Assembly: GCA_030295235.1 (NCBI GenBank)
Contig: AP026134.1
Coordinates: forward strand, 248,001 to 312,000
Source: Fistulifera solaris
Lineage: Eukaryota
Direction: 5' to 3'
DNA length: 64,000 nucleotides
The position numbers and the translations under genes are program-made. A model generated the notes under the pieces. The model was not told the origin of the DNA. It saw only the letters and a program-made list of their open reading frames with translations, and made no database searches. Positions 1-64,000 of this stretch are shown here, piece after piece. How positions within the stretch are numbered: the first letter of the stretch is position 1; the number at the start of each line of letters is the position of its first letter.

Positions 1-665
1 ATAAATTCACTATAGGAGATATTCGTTGACACCCTTTGCCCCGAAAGGACGAAAAGTCATGTTCTCCTACCAGCATATCGGCAGCTTGTTGCATGGCTTC
101 AATGTTGAGAGGATTCTGGGAATGAATTCTCCAAGCCCGATCCCATTCAAAAGGTACCATCCAATCCAAATCACCGTCATGCGAATGAATGATGCGATAA
201 ACATACGTCCGTTGGGTGGCACTGAAACGAGCATTCCAATCCACCAGCAAAGGTTGTGTCGGATCTTGTTGTGCCCATGGATTGGGCATTTGTTGCGGGG
301 CTTCCATGACACGGAGAATCCGTACATCACGATCGATGCGTTCTCGGAGGAGTCGTCGTTTCCCTTCCTCTCTTTCATGTAGTCGTTGCAAATAAAAATT
401 TAAGCCCCTATGAATTTGTTCACACGTCCATTTTTGATGTCGAAGATCGACATGAAACGTATTTTGAGGGCATGCACGCCCCGATCGGTGCGACTACTGA
501 CTTGGAGGTTTTCCCAGGTAGTACCCGCCAAGGATTGCAACGCTTGACGTACACAGCCTTCGACGGTGCGATGCTGCTCTCCTTGATACGAGAATCCCAA
601 AAGGAGGATCCATGGTATTGGAGACTCAAAAGGTAACGCTGAAACCCTCCCCGCACGGCTGCCAT
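1..665 (-). CDS. tRNA pseudouridine synthase, TruA/Pus family (3'-truncated by window edge; several frameshifts)
   Basis: Joining frames gives RYLLSLQYHGSSF+LGFSYQG...TVEGCVRQAL...SSRTDRGVHA (TruA catalytic RTD motif); frame breaks fall at homopolymers. Confidence 0.8.
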
Positions 666-1040
666 GGTCGTTTGGGATCTGAAAAAAAATGAAGGAACAA
701 AAACAACTAATCTCATCGTCGTTCGTCGTGTGGACCGTGTGGACGGACAGAGCTAGCGAGACGATGGACAGACACACTATTATTATTATTATTTGAAGTT
801 TTGGGTTTTGGGGGTACCAGTAAGGTTTACGGGGTATTTCCTTCCAACGACGACTCGAACCTAAATCCAGTCCCTACCTGGAAATGACTAGAGGTCCGTC
901 CTTCACACGCACAACAATAGATGAACGAGAAACGGTTGCGACACAAAACAGCACCAAAGCGATCATTTGTTGGCATTCAATCCGTCATAATTCACCAGAA
1001 CAAAGGCATTCGTTCATTCGTTCAACTATTTCTCGAAAGA

Positions 1041-1804
1041 ATGATACATGTCGTTAACGATTGGTTGGGAACATTCGTTTTCTGGTCGGTAATTCTCGTG
1101 GTTTGTTACATTGTCCTAGCTTTGCTCATACACATTCCCAGTCTTCTTCGTCCTACTATCATTCATTATCCGTGGCCTTTGCTGAAAGAAAAAGAAGATG
1201 TTAAGGTCGCATTGGCGGGTTCCTACAATCCACCGCATCGGGGACATTTGGCGATGCTTCTGTATCTTTCGAAACGATACACTCACGTCCTGGCCATCCT
1301 GGGAGTCAATCCTGTCAAACAGTATCAGGTTTCTCCCGAAACACGGGCGGCCTTGTTACGAAAAATGTTGCAGGAGGCGGGCGTGACGAATGTACAAGTA
1401 CAAGGTACGTTACGACCGTATGTGTGCGGAACAAAGCCGGAATGGAGGACTCAACCGACGTGTGTATCCTTCCAGTGGTACAAGGATACATATGGCGAAG
1501 TGCCAAACGACAAGGCGTCCGTCTCTTCTTTCGCGGCATTCGTAGTTGGTCACAGGATGGTCGGGAGGAACGACACTTACAGTTTTTGAATATTTGGGGA
1601 CCCTTGTTGTACGGACCTTTGGTTTGGCCCATTCCGACCCGTTATTTGGAAGGGAAACCGGAATACAATCACGTGAGTTCGACGTTGGTTCGTGACATTT
1701 TGGGGCGGAATGATGATTCGCAAAAGCCAGCGTTGCAACAGTTGGTACCCGACTGTGTAGTTCATGACATTACGCGCTTGTATGGTTCTATCAAAGAATC
1801 TTAG
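1041..1804 (+). CDS. coaD: Phosphopantetheine adenylyltransferase-like (HxGH nucleotidyltransferase) with N-terminal TM; intron 1405-1475
   Basis: GSYNPPHRGHL, FFRGIRS and HVSSTLVR motifs; 71-nt GT..AG intron joins ORFs 921-1589 and 1424-1804. Confidence 0.8.
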
Positions 1805-2057
1805 ACAGCAACAACCACACACAACAAAAACGGCGATTCATGCGAGGGAGAGACTTGTGTTGGCATGAAAAAGATGACGATCATCCAGCGCTTTCCGTTA
1901 CTCTTGATGCACTTTGCCTCTACTATTGCGATTTTACTATGCAACAAAGGATGGAGTGTATGATTGTATTCTTTGACTAACAGATGGAGATCTTGATCCA
2001 ACAATTAACGCCCGACCGCAATCTATATTTTTAAGTCACACACAGAATGCCGTTTCA

Positions 2058-3315
2058 TCATTCATTCGCCGTGTCAGCAAGGTTTCGAGAACTTTGCAAT
2101 TGCTGCAGCACTGCTTTGTTCTGGTAGATTTTTCGCGCGGCTCCCAAATCTTCCCAGAAGACCTAACAAAGCAACCAAACTTAGACAAACACACAAAAAA
2201 GTCAACGATGCCGATTCAGGAACGTACCTTCTTTTCGATCGGAAGCACTTCTTTCATTCGAAACATGAGCATACTTGAAATCCAAATTAATATAATGTTT
2301 GCAACTGTTATGCCTGTATAGAACGAACGGAAATTTGAGAAAGCATTCATCCGAAAACGTGATACCTGGTAAGAAGTGTATTTCACTGACCTATAGAAAT
2401 TCGACCCATCTGCCTGTAGTCATCGTAATCATAAACTTCACCATATCCTGGAATATTATTTCGAATTTCGGCTTCTTCTTCGGTAAGGACCAGGACATCC
2501 GAATGACGCGTAAAGATATAAGCGACCCAAATGATACCTGTGTTGACTGCTGGCGGCAACAAAGACGCGGAAATGGCCACTCCTACCAAGGAACTTGTGT
2601 TGTCATCGAGAAGAGATACTGCCACGCCCAAGCCGGAAAAGAACGCCACCGGACAGGCTACATAGAGATTGATTACATCACCTCGCGATTCCATTTCCGG
2701 CGTGGGCCAATCATCGGACAAACTCGTTGGACCCGTGACCAATCCAATCAGAGCACCCATGACAATGCAGATCACTAGCGAAGCGAACTCCACCACCATA
2801 GCTCGCTTCACCATGGCCCAATCACGAATGGTGGTTCCGTAGGCCAGTCCGATGACTGGGCCCATAATCGGCGACACCAACATGGACGCCAGTATCGTGG
2901 CGTTGCTGTTGGATACCAATCCGAGCCCCGCCAAAACGGAAGCCACCAATAGGAGGACATTGTAGTTGAAATTCATATAAAATCCTTCCTTAATTTTTTC
3001 GTGCACTGATGAAGTGTAATAGACGGAATTAGGAGCGGACAAAAAACAAATGGAACAGAATTAGATGACCGTCAGAAACAACGGAGTGCATTATGACTGA
3101 AACTACGAAATGAGAAACGTACTCTCTCGAACGCGGCTCACTTGCTCGGTTGAGAGCTCCGCCACTTCATTGTCATCCACAAATATTTTCACAATGTCAC
3201 GAAACTTGACGTTGCCCGTCAGGCTGCTCACTTGTTCTTTTACAGCTTCAATGTGATCACTGTGAATGGGTGCGACCAGTCCGGGTCGACTTGCTGCGGA
3301 TTCCGACACGCTCAT
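2058..3315 (-). CDS. DUF389-family multi-pass membrane protein, copy 1 (4 exons)
   Basis: ASMLVSPIMGP and LVGVAISASLLPPAVNTG motifs; GT-AG introns (e.g. 3006-3122); stop TGA at 2058-2060. Confidence 0.75.
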
Positions 3316-3868
3316 ATTCGTAGATATAATGCGTAACGCGGTCTGTGGCTTTCAAAAACACAGGAAGACTAACAACGGCTAAAACAAATCGGTTTTTTTG
3401 TTCGTCATAACATGCGCGATATGGATTTTGGAAACCAGTGATCGCCGAAGGCACTATCACCTTTGGAGTAGCACGTCTGCTTTGGAGAACTTGTGAAGAA
3501 CTAGAGCCCAATGCTCACTATCTGGAGAATAGTACGTGGTTGACACCATTGGTCAACTGGCCCAGAAATGTTGAACAACAAAAGAGAAACCACAACCAAC
3601 AGCCAGAGGGCAACATGCAACATTGTAAAGGAGACCGATTTGAAGTAAAACAATGTTCACCTTCTTCATGAAAACACGCGGTGAATGTCCGAGAAAAATA
3701 GAGAGATGAACGTTCAAACTATAAAGAATCACGTGTCAACGGTATGACACCTGTAACTTTCGCGTCAGTTGGTCTATCCGTTTTTCCAAGTATCTTCAGA
3801 CCAATATACATCTTCTCTAACCGATATCATTATCTAGTCGCAAAATTTGGTGATGTTGAATCTTTTTT

Positions 3869-5167
3869 TCAGAGTCCATCATCACACATCCGAGCGAGAT
3901 TGTTAGATGACCGAACTGGCTGCAGGACCGCCCGATTCTGGTAAATTTTTCGCGCGGCTCCCAAATCCTCCCAAAAGATCTGAAGAAAAGTGAGATTGGA
4001 TATGCGTGGGTCGATAGGGACGAAAAAAGCATTACAAAGCGTACCCTCTTTTCAACGGGAAGTACCTCTTTCATGCGAAACATGATCATGCTCGAAATCC
4101 ACACCAAGATTACGTTTGCTACCGTTATGCCTGTATTTCCGACCAGATCCGTGCATGATGAGTTTCAATATAGTAGCAAAACAGATATGCCCATGGAATC
4201 CTTACCTATGGATGTACGTCCCGCCTGCCGGTAATCATCAAAATCGGGAGGATAGACGTACTCGGATAAGGCGTCATTTTCCGCAACTTCTGCCGGGAGA
4301 ACGGCTCTCGAATGGCGCGTAAAAATATGAGCCACCCAAATGATACCCGTATTCACAGCGGGCGGCAGTAAAGACGCAGAAATAGCCACTCCTACCAACG
4401 AACTTGTGTTGTCGTCGAGAAGAGATACGGCGACGCCTAGACCCGAAAAGAACGCGACGGGACAGGAAATGTATAAATTGACAATATCACCTCGAGATTC
4501 CATTTCCGGAGTAGGCCAATCATCGGATAAACTTGTCGGGCCCGTGACCAATCCGATCAAAGCCCCGATGGCAATGCAGGCAAATATGGAAATGAGCTCC
4601 GTCATCAGAGCTCGCTTTACCATGGACCAATCACGAATGGTGGCTCCGTACGCCAGACCAATCACGGGACCCATGATGGGAGAGACCAGCATTGACGCGA
4701 TCACTGTAGCATTGCTGTTGGAAACGAGACCGAGACCAGCCAGAATGGAAGCTACGACCAGCAGAACGTTGTAATTAAAGTTCATGCGAAAGCCGTATCG
4801 TATTTTTTCATGCACTGTACGATAAACAAGATGAAAACAGCGAATCATGCATAAGGTTAGGCACCACCGGGTACAAAATTTGCCCATTAAAGACGGGAGG
4901 CGTCACAATCGTCGTTTGCAAGCGCCAAAAGAACTTACTTTCGCGAATCCGTTTGACTTGCTCGGCGGACAACTCTGCAATCTCCGTGCAATCTACAAAT
5001 ATTTTCACAAAATCACTCAACTTGACATTGCCTATCAAGCCAGTGGTTTCCTCGACAGGCTCAATGTGGTGCGTTTCGACAGGTTTTACCTGTGCTGCTT
5101 TCGGTAACAGCACTGCGGGCATCTCCCCCGCTGATTCGACGGAAACTCCATTGTCTGAAGCACTCAT
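3869..5167 (-). CDS. DUF389-family multi-pass membrane protein, copy 2 (tandem paralog, 4 exons)
   Basis: Near-identical protein core to copy 1 with matching intron positions; stop TGA at 3869-3871. Confidence 0.75.
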
Positions 5168-5474
5168 CGCTCACAATTGAAAGGGCAGATTGAAAGGAAA
5201 AAATATTACAGAGCAGGAAACCGCAGTTTGCAGATAGATCATCAACAAAACATGAACGAAAAACGAATGATAATGGAAACGCTTCTTTATTGCCACGATA
5301 GATAGCGTTTCTGGTTGTTTGACTCCGTTTAGAACGAATCCCGTTTCATTTTTAGTAGCTCGTTGAGTCCCATGAGAAACACTTCGATTTCTGATATCCT
5401 CCCACAACCACGACTGGTTTTGCAATCTACACTACTCTAGGAATAGTCGCATCGCGACTGTATAACGCACGTTT

Positions 5475-5804
5475 AGACCTCTGTCCGTTCCCAGTTCACT
5501 CCAACAGGGAGGGAGTGAACAGGGATTTTGATCGAACAAGGAGTGAACTGGGAGCATTCCCTGTTCGCATTAATGAGTCCCGTTTACGAAATATGGTAGT
5601 CAGTCCCTAATCCTTAACGCTTTAGATTAGAGATTTTCTGTTGATTTACCGCGCAAACAAAGGAATAAAGGTCTCTGATTGCCGGTCAGACGTCCACCCA
5701 CTCATTCCCTGTTAAACAGGGAATTGGGAAAATGAACGAGGAAGGGAATTGAACTGGGATCCCAGTTGGGAATTCCCTGTTAAACGGAGAACGGACAGAG
5801 GTCT
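5475..5804. mobile_element. Non-autonomous DNA transposon (MITE), 330 bp
   Basis: Perfect TIR AGACCTCTGTCCGTTC (5475-5490) / GAACGGACAGAGGTCT (5789-5804); flanking direct repeat ACGCACGTTT (5465-5474 and 5805-5814); internal subterminal repeats GAACTGGGA/TTCCCTGTT; no ORF. Confidence 0.92.
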
Positions 5805-5904
5805 ACGCACGTTTTCACTGACTCGATTTTCGCTCCATCAAAAAAAAATATAAACATCATCGCAACTCTAAACGCAAAATTTTGTGAATTCCGACCCATA
5901 AGTT

Positions 5905-6765
5905 TTGTATCGAATGCATTTCGAACTCATCGTCACTTTGTGTTTGCTCGCTTCCCTCTTTTCGCCATTTTTATCGTCTCGAACGAAAGCAGCGAGTATA
6001 TTCCTGGGTTTCCTCAATGAAATTGACGCATTGGTCTTCACTGGTATTGACGTGCAGCGCCTGGATTGCTCCTCGAAAAACGTTCTATCGCACTTCCATC
6101 ATCATGCCCCGCGGAGTCAAAAGGAGCATCTGCCCTCAAAACTATGTATCATGTGCCATCGTCCTTTTAACTGGCGGAAAAAATGGGAACGTTGCTGGGA
6201 TGAAGTGACGACTTGCTCCAAATCCTGCAATCGACAACGTCGTGCGGACCAACAACAAATGACCCGGAGACTTACCACGACATTGACATTGGCTTCCCAT
6301 TCAAAGGATGAAAACGTCGTGGTAGGTTTCGATACTGAAATGGACGTTACCATGAGCAAAATACAATCAGCTTTCGAACAGCACATGATCGACGATGCTA
6401 GTGTCGGATCAAGTTCATCAGTCGAGTTTGCCGGTACACTTTCTGTACCAAACAATGACGCCACAAAGGATCAAAATGATGAGATTTTAGATCCTCGAGC
6501 CGCTCGCAAAGCTGCCAAGAAACTCGCCAAATCGGAACGAAGAGCGAAACGAGAAGGAAGAGCTGATTGTGGTCAAAAAGCCTGCGACGTGTGTCAAAAG
6601 TCGGTCAATTTACTCATCCGCTGTACCGTCGATGCGTCGGGCGAATGGAAAATGGTGTGTGGCAAATGCTGGCATTCCGTCAGTGGAGGGGTGGTGGACG
6701 GCGATGCCAATCATCCTCATTATCGGTACGGAGGGCTATGGAAGAATCGTTCACGAAGTGCTTGA
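5905..6765 (+). CDS. DUF2256-like Cys-rich (zinc-binding) protein; true start probably ATG ~6104 with an A-run frameshift
   Basis: MPRGVK+KEHLPSKLCIMCHRPFNWRKKWERCWDEVTTCSKSC; second CxxC..CxxC domain ending YRYGGLWKN. Confidence 0.7.
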   Translation: MYRMHFELIVTLCLLASLFSPFLSSRTKAASIFLGFLNEIDALVFTGIDVQRLDCSSKNVLSHFHHHAPRSQKEHLPSKLCIMCHRPFNWRKKWERCWDEVTTCSKSCNRQRRADQQQMTRRLTTTLTLASHSKDENVVVGFDTEMDVTMSKIQSAFEQHMIDDASVGSSSSVEFAGTLSVPNNDATKDQNDEILDPRAARKAAKKLAKSERRAKREGRADCGQKACDVCQKSVNLLIRCTVDASGEWKMVCGKCWHSVSGGVVDGDANHPHYRYGGLWKNRSRSA

Positions 6766-7052
6766 TTGATACATTAAGATGACTTATTTATTTTTGGGGT
6801 GTGAAGACGATTTTCAGTTCCGCAATGTAATAAAAAATAGTTGAGCCTTGGTGGAACCGGGGATGGACACTTTAAATCACGCTTGCCTATGCACGGACGG
6901 CGGAAGGGCGTTTGCATAAAACCACGAAATCGTTTTCGAAGAAATAATAACAGCGCAACAACGTACAAATACTAGTAATAGACCATTGTTTCTCCACTAT
7001 CCAGTTCGATTTCGTAATATCATCCACCATAACAAAACCTGCTATCCAAAAG

Positions 7053-8849
7053 ATGGATCCTCAAGGAGAAAGTAGTACGGGCTTGTCACGAGCAGCGAAG
7101 AAACGGGCGAAAAAGAAGCAGAAGTTGAATGTGGATCGAAACGACACGGATCCGGCAAACACACAGCCTCCAGTCGAATCCAGCAGCCATGCGAAGGAAG
7201 GGACATTGAAAGACTCGGACAATAAACTCTTACAAAAACGTAAATTTGTTCGCGTCAAGGAAGATGTGGAGGAAACGGTAGCGAGTGGAGACGATGTTGA
7301 TGATGATGATATATTGTTGCAGCCTCCTCTGCAGTGTCAGACGCTGGTTGAGATTCTAAAAGATACCAAGAATACTATGACCGCGCGCCAAAGATCTCGT
7401 GCGACGCTCGAATTTCTTCTTGGCAAAGTGTCGGTAGCGGAATTTTATGCCAAGTATTGGGAGCAAAGCCCGCTTTTCATACAAAAGACGACCGATAAAC
7501 ACACCAGGCGATTCGAGCACTTGCTCTCTAAAAGCAAAATTAAAGAAATATTGCAAGAGAAAGCAACTTACTATGGGCGCGACTTGAATGTGGCACGGTA
7601 CGAAAAGTCCAAAGATGGCGTAAAACGACGTGTAACGTTGGATCGGTTGAAGGATAAGGTTGTCTGTGAAGAAGATCCGACGGATGTAAGAAATTTCGTC
7701 AAGGTAGATCCAGATGATATTTGGACACACTACGAACATGGCTGCACGATACGACTCTTGTGCCCACATGAACATTCCGATGAGATACAGGCATTGCTGA
7801 GCACATTAGAATTGGAATGGGGTTGCATGGTGGGGGCAAATGCTTATCTAACTCCTCCCAATAGCTCACAAGGTTTCGCACCCCATTATGATGACATTGA
7901 GGCATTTTGCTTGCAGTTGGAGGGAAAGAAGAGATGGAAAGTGTACGCTCCTCTCAATCCAGGCTCCGTATTACCTCGCTTTTCGAGTTCCGACTTCAAG
8001 GAGGAGGACTTGGTTGGGATTCAGCCCTTACTGGACGTTGTCTTGGAAGCAGGTGATATGTTGTACATGCCTCGCGGGTGGATACACCAAGCGTGTACTT
8101 TGCGTTCTGGTGCAGAAGAGAATGAACATTCGTTGCACTTGACGGTATCGGCTATGCAACAGTGGGCATGGGCTGATTTGATGGAAGTTGTTTTTCCCGA
8201 AGCAGTCCAGGCTGTTGCAGAAAGTGCGACGTCGAATGAACTTCGTCAGGGTCTTCCCCGCAATTTCCTCGACTACATGGGAGCGATGCACGACAATAAT
8301 CCCGACAAAATGCCAGAGGCGCTCAAAATGTTGGCCAAGAGAGTTGAGTCGCAGGACGATGAAGATGCCAAAGCAAAAGCACTTAAACGACAAGAAAGGT
8401 TTCGCTCGGAAGCGAAAAAGAGGATTATGGCCGTTGCAAACGAGGCTATGGAACTTTTAGACGCTGCATGTGATCAAATGGGGAAGCGTTTCATTTCTGA
8501 TCGTCAACCCACTGCCTGGTCCGAAGAAGAGAGGAAGGTATTGTATGCTGAAACAAAGCTTCTTCCGTCACATTTGTGTCGCCTTGCTCGTCCTGGAATA
8601 GCTCGTCTTGTTCTTGAAGATGACAAAGCAATTGTTTATCATTGCAATGACAATGCCCGTACCTACCGTACCCATGCATTGAGTCCACTTGAATTCGAGC
8701 TTGACGACGCCCCAGCCATTGAGCAGCTTTTGGGAACAACGGAACCACACTGGATATGCGTCGCGGATTTGGTTCATGATACGATAGAGGATAAAGTCGG
8801 TGTCGCTCAGGCATTGTATGATGAGAATATACTGCTTATACGAGAATGA
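7053..8849 (+). CDS. JmjC ribosomal oxygenase, NO66/RIOX1-like
   Basis: GANAYLTPPNSSQGFAPHYDDIEAFCLQLEGKKRW and LEAGDMLYMPRGWIHQA (HxD...H); intronless 598 aa. Confidence 0.92.
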   Translation: MDPQGESSTGLSRAAKKRAKKKQKLNVDRNDTDPANTQPPVESSSHAKEGTLKDSDNKLLQKRKFVRVKEDVEETVASGDDVDDDDILLQPPLQCQTLVEILKDTKNTMTARQRSRATLEFLLGKVSVAEFYAKYWEQSPLFIQKTTDKHTRRFEHLLSKSKIKEILQEKATYYGRDLNVARYEKSKDGVKRRVTLDRLKDKVVCEEDPTDVRNFVKVDPDDIWTHYEHGCTIRLLCPHEHSDEIQALLSTLELEWGCMVGANAYLTPPNSSQGFAPHYDDIEAFCLQLEGKKRWKVYAPLNPGSVLPRFSSSDFKEEDLVGIQPLLDVVLEAGDMLYMPRGWIHQACTLRSGAEENEHSLHLTVSAMQQWAWADLMEVVFPEAVQAVAESATSNELRQGLPRNFLDYMGAMHDNNPDKMPEALKMLAKRVESQDDEDAKAKALKRQERFRSEAKKRIMAVANEAMELLDAACDQMGKRFISDRQPTAWSEEERKVLYAETKLLPSHLCRLARPGIARLVLEDDKAIVYHCNDNARTYRTHALSPLEFELDDAPAIEQLLGTTEPHWICVADLVHDTIEDKVGVAQALYDENILLIRE

Positions 8850-8946
8850 TAACTGCAAGCAACAAATCTGTTTAAAATAAAATTTCACTACAATAAAGGA
8901 ACTTGTCCTACAATACCTTGTCTTCGACATACAGTAAGCCTCCGCT

Positions 8947-10682
8947 TCAAATAGATGCGGTTCGCTCGGTATCCTGCTGCATTGGTTGAGTAGCAGCTTG
9001 GAGTTGCGAAGCCAGATCAAAATCACCAGCACCAAGATCTCCTTTGTTCATACTTTCGTGAAGGTGACTGAGACCTGTCTCACCGGTCATTCCTTCTCCG
9101 GTTGCTGATTGCTGCTGCAAGAAAGAGCCGGCGGCGCCTCCCGCTGCCAAAGCCTCTTGCAGCTTGTTCAATGTGGCACTATCGACTTGTCCGGACGTGT
9201 TGTCCGGCATCGAACCGTTATCGTCCGGAAGGCTTGAAGGGCGTTTATCGACCTCCGGGTATGCATGGCTAACACTTTCTTCTTCTTGATTTTTCTCACC
9301 GTCGGATCCTCCTGCCTCCTCTGGCACATGCCCTTTCTCGTCATCATCCACATCCGCACCGGATCCTTTCTTCATGCGCTTCATCTTCATGCAAAGTTGG
9401 GGACAATCACGAACAAACATCTCATGAAAGTAAGAATTGTGGTCGTTGCCGGACACGATTCGTCGGAAGCCCCATCCATTCACCTAGTTGTGAGGAAAGA
9501 AAAGCGACAAAAAGTTGGTATTAGGGTTAGATTAGAAACCCTAATGCAATGAACGAACGATTGTTGCGACCCAAGGTCGAGTTTCAAATGAATGTTTCGA
9601 CCCAAGATCGACCTCCTGCTCTGAAAAGATTTTACGTACTTGGCGCATGAACGAAGCATACCTAGTTGTGAGGAGAGAAAGCGACAAAAAAGTAAGTTTT
9701 AAAGATCGACCTCCTGCTCTAAAAAAATCCCGAAAACTTACTTTGCATGACGGAAAAAAGAGGAATCACCACTTGCTCAAAGACCGGAGGTTTCAAAATG
9801 CGCCACGATCGCCCGTGTGGGTTCCAGCAAATGCATTCTTGAAACTCGGGATTCGCGAGGATTTGATGCAGTTTCAGAGGAAAGGGTGGCTCTTTCTTGC
9901 CCTTCCCGGCAAAAGGTTCAGCCCATTCGACTTCTGGCTTGTCGGTTTTTGGCGCTTGAGGATTCATGAGCCCCGACCCCGACAAGGCCGAGGAAAGTTG
10001 CAAGGGCAGACCAGCTTGCGGCGGTCCAGCTTGTCCCAAATTGAGCCCAGCGGCAGCCATGACGGGCAAACCCTGTTGAAGCAGTTGCTGAGCCATTTGC
10101 AACTGTTGGAGCTGTTGCAATTGCTGAGGATTGAGTTGACCTCCCAACATCATGCCCGCGAGCGCCATGGGATTAAATAGACCACCTCCCAACAAAAACT
10201 GCTGCGGATTAAACTGCTGCTGATTGTTCTGCTGCTGATTCTGGTTAAAAGGTTGTTGTTGCTGTGGTTGTTGAAAGTTAGGGAACGCCGTGGGCTGTTG
10301 CAACGTAGCAATGTCATTAGGGGCCACCATGATGCTTCCTGAGATACCGGTACCCGAATTGTCATCTCCGGGTCCCTTTTCCTGTGTACCACTGTTGTGC
10401 ATTTGCTGTTGTTGTTGCTGCTGTTGTTGCAACTGCATCTGAAGTTGCTGAAGCTGCTGCGGAGTAGCTCCATTGAGAAAGGGAAATCCGGTCGGTGCAC
10501 CATTGCTTTGTTGCTGTTGAGGCTGTTGCTGAGGCTGCGAAAAAATCTGGCTGGGCACGTTGTTGCTGTTATTATTTTGTGCTGCTGCGGCGTTTCCCTC
10601 CCCCTTCATTCTCGCCTTGAGAGGATTGCTGTTGAAGCTGTTGCAATTGTTGAAGTTGCTGCAATAAAGTGGAGGCGTCCAT
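8947..10682 (-). CDS. Heat shock transcription factor (HSF DNA-binding domain) with Q-rich N-terminus; introns 9662-9741 and 9484-9639
   Basis: FPLKLHQIL...ICWNPHGRSWRI...FRHAK|YASFMRQ|VNGWGFRRI...YFHEMFVRD; two homopolymer frameshifts need correcting (~10600, ~9755). Confidence 0.9.
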
Positions 10683-11406
10683 GGTTTCGTTTTTCAAATC
10701 AATCAGAAACTCTTTGCTTTCGGTTGATCAGAAGTCAATTGATTGCGTTTCTTGTTTGCTTCGCTGGCTGGACCGAAACAGGCGTTGTTCGCTTTGAGAT
10801 CTTTCTGAAGCCAGTACAAAATGAACGTTGATTTCTACGTGGAAAAGAAATTCCGTGCCTCACTTTCGGAAGGAGATGCGGAAAGATTCTCTTTGACGAC
10901 CTTCTTTTCGCAGACGATCTGCTGTTCCAAAGTACCCAAAGTACATGTTAAACGATAGTGGTTACGTTTACTTACAGCCTTGCCTCGGAAATTTCAACGG
11001 TTAGGGGCCGGCGAGCGCGTGTCCATTTCGAAAATCGCATAAGTAACCTTACCAGGTGTTACCAGGTAGTGCTTTTCGCTATATCGTGTCGTAGTACTTA
11101 GATTACTTGCCGAGAAAGTCTTTTTCCTTCCGCCAATCATGACTGCCTTCGGTGTCACTTTGTGTCATTTATCTGACGTCATCATAGACCGAACACCGAA
11201 CTTCGAAGAAAACCAAAAACGAGGTCACGGATTTGCAGGACCCGAAAGTTGGTTGTGTGACTACTTTTTGCTTTATACAAACGGTACAGCTCGGTAGAGC
11301 TCATTACTTTTTCTGCCGAGAAGGCAATTCAAAGCCTTTCTCATTCCATCATTTCCTTATCTATCGTTCCATTTTTTCATCGACCACAAGAAGGACCCAA
11401 GCTACA

Positions 11407-13086
11407 ATGAGGTTGTCAAATGCAATCTTACCCGCGATCGGACGCCGTGGCGTTGCGATTCCAAACTACGATCCGGCGAGTATCACACCCGGAATCTTCC
11501 ATGTAAGTTTCACTGAAAGCAGATCAAATCACATGCGCTCTATACTACAATCCGTTACTTCTGTACCCCTCGAATGATATTTCGTCTCACCCTTTCGCCA
11601 GGTCGGGACCGGAAATTTCCATCGCGCTCATTTGGGAAATTACATGCACGAACTCTTCCAGCAAGACCCCACACAACGACATTGGGGAATTATTGGCAGT
11701 AGTGTACGACCGCATACGCAAGATGCCAAGAAGAAACGATTGGCGGACCAAGATTGGTTGCAGACACTCGTGATCATGGATGGATCTAACGCCGATGCCC
11801 GGATTCTCGGTAGCATGATTGATTATGTTTCTGTCACGGACCCGGACGACACGTCTCCCATTCTCCGCGCCTTATTGAATCCGGACATTCGCATTGTATC
11901 CATGACGATAACCGAAGGTGGCTACTTTTTGAACCCACACACGGGAAAGTTCGATTCGAACCATCCGGCCATTCGTCAAGATGTGGAAGACATGGATCAG
12001 GCGTCGACCATTTTTGGTCTGATTGTGAAAGCCTTGGATTTGCGCCGCAAACAGGGATTGCCCGCGTTTACCGTCCTGTCCTGTGACAATGTTCCTCACA
12101 ATGGTGCGTACGAAGAACCAGAAGTAGTGTTCTTTTTGTTGTTGGTGGTGTCTCACTCTTCACTCTTGTTTTAGGCGACGTCTGTCGCAATGTGATTGTC
12201 GGTCTGGCCCAATTGGTCGACCCTACCCTCGCTGACTGGATTCAAGCCAATGCTTCGTTTCCTAATTCCATGGTGGATCGGATTGCCATTGCCACGGGCG
12301 ATCGAGAACGCGCCTTGATTCAAGAAAAGTACGGGTACGAAGACGTTGCTCCGGTCGTCTGCGAACCGTTCACTCAATGGGTCCTCGAAGATGATTTTTG
12401 TCAAGGACGACCAACGTGGGAACAATTGGATTCCATTCAGTTTGTGGAGGATGTGGAACCCTTTGAACGAATGAAGATTCGGATTCTAAATGGGGGACAC
12501 GCGTCGTTGTGTTATTCGGCGGCCTTACTCGACATTGACTTCGTCCATCAAGCCATGGAACATCCCGTGTTGGGTCCTTTCTTGGATACACTGGAACGCA
12601 ATGAAATCATTCCGACGGTCGGTGAAGTCCCCGGTATAGATTTGACCGAATATTGGGAAACGATTCAATCGCGCTTTGCCAATTCGGCCATGTGCGATAC
12701 GGTGGCACGAAATGTGGCGCAAGGATCGGACCGTCAAACCAAATTCATCATTCCCGTCATTCAAGCCAACCTTGCCGAGGGTCATTCCGATCTTCAAGGA
12801 CTCGCGACCGTGAGTGCTTTGTGGTGTCGGTATTGTCAAGGGACGACCGAAAGTGGTAAAGTGATCGAGCCCAACGATAATTTATGGGATCGATTGCACG
12901 AAAAAAGCTCTGTTGGCGATCAAGAATCCGGTCGTGTGGTTAGAAATGGAAGATATTTATGGTGATTGTGGAAAGAATCGTTTGTTTGTGCATCATTTTA
13001 CGGAAGCTTTGCAAACGATTCAGAAGCAAGGTGTCGAAGCGGCGCTGAAGAAGTACGTCGAGTCCTTCGCCGCAGCGGTGGCTTGA
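11407..13086 (+). CDS. Mannitol 2-dehydrogenase / long-chain polyol dehydrogenase; introns 11503-11601 and 12104-12174
   Basis: HVGTGNFHRAH, MTITEGGY, LSCDN, FPNSMVDRI and KIRILNGGH motifs; frameshift in A-run ~12905. Confidence 0.92.
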
Positions 13087-13513
13087 TAAAAGGCAGAACT
13101 GGAGTTCCTGTCTTTGTTGTTAGTTTTTGTGTAATGCGTAGTAGAGACACTATTATTAGCCGAAAGAGAATGAAGGAGTGGGTGTGTTAGTGTGTTGGAG
13201 TTGGAGGCGAGACATGCCGATCGCTCAATTCGAGTATTTTTTTGCCCACGCTACGCCGTGTCTTAGCGGTAATAGCTGTTGATTTGCACTGACGGGTGGA
13301 AGCAAGACGCTTCTTCGTTTGTACGTTGTAGGGCTTTTTTCATTTCATTTCGTTCGTCCATCGTCCATCCGACGATTTCTGTCTCTCGTTTCTTCTTTTC
13401 CTCACTTTGTTGTTGTCCTGGTAGAGGAGTCCATCCTTCTTATTCATTCGTTCTTTCTCTTGGATCCCCCTTTCTTCTGTTTTCATCAACCAATCATACA
13501 GAAAGACGAAATT

Positions 13514-14737
13514 ATGTCAGCAGATGACGAAATCGATTACGACGAATTGATTCAACAAATTGAATCGGAATGGAATCTCGACGATTGTCAACAAGAATTG
13601 TTGGATGCCGCTCGGTACGATGATTTAGAAGTCGTTCGTGCCATCTTACAATGTCATCCTGATTTGATCGCGTACCAAGATTCGGAGACGGGAAATTCGG
13701 CACTGCACATGGCGGCGGCGAATGGACACGCCGCCGTCGTGCAATTCCTCTTGTCGGTCGGAGCCAGTGTTGTTGGTCTCGAAAACAAAGCCGGGAATTC
13801 ACCCTTGCATTGGGCAGCATCGAATGGGAAGCACGAGATTGTACAATTATTATTACAAGAATCTCAAGCCGATGTTTTGCAACGGAATCGTTTCGGACGT
13901 TCGGCCTTGACGGAAGGTTTTACGAGTGAAAATACGGATGTGGTACAAGCACTGTTGGAACACGCGTCGGCATCGGAAGAACGTTTGATGGCGACCGCGG
14001 GTACGGAGGAAAAGGATGTTTCGGTGACACATTCGTTTCAAATGGGTGGCGTTTCATTCCGAGTCCGTGAATTGGCCATTGCCCAATCGTCGGAAGACAC
14101 GATTTTGGGTCAAGAAACACCCGAAGACGATACAACCGGATTGGGAATTTGGGCAGCGTCTCTGATATGTGCCCGTTGGGTGGTCGAATGGTTTTCCAGT
14201 AAGGATTATAAGCACGTCTTGGAGTTGGGAGCCGGCTGTGGTGTCCCAGGTCTCGCGGTCGCTACAATGGGTGTAGCGTCAAAGGTGTATTTGACCGATT
14301 TCAATGCGCGAACGGTGAGCAATCTACAGCACAATGTCGAAATCAATGGACTGATAGATTGTGTCGAGGTTCTCAATATGAATTGGCACGATCAATCAAC
14401 ATGGCCTCAGGAAAAGATGGACGTCGTGATCGGATCCGATTTGATCTACCAATCCGACATGGCACCCTTGCTGGCCACCACCTTGCAACAGCTGGTGGCG
14501 CACCATGGCCGCTTTCTGTATGCCGCACCCAAGGAGGGACGACAAGGTCATGCCGACTTTTTAGCGTTGATGGAGAAATCCGGATTTCAGTTGTTAGGAG
14601 AAACGGAACCTCCGCAGTCTTATATAGGGAATCCTTTGCAAAATCAGGACGACGAAGACTTTTACTTGCATTTTCATGAACTTCAGAACAAAGATATGAA
14701 TTACAGACTCTATGAGTTTCTGCAAACGAACGCATAA
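13514..14737 (+). CDS. Ankyrin-repeat + lysine methyltransferase (METTL21/Methyltransf_16 type) protein
   Basis: GNSALHMAAANGH ankyrin repeats; TGLGIWAAS, VLELGAGCG and IGSDLIY motifs. Confidence 0.88.
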   Translation: MSADDEIDYDELIQQIESEWNLDDCQQELLDAARYDDLEVVRAILQCHPDLIAYQDSETGNSALHMAAANGHAAVVQFLLSVGASVVGLENKAGNSPLHWAASNGKHEIVQLLLQESQADVLQRNRFGRSALTEGFTSENTDVVQALLEHASASEERLMATAGTEEKDVSVTHSFQMGGVSFRVRELAIAQSSEDTILGQETPEDDTTGLGIWAASLICARWVVEWFSSKDYKHVLELGAGCGVPGLAVATMGVASKVYLTDFNARTVSNLQHNVEINGLIDCVEVLNMNWHDQSTWPQEKMDVVIGSDLIYQSDMAPLLATTLQQLVAHHGRFLYAAPKEGRQGHADFLALMEKSGFQLLGETEPPQSYIGNPLQNQDDEDFYLHFHELQNKDMNYRLYEFLQTNA

Positions 14738-15212
14738 ACGGTGTCATATTTTGCTTCTTAATGGCCCTGTAGCTCAATGTTCGTGTGATCGCCTCTCATG
14801 GAAGCTCCTCATTTGAACTACTGTCTACCGATCAAAGGATAGATTGTTCCCGGATTTAGACTGGCATCAATCTTACGATCAAGCTAGCAAGAGCACAGCT
14901 TAAAGAAGAAAGACGTTGAACGAGAGATCTACAACATGCTAACAATCATCATTCGTTACTCTTCCCGATTCACTTTGTCATCGTTCATTTCATGTAATTA
15001 CTCATGTAGCCAAAAGATGATCAAAACTAGAGCTTGGAATGTCATGGACAGCTCTGGAGATCAGGTAAATGGGAATGAGCAATTCTTGCCAAACATGTGA
15101 TCTAAAGAAGCCGTTTTACAGCAGTTTCATTAATAATACTTGCGAGTACAAGGGCTCGTCTTTCTTTAATCCTTCTTGACATCTATACTTTTACATTATC
15201 AACACTACTTCT

Positions 15213-18200
15213 TCATTCATACCATGATGTTGTTTCCATATCTTCTGCGCCAAACTCTCTTGTTTTGGAACGGGAAGACGCACTACTAGCTGTTTCATCG
15301 GTCACAGTTCCGTCGATGACATTTCCTTCTTTGATGGCTCGGTCGGTGTCTGCTGTTAACGCACTCCGTCTCCGTTTTCGCATAAGAAAGCTGACAGCTG
15401 CCAATGTCATGAATGCGGAAACCGCCGCTGCTGCAGTAGCAAGTGGTAATACCTTTGCCTTGGAAACATCCGGAGCGGAATGACTTGATTCGATTTCGGA
15501 CGGGTCATCAGCCTTTTCACTCGATGGTTCTTCCGTTACTTCATCCTTGTCTTCGGGTACGTCTTCCTTCGCTTCATCGTTTTTATCCGAGCTTTCATCC
15601 ATTTCTTGACCACGAGCCGTCTCTTCCGGAATTATTTCAATAGATTCGAATTCAACTTGAGTCGTGCTCGCCATGTTAGGTACAGTTCGGGCAAACTCGA
15701 GGATGTATCTAATAAAGTAAAACAGTTAGTACCGACACAACTTTCACAATGAATGAGTTCGCGATTGACGACTTACCTAATGTAATCATCCTCTGTGGCG
15801 GCCATGACATCGAAGTGCGTTGCCACATCCGCGATCCCTGGTGATCCTTTCTCGTAAAGCACCACCGTATCGAAAGAAATGTAGTAGTTCCAAGCCGCTG
15901 CTGGATCATTGAAGGTTTCTGCAGCTGGCAGGGCGTCTCCAAAGAGAACATCTTTGGGAGTGATTTCAACACCCACAAAGCCTGTCCCTGTACCCTCGTA
16001 AAACGCTTCAAAGAGCGTAGTAAAAAAAGTCTTGTGTATTGGTGATTAGAGTCGCCAATTGATCATCGGGGAGAGTTTCTTCGAGTAATTCAACGACATA
16101 AACTAAGTAGTAATCGGTGAGACGAACCCTCGTGAATTCGTCGCCCACGGACGGGGCCAGAGACGATCCTGCTGTAGTACCCAAGCCGGATGGCATAAGG
16201 GATGGAGCGATGGTTGTTCCGCCTGTCGTCGGCGCGGGAGTAACGGCAGTTTGAGTTGGGGCTGCAGTACCTCCTGTCGTCGGTGCGGGAGTAACTGCGG
16301 CCTGGGTTGGGGCGGCAGTACCGCCTGTCGTCGGCGCGGGGGTAACGGCAGTTTGAGTTGGGGCCGCAGTACCGCCTGTGGTCGGAGCAGGAGTGTTGGA
16401 AGCCAAAGTTGGCGCTGAGGTACCAGCAGTGGTAGGTGCTGGGGTAGCAGAAGCAGTAACCGGAGCAGAAGTTCTTGCAACGGAAGGAGCTGCTGTTGGG
16501 GCGCCTGGGGTGACTGGACTAGCAGTATTAGGAGGATCGGTAGAGGGATCTAAAAACAAAAGTAAGACAATATGAGAGTTTCTAGGAGCGAGTAGCTCCC
16601 CACATCACGCAGGCAATACTCACCTGCTGGCAAAACGTCTTCTAGGATGTGAATGATTCCATTACATGCAGGGATGTCAGATTCAATTACGCCAACCCCA
16701 TTGAACTCTAACGGCTCTAGTGTCACCGTCACCTCCTCTCCTGACAACGACGGTATTGTGCCTTCTTGAACAACAGAGGAAGATTGCACTCCAGGAAGAA
16801 TGTGGAAGAGGAGTAAATCTTGCAAGTCCTGCCGATTCTCAGGTAAGAGTAGCTCATCTATCGTCGTCTCATCGATTTGTTCGAAAGCATCATTTGTAGG
16901 AATGAGGGCTGTAAAGGGACCAGCGCATAGGAACACTTCTTCGAGGCCAGCAAGTTCAATCATGTCCACAAAAATAGATAAATCGGGATTCAACTTTGCT
17001 GTTTCGAGCACGTTGAGCTCACAAATGTGTCCTGAATACTGTAGGTGTCTCTTGTGAAAGAATCCGTTTCCGTACTCGCGGGAGGACGAATGAGTTGGTC
17101 CTCGAAAGTCAAGCGCCGCACACTCTTCTGGCAGATACCCGTTTTCTGCAAGAAAGTAAAGGACATGAGACAAAGCGAACAACTCATTCAGATGAGCAAG
17201 TCTCCATACTTACCGGGTGTGATTAAGACGTCGTCAATTTTATGAATGACTCCATTACAGCCCAACATATCTCGACGAATCACTCCTGCTTGATTGAACA
17301 TAAGTGGGTTCGTGCTCACTTGAACTCGATCACCCTGTAGCGTCTTGTACCCGTTTTCGCGGAAATCTTGTTCAAGATAAAGACTTGGAATAATGTGGTA
17401 GAGAATGAAGTCTTCGAGTTCTTCGCTGTTGTAAGGATGCTGCAGAAATTCGAGCAAGAACGGGTTGCGCTCTAGCGCTGAATTACTCGGTGCCAACAGA
17501 GTAAAGGGTCCAGCACATTCGAGTACACGGTCGATTCCGGCTTTCTCCATGAGACGGACAAAGATGGAAAGATCGGGGTCGTTGCATGCCGTTTCGTAAA
17601 CGTTCGGGCTGCATCCCTCACCGTCAAATTGGAGCTCTCTTGACTGCCACGGCTGGAGTGCAGGCGTTTTGCCTTCAAAGAGCTCGTTTTGATTGTCTTG
17701 AAGATTTCTCCATCCCCCCTTTCCTTTTCCACTGTATCCCCCTTTGCCTTTGCCTTTTCCTGATGCAAATCGGTATTTGCCGCTAAAGTCGAAATCATCA
17801 CAGAAGCCGCCGTCGCTACTACCACTGCCCTTCTTCCCTTTGCTACTCTTCTTGCTAGAGCTACCGCCCTTTCCTTTCCCCTTTCCTTCTCGATATCCTT
17901 GATATCCTTTCCCCTTTCCTTTACCCCGACTGTAGATACTTGTATATTCTGGATCTGGATTCGTTGTCACGTCCGTGAACGAAACAGGTTCTTCGCTGGT
18001 AAAGCCAGAAGTTGGCGACGAATACCTTGAGGGTCTCGAGTTGAGTCCATCGAAAAATAGGTTCCTTTTGTCTTGTCGTCGTTGATGCAGAAGACGCTTG
18101 GCTTTGACGGTTTCCAGGTTGTTGCCGTTCTGTTCCGTAAGAGACACACTGCTTTGGACAAACGATATTTCCGTATTAGTTGCTGCCCCGAAGGACAGTA

Positions 18201-18252
18201 TTAGACCAACTCCAAGAGTCAAAAGCACTTTCAGGTGCTGATGGAGCATCAT
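15213..18252 (-). CDS. Single-pass cell-surface protein: signal peptide, GK/S-rich region, two fasciclin (FAS1) domains, Thr/Pro repeats, TM (4 exons)
   Basis: FTLLAPSNSA..YHII..NGVIHKIDDVL and FTALIPTNDAF..FHIL..NGIIHILEDVL; GT-AG introns near 17147-17213, 16550-16623 and 15709-15776; TM followed by RKRRR. Confidence 0.8.
16215..16450 (-). repeat. Coding tandem repeat (54 bp; TPAPTTGGTAAPTQTAV-like, mucin-type)
   Basis: Repeated CCGCCTGTCGTCGGCGCGGG blocks, about 4 units. Confidence 0.85.
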
Positions 18253-18586
18253 CGTCTATTTTTACAAATGCAAGCTGCGTAAAATGAAATCGGCTTCCGA
18301 AGGTTTTCTCAGTCGGGACAAATTCCATCCGTGTTAGATGCAAAATGTGACCAGAAAAATGTTTCACAAGAGCTGTGAGTCCTGAGAAGCCAAGAGAATT
18401 TTCTATTCAACGCATGGCGTGCATCGCGCATCGCGGATGGGTCTTTAAAAAATATCAAGGAAAAAAATCGAATGTCTTACCGTTATTGCTAGTCGAGTAA
18501 AATTATGACGCTACAAGGGAGCTGGCTTTGGATGATGGAAAAGAGAGTGCAAGTACAGTACGGTACCGTACCATGCATGTAACGGA

Positions 18587-18665
18587 GGAACGGCGTTAAA
18601 ATTCTGCCTCGTCGTAGACGCTACGTAGAATCTTGTATTTGGAGGCAGAATTTTGACGTCCTTCC
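18587..18665. repeat. ~80-bp palindromic interspersed repeat, copy 1
   Basis: CGTTAAAATTCTGCCTC...GAGGCAGAATTTTGACG; near-identical to 57227-57388. Confidence 0.9.
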
Positions 18666-19075
18666 TGACAAGGTACCAGCACCGTATCCTTGTACCTGGT
18701 ACAAGGTACAGCACCGGTACCGGTACCGGTACCGGTACCTTGTCATAATTTGACTTTAGCAGTTGGCAGTGCCAGTAACCTTGTACCAAGGTACTATCGG
18801 TAAGTCAATAGTCAAGAGTCCTTGACGTTTAGGGTAGTATCGGTAAGTCGGTAAGTCAATAGTCCCCGACGTTTCTTATTTCATTTGCTCTCCTTTCTCA
18901 CCTGGGCCTAGCTAGATCTATCATCGAGATTCTATTCGAATGATTTGCAGGGAGCTCAAGGTTCTTCACGACAACATAGATGGTGAAGACCGTACGTGAT
19001 AGGTGTCGCTGTTAACAATTATTTATTTATATCACAATCACCGAGACTTGACGAGTACTTCAGTTTTAGTCTGCA

Positions 19076-19825
19076 TTAAACAGCAGCAATAGTGAATTCG
19101 CATGTTGATTGAGAGAAAGCGTCGAAACCAAGGGCTGTTCCGACACCGAAGGCAAATCCAATCGCAGAGTCTTCTTCCCTGATAAAGAAATACGGGATCT
19201 CGAGAATAGTAGGAATAATGTCAGCAACCTCGATCATTTCCCATGTACCACTGACGTCCTCTGTAAAGAAGGCACCAAAGATAGCAGTGGCAGCCACTTC
19301 AATTCCAAAACCCAAGCCGCGGCACTGACCTTGAATCAAGCCACTTGGCGAAAGGGCTACCAGAAACTGGGCTTGAGCGCCGACTTGAATTTCAAAGGCT
19401 CCTCCAATGAACGGTAAGGTAGTGTCTGTTTGCATGGTGTCCACCATGCCTGGGCATCGAGAAAGTTCCGCCTCGATCGTCTTCATTATGCCTGTCACTT
19501 GTCTTGCTACCTTGCTGTCTTCTTTGTCAGTTGAATTGAAGACCTGAGTCGAAATGTTGGTGATCATGTTTTCGGTGTTCAACTTGTTCAAAGCTGGCTC
19601 AACTTTTTTGAGAGCGTTAGCGATACAATCAGCAGGCAAGCATTTGTTGAGCCCGTCTACACATTCAATGTCGTTTTGACATCCACGGAATCTTCCACAG
19701 CGTCCTCCAAGCGGCGAACTCGGGAAGAGGTTACCCAGTAAGTCAAAACGCGCTTCTTGCTCGCTTGCAGCAGCCAACGAGTGAAAGCTTGTCAAGAGAA
19801 AGAACGAATATGAGAAGAGCTTCAT
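19076..19825 (-). CDS. Secreted hypothetical protein with short Cys-rich motif and Gly-rich C-terminal region
   Basis: Signal-peptide-like MKLFSYSFFLLTSFHSLAAA; CGRFRGCQNDIECVDGLNKCLPADC. Confidence 0.65.
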   Translation of the reverse strand: MKLFSYSFFLLTSFHSLAAASEQEARFDLLGNLFPSSPLGGRCGRFRGCQNDIECVDGLNKCLPADCIANALKKVEPALNKLNTENMITNISTQVFNSTDKEDSKVARQVTGIMKTIEAELSRCPGMVDTMQTDTTLPFIGGAFEIQVGAQAQFLVALSPSGLIQGQCRGLGFGIEVAATAIFGAFFTEDVSGTWEMIEVADIIPTILEIPYFFIREEDSAIGFAFGVGTALGFDAFSQSTCEFTIAAV

Positions 19826-20439
19826 TGTATACTGTCGGACGTTGGTAGTAGAGTGTGAAATGCCTTGCTTCTGATGAAGTGAGGATAATGAGACAATCAA
19901 TTTGTTCCATGATTTGCATGAAGATCGAAAAAATGAAGTGCTGACACATGCAATCACCGGTTGAACGGAACATCGACGTTTTGGATAATGAGAAAAGTCG
20001 TTAAGTACGACTGTTGAACGGATGCGAGATAGAACTAGAGTACATAAATTTCCAAAGTGTGTCTAAATAATCTTTAATCGTCTTTATACTATGCGAATCG
20101 AGTACCGGTACCGGTACCAGGTATAGGTATAGGAACCCGAACCCACTTGGGACTTGAAGACCATCTTGATTTATCTGTGCGTTCGCTTTTCAGCAATACA
20201 CATGCAAACGAAAAAAGCCTCTTGAGCTACTTTGTAGTTAATGGGATGCCGTTTTCGCTAGGGTAGTAAGCGAGCTGTTATAACCTAGTGATTTACGGCA
20301 ACACTTTGGACCTTCAGGACGACATTGAGACATCGACCGAAACGGATCCCGTACTTGATTTGAAGTGGCACCACTTCATCATCTTTATAAAGAACTAGCC
20401 TGTAGAAAACCATGCGAAGCTAATACGAAGTCTCATTAC

Positions 20440-21783
20440 TTAGTTCGTCGGATACAGGTTCTGATTTCGGATCACTTCGTACAACTCTTGACGCCCCGAG
20501 ATTAAGGCTGGCTCACCCTTCTTCTTGGCGTATTCGGCGCATTCTTCGAGCGTGGCTTCACCATCTTCAATCTTTTGTCCCATATCCTCTGACCACGTCA
20601 AATAACGCTGCTGCAGCATTTGCCGCAACACACCTTGTTCGTGCATAGCGGCCGCCTTGCGCAATCCCAACGCGTAACAATCCATACTACCAATGTGTGC
20701 ATAGAACAAATCGATCGGATCCACCGATTCGCGTCGGACTTTGGCATCAAAATTGAGACCACCACTCAATCCACCTTGTCGAATGACCACACCCATAATA
20801 GCCGCTGTTTCTTGTACATTCATGGGAAACAAATCCACATCCCAACCCAGAATCGGATCGCCCGTATTGCAATCGATACTCCCGAGCATGTTGTAGGCAC
20901 TTGCCATGGCAATATCGTGTTCCGACGAATGACCCGCCAAGGTGGTATGATTGGGTTCGATATTGAGTTGAAAGTGTTCCGATAAACCGTATTCATGCAA
21001 GAATGCCATGGCCGTTTGCGCATCATAATCGTACTGGTGTTTCGTGGGTTCCCGGGGTTTGGGTTCCAACAAGAATTTAGCCGTATAACCTTTCTTTTGC
21101 TTGTACGCCACAGCCATGCGGTACATGGCGGCCATATGATCGCATTCCTTCTTGAGATCGGTATTCAACAACGTTTGGTAACCTTCTCGTCCACCCCAAA
21201 AAACGTGATGTGATCCTTTCAATTTGTGAATCAGATCCATCATGGTTTGAATTTGTGCCGCCGCATAACAAAAGACGTGTACATCGGGATTGGTCATGGC
21301 ACCGTTCATGTAACGCGGATTCGTAAACAAATTTTGTGTCCCCCACAAAAGTTGGACGCCGGTTTGTTGTTGTTTTTCCAACAAGTAGTCTCCGATCATG
21401 GCAAGATTATGTTGAAATTCTTCCAAGGAATTCCCCGTAGGAGCCACGTCAATATCGTGAAAGGTATAATATTCGACACCGAGTTTGGTCAAGAATTCAA
21501 AGAGCACATCAATGCGTCGTTTCGCCAAGGCCAGAGGATCTAGTAGTGCCGCATCATCTTCTTCTTCTTCTTCTTCCCACGGTCTCTGTAAAGTCTTGTC
21601 ACCAAATGGATCGGATCCTCCACCACCCACGAGAGTATGCCAGAAACACACACTGAATTTGAGCCATTCTTTCATGGGTTTTCCCAAAATCATTTCGTTC
21701 GCATTGTAATGACGAAATGATAAGGGATCTTGGGAATGCGGGCCTTGGTATACAATTTTGGGAGCGTTGAAAAAGTCTGTCAT
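20440..21783 (-). CDS. xylA: Xylose isomerase (class II), intronless
   Basis: FSVCFWHT, FHDIDVAP, VFWGGREGY, LEPKPREP, NIEPNH and GGLNFDAK motifs. Confidence 0.96.
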   Translation of the reverse strand: MTDFFNAPKIVYQGPHSQDPLSFRHYNANEMILGKPMKEWLKFSVCFWHTLVGGGGSDPFGDKTLQRPWEEEEEEDDAALLDPLALAKRRIDVLFEFLTKLGVEYYTFHDIDVAPTGNSLEEFQHNLAMIGDYLLEKQQQTGVQLLWGTQNLFTNPRYMNGAMTNPDVHVFCYAAAQIQTMMDLIHKLKGSHHVFWGGREGYQTLLNTDLKKECDHMAAMYRMAVAYKQKKGYTAKFLLEPKPREPTKHQYDYDAQTAMAFLHEYGLSEHFQLNIEPNHTTLAGHSSEHDIAMASAYNMLGSIDCNTGDPILGWDVDLFPMNVQETAAIMGVVIRQGGLSGGLNFDAKVRRESVDPIDLFYAHIGSMDCYALGLRKAAAMHEQGVLRQMLQQRYLTWSEDMGQKIEDGEATLEECAEYAKKKGEPALISGRQELYEVIRNQNLYPTN

Positions 21784-22172
21784 GTCTTGGCCTTGTGAAT
21801 TTGTTTGTTTGTTATTTATGCCTTTACCTGGTTAGTTTTGCATGAAGTTTATTACTCCGTATTCGTTTGACTTTTACCTGGGAAATGCAAACCGTGCGAG
21901 AACGATCGTTGATTATTACTACTATTATTATTTTTCTCGTTCTCGTCCTCCTTGGTTCACGCGCAACCAAAGGTCGCGCGCGTTCGTCACTCTCGTTGAA
22001 TCCGTGTTCTTCATGTCGTAACGGTGTAGAGGACAATTGGATGGAGGCGAGAGAAATACAAAACGCGCAGCGAATAAGATAAGAGCCAAAATAATACGTA
22101 GTAATGCAATAATAATCATCATCCATACCAGAAGGATCATTTATTTATTTATCGTCGCAAGACAAGACAAGT

Positions 22173-22961
22173 ATGTCTCGAATCGATTATTCGAAATGGG
22201 ATCATTTAGAAGATAGTGACGATGACTATAATAATAATGATGATAATGATAATGATAATGCTTCGACAGCAGAAAATCATCGTCCGCGTGTGACGAAATT
22301 GGAACAACCGAGTCGGATCACAACACAAGCCGATGGGACCCTTCTCGTGGAACCGTCAAGTCCTACTACCACGAACAAACAACCCGTCATTATGAATCAT
22401 TATCAACCTGTCACAACAGAAGATGAAATACCTTCGGAATGGATCATAAAAGGTGATCATGTCATTCTGGAAAACAATATTATAGAATTGTGGTGGTCGC
22501 AAGATCGTTACTCGGTGACAATACGAATACGACTTGCATCAGAGATGAAGATAAAATCGGTACAGATCGAACCCATTCTTTCGTACCAGGATCGTCATTG
22601 CGCCACCGGAACACAAACACCGGTTCTCAAAATTCATACGTCAGATGGTTCGGTGTGGTTCGAAGGCTCCTTGTCGCATCCCGTTCATTTGGCTGAAAAC
22701 GACGACGACGATACCGTCGATTGGACGATTGTGACGCACCAACACCAAAAATATTTGACCATGATCTTGTACAAAGCCACACCTATGGCGGGTATGTTTG
22801 TTTGGTGGAAGCGTCCGTTGTTGCAGTGTCCGGAACGCAGTCTCGAAACGGACGACGACAACGACAGCAACAACGACAGCCGTCGGGCGTTTCAACAAGC
22901 CTGGACCGAGGCGCATCAACAATTCGTTGCGGAAACCAGTCGTCCTCGAAACGCACTTTGA
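22173..22961 (+). CDS. CS/p23-like (NudC-type) co-chaperone domain protein
   Basis: N-terminal IDYSKWDHLEDSDD motif; WWSQDRYSVTIRI...GSLSHPV...VDWTI...WW. Confidence 0.6.
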   Translation: MSRIDYSKWDHLEDSDDDYNNNDDNDNDNASTAENHRPRVTKLEQPSRITTQADGTLLVEPSSPTTTNKQPVIMNHYQPVTTEDEIPSEWIIKGDHVILENNIIELWWSQDRYSVTIRIRLASEMKIKSVQIEPILSYQDRHCATGTQTPVLKIHTSDGSVWFEGSLSHPVHLAENDDDDTVDWTIVTHQHQKYLTMILYKATPMAGMFVWWKRPLLQCPERSLETDDDNDSNNDSRRAFQQAWTEAHQQFVAETSRPRNAL

Positions 22962-23435
22962 AACGCGTGATGAAAAAACAACAACAACAACAACAACAAC
23001 AAAAACAGTCGAACATTTTTGAGGTACGTGTTTCCGTGTATTTTTTTTCTTCGTTGTAACATCTGCCAGGACGACATTTTTTCTTCTATACATAGATAGT
23101 AACGAAAAATTAGGGACATCTGAATGTATTGTGAGCGAATTGAGAAAATCAGACGGAGCAGATCTTTGTTTTCGCTCTTGTGTGTGTGTGTGTGTGTTTT
23201 GCAGAATCGATCTTGGTGGACTCACTTTTGATACTGTTTCTTTTTTCTTTTTTTTTCAGAACTGTTCCTCCTCTGTATAAAAGTAGCTTTACTTTACAAA
23301 GTAGTGATTCATTTAGTTTTACTTTGTCACTTCATGCAACTATTTGACAACGTTTTTTTTTCCGACGCAAACTTTCGAACAGAACCTTCCCTTCATAATC
23401 ACATGATACCATTTGAACCAACTAGGGTTCCCAAA

Positions 23436-23775
23436 TCAATGCACTGCGGCGGCGGCGGCCGATCCTTCCGGGGTTTCATTCGGAACGAGAACGGTAATTT
23501 GGTTTCCATTCAATAATATTTCCGTGTGCAACGGTGTCGCGGTGCTAACGCCATGGGCGTCCATGGAATATTCAATCGCATCCTCCAACACTAAATTGAC
23601 CTTTCCAGACGTGAGCGAAACGATAATGATGCAATCTTTTGCAAAAGGCACTTACATAATCATCAAAACCACGTAAAATTCCGACCACCTCTTTCTGTCC
23701 TCTTAATAAGATCCAAATCTTGGACCCTATTGCTTGATCGATCACTTCTAAAGGTAACAAACGTTTGGAAGACAT
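23436..23775 (-). CDS. LSM5: U6 snRNA-associated Sm-like protein LSm5 (1 intron)
   Basis: LLPLEVIDQAIGSKIWILLRGQKEVVGILRGFDDY|VNLVLEDAIEY...ILLNGNQITVLVP. Confidence 0.92.
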
Positions 23776-24172
23776 GATTGATAGGGAGAGAGTAGAAAAC
23801 AACTGATGGCTTGTCAACAATTAAAACACATGAATAACACCATCGCGCAATGTAAAAAAAGCCATGAGGTTGCGAGCGAGATCGCCAGCATTTAGGCGCC
23901 ACGGTACCAATCGCTGTACGACATTCTATTGGACAAAGACGAAAACCGAGTGACCTTCGCTAAATCAAAAAAGTAGTAATAATAAGACCTGACAATGTAT
24001 TTCAAAGGAATAAAACAAAGTAGTAACTTTGTAAATGATTCGAAAGTTGGAAGTCGAAACGAGACACATTTCCCTATTGATCTACACGGAAGTCATAATA
24101 GTCATCATTGCGTAAATCTCAATGATCGTTAACCCAGGAGTTTTATGCTCCTACTCTTATGTAGCTAGAACA

Positions 24173-25717
24173 CTAGTTTTCGAAATCGCGGGTACTCAAC
24201 ACAACCGTACTGTGCTGACCACCACCACCAAAATCGAGAATCTTTTTCGAAGAGCGCAGATTCAATTTCGTGGGACGCAACAAATCTCCACCTTTTTCTC
24301 CATTCGCAGCACGGTGATGTCCCGTGGCACCCGACGTATTGAATCCCCACGTGTAGAGCGTATTGTTCGCATCGAGGGCCATGCCGTGCGATCCGCCGGC
24401 GGCAACCTTCATGAGCAACACTGGTTCTGGGAACGCGACGGGTTGCCATCCAAATTGGGGTGATTTCGAATGACCCAAACCGAGTTGTGCGTACGAATTC
24501 TGTCCACAGGCATACATCAGATGACCGCCCTCATCAACAATGTATGAATGATACGGACCGGCGGCTACGAGTCCCACATGTTCCCGCACGAGCGTCAATT
24601 CGTGCACCGACTCGATTTCTTGAGGCAATCCCAATTGCCCCGACGAATTCTGACCACTGCTGTACAGTGTCGGAATCCCTCCCCCGCGATTGCGTGCAAT
24701 CACCAACAAATGATTGGATCCACACGCCAGCGAAAGCACTTCTTTGCGGGAAACGGCACCGGTCCCGCAAATCGCGCCGGGGCCGGTGTCAAAAAGTGTT
24801 GCAGAACTTGTGCCTCGGTCATAGCCTGGAGCGCCTCGGTCAGATTGAATTCACCATTCGCTTCGGGGGCCGCAATATCTCGACTGCGTGCGAGTTCACC
24901 TTTTTCTCCGAAACCTGTTGTTGCCTTGTGAGCCCTGCATTATAAAACAACCAATGAAGCATCAATGGTACGTACCAAACGTCACCACACTACCGTCTTG
25001 CAAGACCGCCGCGGCAAAATTGGAAGCATTACCCGTTTCTATACGCAATACTTTTTGATTTCCGGGCATCCGAATAGGAACCGGTGTCGCGTTACTGCCC
25101 CGACACGATCGTCCCTCCGCTGGATAATGATACTTCTCATCGATAGAAGATCGGATCATGCCACACATCAAGACTTGGCCCTGTGTATTGAGAAACAATG
25201 TCTGCGAATCTCCCGTCTTGACTTGCAGTATGTTGCGCAGGTTCGGGACGAGTTGGGGCATGATGTCGTCGGTCGATGTAGCGGAATATCCCAAGGCACC
25301 TTCATCCGCGACACCCCAAACGTAGACATCTCCATCGACCGTCAACGCCGCCGTATGCAATCCTCCGAGACTGACCGATCGTACTCGATCAACGTTCGGT
25401 AATACTGTAGGTGTGATCGTATCCAGATACTCGTCAATCATGGGCAAGCCCAACAAATTGTTGTCATTGTCTCCAAAAACGAGGAGCGTGCCGTGTTCGG
25501 TAGCGTACAAGTCATTGCACCGGGCAATTTCTTGCTGTATCTGTATCGTGACTTGTTCGATTTGATTCGGTGTTTGACACGATTCCCAGACGGATTGATT
25601 GAGACGAAACAGTTCGTTCACTTCCAAGGCTCGCCATTGTTGCAGTTTCTTGGAAAAGCTTCCCGGTGGGGTGTCTTGTTGTTCGATGGCGTCGTCTTCT
25701 TCGCGGGTGCGTTTCAT
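24173..25717 (-). CDS. RCC1-repeat beta-propeller protein
   Basis: SLGGLHTAALTVDGDVYVWG, ACGSNH, GQNSSGQLG and AAGGSHGMALD repeats; one intron ~24938-24974. Confidence 0.85.
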
Positions 25718-26812
25718 TTGTTTCCTTCCGCAAATCGGTTCGTTGATTTGATCAAAGCAATCAAAGGGGTTGTAAGCTGTGAAAGAACGCGCAAGGTCTT
25801 TTTGTATTTGTAAAGACGCCTTGCTTCAAAAAAAAAAAACTGTGTGATCGTGGTGGCCCGCCGCTGCTTGTGGCGAACAATATCTCGTACTACGTACCAA
25901 GTACCCGGTACGGTATGGTACCCGGTACCGGTACCGTACCGGCATCTCGTGGTCCGAGAGTAACAGCCCATTATCGTACCACCACTACCACTACTGCTTG
26001 TTAGTGTGTCTGAGACGCGGACGGATGTGCGTCGCAAGATGACGCATGACTGAATTACAGTCAGTCGCGGCGAAAGGTCGCCTACATTTGGGATCTATAG
26101 TAACGAGTATTTTCACTACTATGGATTACAAATCCAAAAATAGACCGACATTATTAGAATTGAGGCAAGCATTGCAATAACCTCTAAAAATATCTGCATA
26201 TTGCTTGAAGGAAGTGAAAAACTGCGGAACGAACAAAGGTTAGGTAGCAGTCCTGCTAGTGACAGCACCATCACATGGGCCTGTAGTAAGTTCGAGAGAC
26301 AACGATACGGAAGATTTTTCGAGATTCAAATCATTGACGCGAGCTCTGCAAAAGCTTAAAATCATGAATTTTTAAAAGCCGACTATAGTTCAACACGCTC
26401 GTTAAAAACGAGCGAAGGTTGGGTAGCATTGTGGCGAAATCGATTCAGGACTGAATTTCAGTCCTGTCCAAAAACGGACAACACATTGGCCTATAGTAAG
26501 TTTGGAAGAGAACGATCGCCAAATCGTAAAAAAGATCATCCAAGATTGCATTTTAGCATGTGCAGCGGAAAGGTATTGCATCGTGTCAAACGACCAATGT
26601 GGCTTATGAATTGAGCAAGCAGCATTATCGCGATTGAGGTAGCAGTTTTGCTCGTCATCATGAGACAGGCAATTCAGTAAATGGTGGGGAACTCCAGCGC
26701 ACACTTCGAGCTATAGTAAAGTTGTCGAGGTTGCTTTTTTTCTTAGCGTTTGACATTTCGTTTTTCAATAATCATCATGTTCATCTTTGTTACATCCTAA
26801 ACAATAGAGAAT

Positions 26813-28625
26813 ATGCCTCGATGCTGGCTGGGCTGTTTCCTTTACGCCGCCGTCGCCTTGGGTCTTCACGTCGTGCCCTTGATTCCGCATCATCGCTTGG
26901 TCGAACGGCGACGGCACGAACGACGACAATTGATTGATGATTTGCAAATTGACCCGTTATATCAAGGCATCGGTGTACGTTCCCCCTTCGTTGGCAAAAA
27001 TGATTTCATCACCATGCTGTCGCACTCACTTTTCTTTTCTTTTCAATAACATAGACCCATTATGTTGATTTATGGATCGGATGTCCACCCCAACGACAAA
27101 CGGTGATTGTCGATACCGGATCGGCCGACACGGCCTTTCCCTGTTATGGTTGTGAGGAATGCGGAGCAGCCGTTCCGCATTCCTCCAATCCTCATCCCGA
27201 ACATCACAATCACATTGATTCCGTGTATCGACAAAATGAATCGTCTTGTTTTCAATATTTACTGTGTTCCGAAAGCGAACCCTGTCCCGATGAAAGTGTT
27301 TGTTCATTATTGCGGGAGGACAATGAAAATCCTTTTGATTTGCCCGAAAGTAGTTTGCATCCCCCTTTCTCAATAGTAGCTTGGCCGATCGCGTCTGTCA
27401 CATGGGTATGGCGTATATGGAAGGGAGTTCGTGGATTGCACTGCAAAGCATCGATCGGGCGTATACGGGTGGATCTCATTTCGCCGTCGATTCTACGGAA
27501 GCCGAACACGCGCGTTTTTCCCTCACATTTGGTTGTCAAACTGCAGTCGAAGGATTGTTTGCAACACAATTGGCCGATGGTATCTTGGGTATGATGAAGA
27601 GTCCTCGTTCGTATTGGTGGCAATTGTACAATGCCGGTATCATTCAAGAACAACAATTTTCGCTCTGTTTCACCACCAATCCTGTCATTACCTACGCTGG
27701 GACAGATGCGGGTGCCATGGTGTTGGGAGGTACCGATCCACGGTTGCATACGACACCGATGGTCTTTGCCGAAATGGTCGATGAGGATTCGTCCGATGCC
27801 ATGGAGCTTGTCTTGGAAAACATTCATTTGCGCCGGCCTGCGGGAGAAAGTATTGTTCCGACGCACGTAACTGATTGGTATACGTTACGTAACCTCACCA
27901 GGAAAATGAAGGGTGTCGTCGATAGTGGTGCCACCAGCACCCATTTGACGAATGAATTCTACGAGCCGTTCCGCGATGCCTTTTGGGCATTGACCGGTCT
28001 CGAATACGATACGCAGAAGACTTATTCGTTTGCAAGTCATGAACAAATGACCACATCACTGCCTACAGTGCTCTTTCAATTCCAAGCGTCCGCGCACAAT
28101 GAAGCAGACCCCAATTTTGATGGCTTCTCGAACAATGGGAAGAGTATTTTGGTAGCATTGCCGCCCAGTAGCTATATGAAATACTATCCCAATGAAGATG
28201 TTTATTCGCCCAAGATTTTCTTTCGTGATTTCGGTTTGTCGTTGGGGGCCAACTTCCTGTCGGGCAAGGATGTCTTGTTTGATGTCGAACATAAACGCAT
28301 TGGGTTTGCAGAAAGTTCGTGCGATTACTTATCGCTCCATGATCCACGGTTCAATCACAGTGAAGCGGCATGGGAAGCCCAGCAGCCGACTTATTCCAAT
28401 CCAGACGCTACCGGTCCCAATGTTCCATTAGCAACTTTAGTGGGACTCGTTGCGATAATAGCTAGCTTTGGCATACGTGTATTTTACAAAAAGACACGCA
28501 TGGTGGCCTTTCAACCGCTGCGTTTGCAAGAGGTCGAGAGTTTCGAGTCGTACAGTGACGACGACGTATTTGAAACCGAAATGGTACTAACCTCTTTGGA
28601 AAGAACTGACAGTAATATAAGGTAA
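26813..28625 (+). CDS. Pepsin-family aspartic protease (A1) with signal peptide and C-terminal TM
   Basis: IVDTGS, DGILG, VDSGAT and LGANFL..DVLFD....RIGFA motifs; intron after YQGIG. Confidence 0.88.
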
Positions 28626-28759
28626 TAGCAAAGTATTGCAGAAATCGAATACTACTAAGTTTTATCTTGAGTGAAATATCAAGCTTGCTGTTATTTTTCG
28701 TATGCATAAACAAGTGAAGGCTGCAGTGATATGCATGTACTATATAAGTTTCCGACTCG

Positions 28760-30166
28760 CTACAATTCGTCCTTCTCGGTCGATGGAGAATCATTCGGTG
28801 AACTGCCTTTTTCTTCGGGAACCGACAATAGATACACTCCCACATAATCATTTTGCAAGGACCCCATGTACAATCGATCTTGCAAGACTGTGGCACTGGT
28901 CAAACCCGAAATGTCTTTGCCCGACGGATCTTGTACATAATGGTGTTCTCCCGACACCGGATCGACCACTAAAATCCCAGTATACCGCGATGGCAAGGTG
29001 GGCAACCACGCCCGCGGTAATATCATGAGAGTGGTCCGCAAAACGTTTTGCAACATGTATGGCAAGGCCTTCCACGCCACGTGTATTGCCGCCACGTCCG
29101 CCACAATCGCCACATAGCATGTCGTTTTTGTGGAATCACTGACACAATTCACATTGTCGGGATATCCCGGCAAAGCAGCCACCAACACTTCGGGCTGCAA
29201 ATACTCTTCCGGTGTCAACAAGTCGACCGATGTCTTTATGGAAGTAGTTAAATGATATTTGAGAACAGCCAAACCAGACGATTCTGTGACAATCAAATAA
29301 TCTTCATTTACCGGATCTACCGCGACGCCATTCGCAAATTGCAAATTGTCCGCCAAAACCCGCGTGATGCCCGTTGTCGGATTGTATTCGCACAACCGTC
29401 CCGCTGCTTGGCCTCGTAATAAATCCAGTTTCGAGGCATACAATAGATCCCATTGGTCGTGATAACGATCCAGTGGAATGTCGGTACTGTCCGTAAAGTA
29501 AATCTTGTGGGTGACCGGACCCACCGTCACGGAATTGGCCAACCCGATCGGAGAAGTCACTTCCGTATAGTGCGTGTCGCGTTTTCTTAACTTTTTCAAG
29601 ACCGACACTTGATGGGTGACCAACTCCACCAACGAATGGGGTTGATCAAAATGCTTCAATTGTGTGATTCCCAACACGGCATCCGCCACATACTGAGTAT
29701 CACCGTGTACGTATCCACCGAGTGGACGACCGATGCCAAGATTCTTGCGAAGGACCAAAGTAGTCGCATTCCAGACCGTTGATGCCTCACCATTGGCTTG
29801 TAAGAATTCTTGCTCTTGTGCGGGTGTCGGTAAATTTGTGATTTCTATCAATTGTGCTGCTTCATTCAATCCAAACAGACGATTCCGCCACGTGAAAATC
29901 GTTTCGGAGCCCTGAAGACGAGGAGCTTGTAGTTTATACGTCCGACGGTGTCGGAATCGTAACGCATTTTGGTATTGTTGTACCATCCTCGATCGGGTCG
30001 TATACCATGGCGTTGAACGGGGCGGTAGTTCTCGCACCGGAGATCCGTACGGCAATAGAATCGGATGTAAGTGTTTGCCTACAAAATAGCCCATTGCCGC
30101 CATTATGATGATGGCGCGGAGTATTACGAGACGCGTCGAACCGGGCTGATAACGTGGGGATGCCAT
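28760..30166 (-). CDS. Strictosidine synthase-like / APMAP-like six-bladed propeller
   Basis: GRPLG, IYFTDST, GRLCEYNP, LQFANGVA, LPGYPDN and LYMGSL motifs; C-terminal KDEL. Confidence 0.88.
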   Translation of the reverse strand: MASPRYQPGSTRLVILRAIIIMAAMGYFVGKHLHPILLPYGSPVRELPPRSTPWYTTRSRMVQQYQNALRFRHRRTYKLQAPRLQGSETIFTWRNRLFGLNEAAQLIEITNLPTPAQEQEFLQANGEASTVWNATTLVLRKNLGIGRPLGGYVHGDTQYVADAVLGITQLKHFDQPHSLVELVTHQVSVLKKLRKRDTHYTEVTSPIGLANSVTVGPVTHKIYFTDSTDIPLDRYHDQWDLLYASKLDLLRGQAAGRLCEYNPTTGITRVLADNLQFANGVAVDPVNEDYLIVTESSGLAVLKYHLTTSIKTSVDLLTPEEYLQPEVLVAALPGYPDNVNCVSDSTKTTCYVAIVADVAAIHVAWKALPYMLQNVLRTTLMILPRAWLPTLPSRYTGILVVDPVSGEHHYVQDPSGKDISGLTSATVLQDRLYMGSLQNDYVGVYLLSVPEEKGSSPNDSPSTEKDEL

Positions 30167-30655
30167 GTATATAATATATGCTGTTGCGGTGTGAAATATA
30201 TAGCAAGGTAAAGTGTAGAAGGCTTTATTTACTTGTCATGAAATAAGACTACTGTATTTGGATTGTGAATGTGAAGAGCTCATCACAGCATCATTCTGTA
30301 TCATCGGTGCTTGTCGTGAAGGAAAGATCCTTTCGAGTGACGTAATGATGACGTGTATGTATTCACGTGATTCGTTCGTTTGAGTCCCGTGGAACGGACA
30401 CGAACGGAAACAAGAATGCGAACTCCTCGGCCAAAGAACCACTCCTTTGCTAATAAAAGAACCGTGGGAGAATCCCTTCGCGGTCCCAAAGAAGAACCAC
30501 CTTCCAGTATGGATCAGTGTGTACATGGAGAAACGATGTCAACGCGGAATGGTGAAAAAAGATCTTTGACTTCACAAAAACACAATCCAAACAATCTGCA
30601 AAAATACAAACAAAACAAGCCAAACAAGCCAAACGTCTTACTCTTTCATCTCACC

Positions 30656-31258
30656 ATGAGAACTCTACTAGCACTACTACAACTACTACTACTATTCGTC
30701 GTGAGCACCACGGCCGACGAAGAATTAAATGTTCGGCAAACCGGATTGTCCGATTTTGTCGTGGATACCATTTCGCATCCGTGTCACGAAAATGGTGTCA
30801 TTCGTGGTTGGTGCGACGATGTTTTGCATGCTCACCTCCGATGTACCATTCATCCGTCTTTGAATATGTATACGTGTCAATGCAGTGGAGATCCTTCGGC
30901 GTGTCCCAGTGAATGCATTCAAGATGGGGAAATTGTCAAGAAGATGCCGTACGGCATTCAGTGTCAAGGCATTCCGGAAGATGAACCCAATTACATTTTG
31001 CGTTCCTCCACCACCGAATTGCCGTTGCATCACTGTGAAAACAATGCCCGGGTCGCCAATTGGTGCAATGAAAACAGTGGTGATGTCAATTGCTTGTTGT
31101 TGCCGGCCTTGGATGAATACGTCTGCAACTGTCACGGCAATACGAAAGCCTGTCCGCAAGATTGTGTCGGTGGATTGGAGCCCGATAAGAAAACGAAACA
31201 CGGGATTCGTTGCAAAGGAATTCCGTTGGATAATCCCAATTATGTCTTGACGCAGTAA
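30656..31258 (+). CDS. Secreted protein with two tandem 8-Cys domains
   Basis: Signal peptide MRTLLALLQLLLLFVVSTTA; internal duplication ending CxGIPxDxPNYxL. Confidence 0.75.
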   Translation: MRTLLALLQLLLLFVVSTTADEELNVRQTGLSDFVVDTISHPCHENGVIRGWCDDVLHAHLRCTIHPSLNMYTCQCSGDPSACPSECIQDGEIVKKMPYGIQCQGIPEDEPNYILRSSTTELPLHHCENNARVANWCNENSGDVNCLLLPALDEYVCNCHGNTKACPQDCVGGLEPDKKTKHGIRCKGIPLDNPNYVLTQ

Positions 31259-31514
31259 TTTTCTAAAATCATGTAGAGAGAACTTTTTCTTTATTGTTTG
31301 ACATGAGATGATGATTCATTCCTTAGGAGCACACGATCAAAGCTATAATTTATGGAGTTCTGCTATCCATTTTTATTTCCTTCAGCACAATCTTCTATTC
31401 GTTAGTGTGTTTTGGTCGATTCCCTACTCCAGATACCTCAACATAGGTACGAAAGCTTTTTTTCCTGACGATGATTCGTATTCAATGTGTTAAAACCATT
31501 ATTACCTGCCTCAC

Positions 31515-33096
31515 TCAAGGTGAAAACATGTTCATCAGTTCATCGGAAGCACTACTACTCTTTTGAGACGACTTGGTTGGACACGCCCTTTCTTCCCGCA
31601 CTTGTTTCGCCGCAAAGTTCCAATGATTAATGACATTTTGAGCCTGACGTCCCCACACATCGAGACCACGGGGGTGATGAAAGGCACTTTCGGTCAAACT
31701 CGAAATACAACTGACCGTGTCTTCCTGTGCACGGACTTGCATGGGAGTTCCGTCCGGAAAGTATCCTACCGACTCTTCTTCTTCTTCTTCTTCTTCTTCT
31801 TCGGGTTCTTCTTCTGGTTCGGCAATGGTCTGCCGAAAAATCATGGATGCGGCAATGGCGGAAGCGGGAAGACCCTTTATGCAATTCGTTTGTTCGTTAA
31901 TGACAATTTCATTCACCGGTTGAGCGTCCTTCAACACGGGGAAGCCAATTTCACTGAAGGGTTCTTCCATAAAAAATGATGCCGATTCGAATTGGATCTT
32001 CTTCACGTCCGGAACGTCGCGAACGTCCAAATGCCGACTTTCTGGAAAAGCGTCGTCTCCAAATTCCTCTTCCCAGTGCTGATCGAAACTCTGTTGCGAT
32101 GCAACCCGCGGCGACGGATCTCGCGTTCCCACTTGTTTCGGTTTTCGACATTCCAGATCCCAGGAAGATGATTTCTTGGGCCTTATAATCGATTCAATCA
32201 AGGAACTATTGCCCTGGGAACTCGTCTCGGGGAGCGAAACATTCGCTCCGATCCACCTTGTTCCCAAAAGATCTCCACTGCTGTGAGACGAAATGGCGTC
32301 AATTTTGAAGGGATCCTCCAAGGCATGGACCTTCTTGCTGCCGACAGCGATCGTGTCTTCGGTGTATGTTAGGGGTACTCCATCGTCAAAGCCCGTAATG
32401 GTGGCGTTGGTCAGAGATACTACCGATCGAGAAGGTGAAACGACCGAGTTGTCGGGTAATTCGGCATTCTGTTTGGCCATATTTTCGAAGGATAATGTAG
32501 GAAACTCCAAACTCGCCTTTTTTCTTTTTGGTGGATGTTTTAGTATAATTTTGCAGAGATTGCTTTGTTTCTTCCACCTTGACTGGTTCACCAAACATGG
32601 CCAACTCTTCGATGCGCTGAAAGTCCGGATCAAACGCGAATTGCACAAAACTGCTACTGCTGCGTCGATCACTTTCGATGGACGGTGAACATGCCCGCTG
32701 CACTTCTTCGATGGACACCGATGGCTCCAACGCCGCAATACGAAACGCGGGAGGCTGGTATTCGTGTGAGGCCGTCGAAGAGGCGTCGGTACTGTGGGTC
32801 CCGGTGAGAGTGATCGCTTTGTTCGACGGAAAGAGGTGTGCCGGTGGCGGTTGGTATGCGTTACTGGGTGAGTCGCAGTCGATTTCGTCATGAAATTTGC
32901 GAAAGACGGGTTTACTGCGCTGGAAAAAGTTTCGTTTCAATCGTTTCATTGTGGAAGTGGGTGGGACGGAGGATGAAGTAGAAGAAGCTTCTTCGCTATC
33001 GACCAGCTGTATCATTTGCCAGGCCGCTTGACGCTTGGCCAGCATCATCTCTCGATCACCTTTGCGTGATGCAAAGAGTCCCATTAGGTCCTTCAT
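31515..33096 (-). CDS. Hypothetical low-complexity protein (frameshifted between two ORFs)
   Basis: Overlapping ORFs 32386-33096 and 31515-32891 read as one protein with a shift near the T-run ~32520. Confidence 0.55.
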
Positions 33097-33521
33097 TTTG
33101 CGTTAGTTGATTTGTTTTTGTTGTGTTACACGACGACGAGATGTGTTGCAGAAATGTTGCGAATTAGAGGTGGTTTTCTTCGATCGCTTTTGCTTCTGTT
33201 TGTGGAAAAAGTGAGAACTCGATCGCTGGTTAATGAAAGCGTTTGGTACTATGGTTACTTCCTTAATTACTTTTATAGGAGAGTTTCTACTTAAAGACTC
33301 TATTCGATACATAAAATGTCATCGCTTAAACAATGCAATTATATAGGAGATAAGACGTTTTAGAAGCGCCTGGCTAACCTCTTCTTGATGAAGGAATTTT
33401 TGGCGTCCGTCCGCTCATCATCGACGTCGTGAATTTTGCGCCTTTCTTCGACGTTCCTTTCAAACCCATACCCTCATTTTGCAGCAATGCTAATTATAGG
33501 TTTTTGGAATAATAAAACAGA

Positions 33522-34505
33522 ATGAATACTTCTCATGTCTTTCGTTCGCATTTGATGCAACAATTCATGGCGGCGGCACGAACCCAATCACGTCCCCCGC
33601 TCGCACTACTCGGTGTTACTTCCGAGGAATCATCATCAACAACAACATCGGAACGCAACACAAATCAACACAATACTCATCAACGAGATGTTTCATCGAC
33701 ACGACGAACGTATACAGGACGACTATCGGAGTCAGAAAGTCGGGCACTTTCTTCTTTTGCGTCCATGATGTCATCGTCGTCGTCGTCGGAACATCGCATG
33801 TTTACATCTGCCTCGTTGTCGAGCGATCATCTTTCCGCAACATCAACGAGTTTGGACTTTCAGAACATTTTAAAAGCACGCAAAACCACCAGTCGCTTCG
33901 CTCTCGACACACGTGATGTCACGTTTTGGAAGGAAGCACTGGATCGTGCCGTGGCGTGCGGTTTGACGGCACCCAATCACAAACGCACGGAACCGTTTCG
34001 ATTCCGGCGGCTCTTGGCACCTTCGGAATCGACGCAACGTTTGGCCGAGATTGCCTTTCAGGTCAGTTTACGCCACAAAAAATCCATCGAAGAAGCCGAA
34101 CGGAAACGACACAAATGGCAACAAATACCGGCCTTTCTCGTGACTTTGGTCGATCAGGGTGGCGACTCCTCCATGGTAATAATACCCGAAAACAAGGATC
34201 TGTACGAACCTCTCCCGTACGTGGCACCGGCTTCAGAATTGGCGTTGGAAGATTATGCGGCAGCGTGTGCAGCGGTACAGAATGTACTGTTGAGTTTGCA
34301 TGCCGAAGGCATTGCTTCCAAGTGGGCGACGGGTCCCGTCATTCAAACGCCCGCCTTTCGTCACCTCGTGCAAGCCCGGCCACATGATCGTGTCGTAGGA
34401 ATTATCATGGTAGGTATGCCGCATACATCAATTCCTGTTGATCAAGGACCGAGGAGACGTCGTCGTCGTCGTCGTGCGATGGAAGAGATTTTGCAAGATT
34501 TGTAA
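33522..34505 (+). CDS. Nitroreductase-family protein
   Basis: ILKARKTT, APNHKRTEPFRF, EDYAAACAAVQNVLLSLHAEGIASKWATG. Confidence 0.85.
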   Translation: MNTSHVFRSHLMQQFMAAARTQSRPPLALLGVTSEESSSTTTSERNTNQHNTHQRDVSSTRRTYTGRLSESESRALSSFASMMSSSSSSEHRMFTSASLSSDHLSATSTSLDFQNILKARKTTSRFALDTRDVTFWKEALDRAVACGLTAPNHKRTEPFRFRRLLAPSESTQRLAEIAFQVSLRHKKSIEEAERKRHKWQQIPAFLVTLVDQGGDSSMVIIPENKDLYEPLPYVAPASELALEDYAAACAAVQNVLLSLHAEGIASKWATGPVIQTPAFRHLVQARPHDRVVGIIMVGMPHTSIPVDQGPRRRRRRRRAMEEILQDL

Positions 34506-34572
34506 TTTACATAATATGGAACATTCTGTAGATACATATTTATATCGTACTGTATATTCCAACTCCTTTTTT

Positions 34573-35973
34573 TCATGCATCGCACGACATTGTCCGGCCC
34601 CCTTGATAATAATTGAAAAAACAAGACGCATTTTGTGACAACAACACCCCCAATCGACCATATCCACCACGGCCATGAGTGATGCATTGGGCCTGGGCCA
34701 TGATGTACAAATCGACAAACGTATCTATATACTCTTGTACCGGACGTGGTTCGGTTTGATCCAAATGAACGACAGTGGCTGGTGGGGCGACCCGCATCAT
34801 CGTGTCGGGATGGCTGTGCGTATAGACGAGAGCCGCCTGCAAGACATCGACGGAATCGGACAGCAAGACTACGGGTGTTTGGGGACGTAACGCACGGGCA
34901 CAGTGCCAAACATGCATCACCCAAGCCTCGTGGTTTGTCGTCTTGACAGGACGGTACAAGGCCCGCACATGTGCCGCCACGTACGGAGTCTTATCGGTCA
35001 GTCCCCAAACGGTTTGGCGTTCTTGGATCGCCTGGGCGAGAAACGGCGAAGGAACAAAGAGTGTGGACCAGATGGAACGGAAGTGGTGTCGAAAATGCCG
35101 TGGAAGGTTGCTATGAGGTGATGATGATGATGATGACGACGACGACGACAACAACAACAAGGATCGAATTTCGTCTCGCGTATAGCCCTGTTGACGATAG
35201 TTTTCAATCCGATTGTACCACGAGGAACCTCCGTGTTGATCTTGGAGTGTGACTTGTACGATCGACGCGTGAGGGTCACGCAATCCGGTCAACAAGTCGT
35301 TCACAGTGCGGTATACAGGTTCATGAGGAGTCGTCGTCGTCATCATCATCGTCCGACGAAATTCCTCGGGCACCCGCCAATCCAACACCGCCCCAGGTTG
35401 TAAGTAATATTCCAACGGTGCTGGTCGTTCCCAATGAATGTAAAAGATGCGGTCGTATAAAGCGGCCAATTGCAACAAGAGTGGAACCGATTTCAATCGA
35501 TCCGATACACCACCACAGACAGTATCACGGCGGCACGTCAAAACCAGGAAACGACAGTCGTCCATCGTTTCGTTATAGTAGAGTTTGATCCGTTGCTCGT
35601 GATGCCATTCGACATAGAATGTCAGCCACGACGGTACTGTGCCATTGAATAGTGAATAAGATGAGTTATTCTTTTGTAACGCAACGAGTCGTTCCGGTGG
35701 AGGAAGCTGGTAAGTTGCATTCCACCAATACGAAGATGATTCCGTCGATGGACGGTTGTTCCAGGGAGATGAGATTTCCCTCTTCTTCGGGTGTTGTAAA
35801 TACGACTGCTGCTGTTGCTGCTGTTGAAGAATGAAATGCGCTTTCTGATTCTTCTTATTACTCTGATGATTTGTCATCCATATTATGAGAAAGCCTTGCC
35901 AACTGATGCCAACGAGCACCAATGCATTCCAACAGCGGCTACGAAATCTCGCATGCTTTCTTCTAGTCGTCAT
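34573..35973 (-). CDS. Type II membrane protein, putative fucosyltransferase-like glycosyltransferase
   Basis: N-terminal TM; CGGVSDRL, AAHVR, LLSDS, FVDLYIMAQAQCI..GRGGYG. Confidence 0.6.
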   Translation of the reverse strand: MTTRRKHARFRSRCWNALVLVGISWQGFLIIWMTNHQSNKKNQKAHFILQQQQQQQSYLQHPKKREISSPWNNRPSTESSSYWWNATYQLPPPERLVALQKNNSSYSLFNGTVPSWLTFYVEWHHEQRIKLYYNETMDDCRFLVLTCRRDTVCGGVSDRLKSVPLLLQLAALYDRIFYIHWERPAPLEYYLQPGAVLDWRVPEEFRRTMMMTTTTPHEPVYRTVNDLLTGLRDPHASIVQVTLQDQHGGSSWYNRIENYRQQGYTRDEIRSLLLLSSSSSSSSSSPHSNLPRHFRHHFRSIWSTLFVPSPFLAQAIQERQTVWGLTDKTPYVAAHVRALYRPVKTTNHEAWVMHVWHCARALRPQTPVVLLSDSVDVLQAALVYTHSHPDTMMRVAPPATVVHLDQTEPRPVQEYIDTFVDLYIMAQAQCITHGRGGYGRLGVLLSQNASCFFNYYQGGRTMSCDA

Positions 35974-36633
35974 GGTGATAGTAAGGTCATTTTACGCTTA
36001 TCGATTTACAGTGAGCAAAGGCAGCTGAAAAAGAGCATTTTTGTAGATTGTCGTGCTCTCTCTCTCTCTATGGTTCTATGTTGTGCTTTGTTTTGTTTTT
36101 GGCTGGTAAATGATTTCTGTGGTGTTGTCGTGGTTTATCGTTTTGAAAAATCTCCTGGAAGGTGCGGGAAAAAGTGTACACTAACGTAGGCCCCCGTAGA
36201 GAAATGTACCAAGCAGAGGTGCGTTCCCGTGTCTCCCTGGTTTTCTGCTGAGTAATGCATAATAAAGGTGCATTGTGTGACTTATAGGCATTCCAGTCCC
36301 GGTAAAAACTAACTACACCATTACTTCAAAGGAGAGCCTTCTGGTACAATTGGTGCGTTCACAACGTTGTAACCCAACGAAATAATACTATGGTATGTAG
36401 TGTAGGCGACCTATGGTCGGCTTCCGTCGTCAACGGTCGACAGCGTTATCGCATCGGTACCCTGCCGGTGCAACAGTTCAACGGTCAATCTACCTACTAC
36501 AAGCTACAAGCCGCCAACAACAACAACAAATAATTATAAACCGACGCCCTTTTTGTTTGCATTGGAAATATCAGTTAAGGCAATCTCTATTCTGGAACAC
36601 CAAGTGAATGTTCCGTGAAGGCAACAAAAATAG

Positions 36634-37200
36634 ATGATGGATTGGGCCAGTATTCCGTTTCTGGGGGATATAGATGAAACAAGACTTGTCGACGACAGAA
36701 AACCATCACTGGACGATGATTCCTGGGATGTGACGACCCAAAATACTACACCCGAAACACTGGATTTGACGCCCCTCTCCTTGCAAGAAACGACTGTCTG
36801 TACATCATCATCATCATCATCATCATTGACACCGAAACGACTTTTTCCGAAAGCATCATCCACGATACCCAAAAGACGACCGTTCTCCACGACCTCTTCG
36901 CCCGTACTCCCGGCGACAATTCATTTGAGCAGTGATCACGGGACACGGATGTGTTCGCGTGCGAATTGGCGACAAAGTGAGGAAGTTTTGCGGGGCTCGC
37001 TGCGGCAGTATGAACCGTTTTCGAAGAGGAATCATCATCATCATCATCAGAATTATCGAACAACCGTTCCGGAACCCTTTGTGCTACAGACGGCCCTGCG
37101 TGCCGCTACTCCACCCTCTTCCTCCCAGAAGACACCACCGGAAAAAAGGTACGTGTTTCGGGCGAGACCTTTGCCGCGCTTTTATGGAACAACCCGATGA
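36634..37200 (+). CDS. Small protein with TPX2-like motifs
   Basis: TVPEPFVLQTALRA and FRARPLP. Confidence 0.5.
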   Translation: MMDWASIPFLGDIDETRLVDDRKPSLDDDSWDVTTQNTTPETLDLTPLSLQETTVCTSSSSSSSLTPKRLFPKASSTIPKRRPFSTTSSPVLPATIHLSSDHGTRMCSRANWRQSEEVLRGSLRQYEPFSKRNHHHHHQNYRTTVPEPFVLQTALRAATPPSSSQKTPPEKRYVFRARPLPRFYGTTR

Positions 37201-37272
37201 TGATGTAGCAATGTAGAGATAGAAACAAGATAGATACAATTGACTTGTGTACATTGTTAATACGTAAGCAAG

Positions 37273-38166
37273 TCAAAATGCCAACACCACGACCACTTTT
37301 GTGCAATCATACAATAATCTTTGAGACTTGATTTCATGTTTCGTCATTTGTGCATAAAGCCAGTCCAAGTAATATGGTTGAAACGATATTCGTCGGGCCA
37401 CACGACTGTCAGTGCCCAACAAGTGAGGCTTCAGCAACCCAACGGCTTGGACTTGCACGGGTAACGTCTCCCACTCAACGACATGTTCCGCATGTTGGGA
37501 AGCAAAGGTACAGACGGGATTGTACAATACAAAGTATCTCGAAACATCGTGTTCCATAGCCAACGACGAAAAAAAATACCGAGTCTCGTTTTGGGTTTTG
37601 CTGGAGAAATTCGGCAAACGCATCGTCGTCTGTTTGGATGAGTTGTTTCGCGACAATTTACTCACACACGCCGTCACACGAGATGAATCTTGTTGGTCAA
37701 TTTTGCTTCATTGGAAACCACGGTTGGTGCGGCCATGGGATCCCAATGAAAATTGAATTCAAGTGCCGGTTGCTCTCGATGAGGATGATTGCCTGCCTCC
37801 CATGATCCATATCGATTGTATTTTGCTACTCAGGTCACACTGAGTGAACCAAAATGAGATTACCTTTGTCAATGGTCCCAAGCATATTAGGTTTACGCTA
37901 TTTGTCGGCACTCTCCAACAAATGGTTTCGGATTATAGTCCAGGCATTCGGAGTAGAACTGTTTTTTTTGGAAGTCCATGCATTGCTTGCAATAAGGATG
38001 CGACCGTATTCGATCGGTAGTCTCGTAGCCAATCAGGAATCATCAAATTAACTTTTTGACTATCGAGTCCCACTGCAATATCGAGCGAAGAAAACAAAAC
38101 ACCACCGACGGTCGTATAACAATGCAAGGTTTTGATAGACATTGGTATGGGCAAGAAATCATCCAT
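37273..38166 (-). CDS. Hypothetical protein (fragmented by introns/frameshifts)
   Basis: Consecutive same-strand ORFs 37933-38166 and 37273-37677 with protein-like composition. Confidence 0.4.
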
Positions 38167-38713
38167 ACCGGCATCGGTGTCTATGATCTAGGATGATGTA
38201 GTTGTCATCGCTAAAGGACGGTTTACTTCCTCGGATATACATTCCACTACTTGTTAGATGATCCGTGTTAGTTTTGCATGGGGGGGCAGTGTTTTTTTAG
38301 AGTGAGTTTTTTTTTTTTTCCTTCTTCTCGTTTGCTTGTCGACTGAGGTTACGCGTTCAGCGCAAGAGGATCATCCGGCGCAACACATTTCAATAAGCAA
38401 ACGTCTTTTATGGTTAAAGAAAACAAGTTCTACTTTTGTACTGATATATTCTTCATTGAATGGGGCACTGGTCACGCAGGCATAGCCAAACGTCATGTTG
38501 TGTTTTCGTTTGCATTACTCCGTATTATTTCATCTCGATCAACAACAACAATAATAATAACAGCACGACGTTCATCTCATTCATTGCGTTCAACTATTTC
38601 TTCTAATCAACCCTTGCAGAGTGAACAAATCTTAGAGAAAGGTAATTTTGAAAGAAGGATTGTAAATAGCAACAGCAATCGCGGAGATCAACACGTCGGC
38701 TTTGTCGTTTACC

Positions 38714-41700
38714 ATGGATTCCTCCGGTATAAATCATCATGACTACGATGATTTGGGTCTCGACAATCTATTGACCTGTTCTACCCGATTACTCAATGAC
38801 GACGACGATGATGATGATGAACGATACGTTCCCGAATCGTTAGCTTCATTTGTACACGCCTTTGATGCAGCCTTGGAAGAAGCGAAACAAAACTTTTTCG
38901 AAACCATCGCGTCGCCCCGACCCGCCATTGAAGAGGAAGACTGGAATCGTACTCCGTTACCGAATCCGGCAAATCAAATTACGGTCAGTGCGGCGAAACG
39001 GGAATTGCAAATTTTTACAATACCGCGGCCGGTCGATCCGCCTTCGGTCACAACATCCACTCCGTTCAAAACGACTCATAATTCGATGGGAGATGTAATG
39101 AGCACCATCAGTCCGATTGTGGCGTCGCCGCAAGGCACTCCAGCGCGCCAAAAACTTTTTAAATCTCCGAATTTGGCAGGGGATCAAGCAATGAAACAGG
39201 ATTCATCGGAAGCGATCGCCTCCAAAGGATCCTCGAGTCCTACCTGGTCGGGCATGTCCGCCGCGAGTAAACGAAGGACGCAATTTATCAAGGCACGAAA
39301 GGCATCTAAGCGAGCCACTCCGGAGCCATCGAAAATCAAAGAAAAAGACGAGACGACTAGTCTTTCCGCCATGAAACCTTCCGGTCTGCGGTCGAGAATG
39401 ATGAAAGCGAGTCGAGCGAAAAGGCAGGAAGAGCAGAGAGAAGAGGAGAATAGTCTGGAGACAAAGGCATCGAGTATGGATTCACCGAGGGTTGACACTA
39501 CGTGTAATGCTGCGGTAAATAGTGATGTGGCACAGGTTTCAGCAACGTCATCTTTAGGTGGGGGTGTTACAATGGGTGATTCATTGACGAGTGATGATGA
39601 TGACAATATTTTGACCCACGAACCAGTCACGAAAATGACACCGTCTGCCCACGTAACGGAGCCTACGATGGACGATTCTGTCGCCGAGACTGCAATGGAC
39701 GAATTACGGGCGAATCAAATGGTGGAGACACCAGTTGTTGCACCGTCCGGAGACGTCGGAGACACCACTATGGTCGATTATTCTGATGATGATAGTACGA
39801 CGGCGTCCCCAGTCGCGGAATCAACACCAACCCACTTCAACAGCTCCAAGCAGACCCCAGTCTTGGAAACAAAGCCAACCGACTTCAGTAGTACGATGCA
39901 GACCCCGGACGCGGAAACGCGTCCAACCGACTCTGAACAGCACGATGGGCGATTCGCTGACGCTTGATGCGGTAGAACCGACGAAGTCCCCAGTTGCGAC
40001 GGCGGCGCCTTCCGGAACAGTTTTGGACGTAAGGGTGGACGATTCGCTACTGAGTGATGATGTTACCACAACGCAATCTTCCGCAGCGACAAGGACACCA
40101 TCAGAGCAAGCAGAGAGCACCCCTAAGGACCAAGCTTCGACTATTGGTAGTATAACGGCAAGTGTTTTAACCACGAAAAGACCTCCATCGGATAAAGCCC
40201 AGACGAGCACGAGAGTTGGTTCCTCAACAATTACAAATGCCGTTACGCAGACACCAGTCGCGAAAAGAATTTCACCAGAGAAAGTTGTTTCAGGTGCAAA
40301 GGGTTCTTCGCCGAGTATTGCAAGGATGACACAAGCACCAGTGGCGAAACGATCGCCACCCCGTAAAGCCACAGCCAGCACGAAAGTTCATTCTACGACG
40401 AGTGACACGTCCATGACGCAGCTTCCGGTTGCGAAAAGAGCACCATCTGTTAACGTTGGCCGATCTGTGAGAGTCGAAAGTCGAGACAAGGAAAACCGAA
40501 ATACAACTGTGTCAAACAGAATAAAAAAGCCGACGCTTGATGAAAAGATTGCGGCCGCTAGGGAACGTGCCAGGCTGAGGAGCTTAGAGAAGGAAACCTT
40601 ACTTGCGGAGAAAATTGCATCGAAGTCGAAGCCATCCAAAATAGTGTCGGTTCAACCTGTGGAAAATGAGCGCCTGCGTCGTTTCGCTATGAAAGTAGCC
40701 CCGGTCTCCTCTAAAACTAGGGTGGCAAAACCAAGAGTTACAATACCTCAGTCACCGAACTTCGCTACGAATATCAAGCTTGGTACCAGAAAGCCGGCCC
40801 CGCCCACCTTTGCACAAGTCAGCCTCGCTCAAAGTACCGATGTCTTACGAAAGAATTTGCGGAGTCAGGAATCAGTTCCACAAGTCAGACGAGCTGGTCT
40901 CACTATCCCCAAAACACCTAAATTTGCAACAAATACTCGCCTCAAACCGCGCTTTATTACACCTGGAGCCAGGGCTGGTATTGTGACGCTGGCACAGAGC
41001 AATGATGTGCTTCGGAAAGGACTACGTGCTATGACGGCTCCGGTCTCTAAGCGGCCAAACGGGCTCACTATTCCCAAATCGCCAAAATTTCAGACAATGA
41101 CGAAGCGTGCACTGCCACAAAGCGCGGCGGAAAAAGACACAGAAATTATGAACTACTATCAGTCCCATCCTTTCAAAGCTGCACCCATTATCAAAGAGCT
41201 TCCACGAGGCAAGCCAAAAGTCATCCCACCACGCAACCAACGGCGTTCGTCAGTTAGTGTCGCACCCAGCTTGCGTGCCGGTAGTCGGGTTCCTATTGCA
41301 GCTCATCCGCCACACGCATCAAGCAAAGAAGACAGCGAGAACACGCAGTTCAAGTTTCAGGCACGTCCTATGCCAGATTTCTTTCGACACAGTACCAGCA
41401 TCCTCAAAGCTACGAACAAGAAGCCCCAAACACAACCTATCCCATTTCGTTTGTCACCGAGTCTTACTAGTCCAGGAAAGACCCGTGATAGATCAGGGGA
41501 AGTAAGCGAAACGAAATTTCGTGCGAGACCTCTACCAAAAAGTACGTACGAGTATCAACCTCCTCCAAAAACTCCACCTCGCGTTACGAATGACGCAAAA
41601 GCCCCCGATCTCGCTACAGCGAAACGCACTATCAAGCATGATGCGGTTATTCAATTGTCTCGGGCTCGTGCAGAAGCGTTGTCTGCTGAAAAGGTAGAGT

Positions 41701-42350
41701 TGCAAGAGGCACGAAAACGCGAGCAGCATACAAAAGCTTTGAAGAAGTCTGAATTTGCGAGCCATCGTATCATTCCGAATATTGACAACATCAAGCCTTT
41801 CGAGTTGCAAAGTACAAAGCGACACGAACTTTACTTGAAGCAACGAGAAGAGAAGAAAAGGCGAGAGGAAGAAGAACGTCTTAAGCACATGGAATTCCAT
41901 GCGCGCTCATTTCACCCTTCACCCGCCCCATCGCCAATTCAATCGCCGAGAACTCCGACGCAACCGGAACCGTTCAATATCTCGGGGATGGGATCTGTCG
42001 AGGCCGAAAAAGCAGCGGCTAGGGAAAAATTACGACGCAAAGTGGAGGAACGAAAGTCTAAAGAGCAAAAATTGCCATTTAAAGCAAGACCCGTGCCTTC
42101 CAGTACCTACACTTCACCGTCGAGTTTGGCGTCCAGGACATCGCCCCAGGTCTCGTTTCGTGCATGCAGAACACCAACGCGCGCTTCACCAGCACAGTCC
42201 TCCTATTGCAATGATTCCCCGAGTGACCTATCTGATTCACGTGATGTGAATGATGATGAAATTGAGATTGAGTTCACGGAATCTGACGCTCGGGACACTG
42301 AAATCGACCATTTCTTCACCAACTTGATGAATGCTGAAAGTCGTAGATAA
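38714..42350 (+). CDS. Large TPX2-like microtubule-associated protein (frameshift ~39950)
   Basis: Repeated TIPxSPxF, FKA(A/R)P and FxARPxP motifs; S/T-rich N-terminal half. Confidence 0.65.
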
Positions 42351-42360
42351 AACTGTGATG

Positions 42361-43305
42361 CTACTTAAAGTAACAATACATTCGACTAGCGTCATACTCG
42401 GCTCTGTATTTCATGATTACCCCTTCCTTGACCATCTTGGCATCCGGTGCACTCTCATCGGGATGTGCGATGACAAACATCATGCGATCAAAACGACGCA
42501 GTTTGCGCTGAATTCCTTCTTCGGCCCAGCGGTGGAGGAGGAATTTCTCGGGAGTATAGCGGGGTCGGGACAATTGTTTCGCATAAGATTTCGGCTTTTT
42601 CAACACAGGGGGTAGTATATTGAGTACATCCAGGATATCATGACGGCTGGCAACGACATGACGATCCGTGACCCCTTGAAAATCTTCGCCACGAGGGACC
42701 CAGACGTAGGCAGGATTGAACGAACGGAGATCGTGTTTGCACAGATAAAAATGATCTGGTCGTGTCACGACAAATCGATCGTATTGGGAAGTAAGCTTCT
42801 GGAGCTGTTGCGCTAGAAAGTATCGCAAGGAAAAGATGATGGCACCGTGGCCGGGAATGTTCTCGATGCCTCCCAAAATCGTGTTCAAACCACCATTGCC
42901 ATCCTTATAAATATCAAAGAGTGGTTTTCGCCAAGAATCACTGTTGCCATTCATCAAATCGAGTGCTTTCGTCCAGTCTTCATAGTCGGGAATCCGCCAC
43001 ACGTACTTCGCTCTCGTAAAAAGTGAGGCATTTTGGTAAAGAGGAGGAATTTCCTCGAACGTAAGAACGGCTAGATCGGCTCCATTGACATCCAGGACGT
43101 TTTCATACAACGACTGCCAGGCTTTTTCATCTCCGCGGATCCGTCCCATAACCGTGACGAGCGTTTTGCCGTGCTGTGGCTGAGTATTGGCAAAATTTGG
43201 TACCCTTCGAGTGTTCCAAAGGACCCCCAAGGAGAGGAGCAACACCATGATCCATGTGCGACATGGATAACTCGAGCGGCCAGCAGATGAGATGATACGT
43301 TTCAT
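42361..43305 (-). CDS. Type II membrane hypothetical protein (glycosyltransferase-like)
   Basis: N-terminal TM; YDRFVVTRPDHFY and GEDFQGVTDRH. Confidence 0.6.
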   Translation of the reverse strand: MKRIISSAGRSSYPCRTWIMVLLLSLGVLWNTRRVPNFANTQPQHGKTLVTVMGRIRGDEKAWQSLYENVLDVNGADLAVLTFEEIPPLYQNASLFTRAKYVWRIPDYEDWTKALDLMNGNSDSWRKPLFDIYKDGNGGLNTILGGIENIPGHGAIIFSLRYFLAQQLQKLTSQYDRFVVTRPDHFYLCKHDLRSFNPAYVWVPRGEDFQGVTDRHVVASRHDILDVLNILPPVLKKPKSYAKQLSRPRYTPEKFLLHRWAEEGIQRKLRRFDRMMFVIAHPDESAPDAKMVKEGVIMKYRAEYDASRMYCYFK

Positions 43306-43644
43306 ATAGCAGAGAACAAGCTACCTAACTTCAATCGTCACTTTTCTTTTGATTGTATCTTCTCGTCATGATGATGTCGTCATGGTCATAATTACCTACT
43401 GTAGTTATTCATTCATTCCATCGGGTGGTAAAAACGAAAAAACCCGTGAACCGACGTGTCGCAGTGTGAAATAATAGGGTGTAGCGCAACCTTGGCCAGT
43501 ATAGAAATTGAAGAACCATAGAAAGATACAGACATGTAGCACAAAAAGGAGGACAGGCGTGCGAAAGGCGCCAGTCGAGCCATTCATCCAAATTTTCGTT
43601 GTCGTTGTCACACACTGCCACTCCAGTCCACCAGCAACGCCATC

Positions 43645-45608
43645 ATGAAGGAATCCATGCAAATCTTCGATAACGATCTGAGAGAAGACTCTCGGGAATG
43701 GAAGGCGACGAAAGCTTGTCTCATATCGCATCTTCCCCGCTATCGCGCTATCTGGCTGGCCTACGCGAACCGTGAAGAAGTGATGGAGGAGAATGTGGCG
43801 TACGAAGCCGATGATGAAATGGTGGTGTGTTGTGACAAACAGAATTGTTCTTGCAAAATATCGTCTTTTCTTCCTCAAGAGTTGTTGGAAATTAAAGTTA
43901 CCAATCAAGAGAGTTCAGATGCCCTGTCCGAGTCGGAATGGGACGAGGCATCGCAAGCTAGCGCGGCTGCAGAATCATCATCATCATCGAGTTCGGAGGA
44001 TACGGAATCGTCGGGAGCCAGCACGTGTGTGGCATTTGACGTGTCATTTCTTCCTTCACCGACTGGATCATCTCCTACGAATGACAATTTGTCACAATCG
44101 AGACCAACAAAAACTGACGTTCTGGAGCTACTGGATTCTACTAGCCTTAGTGACGATTGCAGCGACAAAGAAAATGCTTTCGCCGGCAATCCATTGAATC
44201 TTTCACAAAAACCAGAGATTATCGTTATCGACTCCGACGATGAACTTGAACCAGTTTTACAACCATCGAAGTATGTGCAAGGCGACAACGCACAGCAAGG
44301 CACCGAGCGAAGGGCTCATCATCAACAGTCTTCCTATGACAGCCGCTGCAGTGAGATCGAATACGAATCGCTGAAGAAAATGAATAAAAGATGGGGACCC
44401 AACGTCGCACACGCGTTGTAGTTGAATCTTCGGACGACGATAGTACTTCGTCATCGGCATTGAAACATTCGATTACCAGAAAGTCTATGGGGAAAAATCA
44501 ATTCATTATTGACAGCGATAATGAGGATGAGGATGATATCCGTCTAGATACTGAAGACGAAAGGCAAGCGAATAAGTTACTGGGAAAAATCAAGGCGTTG
44601 AGCATACGGAAGTCAAAGGAGAACGACGATACGTTCCGTAAAAAATCGCTTCGTAAAATGAAATATGATCTCGTCGATAGTGACGATGAAGGAGCAGATT
44701 CCTCGAGTAAAACTTCACACGAGGAGACCCGTCGAGACACCGTTCGGAAAGCAACGGAAACCAAAGTCCGCCGAAGGAAAGATTCGTTTATTGTCGATTC
44801 GGATGAGGAGGATCAGAGTGAAGACAGCGACGTATTCAGTTACGGTAATGACAAACCCTCATCTTTTGGTGTTCGACACGACAAAGATCGTAAACTGAAC
44901 AACCGCGATAAAATGACCAAATCTACTTTTCGTCGCACGCGGGAACAGTTAGCTCAGGAATTTTTCGTACAGTTCGATAAAAAGGTGTTTGATGGGAAAT
45001 TGTCGGCAGACACGAAGGTCGTCTGGTCAAACAAGCTGCGAACAACGGCTGGTTTAACTCGCCTGAAAGCACAGCGTCAGGGCAAAGAAATCATCGGTCG
45101 TTCTGCCGTGGTTGAGTTAAGCACAAAAGTGCTCGAAGATAGTCAACGACTTCGTGCGACGTTAATGCATGAGCTTTGTCACGCCGCCCAATGGTTGGAA
45201 GATGGCGTTTCGAAACCACCCCACGGTGAGGTCTTCAAGAAATGGGCGAGACTGGCAACGCGTCGGATGCCAGATATTCCTGTTACCGTCAAACACGACT
45301 ATGAGATCTCGTTCAAATATACCTGGAAGTGTGTGCAGTGCAATGGTTTGCTGAAACGACACAGTCGCAGTGTCGATGTTCAAAAGCACGTCTGCGGACG
45401 CTGCCGGGGTCGACTCGTCGAAGTAGAGGCCGATGGAACAAAGAAAGCGAGTGCTCCCGCGCGTCCCCCTTCCGCTTACAATCAGTTTATCAAAGACAAC
45501 TCCGCTAACGTTCGACGCGAGCTGGAGAAAAGGCAAACGGAGAAAGTCACGCAAGCGCAAGTCTTGAAGCATTGTGCTCGACTTTGGAAGGAACAAAGTC
45601 AGAGCTAA
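43645..45608 (+). CDS. SprT-like metalloprotease with acidic N-terminus and C-terminal HMG-box-like region (GCNA/ACRC-like); frameshift ~44390
   Basis: WSNKLRTTAG, TLMHELCHAA (HExxH), HGEVFKKW, CxxC..CGRC and SAYNQFIKDN. Confidence 0.85.
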
Positions 45609-45804
45609 TACTGGGATTCAAATAAAATACTAGGACTGACTTGACAAACTGTAAATGAACACGGGATATTGTGCCATATTGTATCTTTCACTACGTTCAA
45701 CATAGTATCGTATTGAGGCAGATAATAAAAAGCCGATCGTACTGAGAAGCTCTTTGGTCATTCAATCAATAAAGTTAGCACAACAATACACAAGGAAGAA
45801 AGAC

Positions 45805-46604
45805 TTAATCGACTCGTTGCTCCTCCATATCCGTGGCACGAACCGCCGTTCCTTTTAGGACATTGGCTTGGGTGACCGTGACGGTACCATCCGGATTGTG
45901 AGTTCGTTCGTAGGTCACTTCTTGGGTTTCCGGAGGCGGACGACGATCCCGCACGGGGGCACCGGAAATCAACATGGTCGCTCCCGCGAGGAACCACAAG
46001 ACAATCCCAAACACATTCGCCGTCGCGCCACTGTTCCACTGACAACTACCGTAATCACCTTCCCTGAAGATTGGCGAGTTGTTCGAGCACAATTCACTGC
46101 GGAGCATGAAAAACGTGAGTCCCTGAAAGAGCGGTAAAATCACCATATAAAGACCCGCGAGTTGGTTCCAACTTGTTTGGCTCAGTCGATGACAGAGTGA
46201 ACCAAATATCGCGGCGAGAATGGCAAATCCACCAATCAGGAGTGTGAGGCACCCAAACGCCCGGGCCGTCTTCCATTCCGCGTCATAATTTAGGTCGTCA
46301 TGATAAAAGCAACCCACTTTCGTGCGATAATTGTTGTTGGGGAATTCTTCGACATAATATTGTTTCTCCGTAAAGAGACTGAATTCTACCGTGGGTAAAC
46401 TGGAGTCGTTCATGGGCTTGATTTGCACTGATTCGCAATAAAATGTAAAGAGAGCGGAGCAACCAAATGCTGCCACCGCCAGTAGAATGGGGAAACTGAA
46501 CAAAAAAAGAAATTAGTGAAAGTAAGGAACGAATCCAGAACGCTTTATTGCTTTCGGATCGCATCACGATTGACTTACAATGTCTTGAAGACTGCCGAGA
46601 ACAT
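45805..46604 (-). CDS. Four-TM claudin-like membrane protein, copy 1 (1 intron)
   Basis: WKTARAFG, LFQGLTF and CQWNSG; short first exon followed by GTAAGT. Confidence 0.7.
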
Positions 46605-47053
46605 GCTGCCACTCTTTTTTTCTTTCAATCGTCAGCTAAAAGATAGGCTTTCTGGTTTGTCTAGGTAATGAGGAAGCACAACCGAATGGAAATCGTTTGA
46701 TTGATTATTCTATTCCAATGGAACCAGAACACGAAGCATCACCATTTTAGCACGAGCGCGGCGCAGGTGGAGAATTATGTCTTTCTTGCGGTCAACTTTA
46801 TTTTTGAGAGTCCTTGTATTTGCAAAACTCTAATCACGCGTTCGCATCGTGCGTCGGAGCTCGTGATAATTCGTGTACCTGGTAACCTTAACCGATAATG
46901 AACACAACCATTTTGTAGATTTTTGAGCTAAAACTTTGTTTCTAGCACGAACACTCATCCGTGTACTATCAAAACATTTTTATTTCTAATTCAATTTACA
47001 CAACACGTATTGACGAAAAAAAGAAAACGACGACGAAATTTCAGAGCAAAAGC

Positions 47054-47831
47054 TCAATTGGACGGATGTTCCTCCGTGTCGGCGCCGGGGGCGGTTCCTT
47101 TCACAACATCCACTTCATTGACACCTCCGTTTTCCGTTTGCTCGTAGGTGACTTCATGCGTTGCAGCTGGCTTATTGGATGTCTCACGAACGGGCGCGCC
47201 CGCGAACAGCATGGCGGCACCCGCGAGGAACCAGAGGATAACACCACACACATTCGCCGTCGAGCCACTATTCCACTGACAGCCACCGTAATCACCTTCC
47301 ATAAAATCAAAGATTTGAGAATTTTCCGAGCAAAGTTCGCTTTGCAACATTAAAAAGGTCAGTCCTTGGAATAACGGTAGAATGACCAGATACAGCCCCG
47401 CCATGGCTTTCCACATCGAGTCACTGATGGGATAACAAAACGGCCCAAAGATCGATGCAATAATGGCCAGTCCACCGAGAACGATCGTCATGATGCCAAA
47501 CGCGCGGGCCGTTTTCCATTTCGAGTCGAACGGATAGTCTTCATCGAAGTAAAAGCAACCCGTCTTGACTTTGTAGTTGTTATCGGGGAACTCCTGAATG
47601 TAATATCGTTTGGTGGTGTAGAGACCGAATTCCACCGTCGGCAAACTCGCGTCGGTTATCGACTCGACTTGGACCGACTCGCAGAAAAAGGTAAAGAGAG
47701 CCGAACACGTGCAGGCGGCGACAGCGAAAATGGCCGGAAAACTACCACGGGGGTGAGCGAATAATCGAATGATACTGCACTTTGACTCGCGACAGCTCTC
47801 TCACTTACACTACCTTGGCGTCCGAACACAT
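47054..47831 (-). CDS. Four-TM claudin-like membrane protein, copy 2 (tandem paralog)
   Basis: High similarity to 45805-46604 with the same intron position. Confidence 0.7.
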
Positions 47832-48518
47832 GATTGTTCTATTTGTAGAATGGTAGATGGATGATTGACTTGCGTTTGTTTGCTTTTTTTATCTTGCTTC
47901 GTTGCTTCTTATTGTCATGAAAGGCATCGACGAGCGGCGAATAACCGCGAAAAGGAACAGTACAACCAGGTACTACGTACCAAAGGAGCACTTTTGCTTG
48001 TTCAGGGTACCTGGTACCCCCAAAATGGGTACCGGATACGACACTCTCACAAGCCAGTCTTCCCGTATTATGACCTAGACAGTAGGTGAAAAATTAGCCC
48101 CTAGAGCGTTGAAAAGTCCTTTACTCAACGGAACTTCGTCCGTTCAACCCCGGTCTCCCGTGACTTGATGGGGTACCTCGCCGAGAATAACACGAGGTAC
48201 CCCCGTTGAAAGTTGGAAATGTCAGCTCCCCCACTTTCACAAAGGTTATTGGCTTAGCGTGCGCCTTCCGAGGTGTCTGTTTTCTGCTTTCTGATTTAGT
48301 CCAGTCATTGGTCTTGACTTTGTAGAAGTGATGCAGTCGTTAACATCTTTTGAAAAATGCAAAAGTTATTACTTTCAGTTTACAAAGTACATTTGCTTCG
48401 AGTTGGTAACCAAAAATGTTTGCGTCTGTGCTGGATCATGAACCGGCGCACAACCATGGTAAAACTTGTACGCCGGCTTGTAAGCTGGTCAGTTTTTAGT
48501 CCAGTCTTGAGTGACTTA

Positions 48519-48852
48519 CCCAGATTTTCTGTAAGAATGAAAATACCCATTGTCCAGAATTTCTGACACACTCGCTTTTCTGCATGAATGATGTCCACTT
48601 GCTTCATAGTTCCTGGTGTACCCAGATATTCAGATTACAGCAGATACATAATTTCTGGACCAACCGAGATTTTCTGTATTACGGAGTAAGGAATTACGAC
48701 TGGTCCAGATTTTCTGGATCGCCCCAGATTTTCTGTATGAATGAAAATCACCTTCCGCCAATTTCTGTATCGCCCCATATTTCGCATATTTACGAAATAC
48801 AACTGGTCCGGAATACCTAAAATGCCCAGATTTAGAACGCTACGCCAGATTA
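48519..48852. repeat. Cluster of degenerate CCAGATTTTCTG(G) repeats
   Basis: Roughly 8-10 variant copies, including a ~30-bp near-duplicate at 48519 and 48723. Confidence 0.7.
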
Positions 48853-49040
48853 GGCACCGCCCTACCACCCATTCCGATGATGCTTACGCCGGCACACGAT
48901 CCTCTGTAATTTCAGTCCAGTCACAGCTTTCTGCATTTCGACGAGTCCCAAATGTCCTATCTACAAGTTTACATTGCATAAAATTTGGTACAATTCAAAT
49001 AATTCAACGAACTTGCTAAATCCTTATTGACTAATACCAT

Positions 49041-49495
49041 CTAAATTTCCGTTTCCCAACCTATCAACTCATTTTCCTGAATGGCTATCAATTTGCAGAC
49101 TACCGACCCCTTCTCTTCATCGTCCTTAAAATCTTTAGCATATTCACGCAACCTCTTTAGGTTCTGCTTTGCCATTTGTTCAGCAATGATGAGGTTTTTC
49201 CCAGCAATTTCATGTTTGGTCCCCTTTCTGGTCGCTTTAGGTGCTTCTTTGGAGTTATCCTTACGAAGTTGCGCATAGTTGACTTTTCTCTCATCACCCC
49301 ATTCCAATCCCGACTTTGGGACAATCCATTCCGCAAACTTGTCATCAATTGATCTAAGATGATCTCTGATTCGTTGACGTGCGCCTTAGTTCTGACCTTT
49401 AAAGTTTGAGAATCCTACATCCCTCCATTACTTCCACGAAAACCTTCTTGTCAACTTTTCTTATTTTAATGACTCCTTCCCAATCTATTGTCATT
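49041..49495 (-). pseudogene. Decayed paralog of cargo ORF 50526-51682
   Basis: GQN*GARQRIRDHLRS...WIVPKSGLEWGDE...AKQNLKRL aligns by eye with GPNAKNQRAQIRRHYRD...FVVPQSGLERGEK...ALQNLEKM; in-frame TAA present. Confidence 0.7.
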
Positions 49496-49589
49496 GTGGA
49501 TTCTAAAACATGGTATCATTCAATTGTTGCGCCAATTTTTGGAAGCCCGGTACTTGTAACGTATTCGAAAGGCCTGCTAGAGTGGTTCC

Positions 49590-50487
49590 ACCGGCTCATA
49601 CGCCGGCGTACAACCCAACCGGGTTACTTGTACGCCGGCGCATGCGCCGGTCCAACTTCCGTCCAGTCACGCCTAACGTGGTCAGCCTACGTTCATTAAG
49701 TGTCTGCTTGCAAGCTGGTACACCGCAATTTTTTTCCTCTAGCTTTGATCATTCGATTTCTGAATAGACAGTTATACTATTTGTGTTGCCACTACCCTCA
49801 AAGCGGGTTTCAGTTTCCTCCTCTAATTTTTCACGTTCTAGCACGCTTCAACCGGCTCATACTCCGGCGTACAACCCAACCGGGTTACTTGTACGCCGGC
49901 GCATGCGCCGGTCCAACTTCCGTCCAGTCACGCCTAAAGTGGTCAGCCTACGTTCATTAAGTGTCTGCTTGCAAGCTGGTACACCGCAATTTTTTCCCTC
50001 TAGCTTTGATCATTCGATTTCTGAATAGACAGTTATACTATTTGTGTTGCCACTACCCTCAAAGCGGGTTTCAGTTTCCTCCTCTAATTTTTCACGTTCT
50101 AGCACGCTTCAACCGGCTCATACTCCGGCGTACAACCCAACCGGGTTACTTGTACGCCGGCGCATGCGCCGGTCCAACTTCCGTCCAGTCACGCCTAAAG
50201 TGGTCAGCCTACGTTCATTAAGTGTCTGCTTGCAAGCTGGTACACCGCAATTTTTTCCCTCTAGCTTTGATCATTCGATTTCTGAATAGACAGTTATACT
50301 ATTTGTGTTGCCACTACCCTCAAAGCGGGTTTCAGTTTCCTCCTCTAATTTTTCACGTTCTAGCACGCTTCAACCGGCTCATACTCCGGCGTACAACCCA
50401 ACCGGGTTACTTGTACGCCGGCGCATGCGCCGGTCCAACTTCCGTCCAGTCACGCCTAACGTGGTCAGCCTACGTTCATTTAGTGTC
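49590..50487. repeat. 261-bp tandem repeat, ~3.4 near-identical units, each with a hairpin and a 16-bp palindrome
   Basis: Near-identical ORF-track entries start every 261 bp (49700, 49961, 50222); CCGGCGCATGCGCCGG in each unit. Confidence 0.97.
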
Positions 50488-50525
50488 GTTCAAAATAGTA
50501 TTATAATGGTTCGTTAGCCATGTCT

Positions 50526-51682
50526 TTAAAGTTGGTCATCTGCCATTTCCGCATTACCCTCATAAGATCCCCCGATCTTTGCCAGATCGGCCCATTGTCC
50601 CTCAATGCATTGTTCGAGTATCACTTTTCTGTTGTCCCCTTCCTCACACTCCGCTAGTTCCTTTTTCATCTTTTCCAAATTTTGAAGCGCAAGGTAAATA
50701 GACATAGTTACTGAGTGAAACAAATCATGATACACAGATGTCTCGGACTGAACCAAGTTCTTCAAATCCATTGCTGTAATAGGACCTTTTTCACCCCTCT
50801 CAAGACCCGATTGTGGCACAACAAACAATGGGTGGGTTCTGGCAATATCTCTGTAATGGCGCCGAATCTGTGCTCGCTGGTTCTTAGCATTAGGACCAGC
50901 CGGCAGATGCTTGTCGATGTCCACGAATCCGTACTTGTCTTCCTCCAACATTTTCGACGGATCAGTCTCATTTTCAAACTTGCCAACATTGAACGTCGTG
51001 TACTTTGCGGCCCACACCCCTTTAGAAATACACTCTGGGCATCGGCACAAGTAAATAGCCACATTCCCACTCACCCTCTTCAACAGCGGGTGGTTATTCT
51101 TAAAAAACTTAGCCGTGTTCTTAATGTCTCCTTTGTGATCAATTGTCTCAAGAAATTCTTCCGCCGACATTGCGTTGTCATTGGATTGCAGTTCCGCCAT
51201 AGCGTTGTCGATGATAAGTGCAATGCCTTTTTCCTGAACTTCTTCTTCAGCTGTGTCGATATTTGTGTAGCTGTCTCTGTCCGCAGCCGTGGTTTCCTTT
51301 TCGTTTTCGTTAGAATCAGCCAGCAAAGGCGGAGGCTGGGGACGACCTGTCGTGTCTTCCGTCGGGCTGCTGGCCATGTTGTTATTGTGAACGGAACGTG
51401 TTGGATTTCTCTTACCGTTCTCGTTTGTGCTTCTCGTTGTCTTTTTTCTTGTTTGCCGGTTTTGGCTCAACTGTCTTAGAAGCCATTATGTTTTGCTTTT
51501 CGGTTCTTGATTTTTCTTCATTAGATGCGTCGCCGTGGTTATTTCCCTGATTGGCTACCTGCGGAGTCGCACTAGCGTTGTTTTTCTTGCTCGTCGGCGT
51601 AATTTTTGCCTTTTTTTCGTGCTGGTTTTGCGGCATGTTTCTTGGAAGCAACCGCGGTTTGCGCCACGTTTCGTGTTTTCAT
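50526..51682 (-). CDS. Cargo protein of unknown function (basic N-terminus, CxCxxC motif); two A-run frameshifts in the 5' part
   Basis: ATG at 51682 (MKTRNVAQ...) joins ORFs 51412-51651 and 50526-51470 if one base is restored in each of two A-runs; LCRCPEC. Confidence 0.7.
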
Positions 51683-52399
51683 TATTTTTATAAGTTTATT
51701 AACTAATATCCGTACTGTGCATTACAATCATTTGCTATTGCTCATTATTGCCAAGTCTAGAGACATAATAGCGACGTTGTGTGTTGTGTGCGGCGGGCGT
51801 CGATGAACATATACGGCAGAAGGCCAGAGTATCCGGTCCCGTCACGACTGAAAACGGAGCATGATCCGGCGTACAACACTAGTGGCTAATCTGTACGCGA
51901 ATAACGTTCACCCGAATAACAGTTCTCCCATCTTCTGTCAGAAGACACACCTTGCTACAAAGATCGCAACCAAGAAATCGTCGTCCGTTGCGAGCATCAT
52001 CATTTTCAATGAATGCTTTCAACATGGCTTCATATTCTTGCGATTTTGCTGATCGATATTTGTTTAGAAACGGATTGTGTTACGAAGCTGTTGGAGAGGG
52101 GGCGAGAAAGGCTAGGAAGAGGTCGAATGAAATACAATTATTTCTTTCTGATTTGTCGGCACGCCCAAAGTAATTTGCTGCTCTTACCATTTTGCATTTT
52201 TCAACAACCAAGGGCCAATCCACGAGCGAATCGCCTATAAATGCTACTATTCATCACTGTGGGTCTTATCTGGCACAACGGTAGAAAGGAGTTATAGAGG
52301 AACATTCCAATGTTTGATGCAGTTTCCGGTAAGTGTCTTGATTGCGATTATATTGTTTTCCGATTCAGACGTTCATCGCTGACACTGTGGAACTCATCT

Positions 52400-53460
52400 C
52401 AATAAAGAATCATAATTACTACTTGCGTGAGGAAAGGTCCAAACCAAAAATATGTTCAAAATCGGTCGAGCAACTGCATTCTCTGTTGCGATTCCGTTGA
52501 GCGGAGTCGCGTCTCGGCAACAAGCATCGTCGCTAGCCCTATCCCGAAGAACAATTAGCCACCAAGTATTGATTACAGGCCACTTATACTCAGCGGATAA
52601 TGGTCCAGACTGGACCCACGGCGGAGCGCGGTTTCCGGAGAAGCTTTGCAAGTTGACTTGAGAGGTAACAGGTAAGTTCGTGGTGTTCGGACCGGAGACG
52701 GTTTTCTCATGTCAACTCGAGAAGCGACCCTAGTCTCGTGACAACAGACACTGCTCGACAATATGTTGTAAATTGGTCAATCTGCATCTAACTATTGTGA
52801 TTCTATTTCCAGTTTTGTGTTGCTTCGTGGTCATCGAGTCGACTGACACTATCACTCGATAATCGACTTCATCAGGGAATTTGCTACGTGCGCATGACAG
52901 TGATCGACGAACTTGTTCTCGTGGGATTTCGAAGCCCGCGCTGACGAAATCTCGTTAGGTAAGATAACAAAGACAATGTGTTGTAACTTGTGCACTCTGC
53001 TGTTACCCTTCCGATTCCATTGTCAGTTCAGTGTTGATCGGCGGCCCGTATTTTGCTTCGTAACGACAAATTGTGCTTGACGAACGAATCTCAATCCTTG
53101 TCATTTGGTATCCTAACAAGGTAAGATAACAATGGCATTCTATTGTGTTTGAAGCAAGCTGCATCTGCTCTTCGTCGTTCTGATTCTATTGTCAATACAG
53201 TTTTGCTCGGCGATCCGATGTCTTGCTCCTTGACGACAGATCACAATCGACGAACTTGTTCTCGTGCGATTCTCGATCCTTGTGTTTTCGTATCCTTATT
53301 AGGTAAGATAACAATGGCATTCTATTGTGTTTCGAGCGAGCTCCATCTAACGATTGTGATTCTATTTGAAGTTTCGTGTCCTACACGGTCATTGCGGCGG
53401 CGGCACGTATCACTCGTCAATCAACTCCCTGGGCGAATTTCCTGCGTGAGCATCAATATT
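52400..53460. repeat. Diverged copy of the 354-bp unit (~52400-52690) plus a mosaic of ~180-bp degenerate repeats (~52760-53460)
   Basis: CCACGGCG..G.GCGGT..CCGGAGAAGCTTTG shared with the 354-bp unit; AGGTAAGATAACAA x3; TCGACGAACTTGTTCTCGTG x2. Confidence 0.75.
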
Positions 53461-53569
53461 CTTGTTTGATATGATAAGGAGCGTAATGTCTGAAAAGTTG
53501 GTGAAGCTGCTCTGCGTCGTTCCGATTCTACCGTCAATTATGTTTTGCTGGGCGGTCCGATGTGTCGTG

Positions 53570-54362
53570 ACAACCAATATCTTCGCCCACCGCGGTCTAT
53601 ATAAGCCGCCCAATATAGATTACAGACGGTTTAGACTATGCCGTGAACCGTTGAAACTAAGTCCACGGCGAAGTGCGGTCACCGGAGAAGCTTTGGTAAG
53701 TCGTCTCGAGAAGGTGCAGGCAAGGTTCGTGATAGTCGGAAATGCATGGTATCAACAAATATTAAGTGCTCTAACCCTTTCGAATTCCACTGAATCGAAA
53801 GAGTGTATTACTAGCTGCGCTAGGAAAGATTCAAAACAGGAATCAGTTGAAATTTGGTCTAGCAAATGCATTTTCTGTTGAATTTCTGTCGCACGGCGTT
53901 CTTTTCGTAGCATCGCGGCAGCCAATATCTTTGCCCATCGCAGTCCATATACCTATATGCCGCCCAATATAGATTACAGACGGTTTAGACTACGCCGTGA
54001 ACCGTTGAAACTAAGTCCACGGCGAAGTGCGGTCACCGGAGAAGCTTTGGTAAGTCGTCTCGAGAAGGTGCAGGCAAGGTTCGTGATAGTCGGAAATGCA
54101 TGGTATCAACAAATATTAAGTGCTCTAACCCTTTCGAATTCCACTGAATCGAAAGAGTGTATTACTAGCTGCGCTAGGAAAGATTCAAAACAGGAATCAG
54201 TTGAAATTTGGTCTAGCAAATGCATTTTCTGTTGAATTTCTGTCACACGGCGTTCTTTTCGTAGCATCGCGGCAACCAATATCTTCGCCCATCGCAGTCC
54301 ATATACCTATATGCCGCCCAATATAGATTACAGACGGTTTAGACTACGCCGTGAACCGTTGA
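53570..54362. repeat. 354-bp tandem repeat, ~2.2 units
   Basis: GCCGCCCAATATAGATTACAGACGG at 53605, 53959 and 54313. Confidence 0.97.
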
Positions 54363-54570
54363 CTGGCTACTCAGTGAGATTTTCAAATTGACGATTCGTC
54401 AATAATTGGTAAGTGATACGATCACCGCACAAGCTGTTACGATTCTGTCTCCAGTTCTGTGTGTCTTGGCAGTCAGAACGGCGGGTTAATCCAACTACAT
54501 TTGTGTAATAAGGTAAGTTGCACGTAAGTTGGTTACTAATTAAATGCTCCAAGAGCCTGAGGAGTTGCCT

Positions 54571-56721
54571 TTATTTCTTGGCGCCACATATTTGCGATGC
54601 CTTTCCACTGCAGCAGTTGCCTCTGAAATGGATTTTGAAGTCTTTCCATTTCGCACAAAAAGAAGTAATGTCTCCTTGGTGGTGATTTCGAAAGCAATTC
54701 AGTGCAGGCTGGAGACAGGTATAGTAGAATTTCTTGGCGGAGGCCGTGAACTTGATAACAGGTTGCCCTTGTTCGTTGAGAAGGATAGATTGCTCGAGCT
54801 CAAGAAGCAGCATTACCTTGTCCTTGGTTTCATTTTGACTTTTGACAGCCAATCTACCAGGTAAGTCATTTTCTTCGGTGCGCTGTCTCTTGTTAGCCAG
54901 TTGGAGACTATGACCATCCAACGATCTTTTCATGTTTTTGACTGGCACAGAGAAGGAAAATGAATTTGAGTTAGAATCATGGTGATTACCATGAGCGATT
55001 GGGATCTCATTTTGGTTGCCATGGACGGACTTCAATCTCCTCTCAGCTTTGGCAGTTGCGTCTTCTGTGACGAATCGAATAAGCTGATGAAGATCCGGAA
55101 CAGCTCGATCAGGTAAAGTGGATGCAAAAGCTTTTACTTGCTGATCAACATCACTGCAGCGGGGCTTAAACTGACGGGCCATCTTCATCAGAAACGGAAC
55201 ATCTTTAGATCTCGGGTGATTAGGTCCAAGGTTCATGTCTTCTTCAACAAACATGACTGCTACATCATAGAGACTCTTACGATATAGGGGATTCTCATCA
55301 TTCAAGCGTGCCAAATTCTGGGGTTCCTCACAATGAATGTGGCGCCATTTGCTAACCATGTTTTCCTCGTTGATGTAATCCTTCGAAGTATATGCATCTT
55401 TGGCATATTTTACAGCCTGCTCGTCCGTTTCGTGTCGAGCATCTTGTCGAAGGCCTTGAGGTTTCGCGTCGCCCCAGATCGCTAAAAGGTAGGCAGTCTT
55501 GCGGAACATGTGTGTGCCGACTTTAAGGGCATTCTCACCAAATGGAACATACGTAAATAATGCCTGCGTGAAAAAGGTTTTGAAGGAACCATATTTCTCT
55601 TGGGATGTAAAGTTACCGTCGGAAGGAGGTTTCTTGAGATCATCTCTTACGGGAAACAGATTACCGGATTTGATACCGGCAACGTAGATGTACACCAAAA
55701 GCGCACGAATGGGGCACAACTCGGGGTATACGTGGTCAGCTTTCATGCACATGTAGGCCTTCTTCTTGTCAGTCTTTCCGATGACCCACAGACAAAGTGA
55801 ATCAACCGCACCGTCTGTCTTCTTAAAAAGATCGCTGTAGAAATTGTCATGGGAGATAGAAAGTAACTCGTCTGCACGAAGAAAGAGACGACAGCACATT
55901 ATTATCATGACCCAAAGAGAAAGACCATAGAGCCCAATGTCGCGACATTTGTTAGTAAGACCATCATAAAGTTTGCGCAAGTCCATAGGAAATAATTGCG
56001 AGCATCCCTTCACCTGATACGAAGGATCGTTAAGGCATTTCTTCGCGTTGGTCCACTTGTTATGTGTAGTCGGATTGCCTTCCCGACAAATTTGAGGTTT
56101 TTTGTAGTGGCGACGGCACCCGTCACTATCTCCACTAGTCATGCATTGTTCACAATAGTCTTTGTACTGAGCTTTGTCGTGGCCGCGTGCAATGTGGACC
56201 GCAGAAACGGCAGCAGCGAGCTGTTCGGCCTTCTGTGGTGATCCCCAGTCACCCGAGCAAAAGATTTTTTCGCCGTGGATGTCAGAGAGTATAACATCAG
56301 GATTAATAGTCTCGTCTGTATCATAAGGAATAAGGGTCAATGGTGTAGAAGGGTCACACCGCTTGTATCGTAAGAAAGCAACAAGACTCTCGACCTTAAT
56401 AGATGGGATGTGACTATTATCTGGGCTGAGATCTTTCACGAGCATCAGCATGGATTCGTAGTCACCAGTCCAAGCTAAGAAGCGCCATAACTGCCTGAGT
56501 ATATTAAGGTAAACCTTTGCTGTACTCGGTTTGATGTGCTGGCCATTAAATATTTCAAAACTCTTCGCATCGAAGTCGCACCAACGAGAATGATCAGGCA
56601 TGTCGATGTTTAAGAGATAGGCCTGGTTCTTAACACCTCTTTCAATCGCCGACTGGATAGGTGGAGGAAGCCGGCTCTTAACACAGATCCGGCTTTTCTG
56701 ATCTTCACTATCTGTCGACAT
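54571..56721 (-). CDS. Tyrosine recombinase (lambda-integrase superfamily), Crypton-like, 716 aa, intronless
   Basis: Catalytic set in order: R (LFLRADELL), K (GKTD), CPIRAL box, HxxR (THMFRKT), H (DARH), Y (AVKY); N-terminal STAKVY core-binding helix; CxxC..C..H motif. Confidence 0.9.
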   Translation of the reverse strand: MSTDSEDQKSRICVKSRLPPPIQSAIERGVKNQAYLLNIDMPDHSRWCDFDAKSFEIFNGQHIKPSTAKVYLNILRQLWRFLAWTGDYESMLMLVKDLSPDNSHIPSIKVESLVAFLRYKRCDPSTPLTLIPYDTDETINPDVILSDIHGEKIFCSGDWGSPQKAEQLAAAVSAVHIARGHDKAQYKDYCEQCMTSGDSDGCRRHYKKPQICREGNPTTHNKWTNAKKCLNDPSYQVKGCSQLFPMDLRKLYDGLTNKCRDIGLYGLSLWVMIIMCCRLFLRADELLSISHDNFYSDLFKKTDGAVDSLCLWVIGKTDKKKAYMCMKADHVYPELCPIRALLVYIYVAGIKSGNLFPVRDDLKKPPSDGNFTSQEKYGSFKTFFTQALFTYVPFGENALKVGTHMFRKTAYLLAIWGDAKPQGLRQDARHETDEQAVKYAKDAYTSKDYINEENMVSKWRHIHCEEPQNLARLNDENPLYRKSLYDVAVMFVEEDMNLGPNHPRSKDVPFLMKMARQFKPRCSDVDQQVKAFASTLPDRAVPDLHQLIRFVTEDATAKAERRLKSVHGNQNEIPIAHGNHHDSNSNSFSFSVPVKNMKRSLDGHSLQLANKRQRTEENDLPGRLAVKSQNETKDKVMLLLELEQSILLNEQGQPVIKFTASAKKFYYTCLQPALNCFRNHHQGDITSFCAKWKDFKIHFRGNCCSGKASQICGAKK

Positions 56722-56931
56722 TCGTATCTTCGGAATACTTTTAAAACAAATGAGGGAAGATGGTACGGAACTAAAAATAATGAGCGTACTGCGTGGGGTA
56801 GAAAAATGGAGGGACGAAAAAATAAGTGCGAAGGGGAGGGCGGAATTACTTGCAACGGACGCAATTGGGGAATAGTGTAGGAAGGCCGACTCTCAAGGGA
56901 ATGGCAATTAGGTGGTATCCTGGGTACCCGC

Positions 56932-56997
56932 AGGTACCCGCCTAAATACCAAACGAGGTACCCACCTAAATACCAAACGAGGTACCCACCTAAATAC
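56932..56997. repeat. 24-bp tandem repeat (AGGTACCCACCTAAATACCAAACG) x2.75 upstream of the recombinase
   Basis: Seen directly; a partial inverted copy lies at ~56907-56930. Confidence 0.95.
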
Positions 56998-57226
56998 TTC
57001 AAAGTTTTACCTTTTTCCCCCTAATAATAGAAGAGAAGGTATCTTTCACCAAGCTCAAGGATCTACTATCTACTTGATCTTTACGGCCTAAAAAGAAGCA
57101 GTTGGCAATGAGAACCCTACAACGCCAAGCGCAAGATTTCGTGATGATCGGAGTCGCGAATGTTCTTCATTCTCACAATGATACGAGGTGACACACTACT
57201 CTACGTATTTTGTGTAGCAAACGGGC

Positions 57227-57388
57227 AACGGCGTTAAAATTCTGCCTCGTCGTAGACGCTGCGTAGAATCTTGTACTGAGAGGCAGAATTTTAACGTCCT
57301 TCCCGGGGAACAGCGTTAAAATTCTGCCTCGTCGTAGACGCGACGTAGAATCTTGTACTGGGAGGCAGAATTTTAACGTCCTTCCCGG
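57227..57388. repeat. ~80-bp palindromic interspersed repeat, copies 2 and 3 in tandem (82-bp period)
   Basis: 17-bp arms CGTTAAAATTCTGCCTC / GAGGCAGAATTTTAACG in each copy. Confidence 0.92.
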
Positions 57389-57824
57389 ATGTTCTGTCTT
57401 ATGTTGGATGGTGCGTGTTGCATGGCAAATACTGTTTGAAGGATTTGTCGACGTCACATTGTCCTTCATGATTCATGTTTGAGGCGATGCCAGTCCCTAA
57501 ACCTCAACCCTCATTATCTCGTCAATCGTGCCTTTGCTAAGGCTTTGAGCGAGAGCGAGGAGCAGTGGAAACCTAAAAATTAACTGCTCATGTTTTTCAC
57601 CGGAAACCATAAGTATTGAGTTGTCCTTCGCTTTCAGCTATATACATGATTGACAATCCATGACTCTTATTTGCGTTGCTGTCGAATTCGATTATGTCTT
57701 CAAGCTTCGGGGTTCATTGCAAGTTTATAAAGCTAGATCTACTTTCAAGTTCTAACTAAAATGCACATCATGATTTCTACTATGCCTAATGCAGCAGAAA
57801 TCGATCCTCAATCTCAAATTTTGT

Positions 57825-58774
57825 CTAGGGCACGTCGCAATCACCTGTTTCTGCGGACGGTTCTGTCGCTTGATGCAAAAGTGCCATGTCTTCCTCGCTC
57901 AATTTAAACGAGAAAAGATCCATGTTTGACAGTATATGATCGATGTTGTTGCTTTTGGGTATAACGCCACCGATGAAGCTTCCCTCTTGTAAGGCTTGTT
58001 GCACAATGAACCTCAAGGAAATCTGCGCCCCGTGACGTTATACCGCTGGGCAATTTCGGTCACTAGTTTTCCCGTAGTCAAAGAGTCTTCGGGCTCGTAC
58101 TGGCAGGGTCCGCACAACGGACTGAACGACATGAAGGTAATGTTGTTGGCGCGACATTTTTCCATGACGCCATCGACATCTCCAGATCCCACATGATATT
58201 CCACTTGATTGATACTGGGCATGACCGTAGCGATCTCCAAAATATCGTCAATATGCTGAGCACAGTAATGACTGATACCGATCGATCGGGCTTTGCCGGT
58301 GTAATAAATCTCTTCCAGTGCTCTCCATTCTTCTTGCCGCATTTCTTTCGATGCTTTCGTTGCCTCCCAATCGGCCGGAAAATGTGTCATCAAGTGGTCG
58401 ACATATTCAATGTTGAGTTGAAACAGATTGTGATGATGCGCCGCCCTTACTTCATCAAAGGTCAAACCACCGGGGACTTTGGTCAAGACGAACAAATCGG
58501 ATCGATGGCCCGTATAGCAATCGTGAATTGCCCGGCTCACACCCACCTGATTTCCGTAGCCATAGGCTGTATCCACAAACGTCAACCCAGCTCGAAAGGC
58601 TTTGCACAAGGAATCGTACGCCATAGTATCATTGTATTGCCACGTTCCGGCTCCGACCAGAGGCATCCGTACCGCATGTCCGTGGACATCGGTACCGATC
58701 GATATGCGAGGGATTGCGGTATAATTGCTGCTCACTGGGATAGCGAGAGCAATGAAAGGGACCAGAGATTTCAT
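57825..58774 (-). CDS. Aldo/keto reductase with N-terminal signal-like peptide (frameshift ~58030)
   Basis: MPLVGAGTW, VDTAYGYGN, FVLTKV, YVDHLMTHFP, ARSIGISHY, NQVEYH and IPKS motifs. Confidence 0.9.
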
Positions 58775-59319
58775 GTTAAGTAATAGTTAGCAAGTGGAGG
58801 ACACGGAACTCTCTGTTTTTCATGGTTTTCTTGTAAAGTGAAATCAAACGAACAAAAGAGACGAAAAAATAATAAATACTCCGGAGTAATATACAAAGTA
58901 ACAAGCGGATTTCGGCATCTTTCATGACTGAAATGCAGTCGTGTTCGCGTAAACCACACTTTGGTTCTACAGTGAAAAATACTGTAACCATCGGCATGAA
59001 CTTTTGACATCAAGAATCGGGAGGTGCATTGCAAATGTTGCTAGAAATTATTCCGGAGAATTGATTTAAAATACTATAACTACAAATGTAGCTTCTGAAG
59101 TAGCAGGTCGAATGCAGGTTAGTTTTTGCAGAAGCAGACTGGCTAGCCAAACAACGATCCGCAGCGCTTTTTTCCACTTCAAAAATTGAGAAGTGTACCT
59201 GGTAATGCAAACGTAAATTTAAGTAGCACCTCATCGATGCTTGGTTAAAGGTTATAGAATTATAAATGATAGATTACCTGGTAGTCAATTAAGATGTCAT
59301 TAACAAAGCATCAGCTTGC

Positions 59320-60102
59320 TCATCCACATACGCGACAGAACAAACCACATCGGTCTTCTTCGGCACGAGGGCCGCCAGTTGTGATCAGCGGATCGTAATC
59401 GTACAACGCGGCACCTCCTTCTACTTCCTTGGGGAAACGGAAGACGAAAAGTGTCTTGCCGTTCTTGGTAATAACCTTGGGATATCCGTCGGGCATGGCG
59501 ACATTTTCGCCGTCAATGTTGATCAATTGGGACATGATGACGGAAATACCTCCACCCAGGTCGTCTTCGGTAGGCTGATCATCCTTGCCCTTGAGTTCCA
59601 CACCGACATCTATGTGCGTGGCATTACCGTCGGCGCACGGGTCACACCAATTCCAGTCGATGAGTTGAATAGCGAACTTGAAATCACCTTCCACGACTTC
59701 CAAAGTCTCGTTGGTGCTTGTGGTAATGGTTCCATTCTCCTTGAAGATGTAGGTTTCCACTTTGATGGTACCGGCGCTGTAGACGTCGGCGTCAAAACTC
59801 AAGTAATCGGCGGTGAGATTGGAGAAGACCACTTCTTGAATGTTCGAGTACGTGAATCTCTGGTTGGCAAAGGTCTCGGTACTGTGCTTTTGTTGGGGAG
59901 AGCCCGCTTTCCCGACCACCTTATCGTTCTCATCGAGCTCGTGCAAGTAGTCCATGGTCATGGTGACGCGGTCCGGATCACTCTTACCGAGAGCCGCATC
60001 GTAGATCATAATCTTACCACTTTGGCCGAGAACATCGACTTCAATTTCGGCGCTCACCAAAGCGGCCAAGAGTGTGGAAAGGAGACCGTAGCGGAGAAGC
60101 AT
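59320..60102 (-). CDS. Secreted acidic hypothetical protein
   Basis: Signal peptide MLLRYGLLSTLLAALVSA; GC3-rich codons; C-terminal YDYDP. Confidence 0.75.
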   Translation of the reverse strand: MLLRYGLLSTLLAALVSAEIEVDVLGQSGKIMIYDAALGKSDPDRVTMTMDYLHELDENDKVVGKAGSPQQKHSTETFANQRFTYSNIQEVVFSNLTADYLSFDADVYSAGTIKVETYIFKENGTITTSTNETLEVVEGDFKFAIQLIDWNWCDPCADGNATHIDVGVELKGKDDQPTEDDLGGGISVIMSQLINIDGENVAMPDGYPKVITKNGKTLFVFRFPKEVEGGAALYDYDPLITTGGPRAEEDRCGLFCRVCG

Positions 60103-60571
60103 GATTATAGGAGATGAATGATGTTGTGATTGCCGTTGGGCTTATGAAAATATGATGATTTGTACGGTTCGCAATTTTTGATGTTAGCAGAGGAGATTCG
60201 CGATTCGCACATTGTCACGTGGCCAGAAATCACGAGGAGTCACATGTTTACGATAATTGCCGTAAATTAAAAGTCTTTTGCGAACTTGTCAAGACCTAAG
60301 TATCTTGTGGGCAATAATGAGGAAGACTTTTTCAGGCTAACTGCAAAGAAGGGATTCTACTGAAACAAGACACTCCAAGTAGCAACGGATATATACAAAT
60401 ACAAATATCGGAGTATAGACAAAGGAGGCCAGGGCATACTTTCCAATGTCGGACGCGTTTTGGATCATACCGCCCAGAGATTTATGCTTGATTAGACGGA
60501 GTACAAAAAACATCATTCGCTCAATCTGCACCATCGAAATCCAAGAAATTACTATCAAATCAGAGTACTAA

Positions 60572-61594
60572 TTAGTCGCATGGGCCGCATGTCTGTTGGT
60601 AATAAGCCGTGCGATTCTCGGCCGGAATCGCATCGTTGCCCTTTTCCCATGCCAAAGGGAAAAAAGTCCCATTGATGGAGTGTTCCAAGCGAGCCGCAAA
60701 CGCTTGGGTCCCATTCCATCGACTGGCGTGACAGAACCACCGCTCACAAGGATCCCGTTCGATACGATCGGCTTCTTCTTTGTCGTTGGAAGCCGTTGGC
60801 TCTAAAAAATGCCATCCATCGTGCCAGACTTCAATCCAGTTGTGATTCCCATTTCCTTGTTCAGCATTCCACGCGGCCGTCCCGGCCACGCGAGCGGGAA
60901 CACCCACCGCCCTTAATGCACTGGCCAATAGAATGGATAATCCCGTACAACTGCCGTATCCATAGACCAAAACAGACATGGGGTCAAAGATAAGTGGCGT
61001 CGAGCCGGCCACAAAGGTAATGGAAGGTGTCCCCGGTGCCGCCAATCTTTGCCACATGTACGTGTTCAACATGTAAACGGCTTCTGTCAATGTAGTAGTC
61101 TCGCCTTGGATGAGTGTCGAAAGTTTCTGAAACAAATAGGGTCGCCAGTTACTCCGTGCTTCATTGAGATGCAAATAATTCAAGACATATTCTTCCCATA
61201 TTTCCCGGGGCAATTCATCGGTATAACGAAATAAAATTTTGGCCTGTAATGCGTATTCAATTGTCGGTCCAATCAATCCATCGGCTAGACCGTCTACCGG
61301 ATTCGAATGATCCTTCGAAACAAATCCTATGGTTTGGCGAAACGGCCGATCGAACGAAAGAATGTGTTGTTCCAGATATTCGTACGCATCACGTCGAGCA
61401 TGCTCGACGGTTTGCCATTCGCAACACTCTTGTTGTTGCTGTTGTAAATAACGTTCTTGACTGGTCATGCCAGGATGTGGCCAGGCCACGTGAGTGGAAT
61501 TGCTGCGGCAGCCAGCGTCGACGATTGCCTGCACGATCGGAGCGACGAAGAAGATGAGAAAGTGCGACACCACAAGTCCGAAACGAAATATCAT
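60572..61594 (-). CDS. Secreted transglutaminase-like domain protein
   Basis: GSCTGLS...LRAVGVPARVAG...HNWIEVW...FLEP. Confidence 0.82.
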   Translation of the reverse strand: MIFRFGLVVSHFLIFFVAPIVQAIVDAGCRSNSTHVAWPHPGMTSQERYLQQQQQECCEWQTVEHARRDAYEYLEQHILSFDRPFRQTIGFVSKDHSNPVDGLADGLIGPTIEYALQAKILFRYTDELPREIWEEYVLNYLHLNEARSNWRPYLFQKLSTLIQGETTTLTEAVYMLNTYMWQRLAAPGTPSITFVAGSTPLIFDPMSVLVYGYGSCTGLSILLASALRAVGVPARVAGTAAWNAEQGNGNHNWIEVWHDGWHFLEPTASNDKEEADRIERDPCERWFCHASRWNGTQAFAARLEHSINGTFFPLAWEKGNDAIPAENRTAYYQQTCGPCD

Positions 61595-61994
61595 TCTTTT
61601 ATAAAACGAAAGTAAATTGGTTGTTGCTTCTTCGTAATTTTTATGGATCGTTGATTTCATTCCGTTTGTTGGAGTTTCTTTTGTGCTGTATGGAAATGAG
61701 GCACCGCAAAATCCTGCGTACATTACAGCCTATAGACTTTGATTCCGTCATAACGGTGTCCGAGCGGTTCGGTTACCAGATGGGGTGCAGGCGCGCCAAA
61801 AAAAAAAAGACATTCGAGTACGAGGACGATGACGCGAGTGACCCGCTCGGCAACATCCATCCAATCAAGCCTCCTGCACGAAAACGGAGTATATTGAAAC
61901 ACCACAACAACAAGGAATATCTTCTTCTTGTCATTTACTACCAGTACTTACTAAACGCTCTGAAGAGACGGATTCGAAGTCAACTACTACTATC

Positions 61995-63947
61995 ATGAGT
62001 TCTCCCGACGCCAAAAACGCGACCTGCCGACCGCCACACGGCCGTCGTCTAGCAAAAAGCCCAAAACACCCACATTGCAAAGTAATGTCATTAACTTACA
62101 AGGTTTAGTACATGCCATGGAGAATAATAATAATACCGAAGGGACGGAAGCCGCATTAGCGTTCCGTGTCGAACGATGTCAGTTGTTGTGGAATCAAGTC
62201 GCCGAAGAATTGCAACGGGTCGATCCAGAACATTATCAATCCTTGCAACAACGCGTCCAGAAAGTCTGCCAGGGCAGTAAACCACCTTCTATTCCTCCTA
62301 CAATTCAACGAATCTTCTTGGACTCCTCATTTAACCATACTCCGGCTATGGAAAGTGAACCGAACGATGGGACCGATCTGAGTCAAGATAACGACATTTT
62401 GGAGACGATTGAACCACTTCGACCCAAGAAGGCCGTCGTCGATGTTTCCGAAATGCAAAAACAACAACACGAACAAATGCAAGAAGCCATCTCACAAATG
62501 GCGTCACAACTGAAACGAGAAACGGCCCGCATCCATTCGACCTTACAACAACAAACCGATCAATTGGACGAAATGGAAGATCTGGTGACAGAAAATGCTA
62601 CCAAAGTCACGGATTTGACGAAAAATGTCCAAGAGCATGTGGAGAAAGGATGGAGAAAAACAATTGGGACATGGACCTTGGTGTTCACCGTGGCGGGAGC
62701 GTTTCTGTTCTGTATGGTGACGATTTCTATGGTACCCAAACGACAAGGGACGTGTTTGTTCTTTTGTGCGAAAACAGACGATCAATATTGTCGGATCTTA
62801 CCGGGAGGACGTCAGGAATGTATACCGGTCGCGGAAATCAATGTTGGAAAACAACAAGCCAGCGAATGTACGGTGGATGGCGAGTGCATGGAAAATCATA
62901 AGGAAACAAATCAGCGAGACGCACGATCCGCTGTCAATGTATTCGCCGAAGAAGCGGCCATCGATGAAATTGATCCAAATATTCCCTTCTACAATGGCCG
63001 ACCTTTTTCGGGAAAAGAAATACGCAAAGCCGCTGCGGGGGTGATTTGCGAGCCTTGTCGGCCATGGTGGAGATGAAGCCAGAATTCATCGATGCACAAG
63101 ATTCGAATGGATGGTCGGCTTTGCATCTTGCGGCTCGATCCGGTCATGAAGACATTGTGCTCTACTTGTTAGACCATGGATGTAATGCGGTAGTGGAAAC
63201 CAGCAACGGGCGCACTGCACTCGATATTGCCTACGGAAAGCACGGAGCGGATCATCCCGTATCCAAATTGCTCGAGGAACTGTTCGAAAGTGGTTCCACT
63301 CCGAATGGCCAGCGTGAAGCCAAACAGCCACCAACGGGGAGGACATTCGGAGCGCGTCACAGACTGGAAATTTATCGCAACTGATGGAAATGCTTTTGGC
63401 TGCCCCCGATCTCATCGATGCGCAAGATAATAACGGCTGGGCCGCGATTCATCTTTCGGCGCGGGCTGGTCATACACCTGTCATTCAGTATTTGATAGAA
63501 GCTGGTTGCCAAACGCAAATCAAGACGAAGAGTGGTGAGTCTGCACTAGCGATTGCTGTTCGGGCGCTGGGCCATGATCATGCTATTGTGCATATGCTAG
63601 CGGCACGTCCGGATGCCGAACCAATGGTCCAGGGACGAATTTTTACCGAACATGATGTTCGTCTCGCTGCACAGCAAGGGAATCTAGAGCTATTGAAAGA
63701 GATGGGCGCCATCAAGCGAAAGTGGCTAGAAAGTCATGATGAAAATAAATGGGCCGCGTTGCATCAGGCAGCCCGAAGTGGGCACCTGGAGATTGTTGAG
63801 TATCTCCTTGAGCAAAGATGTGATCCAAACGCGCTAACGAAAAGTGGCAGCACGGCTTTGGATATTGCTAAAAATCTTCATGGAGACGATCATCCTGTTG
63901 TTACCTTACTTATGGAAAGCCAACGATTCCAACATACGGAATTGTAA
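61995..63947 (+). CDS. USE1-like SNARE + TM followed by ankyrin repeats and C-terminal HTEL (3 frameshifts; may be two genes)
   Basis: Coiled coil EQMQEAISQMASQLK...then TM; three D.NGW.ALH.AAR.GH ankyrin modules. Confidence 0.6.
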
Positions 63948-64000
63948 ATGCAGTTGTGAATAAGAGTTAAATGTGACATATTAATAAACGGATATCAAGG

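Follow-up and report, generated by a model that had tools for sequence, protein, structure and literature searches.

In the available text of Kojima and Jurka (2011; PMC3212892), Cryptons are counted among the least understood eukaryotic transposons, with ends that are hard to define and recombination sites that are unknown. CryptonS elements are reported there from oomycetes and a single diatom, Phaeodactylum tricornutum; a diatom host is not new for Cryptons. The same text derives the Cbf2/Ndc10 gene, which bears the NDC10_II domain, from CryptonF elements (PMC3212892).

The island described here fills the gap between two host genes on a chromosome of the diatom Fistulifera solaris, and all coordinates are those of a 64,000-nucleotide window, the whole stretch of DNA that was analysed. 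It shares with CryptonS the stramenopile host group, a recombinase as the only enzyme, a conserved C-terminal region, an apparently low copy number, and the lack of a GCR1_C domain and, apparently, of long terminal repeats; some Cryptons also have an extra ORF (PMC3212892). This comparison is made by description, and the sequence link to Cryptons is indirect, through weak matches to NDC10_II (best E 1.4e-6) in 9 of 57 family members. There are also departures from CryptonS. The TATGG termini given for most CryptonS (PMC3212892) are not at the candidate ends here (neither TATGG nor CCATA is present in 47800-48400, 54300-54600 or 56700-57200), the direct repeat proposed as terminal measures 11 bp rather than 5-6 bp, and multi-copy motif arrays and ~6 kb of passenger DNA are not part of the CryptonS description in the available text of that paper. 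The likeness to CryptonF and Ndc10 comprises the same NDC10_II matches and the presence of Ndc10 structures among the Foldseek matches to the recombinase model (4aco, E 6e-4); however, the protein in the window has no match to any Pfam family at E≤0.1, and Cre and Xer fit its model far better than Ndc10 does.

The two-domain fold is shared with Cre of phage P1 (site loxP) and FLP of the yeast 2-micron plasmid (site FRT), and the left-edge site resembles loxP and FRT in having two inverted arms around a spacer, although the spacer here is 12 nt rather than 8 and the sites are in arrays. The protein is twice as long as Cre or FLP, with an insert rich in Cys and His and an extension of 260 residues at its C terminus. 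Starships occur in fungi, span tens to hundreds of kb, carry many cargo genes and have a DUF3435-type captain. A Starship-like organization had been proposed in a first-pass annotation of this DNA, and it holds for the layout only, with the tyrosine recombinase (YR) gene at one end reading inward and unrelated passenger DNA behind it; the captain type, host and size do not correspond, the island being 9 kb, in a diatom, with one passenger gene and a recombinase that has no Pfam match and hence no DUF3435 assignment.

The recombinase gene and the passenger segment

The recombinase gene is the sole enzyme-like gene of the island (Table 1). The unbroken ORF and R-K-HxxR-H-Y set reported in the first-pass annotation are both borne out, and the set (R282-K316-H404xxR407-H430-Y439) is conserved across an alignment of 57 relatives, in which C190, C193, C202, G215, R282, G315, K316, F356, H430 and Y439 are invariant and H404, R407 and R429 are kept in at least 90% of members. 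The catalytic role of each residue is predicted from motif order and spacing rather than from residue-level superposition. The spacing from H430 to Y439 is 9, as in Xer-type enzymes. In an AlphaFold model (pLDDT 86.7, pTM 0.72), residues 54-451 form Cre-like core-binding and catalytic domains with the Cys/His-rich insert, and residues 460-716 form a helical extension and a conserved C-terminal region bearing Cys. Cre tops the Foldseek matches to this model (E 1.9e-6, probability 1.0), and VIA-align against Tre/Cre gives a Z of 17.9 and an rmsd of 3.6 Å, with 292 of the 320 Tre/Cre residues aligned to model residues 54-451 (Z 11.2 against FLP), in keeping with the YR fold that had been anticipated. 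The predicted two-domain Cre fold and the conserved catalytic residues support membership of the tyrosine recombinase superfamily. The ORF is not in the protein collection searched, and therefore apparently is not annotated in that form.

Table 1. Features of the island and its edges, in window coordinates
Feature	Coordinates	Strand	Remarks
Left-edge cluster A	48005..48033		Three GGTACC(C) in 29 bp
Left-edge cluster B	48170..48203		Perfect 11-bp inverted repeat, GGGGTACCTCG - 12 nt - CGAGGTACCCC
Inverted repeat of second site type	48443..48476		CCGGCGCACAA - 12 nt - TTGTACGCCGG
Stretch rich in CCAGAWTTTCTG-like units	48519..48850		Repeat family also elsewhere in genome
Short relic of orphan ORF	49044..49385	-	tblastn E 0.002
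Tandem array, 261 bp x3.5	49586-50487		Units 99% alike; repeat search
Orphan passenger gene FisN_22Lu083	50526..51682	-	384 aa, Lys-rich N-terminus; annotated protein
Second site type, degenerate copy	51855..51899		~170-220 bp upstream of orphan gene start codon
Nested old and young tandem duplications	52400..54362		No coding signal recognised
Tandem array, 354 bp x2.3	53571-54362		Within 52400..54362; repeat search
Tyrosine recombinase gene, intact	54571..56721	-	716 aa, unbroken ORF
Right-edge motif array	56922..57003		200-280 bp upstream of recombinase start codon
Tandem array, 24 bp x2.8	56932-56997		Repeat search

Of 64 stop-to-stop ORFs with a length of at least 60 aa in 47.9-57.7 kb, not one matches reverse transcriptase (RT), RNase H, DDE transposase or capsid families (the lone match, to Fer4_16, is sub-threshold), and neither any of 21 inverted-repeat pairs nor any long repeat joins the two island ends, in agreement with the absence of RT, DDE transposase and long terminal inverted repeats noted earlier. 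A replication gene is also absent. DIRS, Ngaro and VIPER elements were ruled out by the lack of RT and RNase H in these ORFs.

FisN_22Lu083 is the one passenger gene in an island of about 8.8-9.8 kb. In the window it reads as 283 aa (50526-51377, minus strand) because two extra T in homopolymers (at 51442 and 51611) cut it, so that the unknown ORF described previously is present but is really the annotated protein. It is expressed, with contigs ending in poly(T) spanning 50484-51648. Apart from itself it has no homologue in the protein collection, and it has no Pfam match. Its locus tag bears a 'u', and one of the flanking genes has an 'h'-tagged homoeolog. A decayed paralog had also been proposed, and a relic does exist (36% identity over 39 aa, pairwise E 3e-6), but it derives from the orphan ORF and not from the recombinase. 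The passenger segment bears inverted-repeat sites of its own and of another type, and its evolution proceeds through local tandem duplications, which counts against our preferred reading of the interval (see below). With at most one mismatch there are 12 matches to this second site type where 0.76 are expected, and 11 of the 12 are within 48443-51876; each 261-bp unit holds an inverted repeat, CCGGCGTACAA - 14 nt - TTGTACGCCGG, and the end of the 261-bp array coincides exactly with the orphan gene's poly(A) site. The several repeat arrays previously reported correspond to those of 261, 354 and 24 bp; another, of 82 bp x2 at 57222-57388, is outside the island. The bin at 48572-49205 has a summed contig depth of 118, with many different loose ends at 48701/48746.

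Motif clusters at the island edges

Both island edges carry clusters of one motif, which is new here. There are 17 copies of GGTACCC in the window where 2.94 are expected (0 of 100 shuffles reach 17), and ten of these fall in two edge clusters, at 48005-48202 and 56922-56987, which the borders previously assigned to the element (48098 and 57023) adjoin. Cluster A includes the near-palindrome GGGTACC-T-GGTACCC and is upstream of the adjacent host gene, ~100-200 bp from its 5′ end, and cluster B is shaped like a recombinase core site and is 6.4 kb beyond the recombinase stop codon. The right-edge array consists of a GGGTACCC palindrome, one AGGTACCC and the 24-bp units, each with (C)GAGGTACCC, a cognate-looking candidate site that lies in direct array upstream of the recombinase gene and also makes up the inverted repeat of cluster B. 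The longest word common to both edges is the 11-mer ACGAGGTACCC, which is exact, is in cluster B at 48192-48202, and is repeated in direct orientation at 56953 and 56977.

We consider that there is about an even chance that the interval is a Crypton-like element, moving now or formerly by its tyrosine recombinase alone, with an extent given by the two clusters. Its present limits would be set at about 48.0-48.2 kb and 56.9-57.0 kb, with the recombinase gene at the right end and transcribed inward. The recombinase would bind the GGTACC motifs and pair the two clusters, and strand exchange within ACGAGGTACCC, between 48192 and either 56953 or 56977, would free a circle of about 8.76-8.79 kb; the circle could then insert again at a similar site, in the way that has been proposed for Cryptons. 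The interior would be passenger DNA, acquired or grown by local duplication within what was at first a compact element of ~2.5-3 kb. Among the contigs compared with the window DNA neither a second copy nor an empty site was seen, which counts against this reading; there is no credible joint across the island, and among the contigs listed for the recombinase gene only one is without differences. This appears to be the only copy in the genome, and it may be active rarely or not at all.

Relatives of the recombinase and alternative explanations

The recombinase family is large and is without a Pfam model of its own; among clusters at 50% identity it has 1004 representatives with E≤1e-3. Phage_integrase is matched by 2 of the 57 members, and GCR1_C is not among the 25 families, of 29, that are listed for these members, nor is it matched at E≤0.001 in 40 further relatives. 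We surveyed 34 related metagenome loci, at which the gene neighbours vary from locus to locus. Twelve of them have decayed copies, with matches split over 2-3 frames, and two further loci (L001 and L003) have in-frame stops. Head-to-tail repeats are present at two of the 34, with a period of 2598 bp at 99.6% identity in L019 and of 2452 bp at 93.7% in L017. The decayed, head-to-tail and non-syntenic copies support the view that the family behaves like a YR-only, Crypton-like mobile element. The Crypton-like element of the first-pass annotation is thus supported as to fold, catalytic set, sole enzyme, family behaviour and the motif shared by the edges; what the relatives do not share is the cargo, being compact and without it.

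Both edge clusters are a few hundred bp upstream of minus-strand genes, and could therefore be promoter elements. An improbable explanation in our view is that the arrays are just that, and that the recombinase gene is a resident of the host genome, perhaps domesticated, with nothing mobile any more. The arrays are at promoter distance, only one copy is seen among the contigs compared, and Crypton-derived host genes are well documented in the available text of PMC3212892; however, that text also describes domesticated Crypton genes as having mostly lost their catalytic set, which here is kept in full, and the family has many broken copies and no conserved neighbourhood. The absence of the protein from the collection, and hence of a homoeolog pair on record, also speaks against a resident gene, as do its closest relatives, which are 32-37% identical over their full length (one fragment of 302 aa is at 53%). 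Domesticated Crypton-derived genes of the DUF3504 and Ndc10 types, which are marked by loss of most catalytic residues and by conserved synteny, are a poor match as a class for this gene, with the catalytic set kept and the neighbours differing among related loci.

The compactness of the relatives counts against our preferred reading. They form units of ~2.5-2.6 kb, with at most ~3.7 kb between neighbouring ORFs (~3.7 kb at L001; at L003 the next ORF is ~180 bp past the stop), and none of the 34 loci has a relative of the passenger gene. In its favour, repeats upstream of the gene are common, an 8-mer being present there at least three times in 8 of 16 sources (the window and 15 loci, each with at least 300 bp upstream) versus 2 of 43 coding chunks, and the motif varies by lineage, a pattern that suits binding sites specific to each element more than a site for a host factor. 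On the other side, the repeats are upstream only in four of five independent motif-bearing relatives (L001/L021, L003, L004/L005 and L019; L004 is without downstream sequence and the downstream copies at L019 belong to the next unit), so that a far-end cluster is not the rule. In the fifth, the compact copy L013, the motif is on both sides, with four copies upstream and two ~380 bp after the stop.

Compact relatives without the passenger, most of them with repeats upstream only, would be expected if the element were the recombinase gene and its upstream array only (about 54.4-57.0 kb, ~2.6 kb), inserted beside an unrelated, already repeat-rich stretch with a young orphan gene. The left cluster would then be left over from a past insertion or excision, or be a pseudo-site resembling a target, or serve the neighbouring host gene as a promoter element. 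The position of that cluster just upstream of the 5′ end of the host gene, and the different site type and separate duplication history of the passenger segment, point the same way, and we regard this as possible though rather unlikely. Such an element leaves unexplained the exact 10-11-mer at two single-copy places 8.7 kb apart, which is unexpected by chance: there are four exact copies of CGAGGTACCC in the window, all within the two edge clusters, where roughly 0.1 are expected from the window length. Moreover, a profile search of the window gave no sign of another recombinase copy, and there is no copy of the GGTACCC motif just past the recombinase stop codon.

The head-to-tail redundancy in L019 and L017, the many relatives on contigs of only 2.4-3.7 kb and the resemblance of the upstream arrays to iterons would also suit a family of ~2.5-kb replicons, akin to episomes or plasmids and integrating at times, the present locus being an integrated and rearranged copy. 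Small circular diatom plasmids with recombinase-like ORFs are described in the older literature. We nonetheless judge this very unlikely: several relatives are within longer contigs amid ordinary unrelated eukaryotic genes, the 93.7% identity of the L017 repeat suits a tandem array rather than a circle, a replication gene is absent, and viral contigs yielded no relative.

Consequences for diatoms and for the family

A stronger form of the Crypton-like reading is that the 8.8 kb between the ACGAGGTACCC sites, with their GTAC-core arrays, is a working, cargo-mobilising Crypton; we hold this as tentative and unlikely. The Cre-like recombinase would then recognise these arrays and excise the interval whole as a circle, and the interval would have brought the orphan gene, which is expressed, into one of the subgenomes of an allodiploid diatom. 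The wider family would make up a large and as yet undescribed group, in marine protists, of small recombinase elements that have iteron arrays specific to each lineage and multiply as 2.5-kb head-to-tail units. If true, this would be a cargo-mobilising tyrosine-recombinase element outside fungi.

Concrete, testable candidates for the sites come from the locus and its relatives: arrays of short repeats that differ by lineage and lie upstream of the recombinase gene and, at this locus, the 11-bp repeat shared by the two edges. Even an immobile island would be useful as annotation, with an intact, conserved gene that matches no Pfam family and does not appear in the protein collection searched. 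Should the whole island move together, it would show a recombinase-only element carrying genes in a diatom, and would account for at least one of the 2441 F. solaris genes that the available text of PMC5935921 gives as present in only one chromosome of a homoeologous pair. Genetic tools for F. solaris are described as limited in the portion of PMC13276009 available, and, if the cargo-mobilising reading is true, a natural pair of recombinase and site could serve diatom genome engineering.

A Cre-like recombinase gene and its family

The ORF at 54571–56721 on the reverse strand is unbroken and codes for 716 aa, as the first-pass annotation had it, and its further claim of a tyrosine recombinase catalytic set and fold is confirmed by a 57-member alignment, Foldseek and VIA-align. 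A Pfam search with the protein gave no match, and neither the protein nor the family profile found more than chance-level matches among PDB sequences (ribosomal eL18, E 0.008; Bcl-2 A1, E 0.014). Ten residues are invariant in the alignment (C190, C193, C202, G215, R282, G315, K316, F356, H430 and Y439), and seven others are conserved in at least 90% of the members (H176, H205, H404, R407, R429, C676 and C704). The model built on this alignment (pLDDT 86.7) has Cre as its top Foldseek match (E 1.9e-6, probability 1.0), followed by XerH and the lambda and Tn1549 integrases, and then by Ndc10 (E 6e-4); VIA-align superimposes model residues 54–451 on Tre/Cre with a Z of 17.9 and an rmsd of 3.6 Å over 292 aligned residues. 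We note that H176, C190, C193, C202 and H205 (in residues ~150–240) sit between the two recombinase domains, and that the C-terminal residues ~620–716 form a second conserved Cys-bearing region with C676 and C704; judging from sequence, both may be metal-binding modules not present in Cre. The exact protein is missing from the protein collection and homology searches gave no 100% match, which suggests that the gene has so far escaped annotation. A profile search of the six-frame translation found no second, decayed recombinase copy in the window (next best E 0.95).

An exhaustive search shows the protein to belong to a large family: with clusters formed at 50% identity, 1004 representatives pass E≤1e-3 and 158 of these pass E≤1e-30, and even the closest full-length relatives share only 32–37% identity with it; the homology search with the family profile came to 5 unnamed proteins, and the search of viral contigs found no relatives. 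NDC10_II is weakly matched by 9 of the 57 aligned members (best E 1.4e-6) and Phage_integrase by two, and among 40 longer relatives there is one weak NDC10_II match and no added Pfam domain. According to Kojima and Jurka, Cbf2/Ndc10 descends from CryptonF elements (PMC3212892).

A scan of metagenome contigs yielded 34 loci with relatives. Six of these (L006, L008, L010, L011, L016 and L019) have an uninterrupted ORF of 664–911 aa, in twelve the match is split over two or three frames, and the frame is interrupted by TAG or TGA stops in L001 and L003; part of these frame breaks could be assembly errors. Ten close relatives are on contigs of 1.8–3.7 kb, and the longer contigs have ordinary eukaryotic neighbours that vary by locus (peroxin-3, a YTH protein, adaptin, S1/P1 nuclease and ABC1 kinase). 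Two loci contain head-to-tail copies: in L019 positions 18–1131 recur at 2616–3730 (99.6% identity, period 2598 bp), and in L017 positions 1–300 recur at 2453–2753 (93.7%, period 2452 bp). The mixture of intact and broken copies, the differing neighbours, the head-to-tail repeats and the presence of the recombinase only are what one sees in a compact mobile element that has a recombinase as its sole enzyme, and such an element is by definition a Crypton. The earlier description as a Crypton-like tyrosine recombinase element thus has good support from fold, catalytic set and family behaviour as far as the gene and its family are concerned, and it is improbable that the recombinase is a resident host gene.

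Two of the loci have unusual surroundings. In L018 about six copies of a 75 bp tandem repeat (1534–2011, 97–98% identity) lie directly downstream of a truncated relative, recalling the tandem arrays beside the recombinase gene in the window, and in L029 (1645–5892) a recombinase fragment adjoins a 1416 aa ORF that has an endonuclease/exonuclease/phosphatase domain and is possibly part of a non-LTR retrotransposon.

Edge motifs, upstream arrays and a candidate crossover site

The window contains 17 copies of the motif GGTACCC where 2.94 are expected, a count reached by none of 100 shuffles, with five copies clustered at 48005–48202 and five at 56922–56987. All four exact copies of the 10-mer CGAGGTACCC are within these two edge clusters, and with one mismatch allowed there are six in the window against 1.85 expected (reached by 2 of 100 shuffles). 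At the left edge there is a perfect inverted repeat (GGGGTACCTCG, 12 nt, CGAGGTACCCC; 48170–48203), and at the right edge the motif forms direct 24 bp repeats that lie 200–280 bp before the recombinase start codon. The 11-mer ACGAGGTACCC is the longest word common to both edges, with copies in direct orientation at 48192 on the left and at 56953 and 56977 on the right; crossover between the left copy and one or other of the right copies would release 8761 or 8785 bp. CryptonS elements have been described in oomycetes and in a single diatom; they are present in few copies and have terminal direct repeats of 5–6 bp (PMC3212892). The TATGG termini reported for most of them are absent at the candidate ends. 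The two site motifs of the window are absent from all 34 related loci.

Arrays of short repeats are present in the relatives too. Sixteen sources, namely the window and 15 loci, have 300 bp or more of upstream sequence, and in eight of them an 8-mer is present there at least three times; this is true of only 2 of 43 coding chunks and of 3 of 16 stretches downstream, where the next tandem unit in L019 and the 75 bp satellite in L018 account for two of the three. Since L001 and L021, and L004 and L005, are related pairs, about six of the eight upstream arrays are independent. The array motif varies by lineage (TTAGGAGTA, TTGCACCAC, GGGGCACCA, AACTGCAC and TAAAGTTCG), which argues for element-specific sites. 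In L001, 18 of the 19 copies of TTAGGAGTA (≤1 mismatch) fall in the ~450 bp that precede the gene, and an inverted junction is among them. In L013 the motif flanks a compact copy, four times upstream and twice ~380 bp after the stop; in the other lineages the motif is upstream only. The eighteen L001 copies (4400–4847) fall into three blocks, one of which is reversed and forms a palindromic junction with the next, and the segment may be a whole recombination site or else a miniature copy, shortened by internal deletion, beside a full-length one.

The island and its orphan gene

The window has a GC content of ~0.46 and is eukaryotic in character. To the left of the island is a small membrane-protein gene that ends near 47.85 kb; its contigs reach 47741 and continue with letters matching ~47809–47838. 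To the right is an aldo-keto reductase gene, whose contigs stop at 57740 in a poly(T) run, taken as the poly(A) site. The interior is rich in repeats (see the table), and among its 64 ORFs of 60 aa or longer there is no match to a reverse transcriptase, RNase H, DDE transposase or capsid protein, which bears out the first-pass annotation for the reverse transcriptase and the DDE transposase. No tRNA genes were found in 40–64 kb and no Rfam families in 47–58.5 kb. An integrated episome is a highly improbable account of the locus.

Repeats and relics within the island, in leftward order from the recombinase gene
Feature	Position	Remarks
Nested tandem duplications	52400–54362	Include 354 bp x2.3 at 53571–54362; first leftward of the recombinase stop codon
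Degenerate inverted repeat	51855–51899	Between the nested duplications and the orphan gene
Tandem array, 261 bp x3.5	49586–50487	Every unit has CCGGCGTACAA, 14 nt, TTGTACGCCGG
Short relic of the orphan gene	49044–49385	36% identity over 39 aa, E 3e-6
Repeat-rich stretch	48519–48850	CCAGAWTTTCTG-like units; inside the island
Inverted repeat	48443–48476	Same type as in the 261 bp units

The stretch of CCAGAWTTTCTG-like units has many different contig continuations at 48701/48746 and a summed depth of 118; it lies inside the island and seems to be a second family of dispersed repeats, besides the one at 57222–57388 described below. Other repeats were seen nearby. Short units repeated on the forward strand at 52400–54540 each end in GGTAAG, resembling a 5′ splice site, and could be duplicated leader exons of a gene covered by no contig of the three RNA-like runs. 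Just outside the island, at 57222–57388, is a tandem pair of an 82 bp unit with 25 nt inverted arms, with one further copy in the window (18581–18665, 92–94% identity); its bin has a summed contig depth of ~2590 in the DNA-like run with variant letters in 42–45 contigs, and it resembles a MITE-like dispersed repeat of very high abundance. On the left, 45805–46413 and 47054–47700 are two tandem paralogous small membrane-protein genes (weak MARVEL match, E 0.011), over which well-covered contigs of 90–95% identity probably represent the homoeologous copy.

The orphan gene inside the island, FisN_22Lu083, is a candidate passenger. The reverse-strand ORF at 50526–51377 is 100% identical to the 384 aa 'hypothetical protein FisN_22Lu083 [Fistulifera solaris]', and contigs of three runs cover 50484–51648 with poly(T) ends at 50484–50486; we read these as polyadenylated RNA, the RNA nature of the runs being itself a guess. 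Compared with the contigs and the deposited protein, two homopolymers of the window (51442 and 51611) are each one T longer, because of which the window's ORF is 283 aa rather than 384 aa; these frame-truncating differences in T runs look like assembly homopolymer errors. Further single-base differences between window and contigs are at 44385, 51958, 58027–58028 and 62012. Among 5.8 billion clusters the only match to the gene was FisN_22Lu083 itself, and an Atlas search gave no usable lead (best feature score 0.78; own model pLDDT 0.39). F. solaris is an allodiploid diatom with 9007 homoeologous gene pairs and 2441 genes on one chromosome of a pair only (PMC5935921). Both F. solaris and F. pelliculosa have long-read assemblies (10.1101/2021.11.10.468027). 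The locus tag of the orphan has a 'u', which by our own reading of the tags means unpaired; the homoeolog of a flanking gene (59320–60102) is tagged 'Hh'.

Contigs of the DNA-like run X1, possibly from the same sample as the window, cover every bin, and among the listed pieces one (54333–56970) spans the recombinase gene without differences; their summed depth is not a copy number. The RNA-like runs X2–X4 have a cover of 0 to 3.1 over the recombinase gene and zero over 47.9–50.4 and 51.7–54.9 kb, neither of which carries evidential weight. The run contigs contain no credible joint across the island. The sole long joint, 48745 to 57302 with 20 letters on one side, has its two ends in two repeat families and was judged an artefact rather than an empty site, and an antisense GT..AG joint at 55483/55572 was set aside as weak (one contig, depth 4.5, side 20).

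Extent of the element

The first-pass annotation had proposed a cargo-bearing mobile unit of 9 kb. The paired motif clusters, the analogous arrangement in L013 and the orphan status of the passenger are the reasons to read the island as one such unit, and we put at about even the chance that the two clusters bound the element in its present form. Against this, the relatives are compact, the passenger has a separate repeat system of its own, and both motif clusters are in a promoter-like position; that the element is the 2.6 kb recombinase segment alone is possible, though the less favoured reading. The proposed likeness to Starships holds for the layout, which is the sole point in common with the island, and for nothing beyond it.

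Cryptons in diatoms have already been published (PMC3212892). A literature search, mostly below full-text level, returned no cargo-bearing recombinase element in diatoms and nothing on Crypton repeat arrays, an 11 bp crossover site or 2.5 kb head-to-tail units. What appears to be new here is the motif arrays, the candidate 11 bp crossover site, the head-to-tail 2.5 kb units and a possible passenger.

Follow-up and report, generated by a model that had tools for sequence, protein, structure and literature searches.

Can a mobile element of a eukaryote divide its genes into cassettes by means of recombination sites, as bacterial integrons do? The question is raised by a 64-kb stretch of diatom DNA (the window, meaning the whole stretch analysed), in which an earlier note had described six hairpin sites with conserved arms and variable loops downstream of a tyrosine recombinase gene, and had proposed a possible integron-like cassette array. 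The locus does resemble integron arrays in that a tyrosine recombinase gene stands beside same-orientation imperfect palindromes with variable centres, which border gene-sized units. We nevertheless found no support for palindromes that work like those of a bacterial integron. Our best explanation, which has about an even chance of being right, is that the sites all derive from a single intergenic block, a boundary or protein-binding element that was duplicated inside a Crypton-like element, and are not integron recombination sites.

The element was delimited by comparison with a diverged partner contig from DNA run X1, and contains the following large features.

47837..57123, no strand assigned: insertion (Crypton-like element), outer limits, from the joint in one diverged DNA contig
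48005..48203, no strand assigned: left subterminal GGGTACC cluster, from a motif count
53571..54362, no strand assigned: second internal tandem array, 354 bp x 2.3, without the palindrome
54571..56721, minus strand: tyrosine recombinase gene, 716 aa, intact, from catalytic residues and predicted fold
56922..56987, no strand assigned: right subterminal GGGTACC cluster, including 24-bp repeats

The partner contig (depth 20.3, ~93% like the left flank) lacks 9287 bases (the ~9.3-kb element) and joins 47836 to 57124 with an indefinite number of joint letters, 47837 and 57123 being outer limits only. In the same run, the window's own form has a depth of 15-25 throughout, thus the element is single-copy there. 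The window has the element and the partner contig does not, a difference that a deletion in the partner could also explain. No direct repeat was apparent at the joints 47836/47837 and 57123/57124, outer limits taken from a contig of ~93% similarity, and the element has no long terminal repeats. From 47837-57123, 40 stop-to-stop frames of at least 70 aa were obtained and five omitted (two duplicate repeat units and three overlapping the accessory gene); Pfam gave no family for 33 frames of the element plus two long ones, and no other transposition enzyme. The two GGGTACC clusters contain 10 of the 17 GGGTACC and all four GAGGTACCC motifs of the window, and the left one holds a palindrome at 48170-48203 with 11-bp arms and a 12-nt spacer. 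These clusters are more likely than the palindromes to be the element's own end sites. The 354-bp array has a diverged copy at 52553-52648.

The tyrosine recombinase had been recognised correctly, and its position is as described, since it reads from 56721 to 54571 on the minus strand and leaves the sites downstream. R282, K316, R407 (of H-x-x-R), R429-H430 and Y439 show no or almost no variation among 31 relatives, and the family has a conserved Cys-rich stretch at the C-terminus. The AF2 model (pLDDT 82) finds its closest solved folds in Cre (E 1.6e-5, TM by target 0.61-0.68), XerH, lambda Int and Ndc10, with the integron integrase 2a3v at rank 41. At E<=1e-3, 1004 cluster representatives match the protein. 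Pfam assigns no family to the recombinase itself, Phage_integrase included, and finds NDC10_II, a domain with a recombinase-like fold, in five of the 31 relatives. We take the recombinase to be a genuine one with a predicted Cre fold, belonging to a large diatom-type family. RNA covers its region at a low level (depth 0-6).

Cryptons are described by Kojima and Jurka (2011, PMC3212892), in the passages drawn on here, as elements with a tyrosine recombinase of catalytic R-H-R-Y, whose termini have only direct repeats of 4-6 bp and lack inverted repeats (the repeats are given also in part of PMC13465315). According to the same passages of PMC3212892, conserved non-coding sequences of Cryptons are not known and their transposition has never been studied, while CryptonS, the stramenopile group, has a conserved C-terminal region and mostly TATGG termini. 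The element has an R-H-R-Y recombinase as its sole recognisable transposition enzyme, without reverse transcriptase or other transposase, and it shares with Cryptons and CryptonS the diatom host, the low copy number, the lack of long terminal repeats and relatives of the recombinase that match NDC10_II. As in CryptonS, the recombinase family has a conserved C-terminal region, here Cys-rich, a comparison made by published description and not by Repbase sequences. With an intact recombinase, no second transposition enzyme and GGGTACC clusters near both ends, the element is Crypton-like. It differs from published Cryptons in its internal palindrome blocks, its subterminal clusters and its expressed accessory gene. 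DIRS and Ngaro are also recombinase elements with non-coding repeats, internal and terminal, which are thought to serve recombination (part of PMC13465315). However, the repeats of our element take the form of short palindromes and not of split direct repeats or an internal complementary region, and its scanned frames contain no reverse transcriptase, RNase H or methyltransferase.

The palindromes and the sequences attached to them are placed as follows.

48299: further GTCCAGTC box
48443..48476, plus strand: site A, 11-nt arms and 12-nt spacer, its one mismatch a G-T wobble on the minus strand
48499..48506, plus strand: GTCCAGTC box, 23 nt right of site A
48885..48924, plus strand: site G, decayed, right arm and GTCCAGTCAC box, 29/40 identical to the array block
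48915, 49661, 49922, 50183 and 50444: GTCCAGTC box copies, 23-25 nt right of sites G and B-E
49586..50487, no strand assigned: 261-bp tandem array, 3.5 units, 99% matches (TRF)
49590..49651, plus strand: site B, 62-bp imperfect palindrome in its best-preserved form, first array unit
49851..49912, plus strand: site C, array copy of the palindrome
50112..50173, plus strand: site D, array copy of the palindrome
50373..50434, plus strand: site E, last array copy, core arms ending at 50421
51866..51898, plus strand: site F, 7-bp stem, right side truncated

All six sites of the earlier note (48443, 49603, 49864, 50125, 50386 and 51866, in one orientation) were recovered, far above chance. With at most one mismatch, CCGGCGYACAAC has 12 matches in 64 kb against 0.48 expected, a count reached in none of 100 shuffles; 11 of the 12 are the six left arms (plus strand) and five right arms (minus strand) of the sites. 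The twelfth match is isolated, at 21351. Within the window, the full motif occurs inside the element only. The measured loops of 12, 14 and 15 nt, the shortened right arm at 51866, the module spacings of 1160, 3 x 261 and 1480 bp and the position of the sites at the borders of gene-sized units also agree with the first description. The count of six has to be revised in two ways: sites B-E are one site copied in the array at 99% identity, which leaves three independent sites, and a seventh, decayed copy (site G) had been overlooked. The score of site G was reached in none of 500 shuffles, and it lies ~115 nt past the stop codon of a decayed gene copy described below.

The palindrome is part of a larger block of ~130 bp, consisting of a GC-rich imperfect palindrome (11-12-bp arms, 12-15-nt spacer), 23 nt and the GTCCAGTC box. 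Similarity among blocks extends past the arms to this box, which has eight copies in the 9.3-kb element and two in the remaining 54.7 kb. In site B, the palindrome is 79% self-reverse-complementary over 62 nt. The reported hairpins are strong in the array version only (site B, -28.8/-31.9 kcal/mol, z -8.3/-9.1), whereas sites A and F fold weakly, with z of -1.6 to -2.9, little better than shuffles. Stems are continuous, with 1x1 mismatches and no bulged or extrahelical bases. The inner palindrome reported in each loop is real (ACCATGGT, AACCGGGTT and CACTAGTG), and its occurrence at a half-length of at least 4 in all three independent spacers has P=1.65e-4 under an i.i.d. model chosen post hoc. 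These 8-9-mers are off-centre in sites A and F, and two have no room for a loop, which suits recognition as double-stranded DNA better than as a folded strand. The arms are near-identical among the independent sites, whereas the genes they border have no similarity in DNA and share only 36% over 39 aa. This points to constraint on the arms. The argument is partly circular, since conserved arms were the means by which the sites were detected.

Minisatellite arrays made by unequal crossing-over are known inside transposable elements. The 3.5 x 261 bp at 99% match this pattern, as does the second, unrelated 354-bp array; the 261-bp unit differs from such minisatellites in carrying a strong 62-bp palindrome with diverged copies at three further positions of the element. 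Each unit is the block (128 nt) plus 133 nt. In the unit alignment, the second and third units agree with unit 4 on their left side and carry on the right the variant of unit 1, and the variant pattern places a crossover between unit columns 26 and 122. The middle units are left-of-E/right-of-B hybrids, as expected from one unequal crossover of neighbouring blocks. Judging from the sequences, most copies of the site are the product of ordinary tandem duplication. The crossover interval takes in the palindrome and would thus also suit a site-specific origin of the array.

Between the array and site F lies the cargo of the element, an accessory gene with a decayed relative on the other side of the array.

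49041..49385, minus strand: decayed or truncated paralogue of the accessory gene (tblastn)
50484..50486, minus strand: poly(A) site of the accessory mRNA, loose ends of 20-24 T
50526..51682, minus strand: accessory ('cargo') gene, 384 aa, expressed orphan

The accessory protein is 100% identical to a hypothetical protein of Fistulifera solaris (P0005), in line with the eukaryotic host assumed earlier, a diatom. P0005 spans three frames of the window. The frame shifts near 51611 and again near 51442, and at each place one base is missing from the DNA and RNA contigs. The protein has no Pfam family and no relatives in our searches. RNA contigs cover the gene from 50484 to 51648 at depth 30-50, and poly(T) ends stand before 50486 (run X3) and 50484 (X4), an X2 contig likewise beginning at 50484. 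The ends in the two RNA runs coincide with the limit of block homology at 50487; the accessory mRNA therefore ends where block E starts, 63 nt ahead of its palindrome. The paralogue of the cargo ORF comes down to a single tblastn match of the cargo protein (49379-49263, 36% of 39 aa, E 0.003 within the window), from which the alignment extends weakly; this copy is decayed or truncated, with no RNA contigs on it. The arms of site E lie ~105 nt after the cargo stop codon, comparable to site G and the paralogue stop.

The 261-bp minisatellite is this same block amplified with 133 nt of adjoining DNA, and we propose that the block was duplicated along with the accessory gene. It was probably kept because it acts at gene boundaries in double-stranded form. 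It could be the binding site of a dimeric protein (the element's recombinase, the accessory protein or a host factor), in keeping with the protein-binding operators that the earlier note offered as an alternative, and, alternatively or in addition, a 3'-end termination or insulation element. The palindromes would then not be recombination sites of an integron-like cassette system. Palindromes of this sort are no habit of host gene ends in the window (five outside the element against 0-5 in 10 whole-window shuffles), thus a terminator role would need to be element-specific. Site F stands ~185 nt ahead of the accessory gene's ATG. In the direction of transcription, neither A nor F comes directly after a live gene. 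No palindrome comparable to the sites follows the recombinase gene's stop codon, the first one lying 2.7 kb beyond it. The shared orientation, the 11-12-bp arms and the nearby recombinase would be equally expected of recombination sites, and count against the boundary reading.

An integron, as outlined in the part of PMC8946536 drawn on here, has an IntI-type integrase, an adjacent attI site and a cassette promoter, and each of its cassettes is a promoterless gene with one attC; attC sites show low sequence conservation and are imperfect palindromes that fold in single-stranded form, leaving the central spacer unpaired and some bases extrahelical, and that vary in their terminal structure. In contrast, the recombinase of our element is nearer to Cre by predicted fold, and no attI-like site or common promoter was recognised beside its gene. 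The arms are conserved in sequence and not in structure alone, the variable centre being the sole likeness to attC, and the folds show neither an unpaired central spacer nor extrahelical bases. Three of the five modules are gene-less minisatellite units, 99% identical, and one is a decayed fragment, whereas the live accessory gene, unlike a promoterless cassette, gives its own polyadenylated RNA. Moreover, a palindrome-free array (354 bp) arose in the same element, and the element ends carry a different motif, the GGGTACC clusters. The proposed integron-like cassette array is not supported by this comparison. The integrase type, the attC features and the cassette composition of integrons were looked for, and none of them was found here.

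A role as sites of the element's own recombinase, with modules gained, lost or amplified through recombination of like sites, is how the earlier note read the palindromes. We regard it as a minority reading, live but rather unlikely. The sites could act as double-stranded, lox/FRT-like sites, with differing spacers that stop A, B-E and F from recombining mutually, or as folded single strands as in integrons. The element has its own intact Cre-fold recombinase, with low-level RNA from the region, the sites at the module borders all point the same way, and spacers are identical only in B-E, which form the array. The 11-12-bp arms are within the 11-13-bp inverted repeats quoted for lox/FRT-type sites in part of PMC3212892. 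However, those repeats surround 6-8 bp, against variable spacers of 12-15 nt here, and the off-centre inner palindrome and the accessory box 23 nt away are also unlike lox/FRT. The missing attC features (including the weak folds of A and F), the other motif at the element ends, the palindrome-free array and the cargo gene's own mRNA further speak against these recombination sites. Excision and reordering of cassettes make integron arrays differ between copies or strains; the element is single-copy in the one DNA run, and no listed contig joins two palindromes, which is weak evidence since contigs break in the array and drop rare forms. Neither the motif nor the cargo gene occurs in any of 49 related loci, all distant (protein identity at most 47%). 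In favour of recombinase sites, a distant relative, L009, has one palindrome with 11-12-bp arms twice upstream of its recombinase gene. It is tempting to propose that the conserved arms bind the Crypton-type recombinase, that incompatible palindromic spacers let each gene-sized module be excised, re-inserted or amplified through like-spaced partners only, and that the 261-bp array is the product, but this specific version is highly doubtful.

The sites might also be functionless leftovers of an internal segmental duplication, partly homogenised by gene conversion and expanded by slippage. This is unlikely. Tandem arrays, like distant copies that have diverged, are a general feature of the element's non-coding DNA, site G and the right side of F have already decayed, A and F are weak hairpins, and relatives show no conservation. 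Against it, the conserved stretches stay mutual reverse complements in three independent sites whose surroundings have diverged past DNA recognition, the inner palindrome recurs in all three spacers beyond chance, and the box keeps a fixed distance of 23-25 nt from the right arm.

Insertion of the block several times into the larger element, as a small non-autonomous palindromic (foldback/MITE-like) element, is quite improbable. Other short palindromic repeats of high copy number do exist elsewhere in the genome (an 82-bp unit at 57222-57388 and 18584, depth 1400-3500), and the similarity of the blocks is fairly sharply bounded at ~128 nt. However, contigs over A and F have single-copy depth (15-17) with no pile-up at 90% likeness, the motif is confined to the element within the window, all copies share one orientation and no target-site duplication was established. 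Very improbable indeed is an action of the palindromes as RNA, in the form of read-through hairpins that are cut or stall the polymerase, or of small-RNA sources: a palindrome does lie on the transcribed strand beyond the poly(A) site, and two transition-type mismatches (A and B) pair as G-U on the minus (sense) strand, which folds somewhat better (-11.6 vs -9.3 and -31.9 vs -28.8 kcal/mol), but two mismatches are insufficient for statistics, two inner palindromes are unable to form a stem with a loop, no Rfam family matches, and no RNA contig covers any palindrome, though contigs cannot show absence.

In summary, we favour a duplicated boundary or protein-binding block inside a Crypton-like element. 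Cryptons are among the least understood eukaryotic transposons. Should the blocks be boundary or terminator elements, their interest would be local only; should they be sites of the recombinase, they would be the first cis sites to be recognised for a Crypton-type recombinase and the first cassette-like arrangement in a eukaryotic element, a double-strand analogue of the gene-cassette system. The element supplies candidate cis elements, namely the palindrome-plus-box block at internal gene boundaries and the GGGTACC clusters near both ends, and it has both an intact Cre-like recombinase and an accessory gene that is expressed. It could thus provide a testable case of how a Crypton recognises DNA and organises its genes.

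The window is eukaryotic and diatom-like in its gene content (HSF, fasciclin, ankyrin-methyltransferase and similar genes), and Fistulifera solaris is termed allopolyploid in the title of PMC5935921. Public contigs were placed on 47500-57600, and those of the DNA run X1 span this entire stretch at a depth of 15-25. X1 has a second contig, similar to the left flank at about 93%, which joins 47836 to 57124, the joint being known without its letters. Consequently, this copy has 47837-57123 (9287 bp) and the diverged partner lacks it. This 9287-bp stretch is single-copy in X1. Its features are as follows.

Features of the element (window positions)
47837-57123: Crypton-like element, outer limits
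48170-48203: palindrome of the left GGGTACC cluster, 11-bp arms, 12-nt spacer
48443: palindrome site A
48885-48924: palindrome site G, decayed
49041-49385, minus strand: decayed or truncated paralogue of the accessory ("cargo") gene
49586-50487: tandem array, period 261, 3.5 copies, 99% matches, with palindrome sites B-E at 49603, 49864, 50125 and 50386
51866: palindrome site F
53571-54362: second array, 2.3 units of 354 bp, 96%, without such a palindrome; diverged copy at 52553
54571-56721, minus strand: recombinase ORF, 716 aa, without Pfam match
56922-56987: right GGGTACC cluster, 24-bp direct repeats

Further observations concern the neighbouring DNA. The partner contig lacks 57176-57492, the stretch holding (at 57222-57388) an 82-bp internally palindromic, MITE-like repeat that is also found at 18584-18665 and reaches a depth of 1400-3500 in the DNA run. 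On the other side lie two tandem paralogous genes without Pfam family (45805-46512 and 47054-47800, minus strand; at the DNA level 70% identical across 577 nt). Next to them, at 44391-45608, is a SprT-like protease that has a zinc ribbon and, below the threshold, a weak HMG-box match (E 0.0086). RNA contigs over 47500-47741 of the second paralogue (depth 129-299) all carry the partner copy's letters and not those of the window. Of the two copies of this host gene, the one whose 5' end has the element immediately upstream may show lower expression, although the contigs are no proof of it.

Relatives of the recombinase number 1004 cluster representatives at E<=1e-3, and an alignment of 31 relatives shows no or almost no variation at R282, K316, R407 (in H-x-x-R), R429-H430 and Y439. 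Comparison with the PDB by sequence gave nothing meaningful; a fold search succeeded instead. For the AF2 model (pLDDT 82) the top match was Cre (E 1.6e-5, TM by target 0.61-0.68), followed by XerH, lambda integrase and Ndc10, and Pfam NDC10_II is matched by five of the 31 relatives. No Pfam family was found in other frames of the element (33 frames and two long ones scanned out of 40 of at least 70 aa; of the remaining five, two are duplicated repeat units and three overlap with the accessory gene). Taken together, the recombinase, the lack of Pfam families in the other frames and the clusters near both ends characterize a recombinase-only, Crypton-type element by the definition in the accessible parts of PMC3212892. 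Low-depth RNA contigs (4-6) cover 55464-55957 of the recombinase gene; one contig has a joint from 55483 to 55572 that skips a GT..AG stretch of the plus strand, antisense to the gene, its shorter side being only 20 nt.

The six hairpin sites described in the earlier note are present, with the loops and spacings (1160, 3 x 261 and 1480 bp) given there, and the last one (51866) does have a shortened right arm. Allowing up to one mismatch, the left-arm pattern CCGGCGYACAAC has 12 matches in the 64 kb of the window, where 0.48 would be expected, and none of 100 shuffles gives as many. Eleven of the matches are left arms (plus strand) and right arms (minus strand) of the six sites, and the twelfth is an isolated match at 21351. 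However, only three sites can be counted as independent (A, B-E and F), because the four at 49603, 49864, 50125 and 50386 all lie in one tandem array. Similarity between sites reaches past the arms: the right arm is followed, 23-25 nt further right, by a GTCCAGTC box at A, B-E and the decayed seventh copy, site G, which matches at 29 of 40 positions, a score reached by 0 of 500 shuffles. The box has 8 copies in the element versus 2 in the remaining 54.7 kb of the window. Palindrome and box together form a block of about 128 nt. The three independent spacers differ, yet each contains an 8-9-bp palindrome (ACCATGGT, AACCGGGTT and CACTAGTG), as previously noted for the variable loops; an i.i.d. 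model, selected post hoc, gives a probability of 1.65e-4 that all three would do so. In A and F this inner palindrome is off-centre and abuts the left arm with no room for a loop, so that recognition of double-stranded DNA fits better than a folded strand. The array palindrome (62 bp, 49590-49651, 79% self-complementary) forms a strong single-strand fold (-28.8 and -31.9 kcal/mol, z -8.3 and -9.1), and A and F fold weakly (z -1.6 to -2.9).

The array suggests how some of these copies arose. By unit alignment, unit 1 differs left of the palindrome and unit 4 right of it, while units 2 and 3 are identical and combine the left side of unit 4 with the right-side base of unit 1 at column 122. A single unequal exchange between blocks B and E, which are neighbours, and a further duplication after it would be the expected source of this pattern. 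Columns 26 and 122 confine the exchange point to an interval of about 100 nt, which includes the palindrome and is so wide that the array fits homologous and site-specific exchange alike. The 354-bp array has no such palindrome, which indicates that arrays form in this element without one. It belongs to a second internal repeat family (52415-54362) with diverged copies about 1 kb away, and one copy of this family contains GGTCCAGACTGGACC, a perfect palindrome of 15 bp in which the box word GTCCAG recurs. Between sites A and G lies a repeat family of CCAGATTTTCTG-type units (48511-48847), for which the DNA run gives a depth of about 210 and numerous variant joints; this family probably is a satellite or was inserted later.

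The accessory protein is letter for letter a hypothetical protein of F. solaris at NCBI. Its annotated 384 aa map in three window frames, shifting at 51442 and 51611, and at each of these positions one base is missing from both DNA and RNA contigs. These are probably single-base errors of the window sequence, and the frame shifts place the accessory gene from 51682 to 50526 (minus strand), with site F about 185 nt upstream of its ATG. The protein has no Pfam family, and no relative of it turned up among proteins of 155-496 aa or 30-210 aa; Atlas look-alikes all fell under the useful score, and its single-sequence AF2 model was unusable (pLDDT 43.5). Contigs of X2-X4, small runs not recorded as RNA but RNA-like by their poly(T) loose ends, span 50484-51648 on this gene. 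In two of these runs, loose ends of 20-24 T stand immediately before 50484/50486, indicating that the accessory mRNA is polyadenylated at about 50485. This point coincides with the end of block homology (50487), 63 nt before the core palindrome of E. The E arms lie about 105 nt past the cargo stop codon and, comparably, site G lies about 115 nt past that of the paralogue. The array, the paralogue and most of the recombinase gene have no RNA contigs, which is no evidence of their silence. Behind the recombinase gene, no palindrome of the site type was found. Palindromes of this kind number ten in the window, five of them in the element, versus 0-5 in ten shuffles, and they are not usual at host gene ends within the window.

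The palindromes could be sites of the element's recombinase, a reading that we consider doubtful. Their arm length fits, they share one orientation and they are close to the enzyme gene; however, their spacer is long and variable, and the ends of the element bear a different motif, GGGTACC. Ten of the 17 window copies of GGGTACC, and all four of GAGGTACCC, lie within 48005-48203 and 56922-56987, 130-370 bp inside both insertion limits. These clusters are candidate end sites of the element; a short-word comparison of both ends for terminal repeats gave GGTACC-type words only. Neither subterminal motif clusters nor internal conserved palindrome blocks are described for Cryptons in the accessible parts of PMC3212892 and PMC13465315. 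Our evidence comes from one genome copy and from contigs, which break in the array and hide copy number; none of the contig joints listed links two palindromes, rare forms being invisible in contigs.

A true integron-like mechanism, as one form of recombinase-site use, is very improbable, and the possible integron-like cassette array proposed earlier is not borne out. The element agrees with Cryptons in both features compared (catalytic residues of the recombinase, no other transposition enzyme), whereas it differs from integrons in all three (IntI/attI, attC structure, promoterless cassettes). Apart from their variable centre, the palindromes do not have the attC features defined in the accessible parts of PMC8946536. 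Nor did literature searches on Cryptons, integrons, attC and eukaryotic recombinase transposons list a eukaryotic integron-like or cassette system.

Relatives of the recombinase were also inspected. A search with an 8-sequence alignment, the 31-relative alignment being too diverse, gave 49 metagenome loci (176,046 bases) encoding relatives at most 47% identical, which on longer contigs lie amid ordinary eukaryotic genes. Neither the motif nor a cargo homologue (tblastn) nor non-coding similarity was seen in these 49 loci, and they share no general hairpin repeat family. Some carry repeats of their own not more than 1 kb upstream of the recombinase gene: in locus L009 one palindrome with 11-12-bp arms occurs twice (2684-2711 and 3502-3529), and in L003 an 11-mer recurs in both direct and inverted orientation (4400-4850). 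Several repeat motifs of relatives include GTAC. GTACAAC/GTAC occurs at 0.17 per kb versus 0.11 per kb in the background, and GTAC is found in 6.4% of repeated 9-mers versus 2.8%, the k-mers not being independent; we take this enrichment as a weak lead. Motif scans gave three matches in viral contigs and 46 scattered in prokaryote genomes, which is chance level by an estimate of about 28 in 596 Gb if all bases were equally frequent.

That the sites are neutral leftovers seems to us quite unlikely; their arms are near-identical between sites, although the flanked genes have no DNA similarity and a protein identity of only 36% over 39 aa (E 0.003). It is improbable that the block is a small palindromic mobile element. 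An action of the palindromes as RNA is highly improbable; Rfam gave a single sub-threshold match to the repeat (group II intron fragment, E 0.68).

In summary, one block has been copied within one element, in part by unequal crossing-over. It borders the accessory gene and its dead copy, and the mRNA of the live gene stops at the block edge. The block would have been duplicated together with the accessory gene and may have been kept through its action as double-stranded DNA at gene boundaries, where it could be bound by a dimeric protein and/or serve in termination or insulation. We give about an even chance to this reading.
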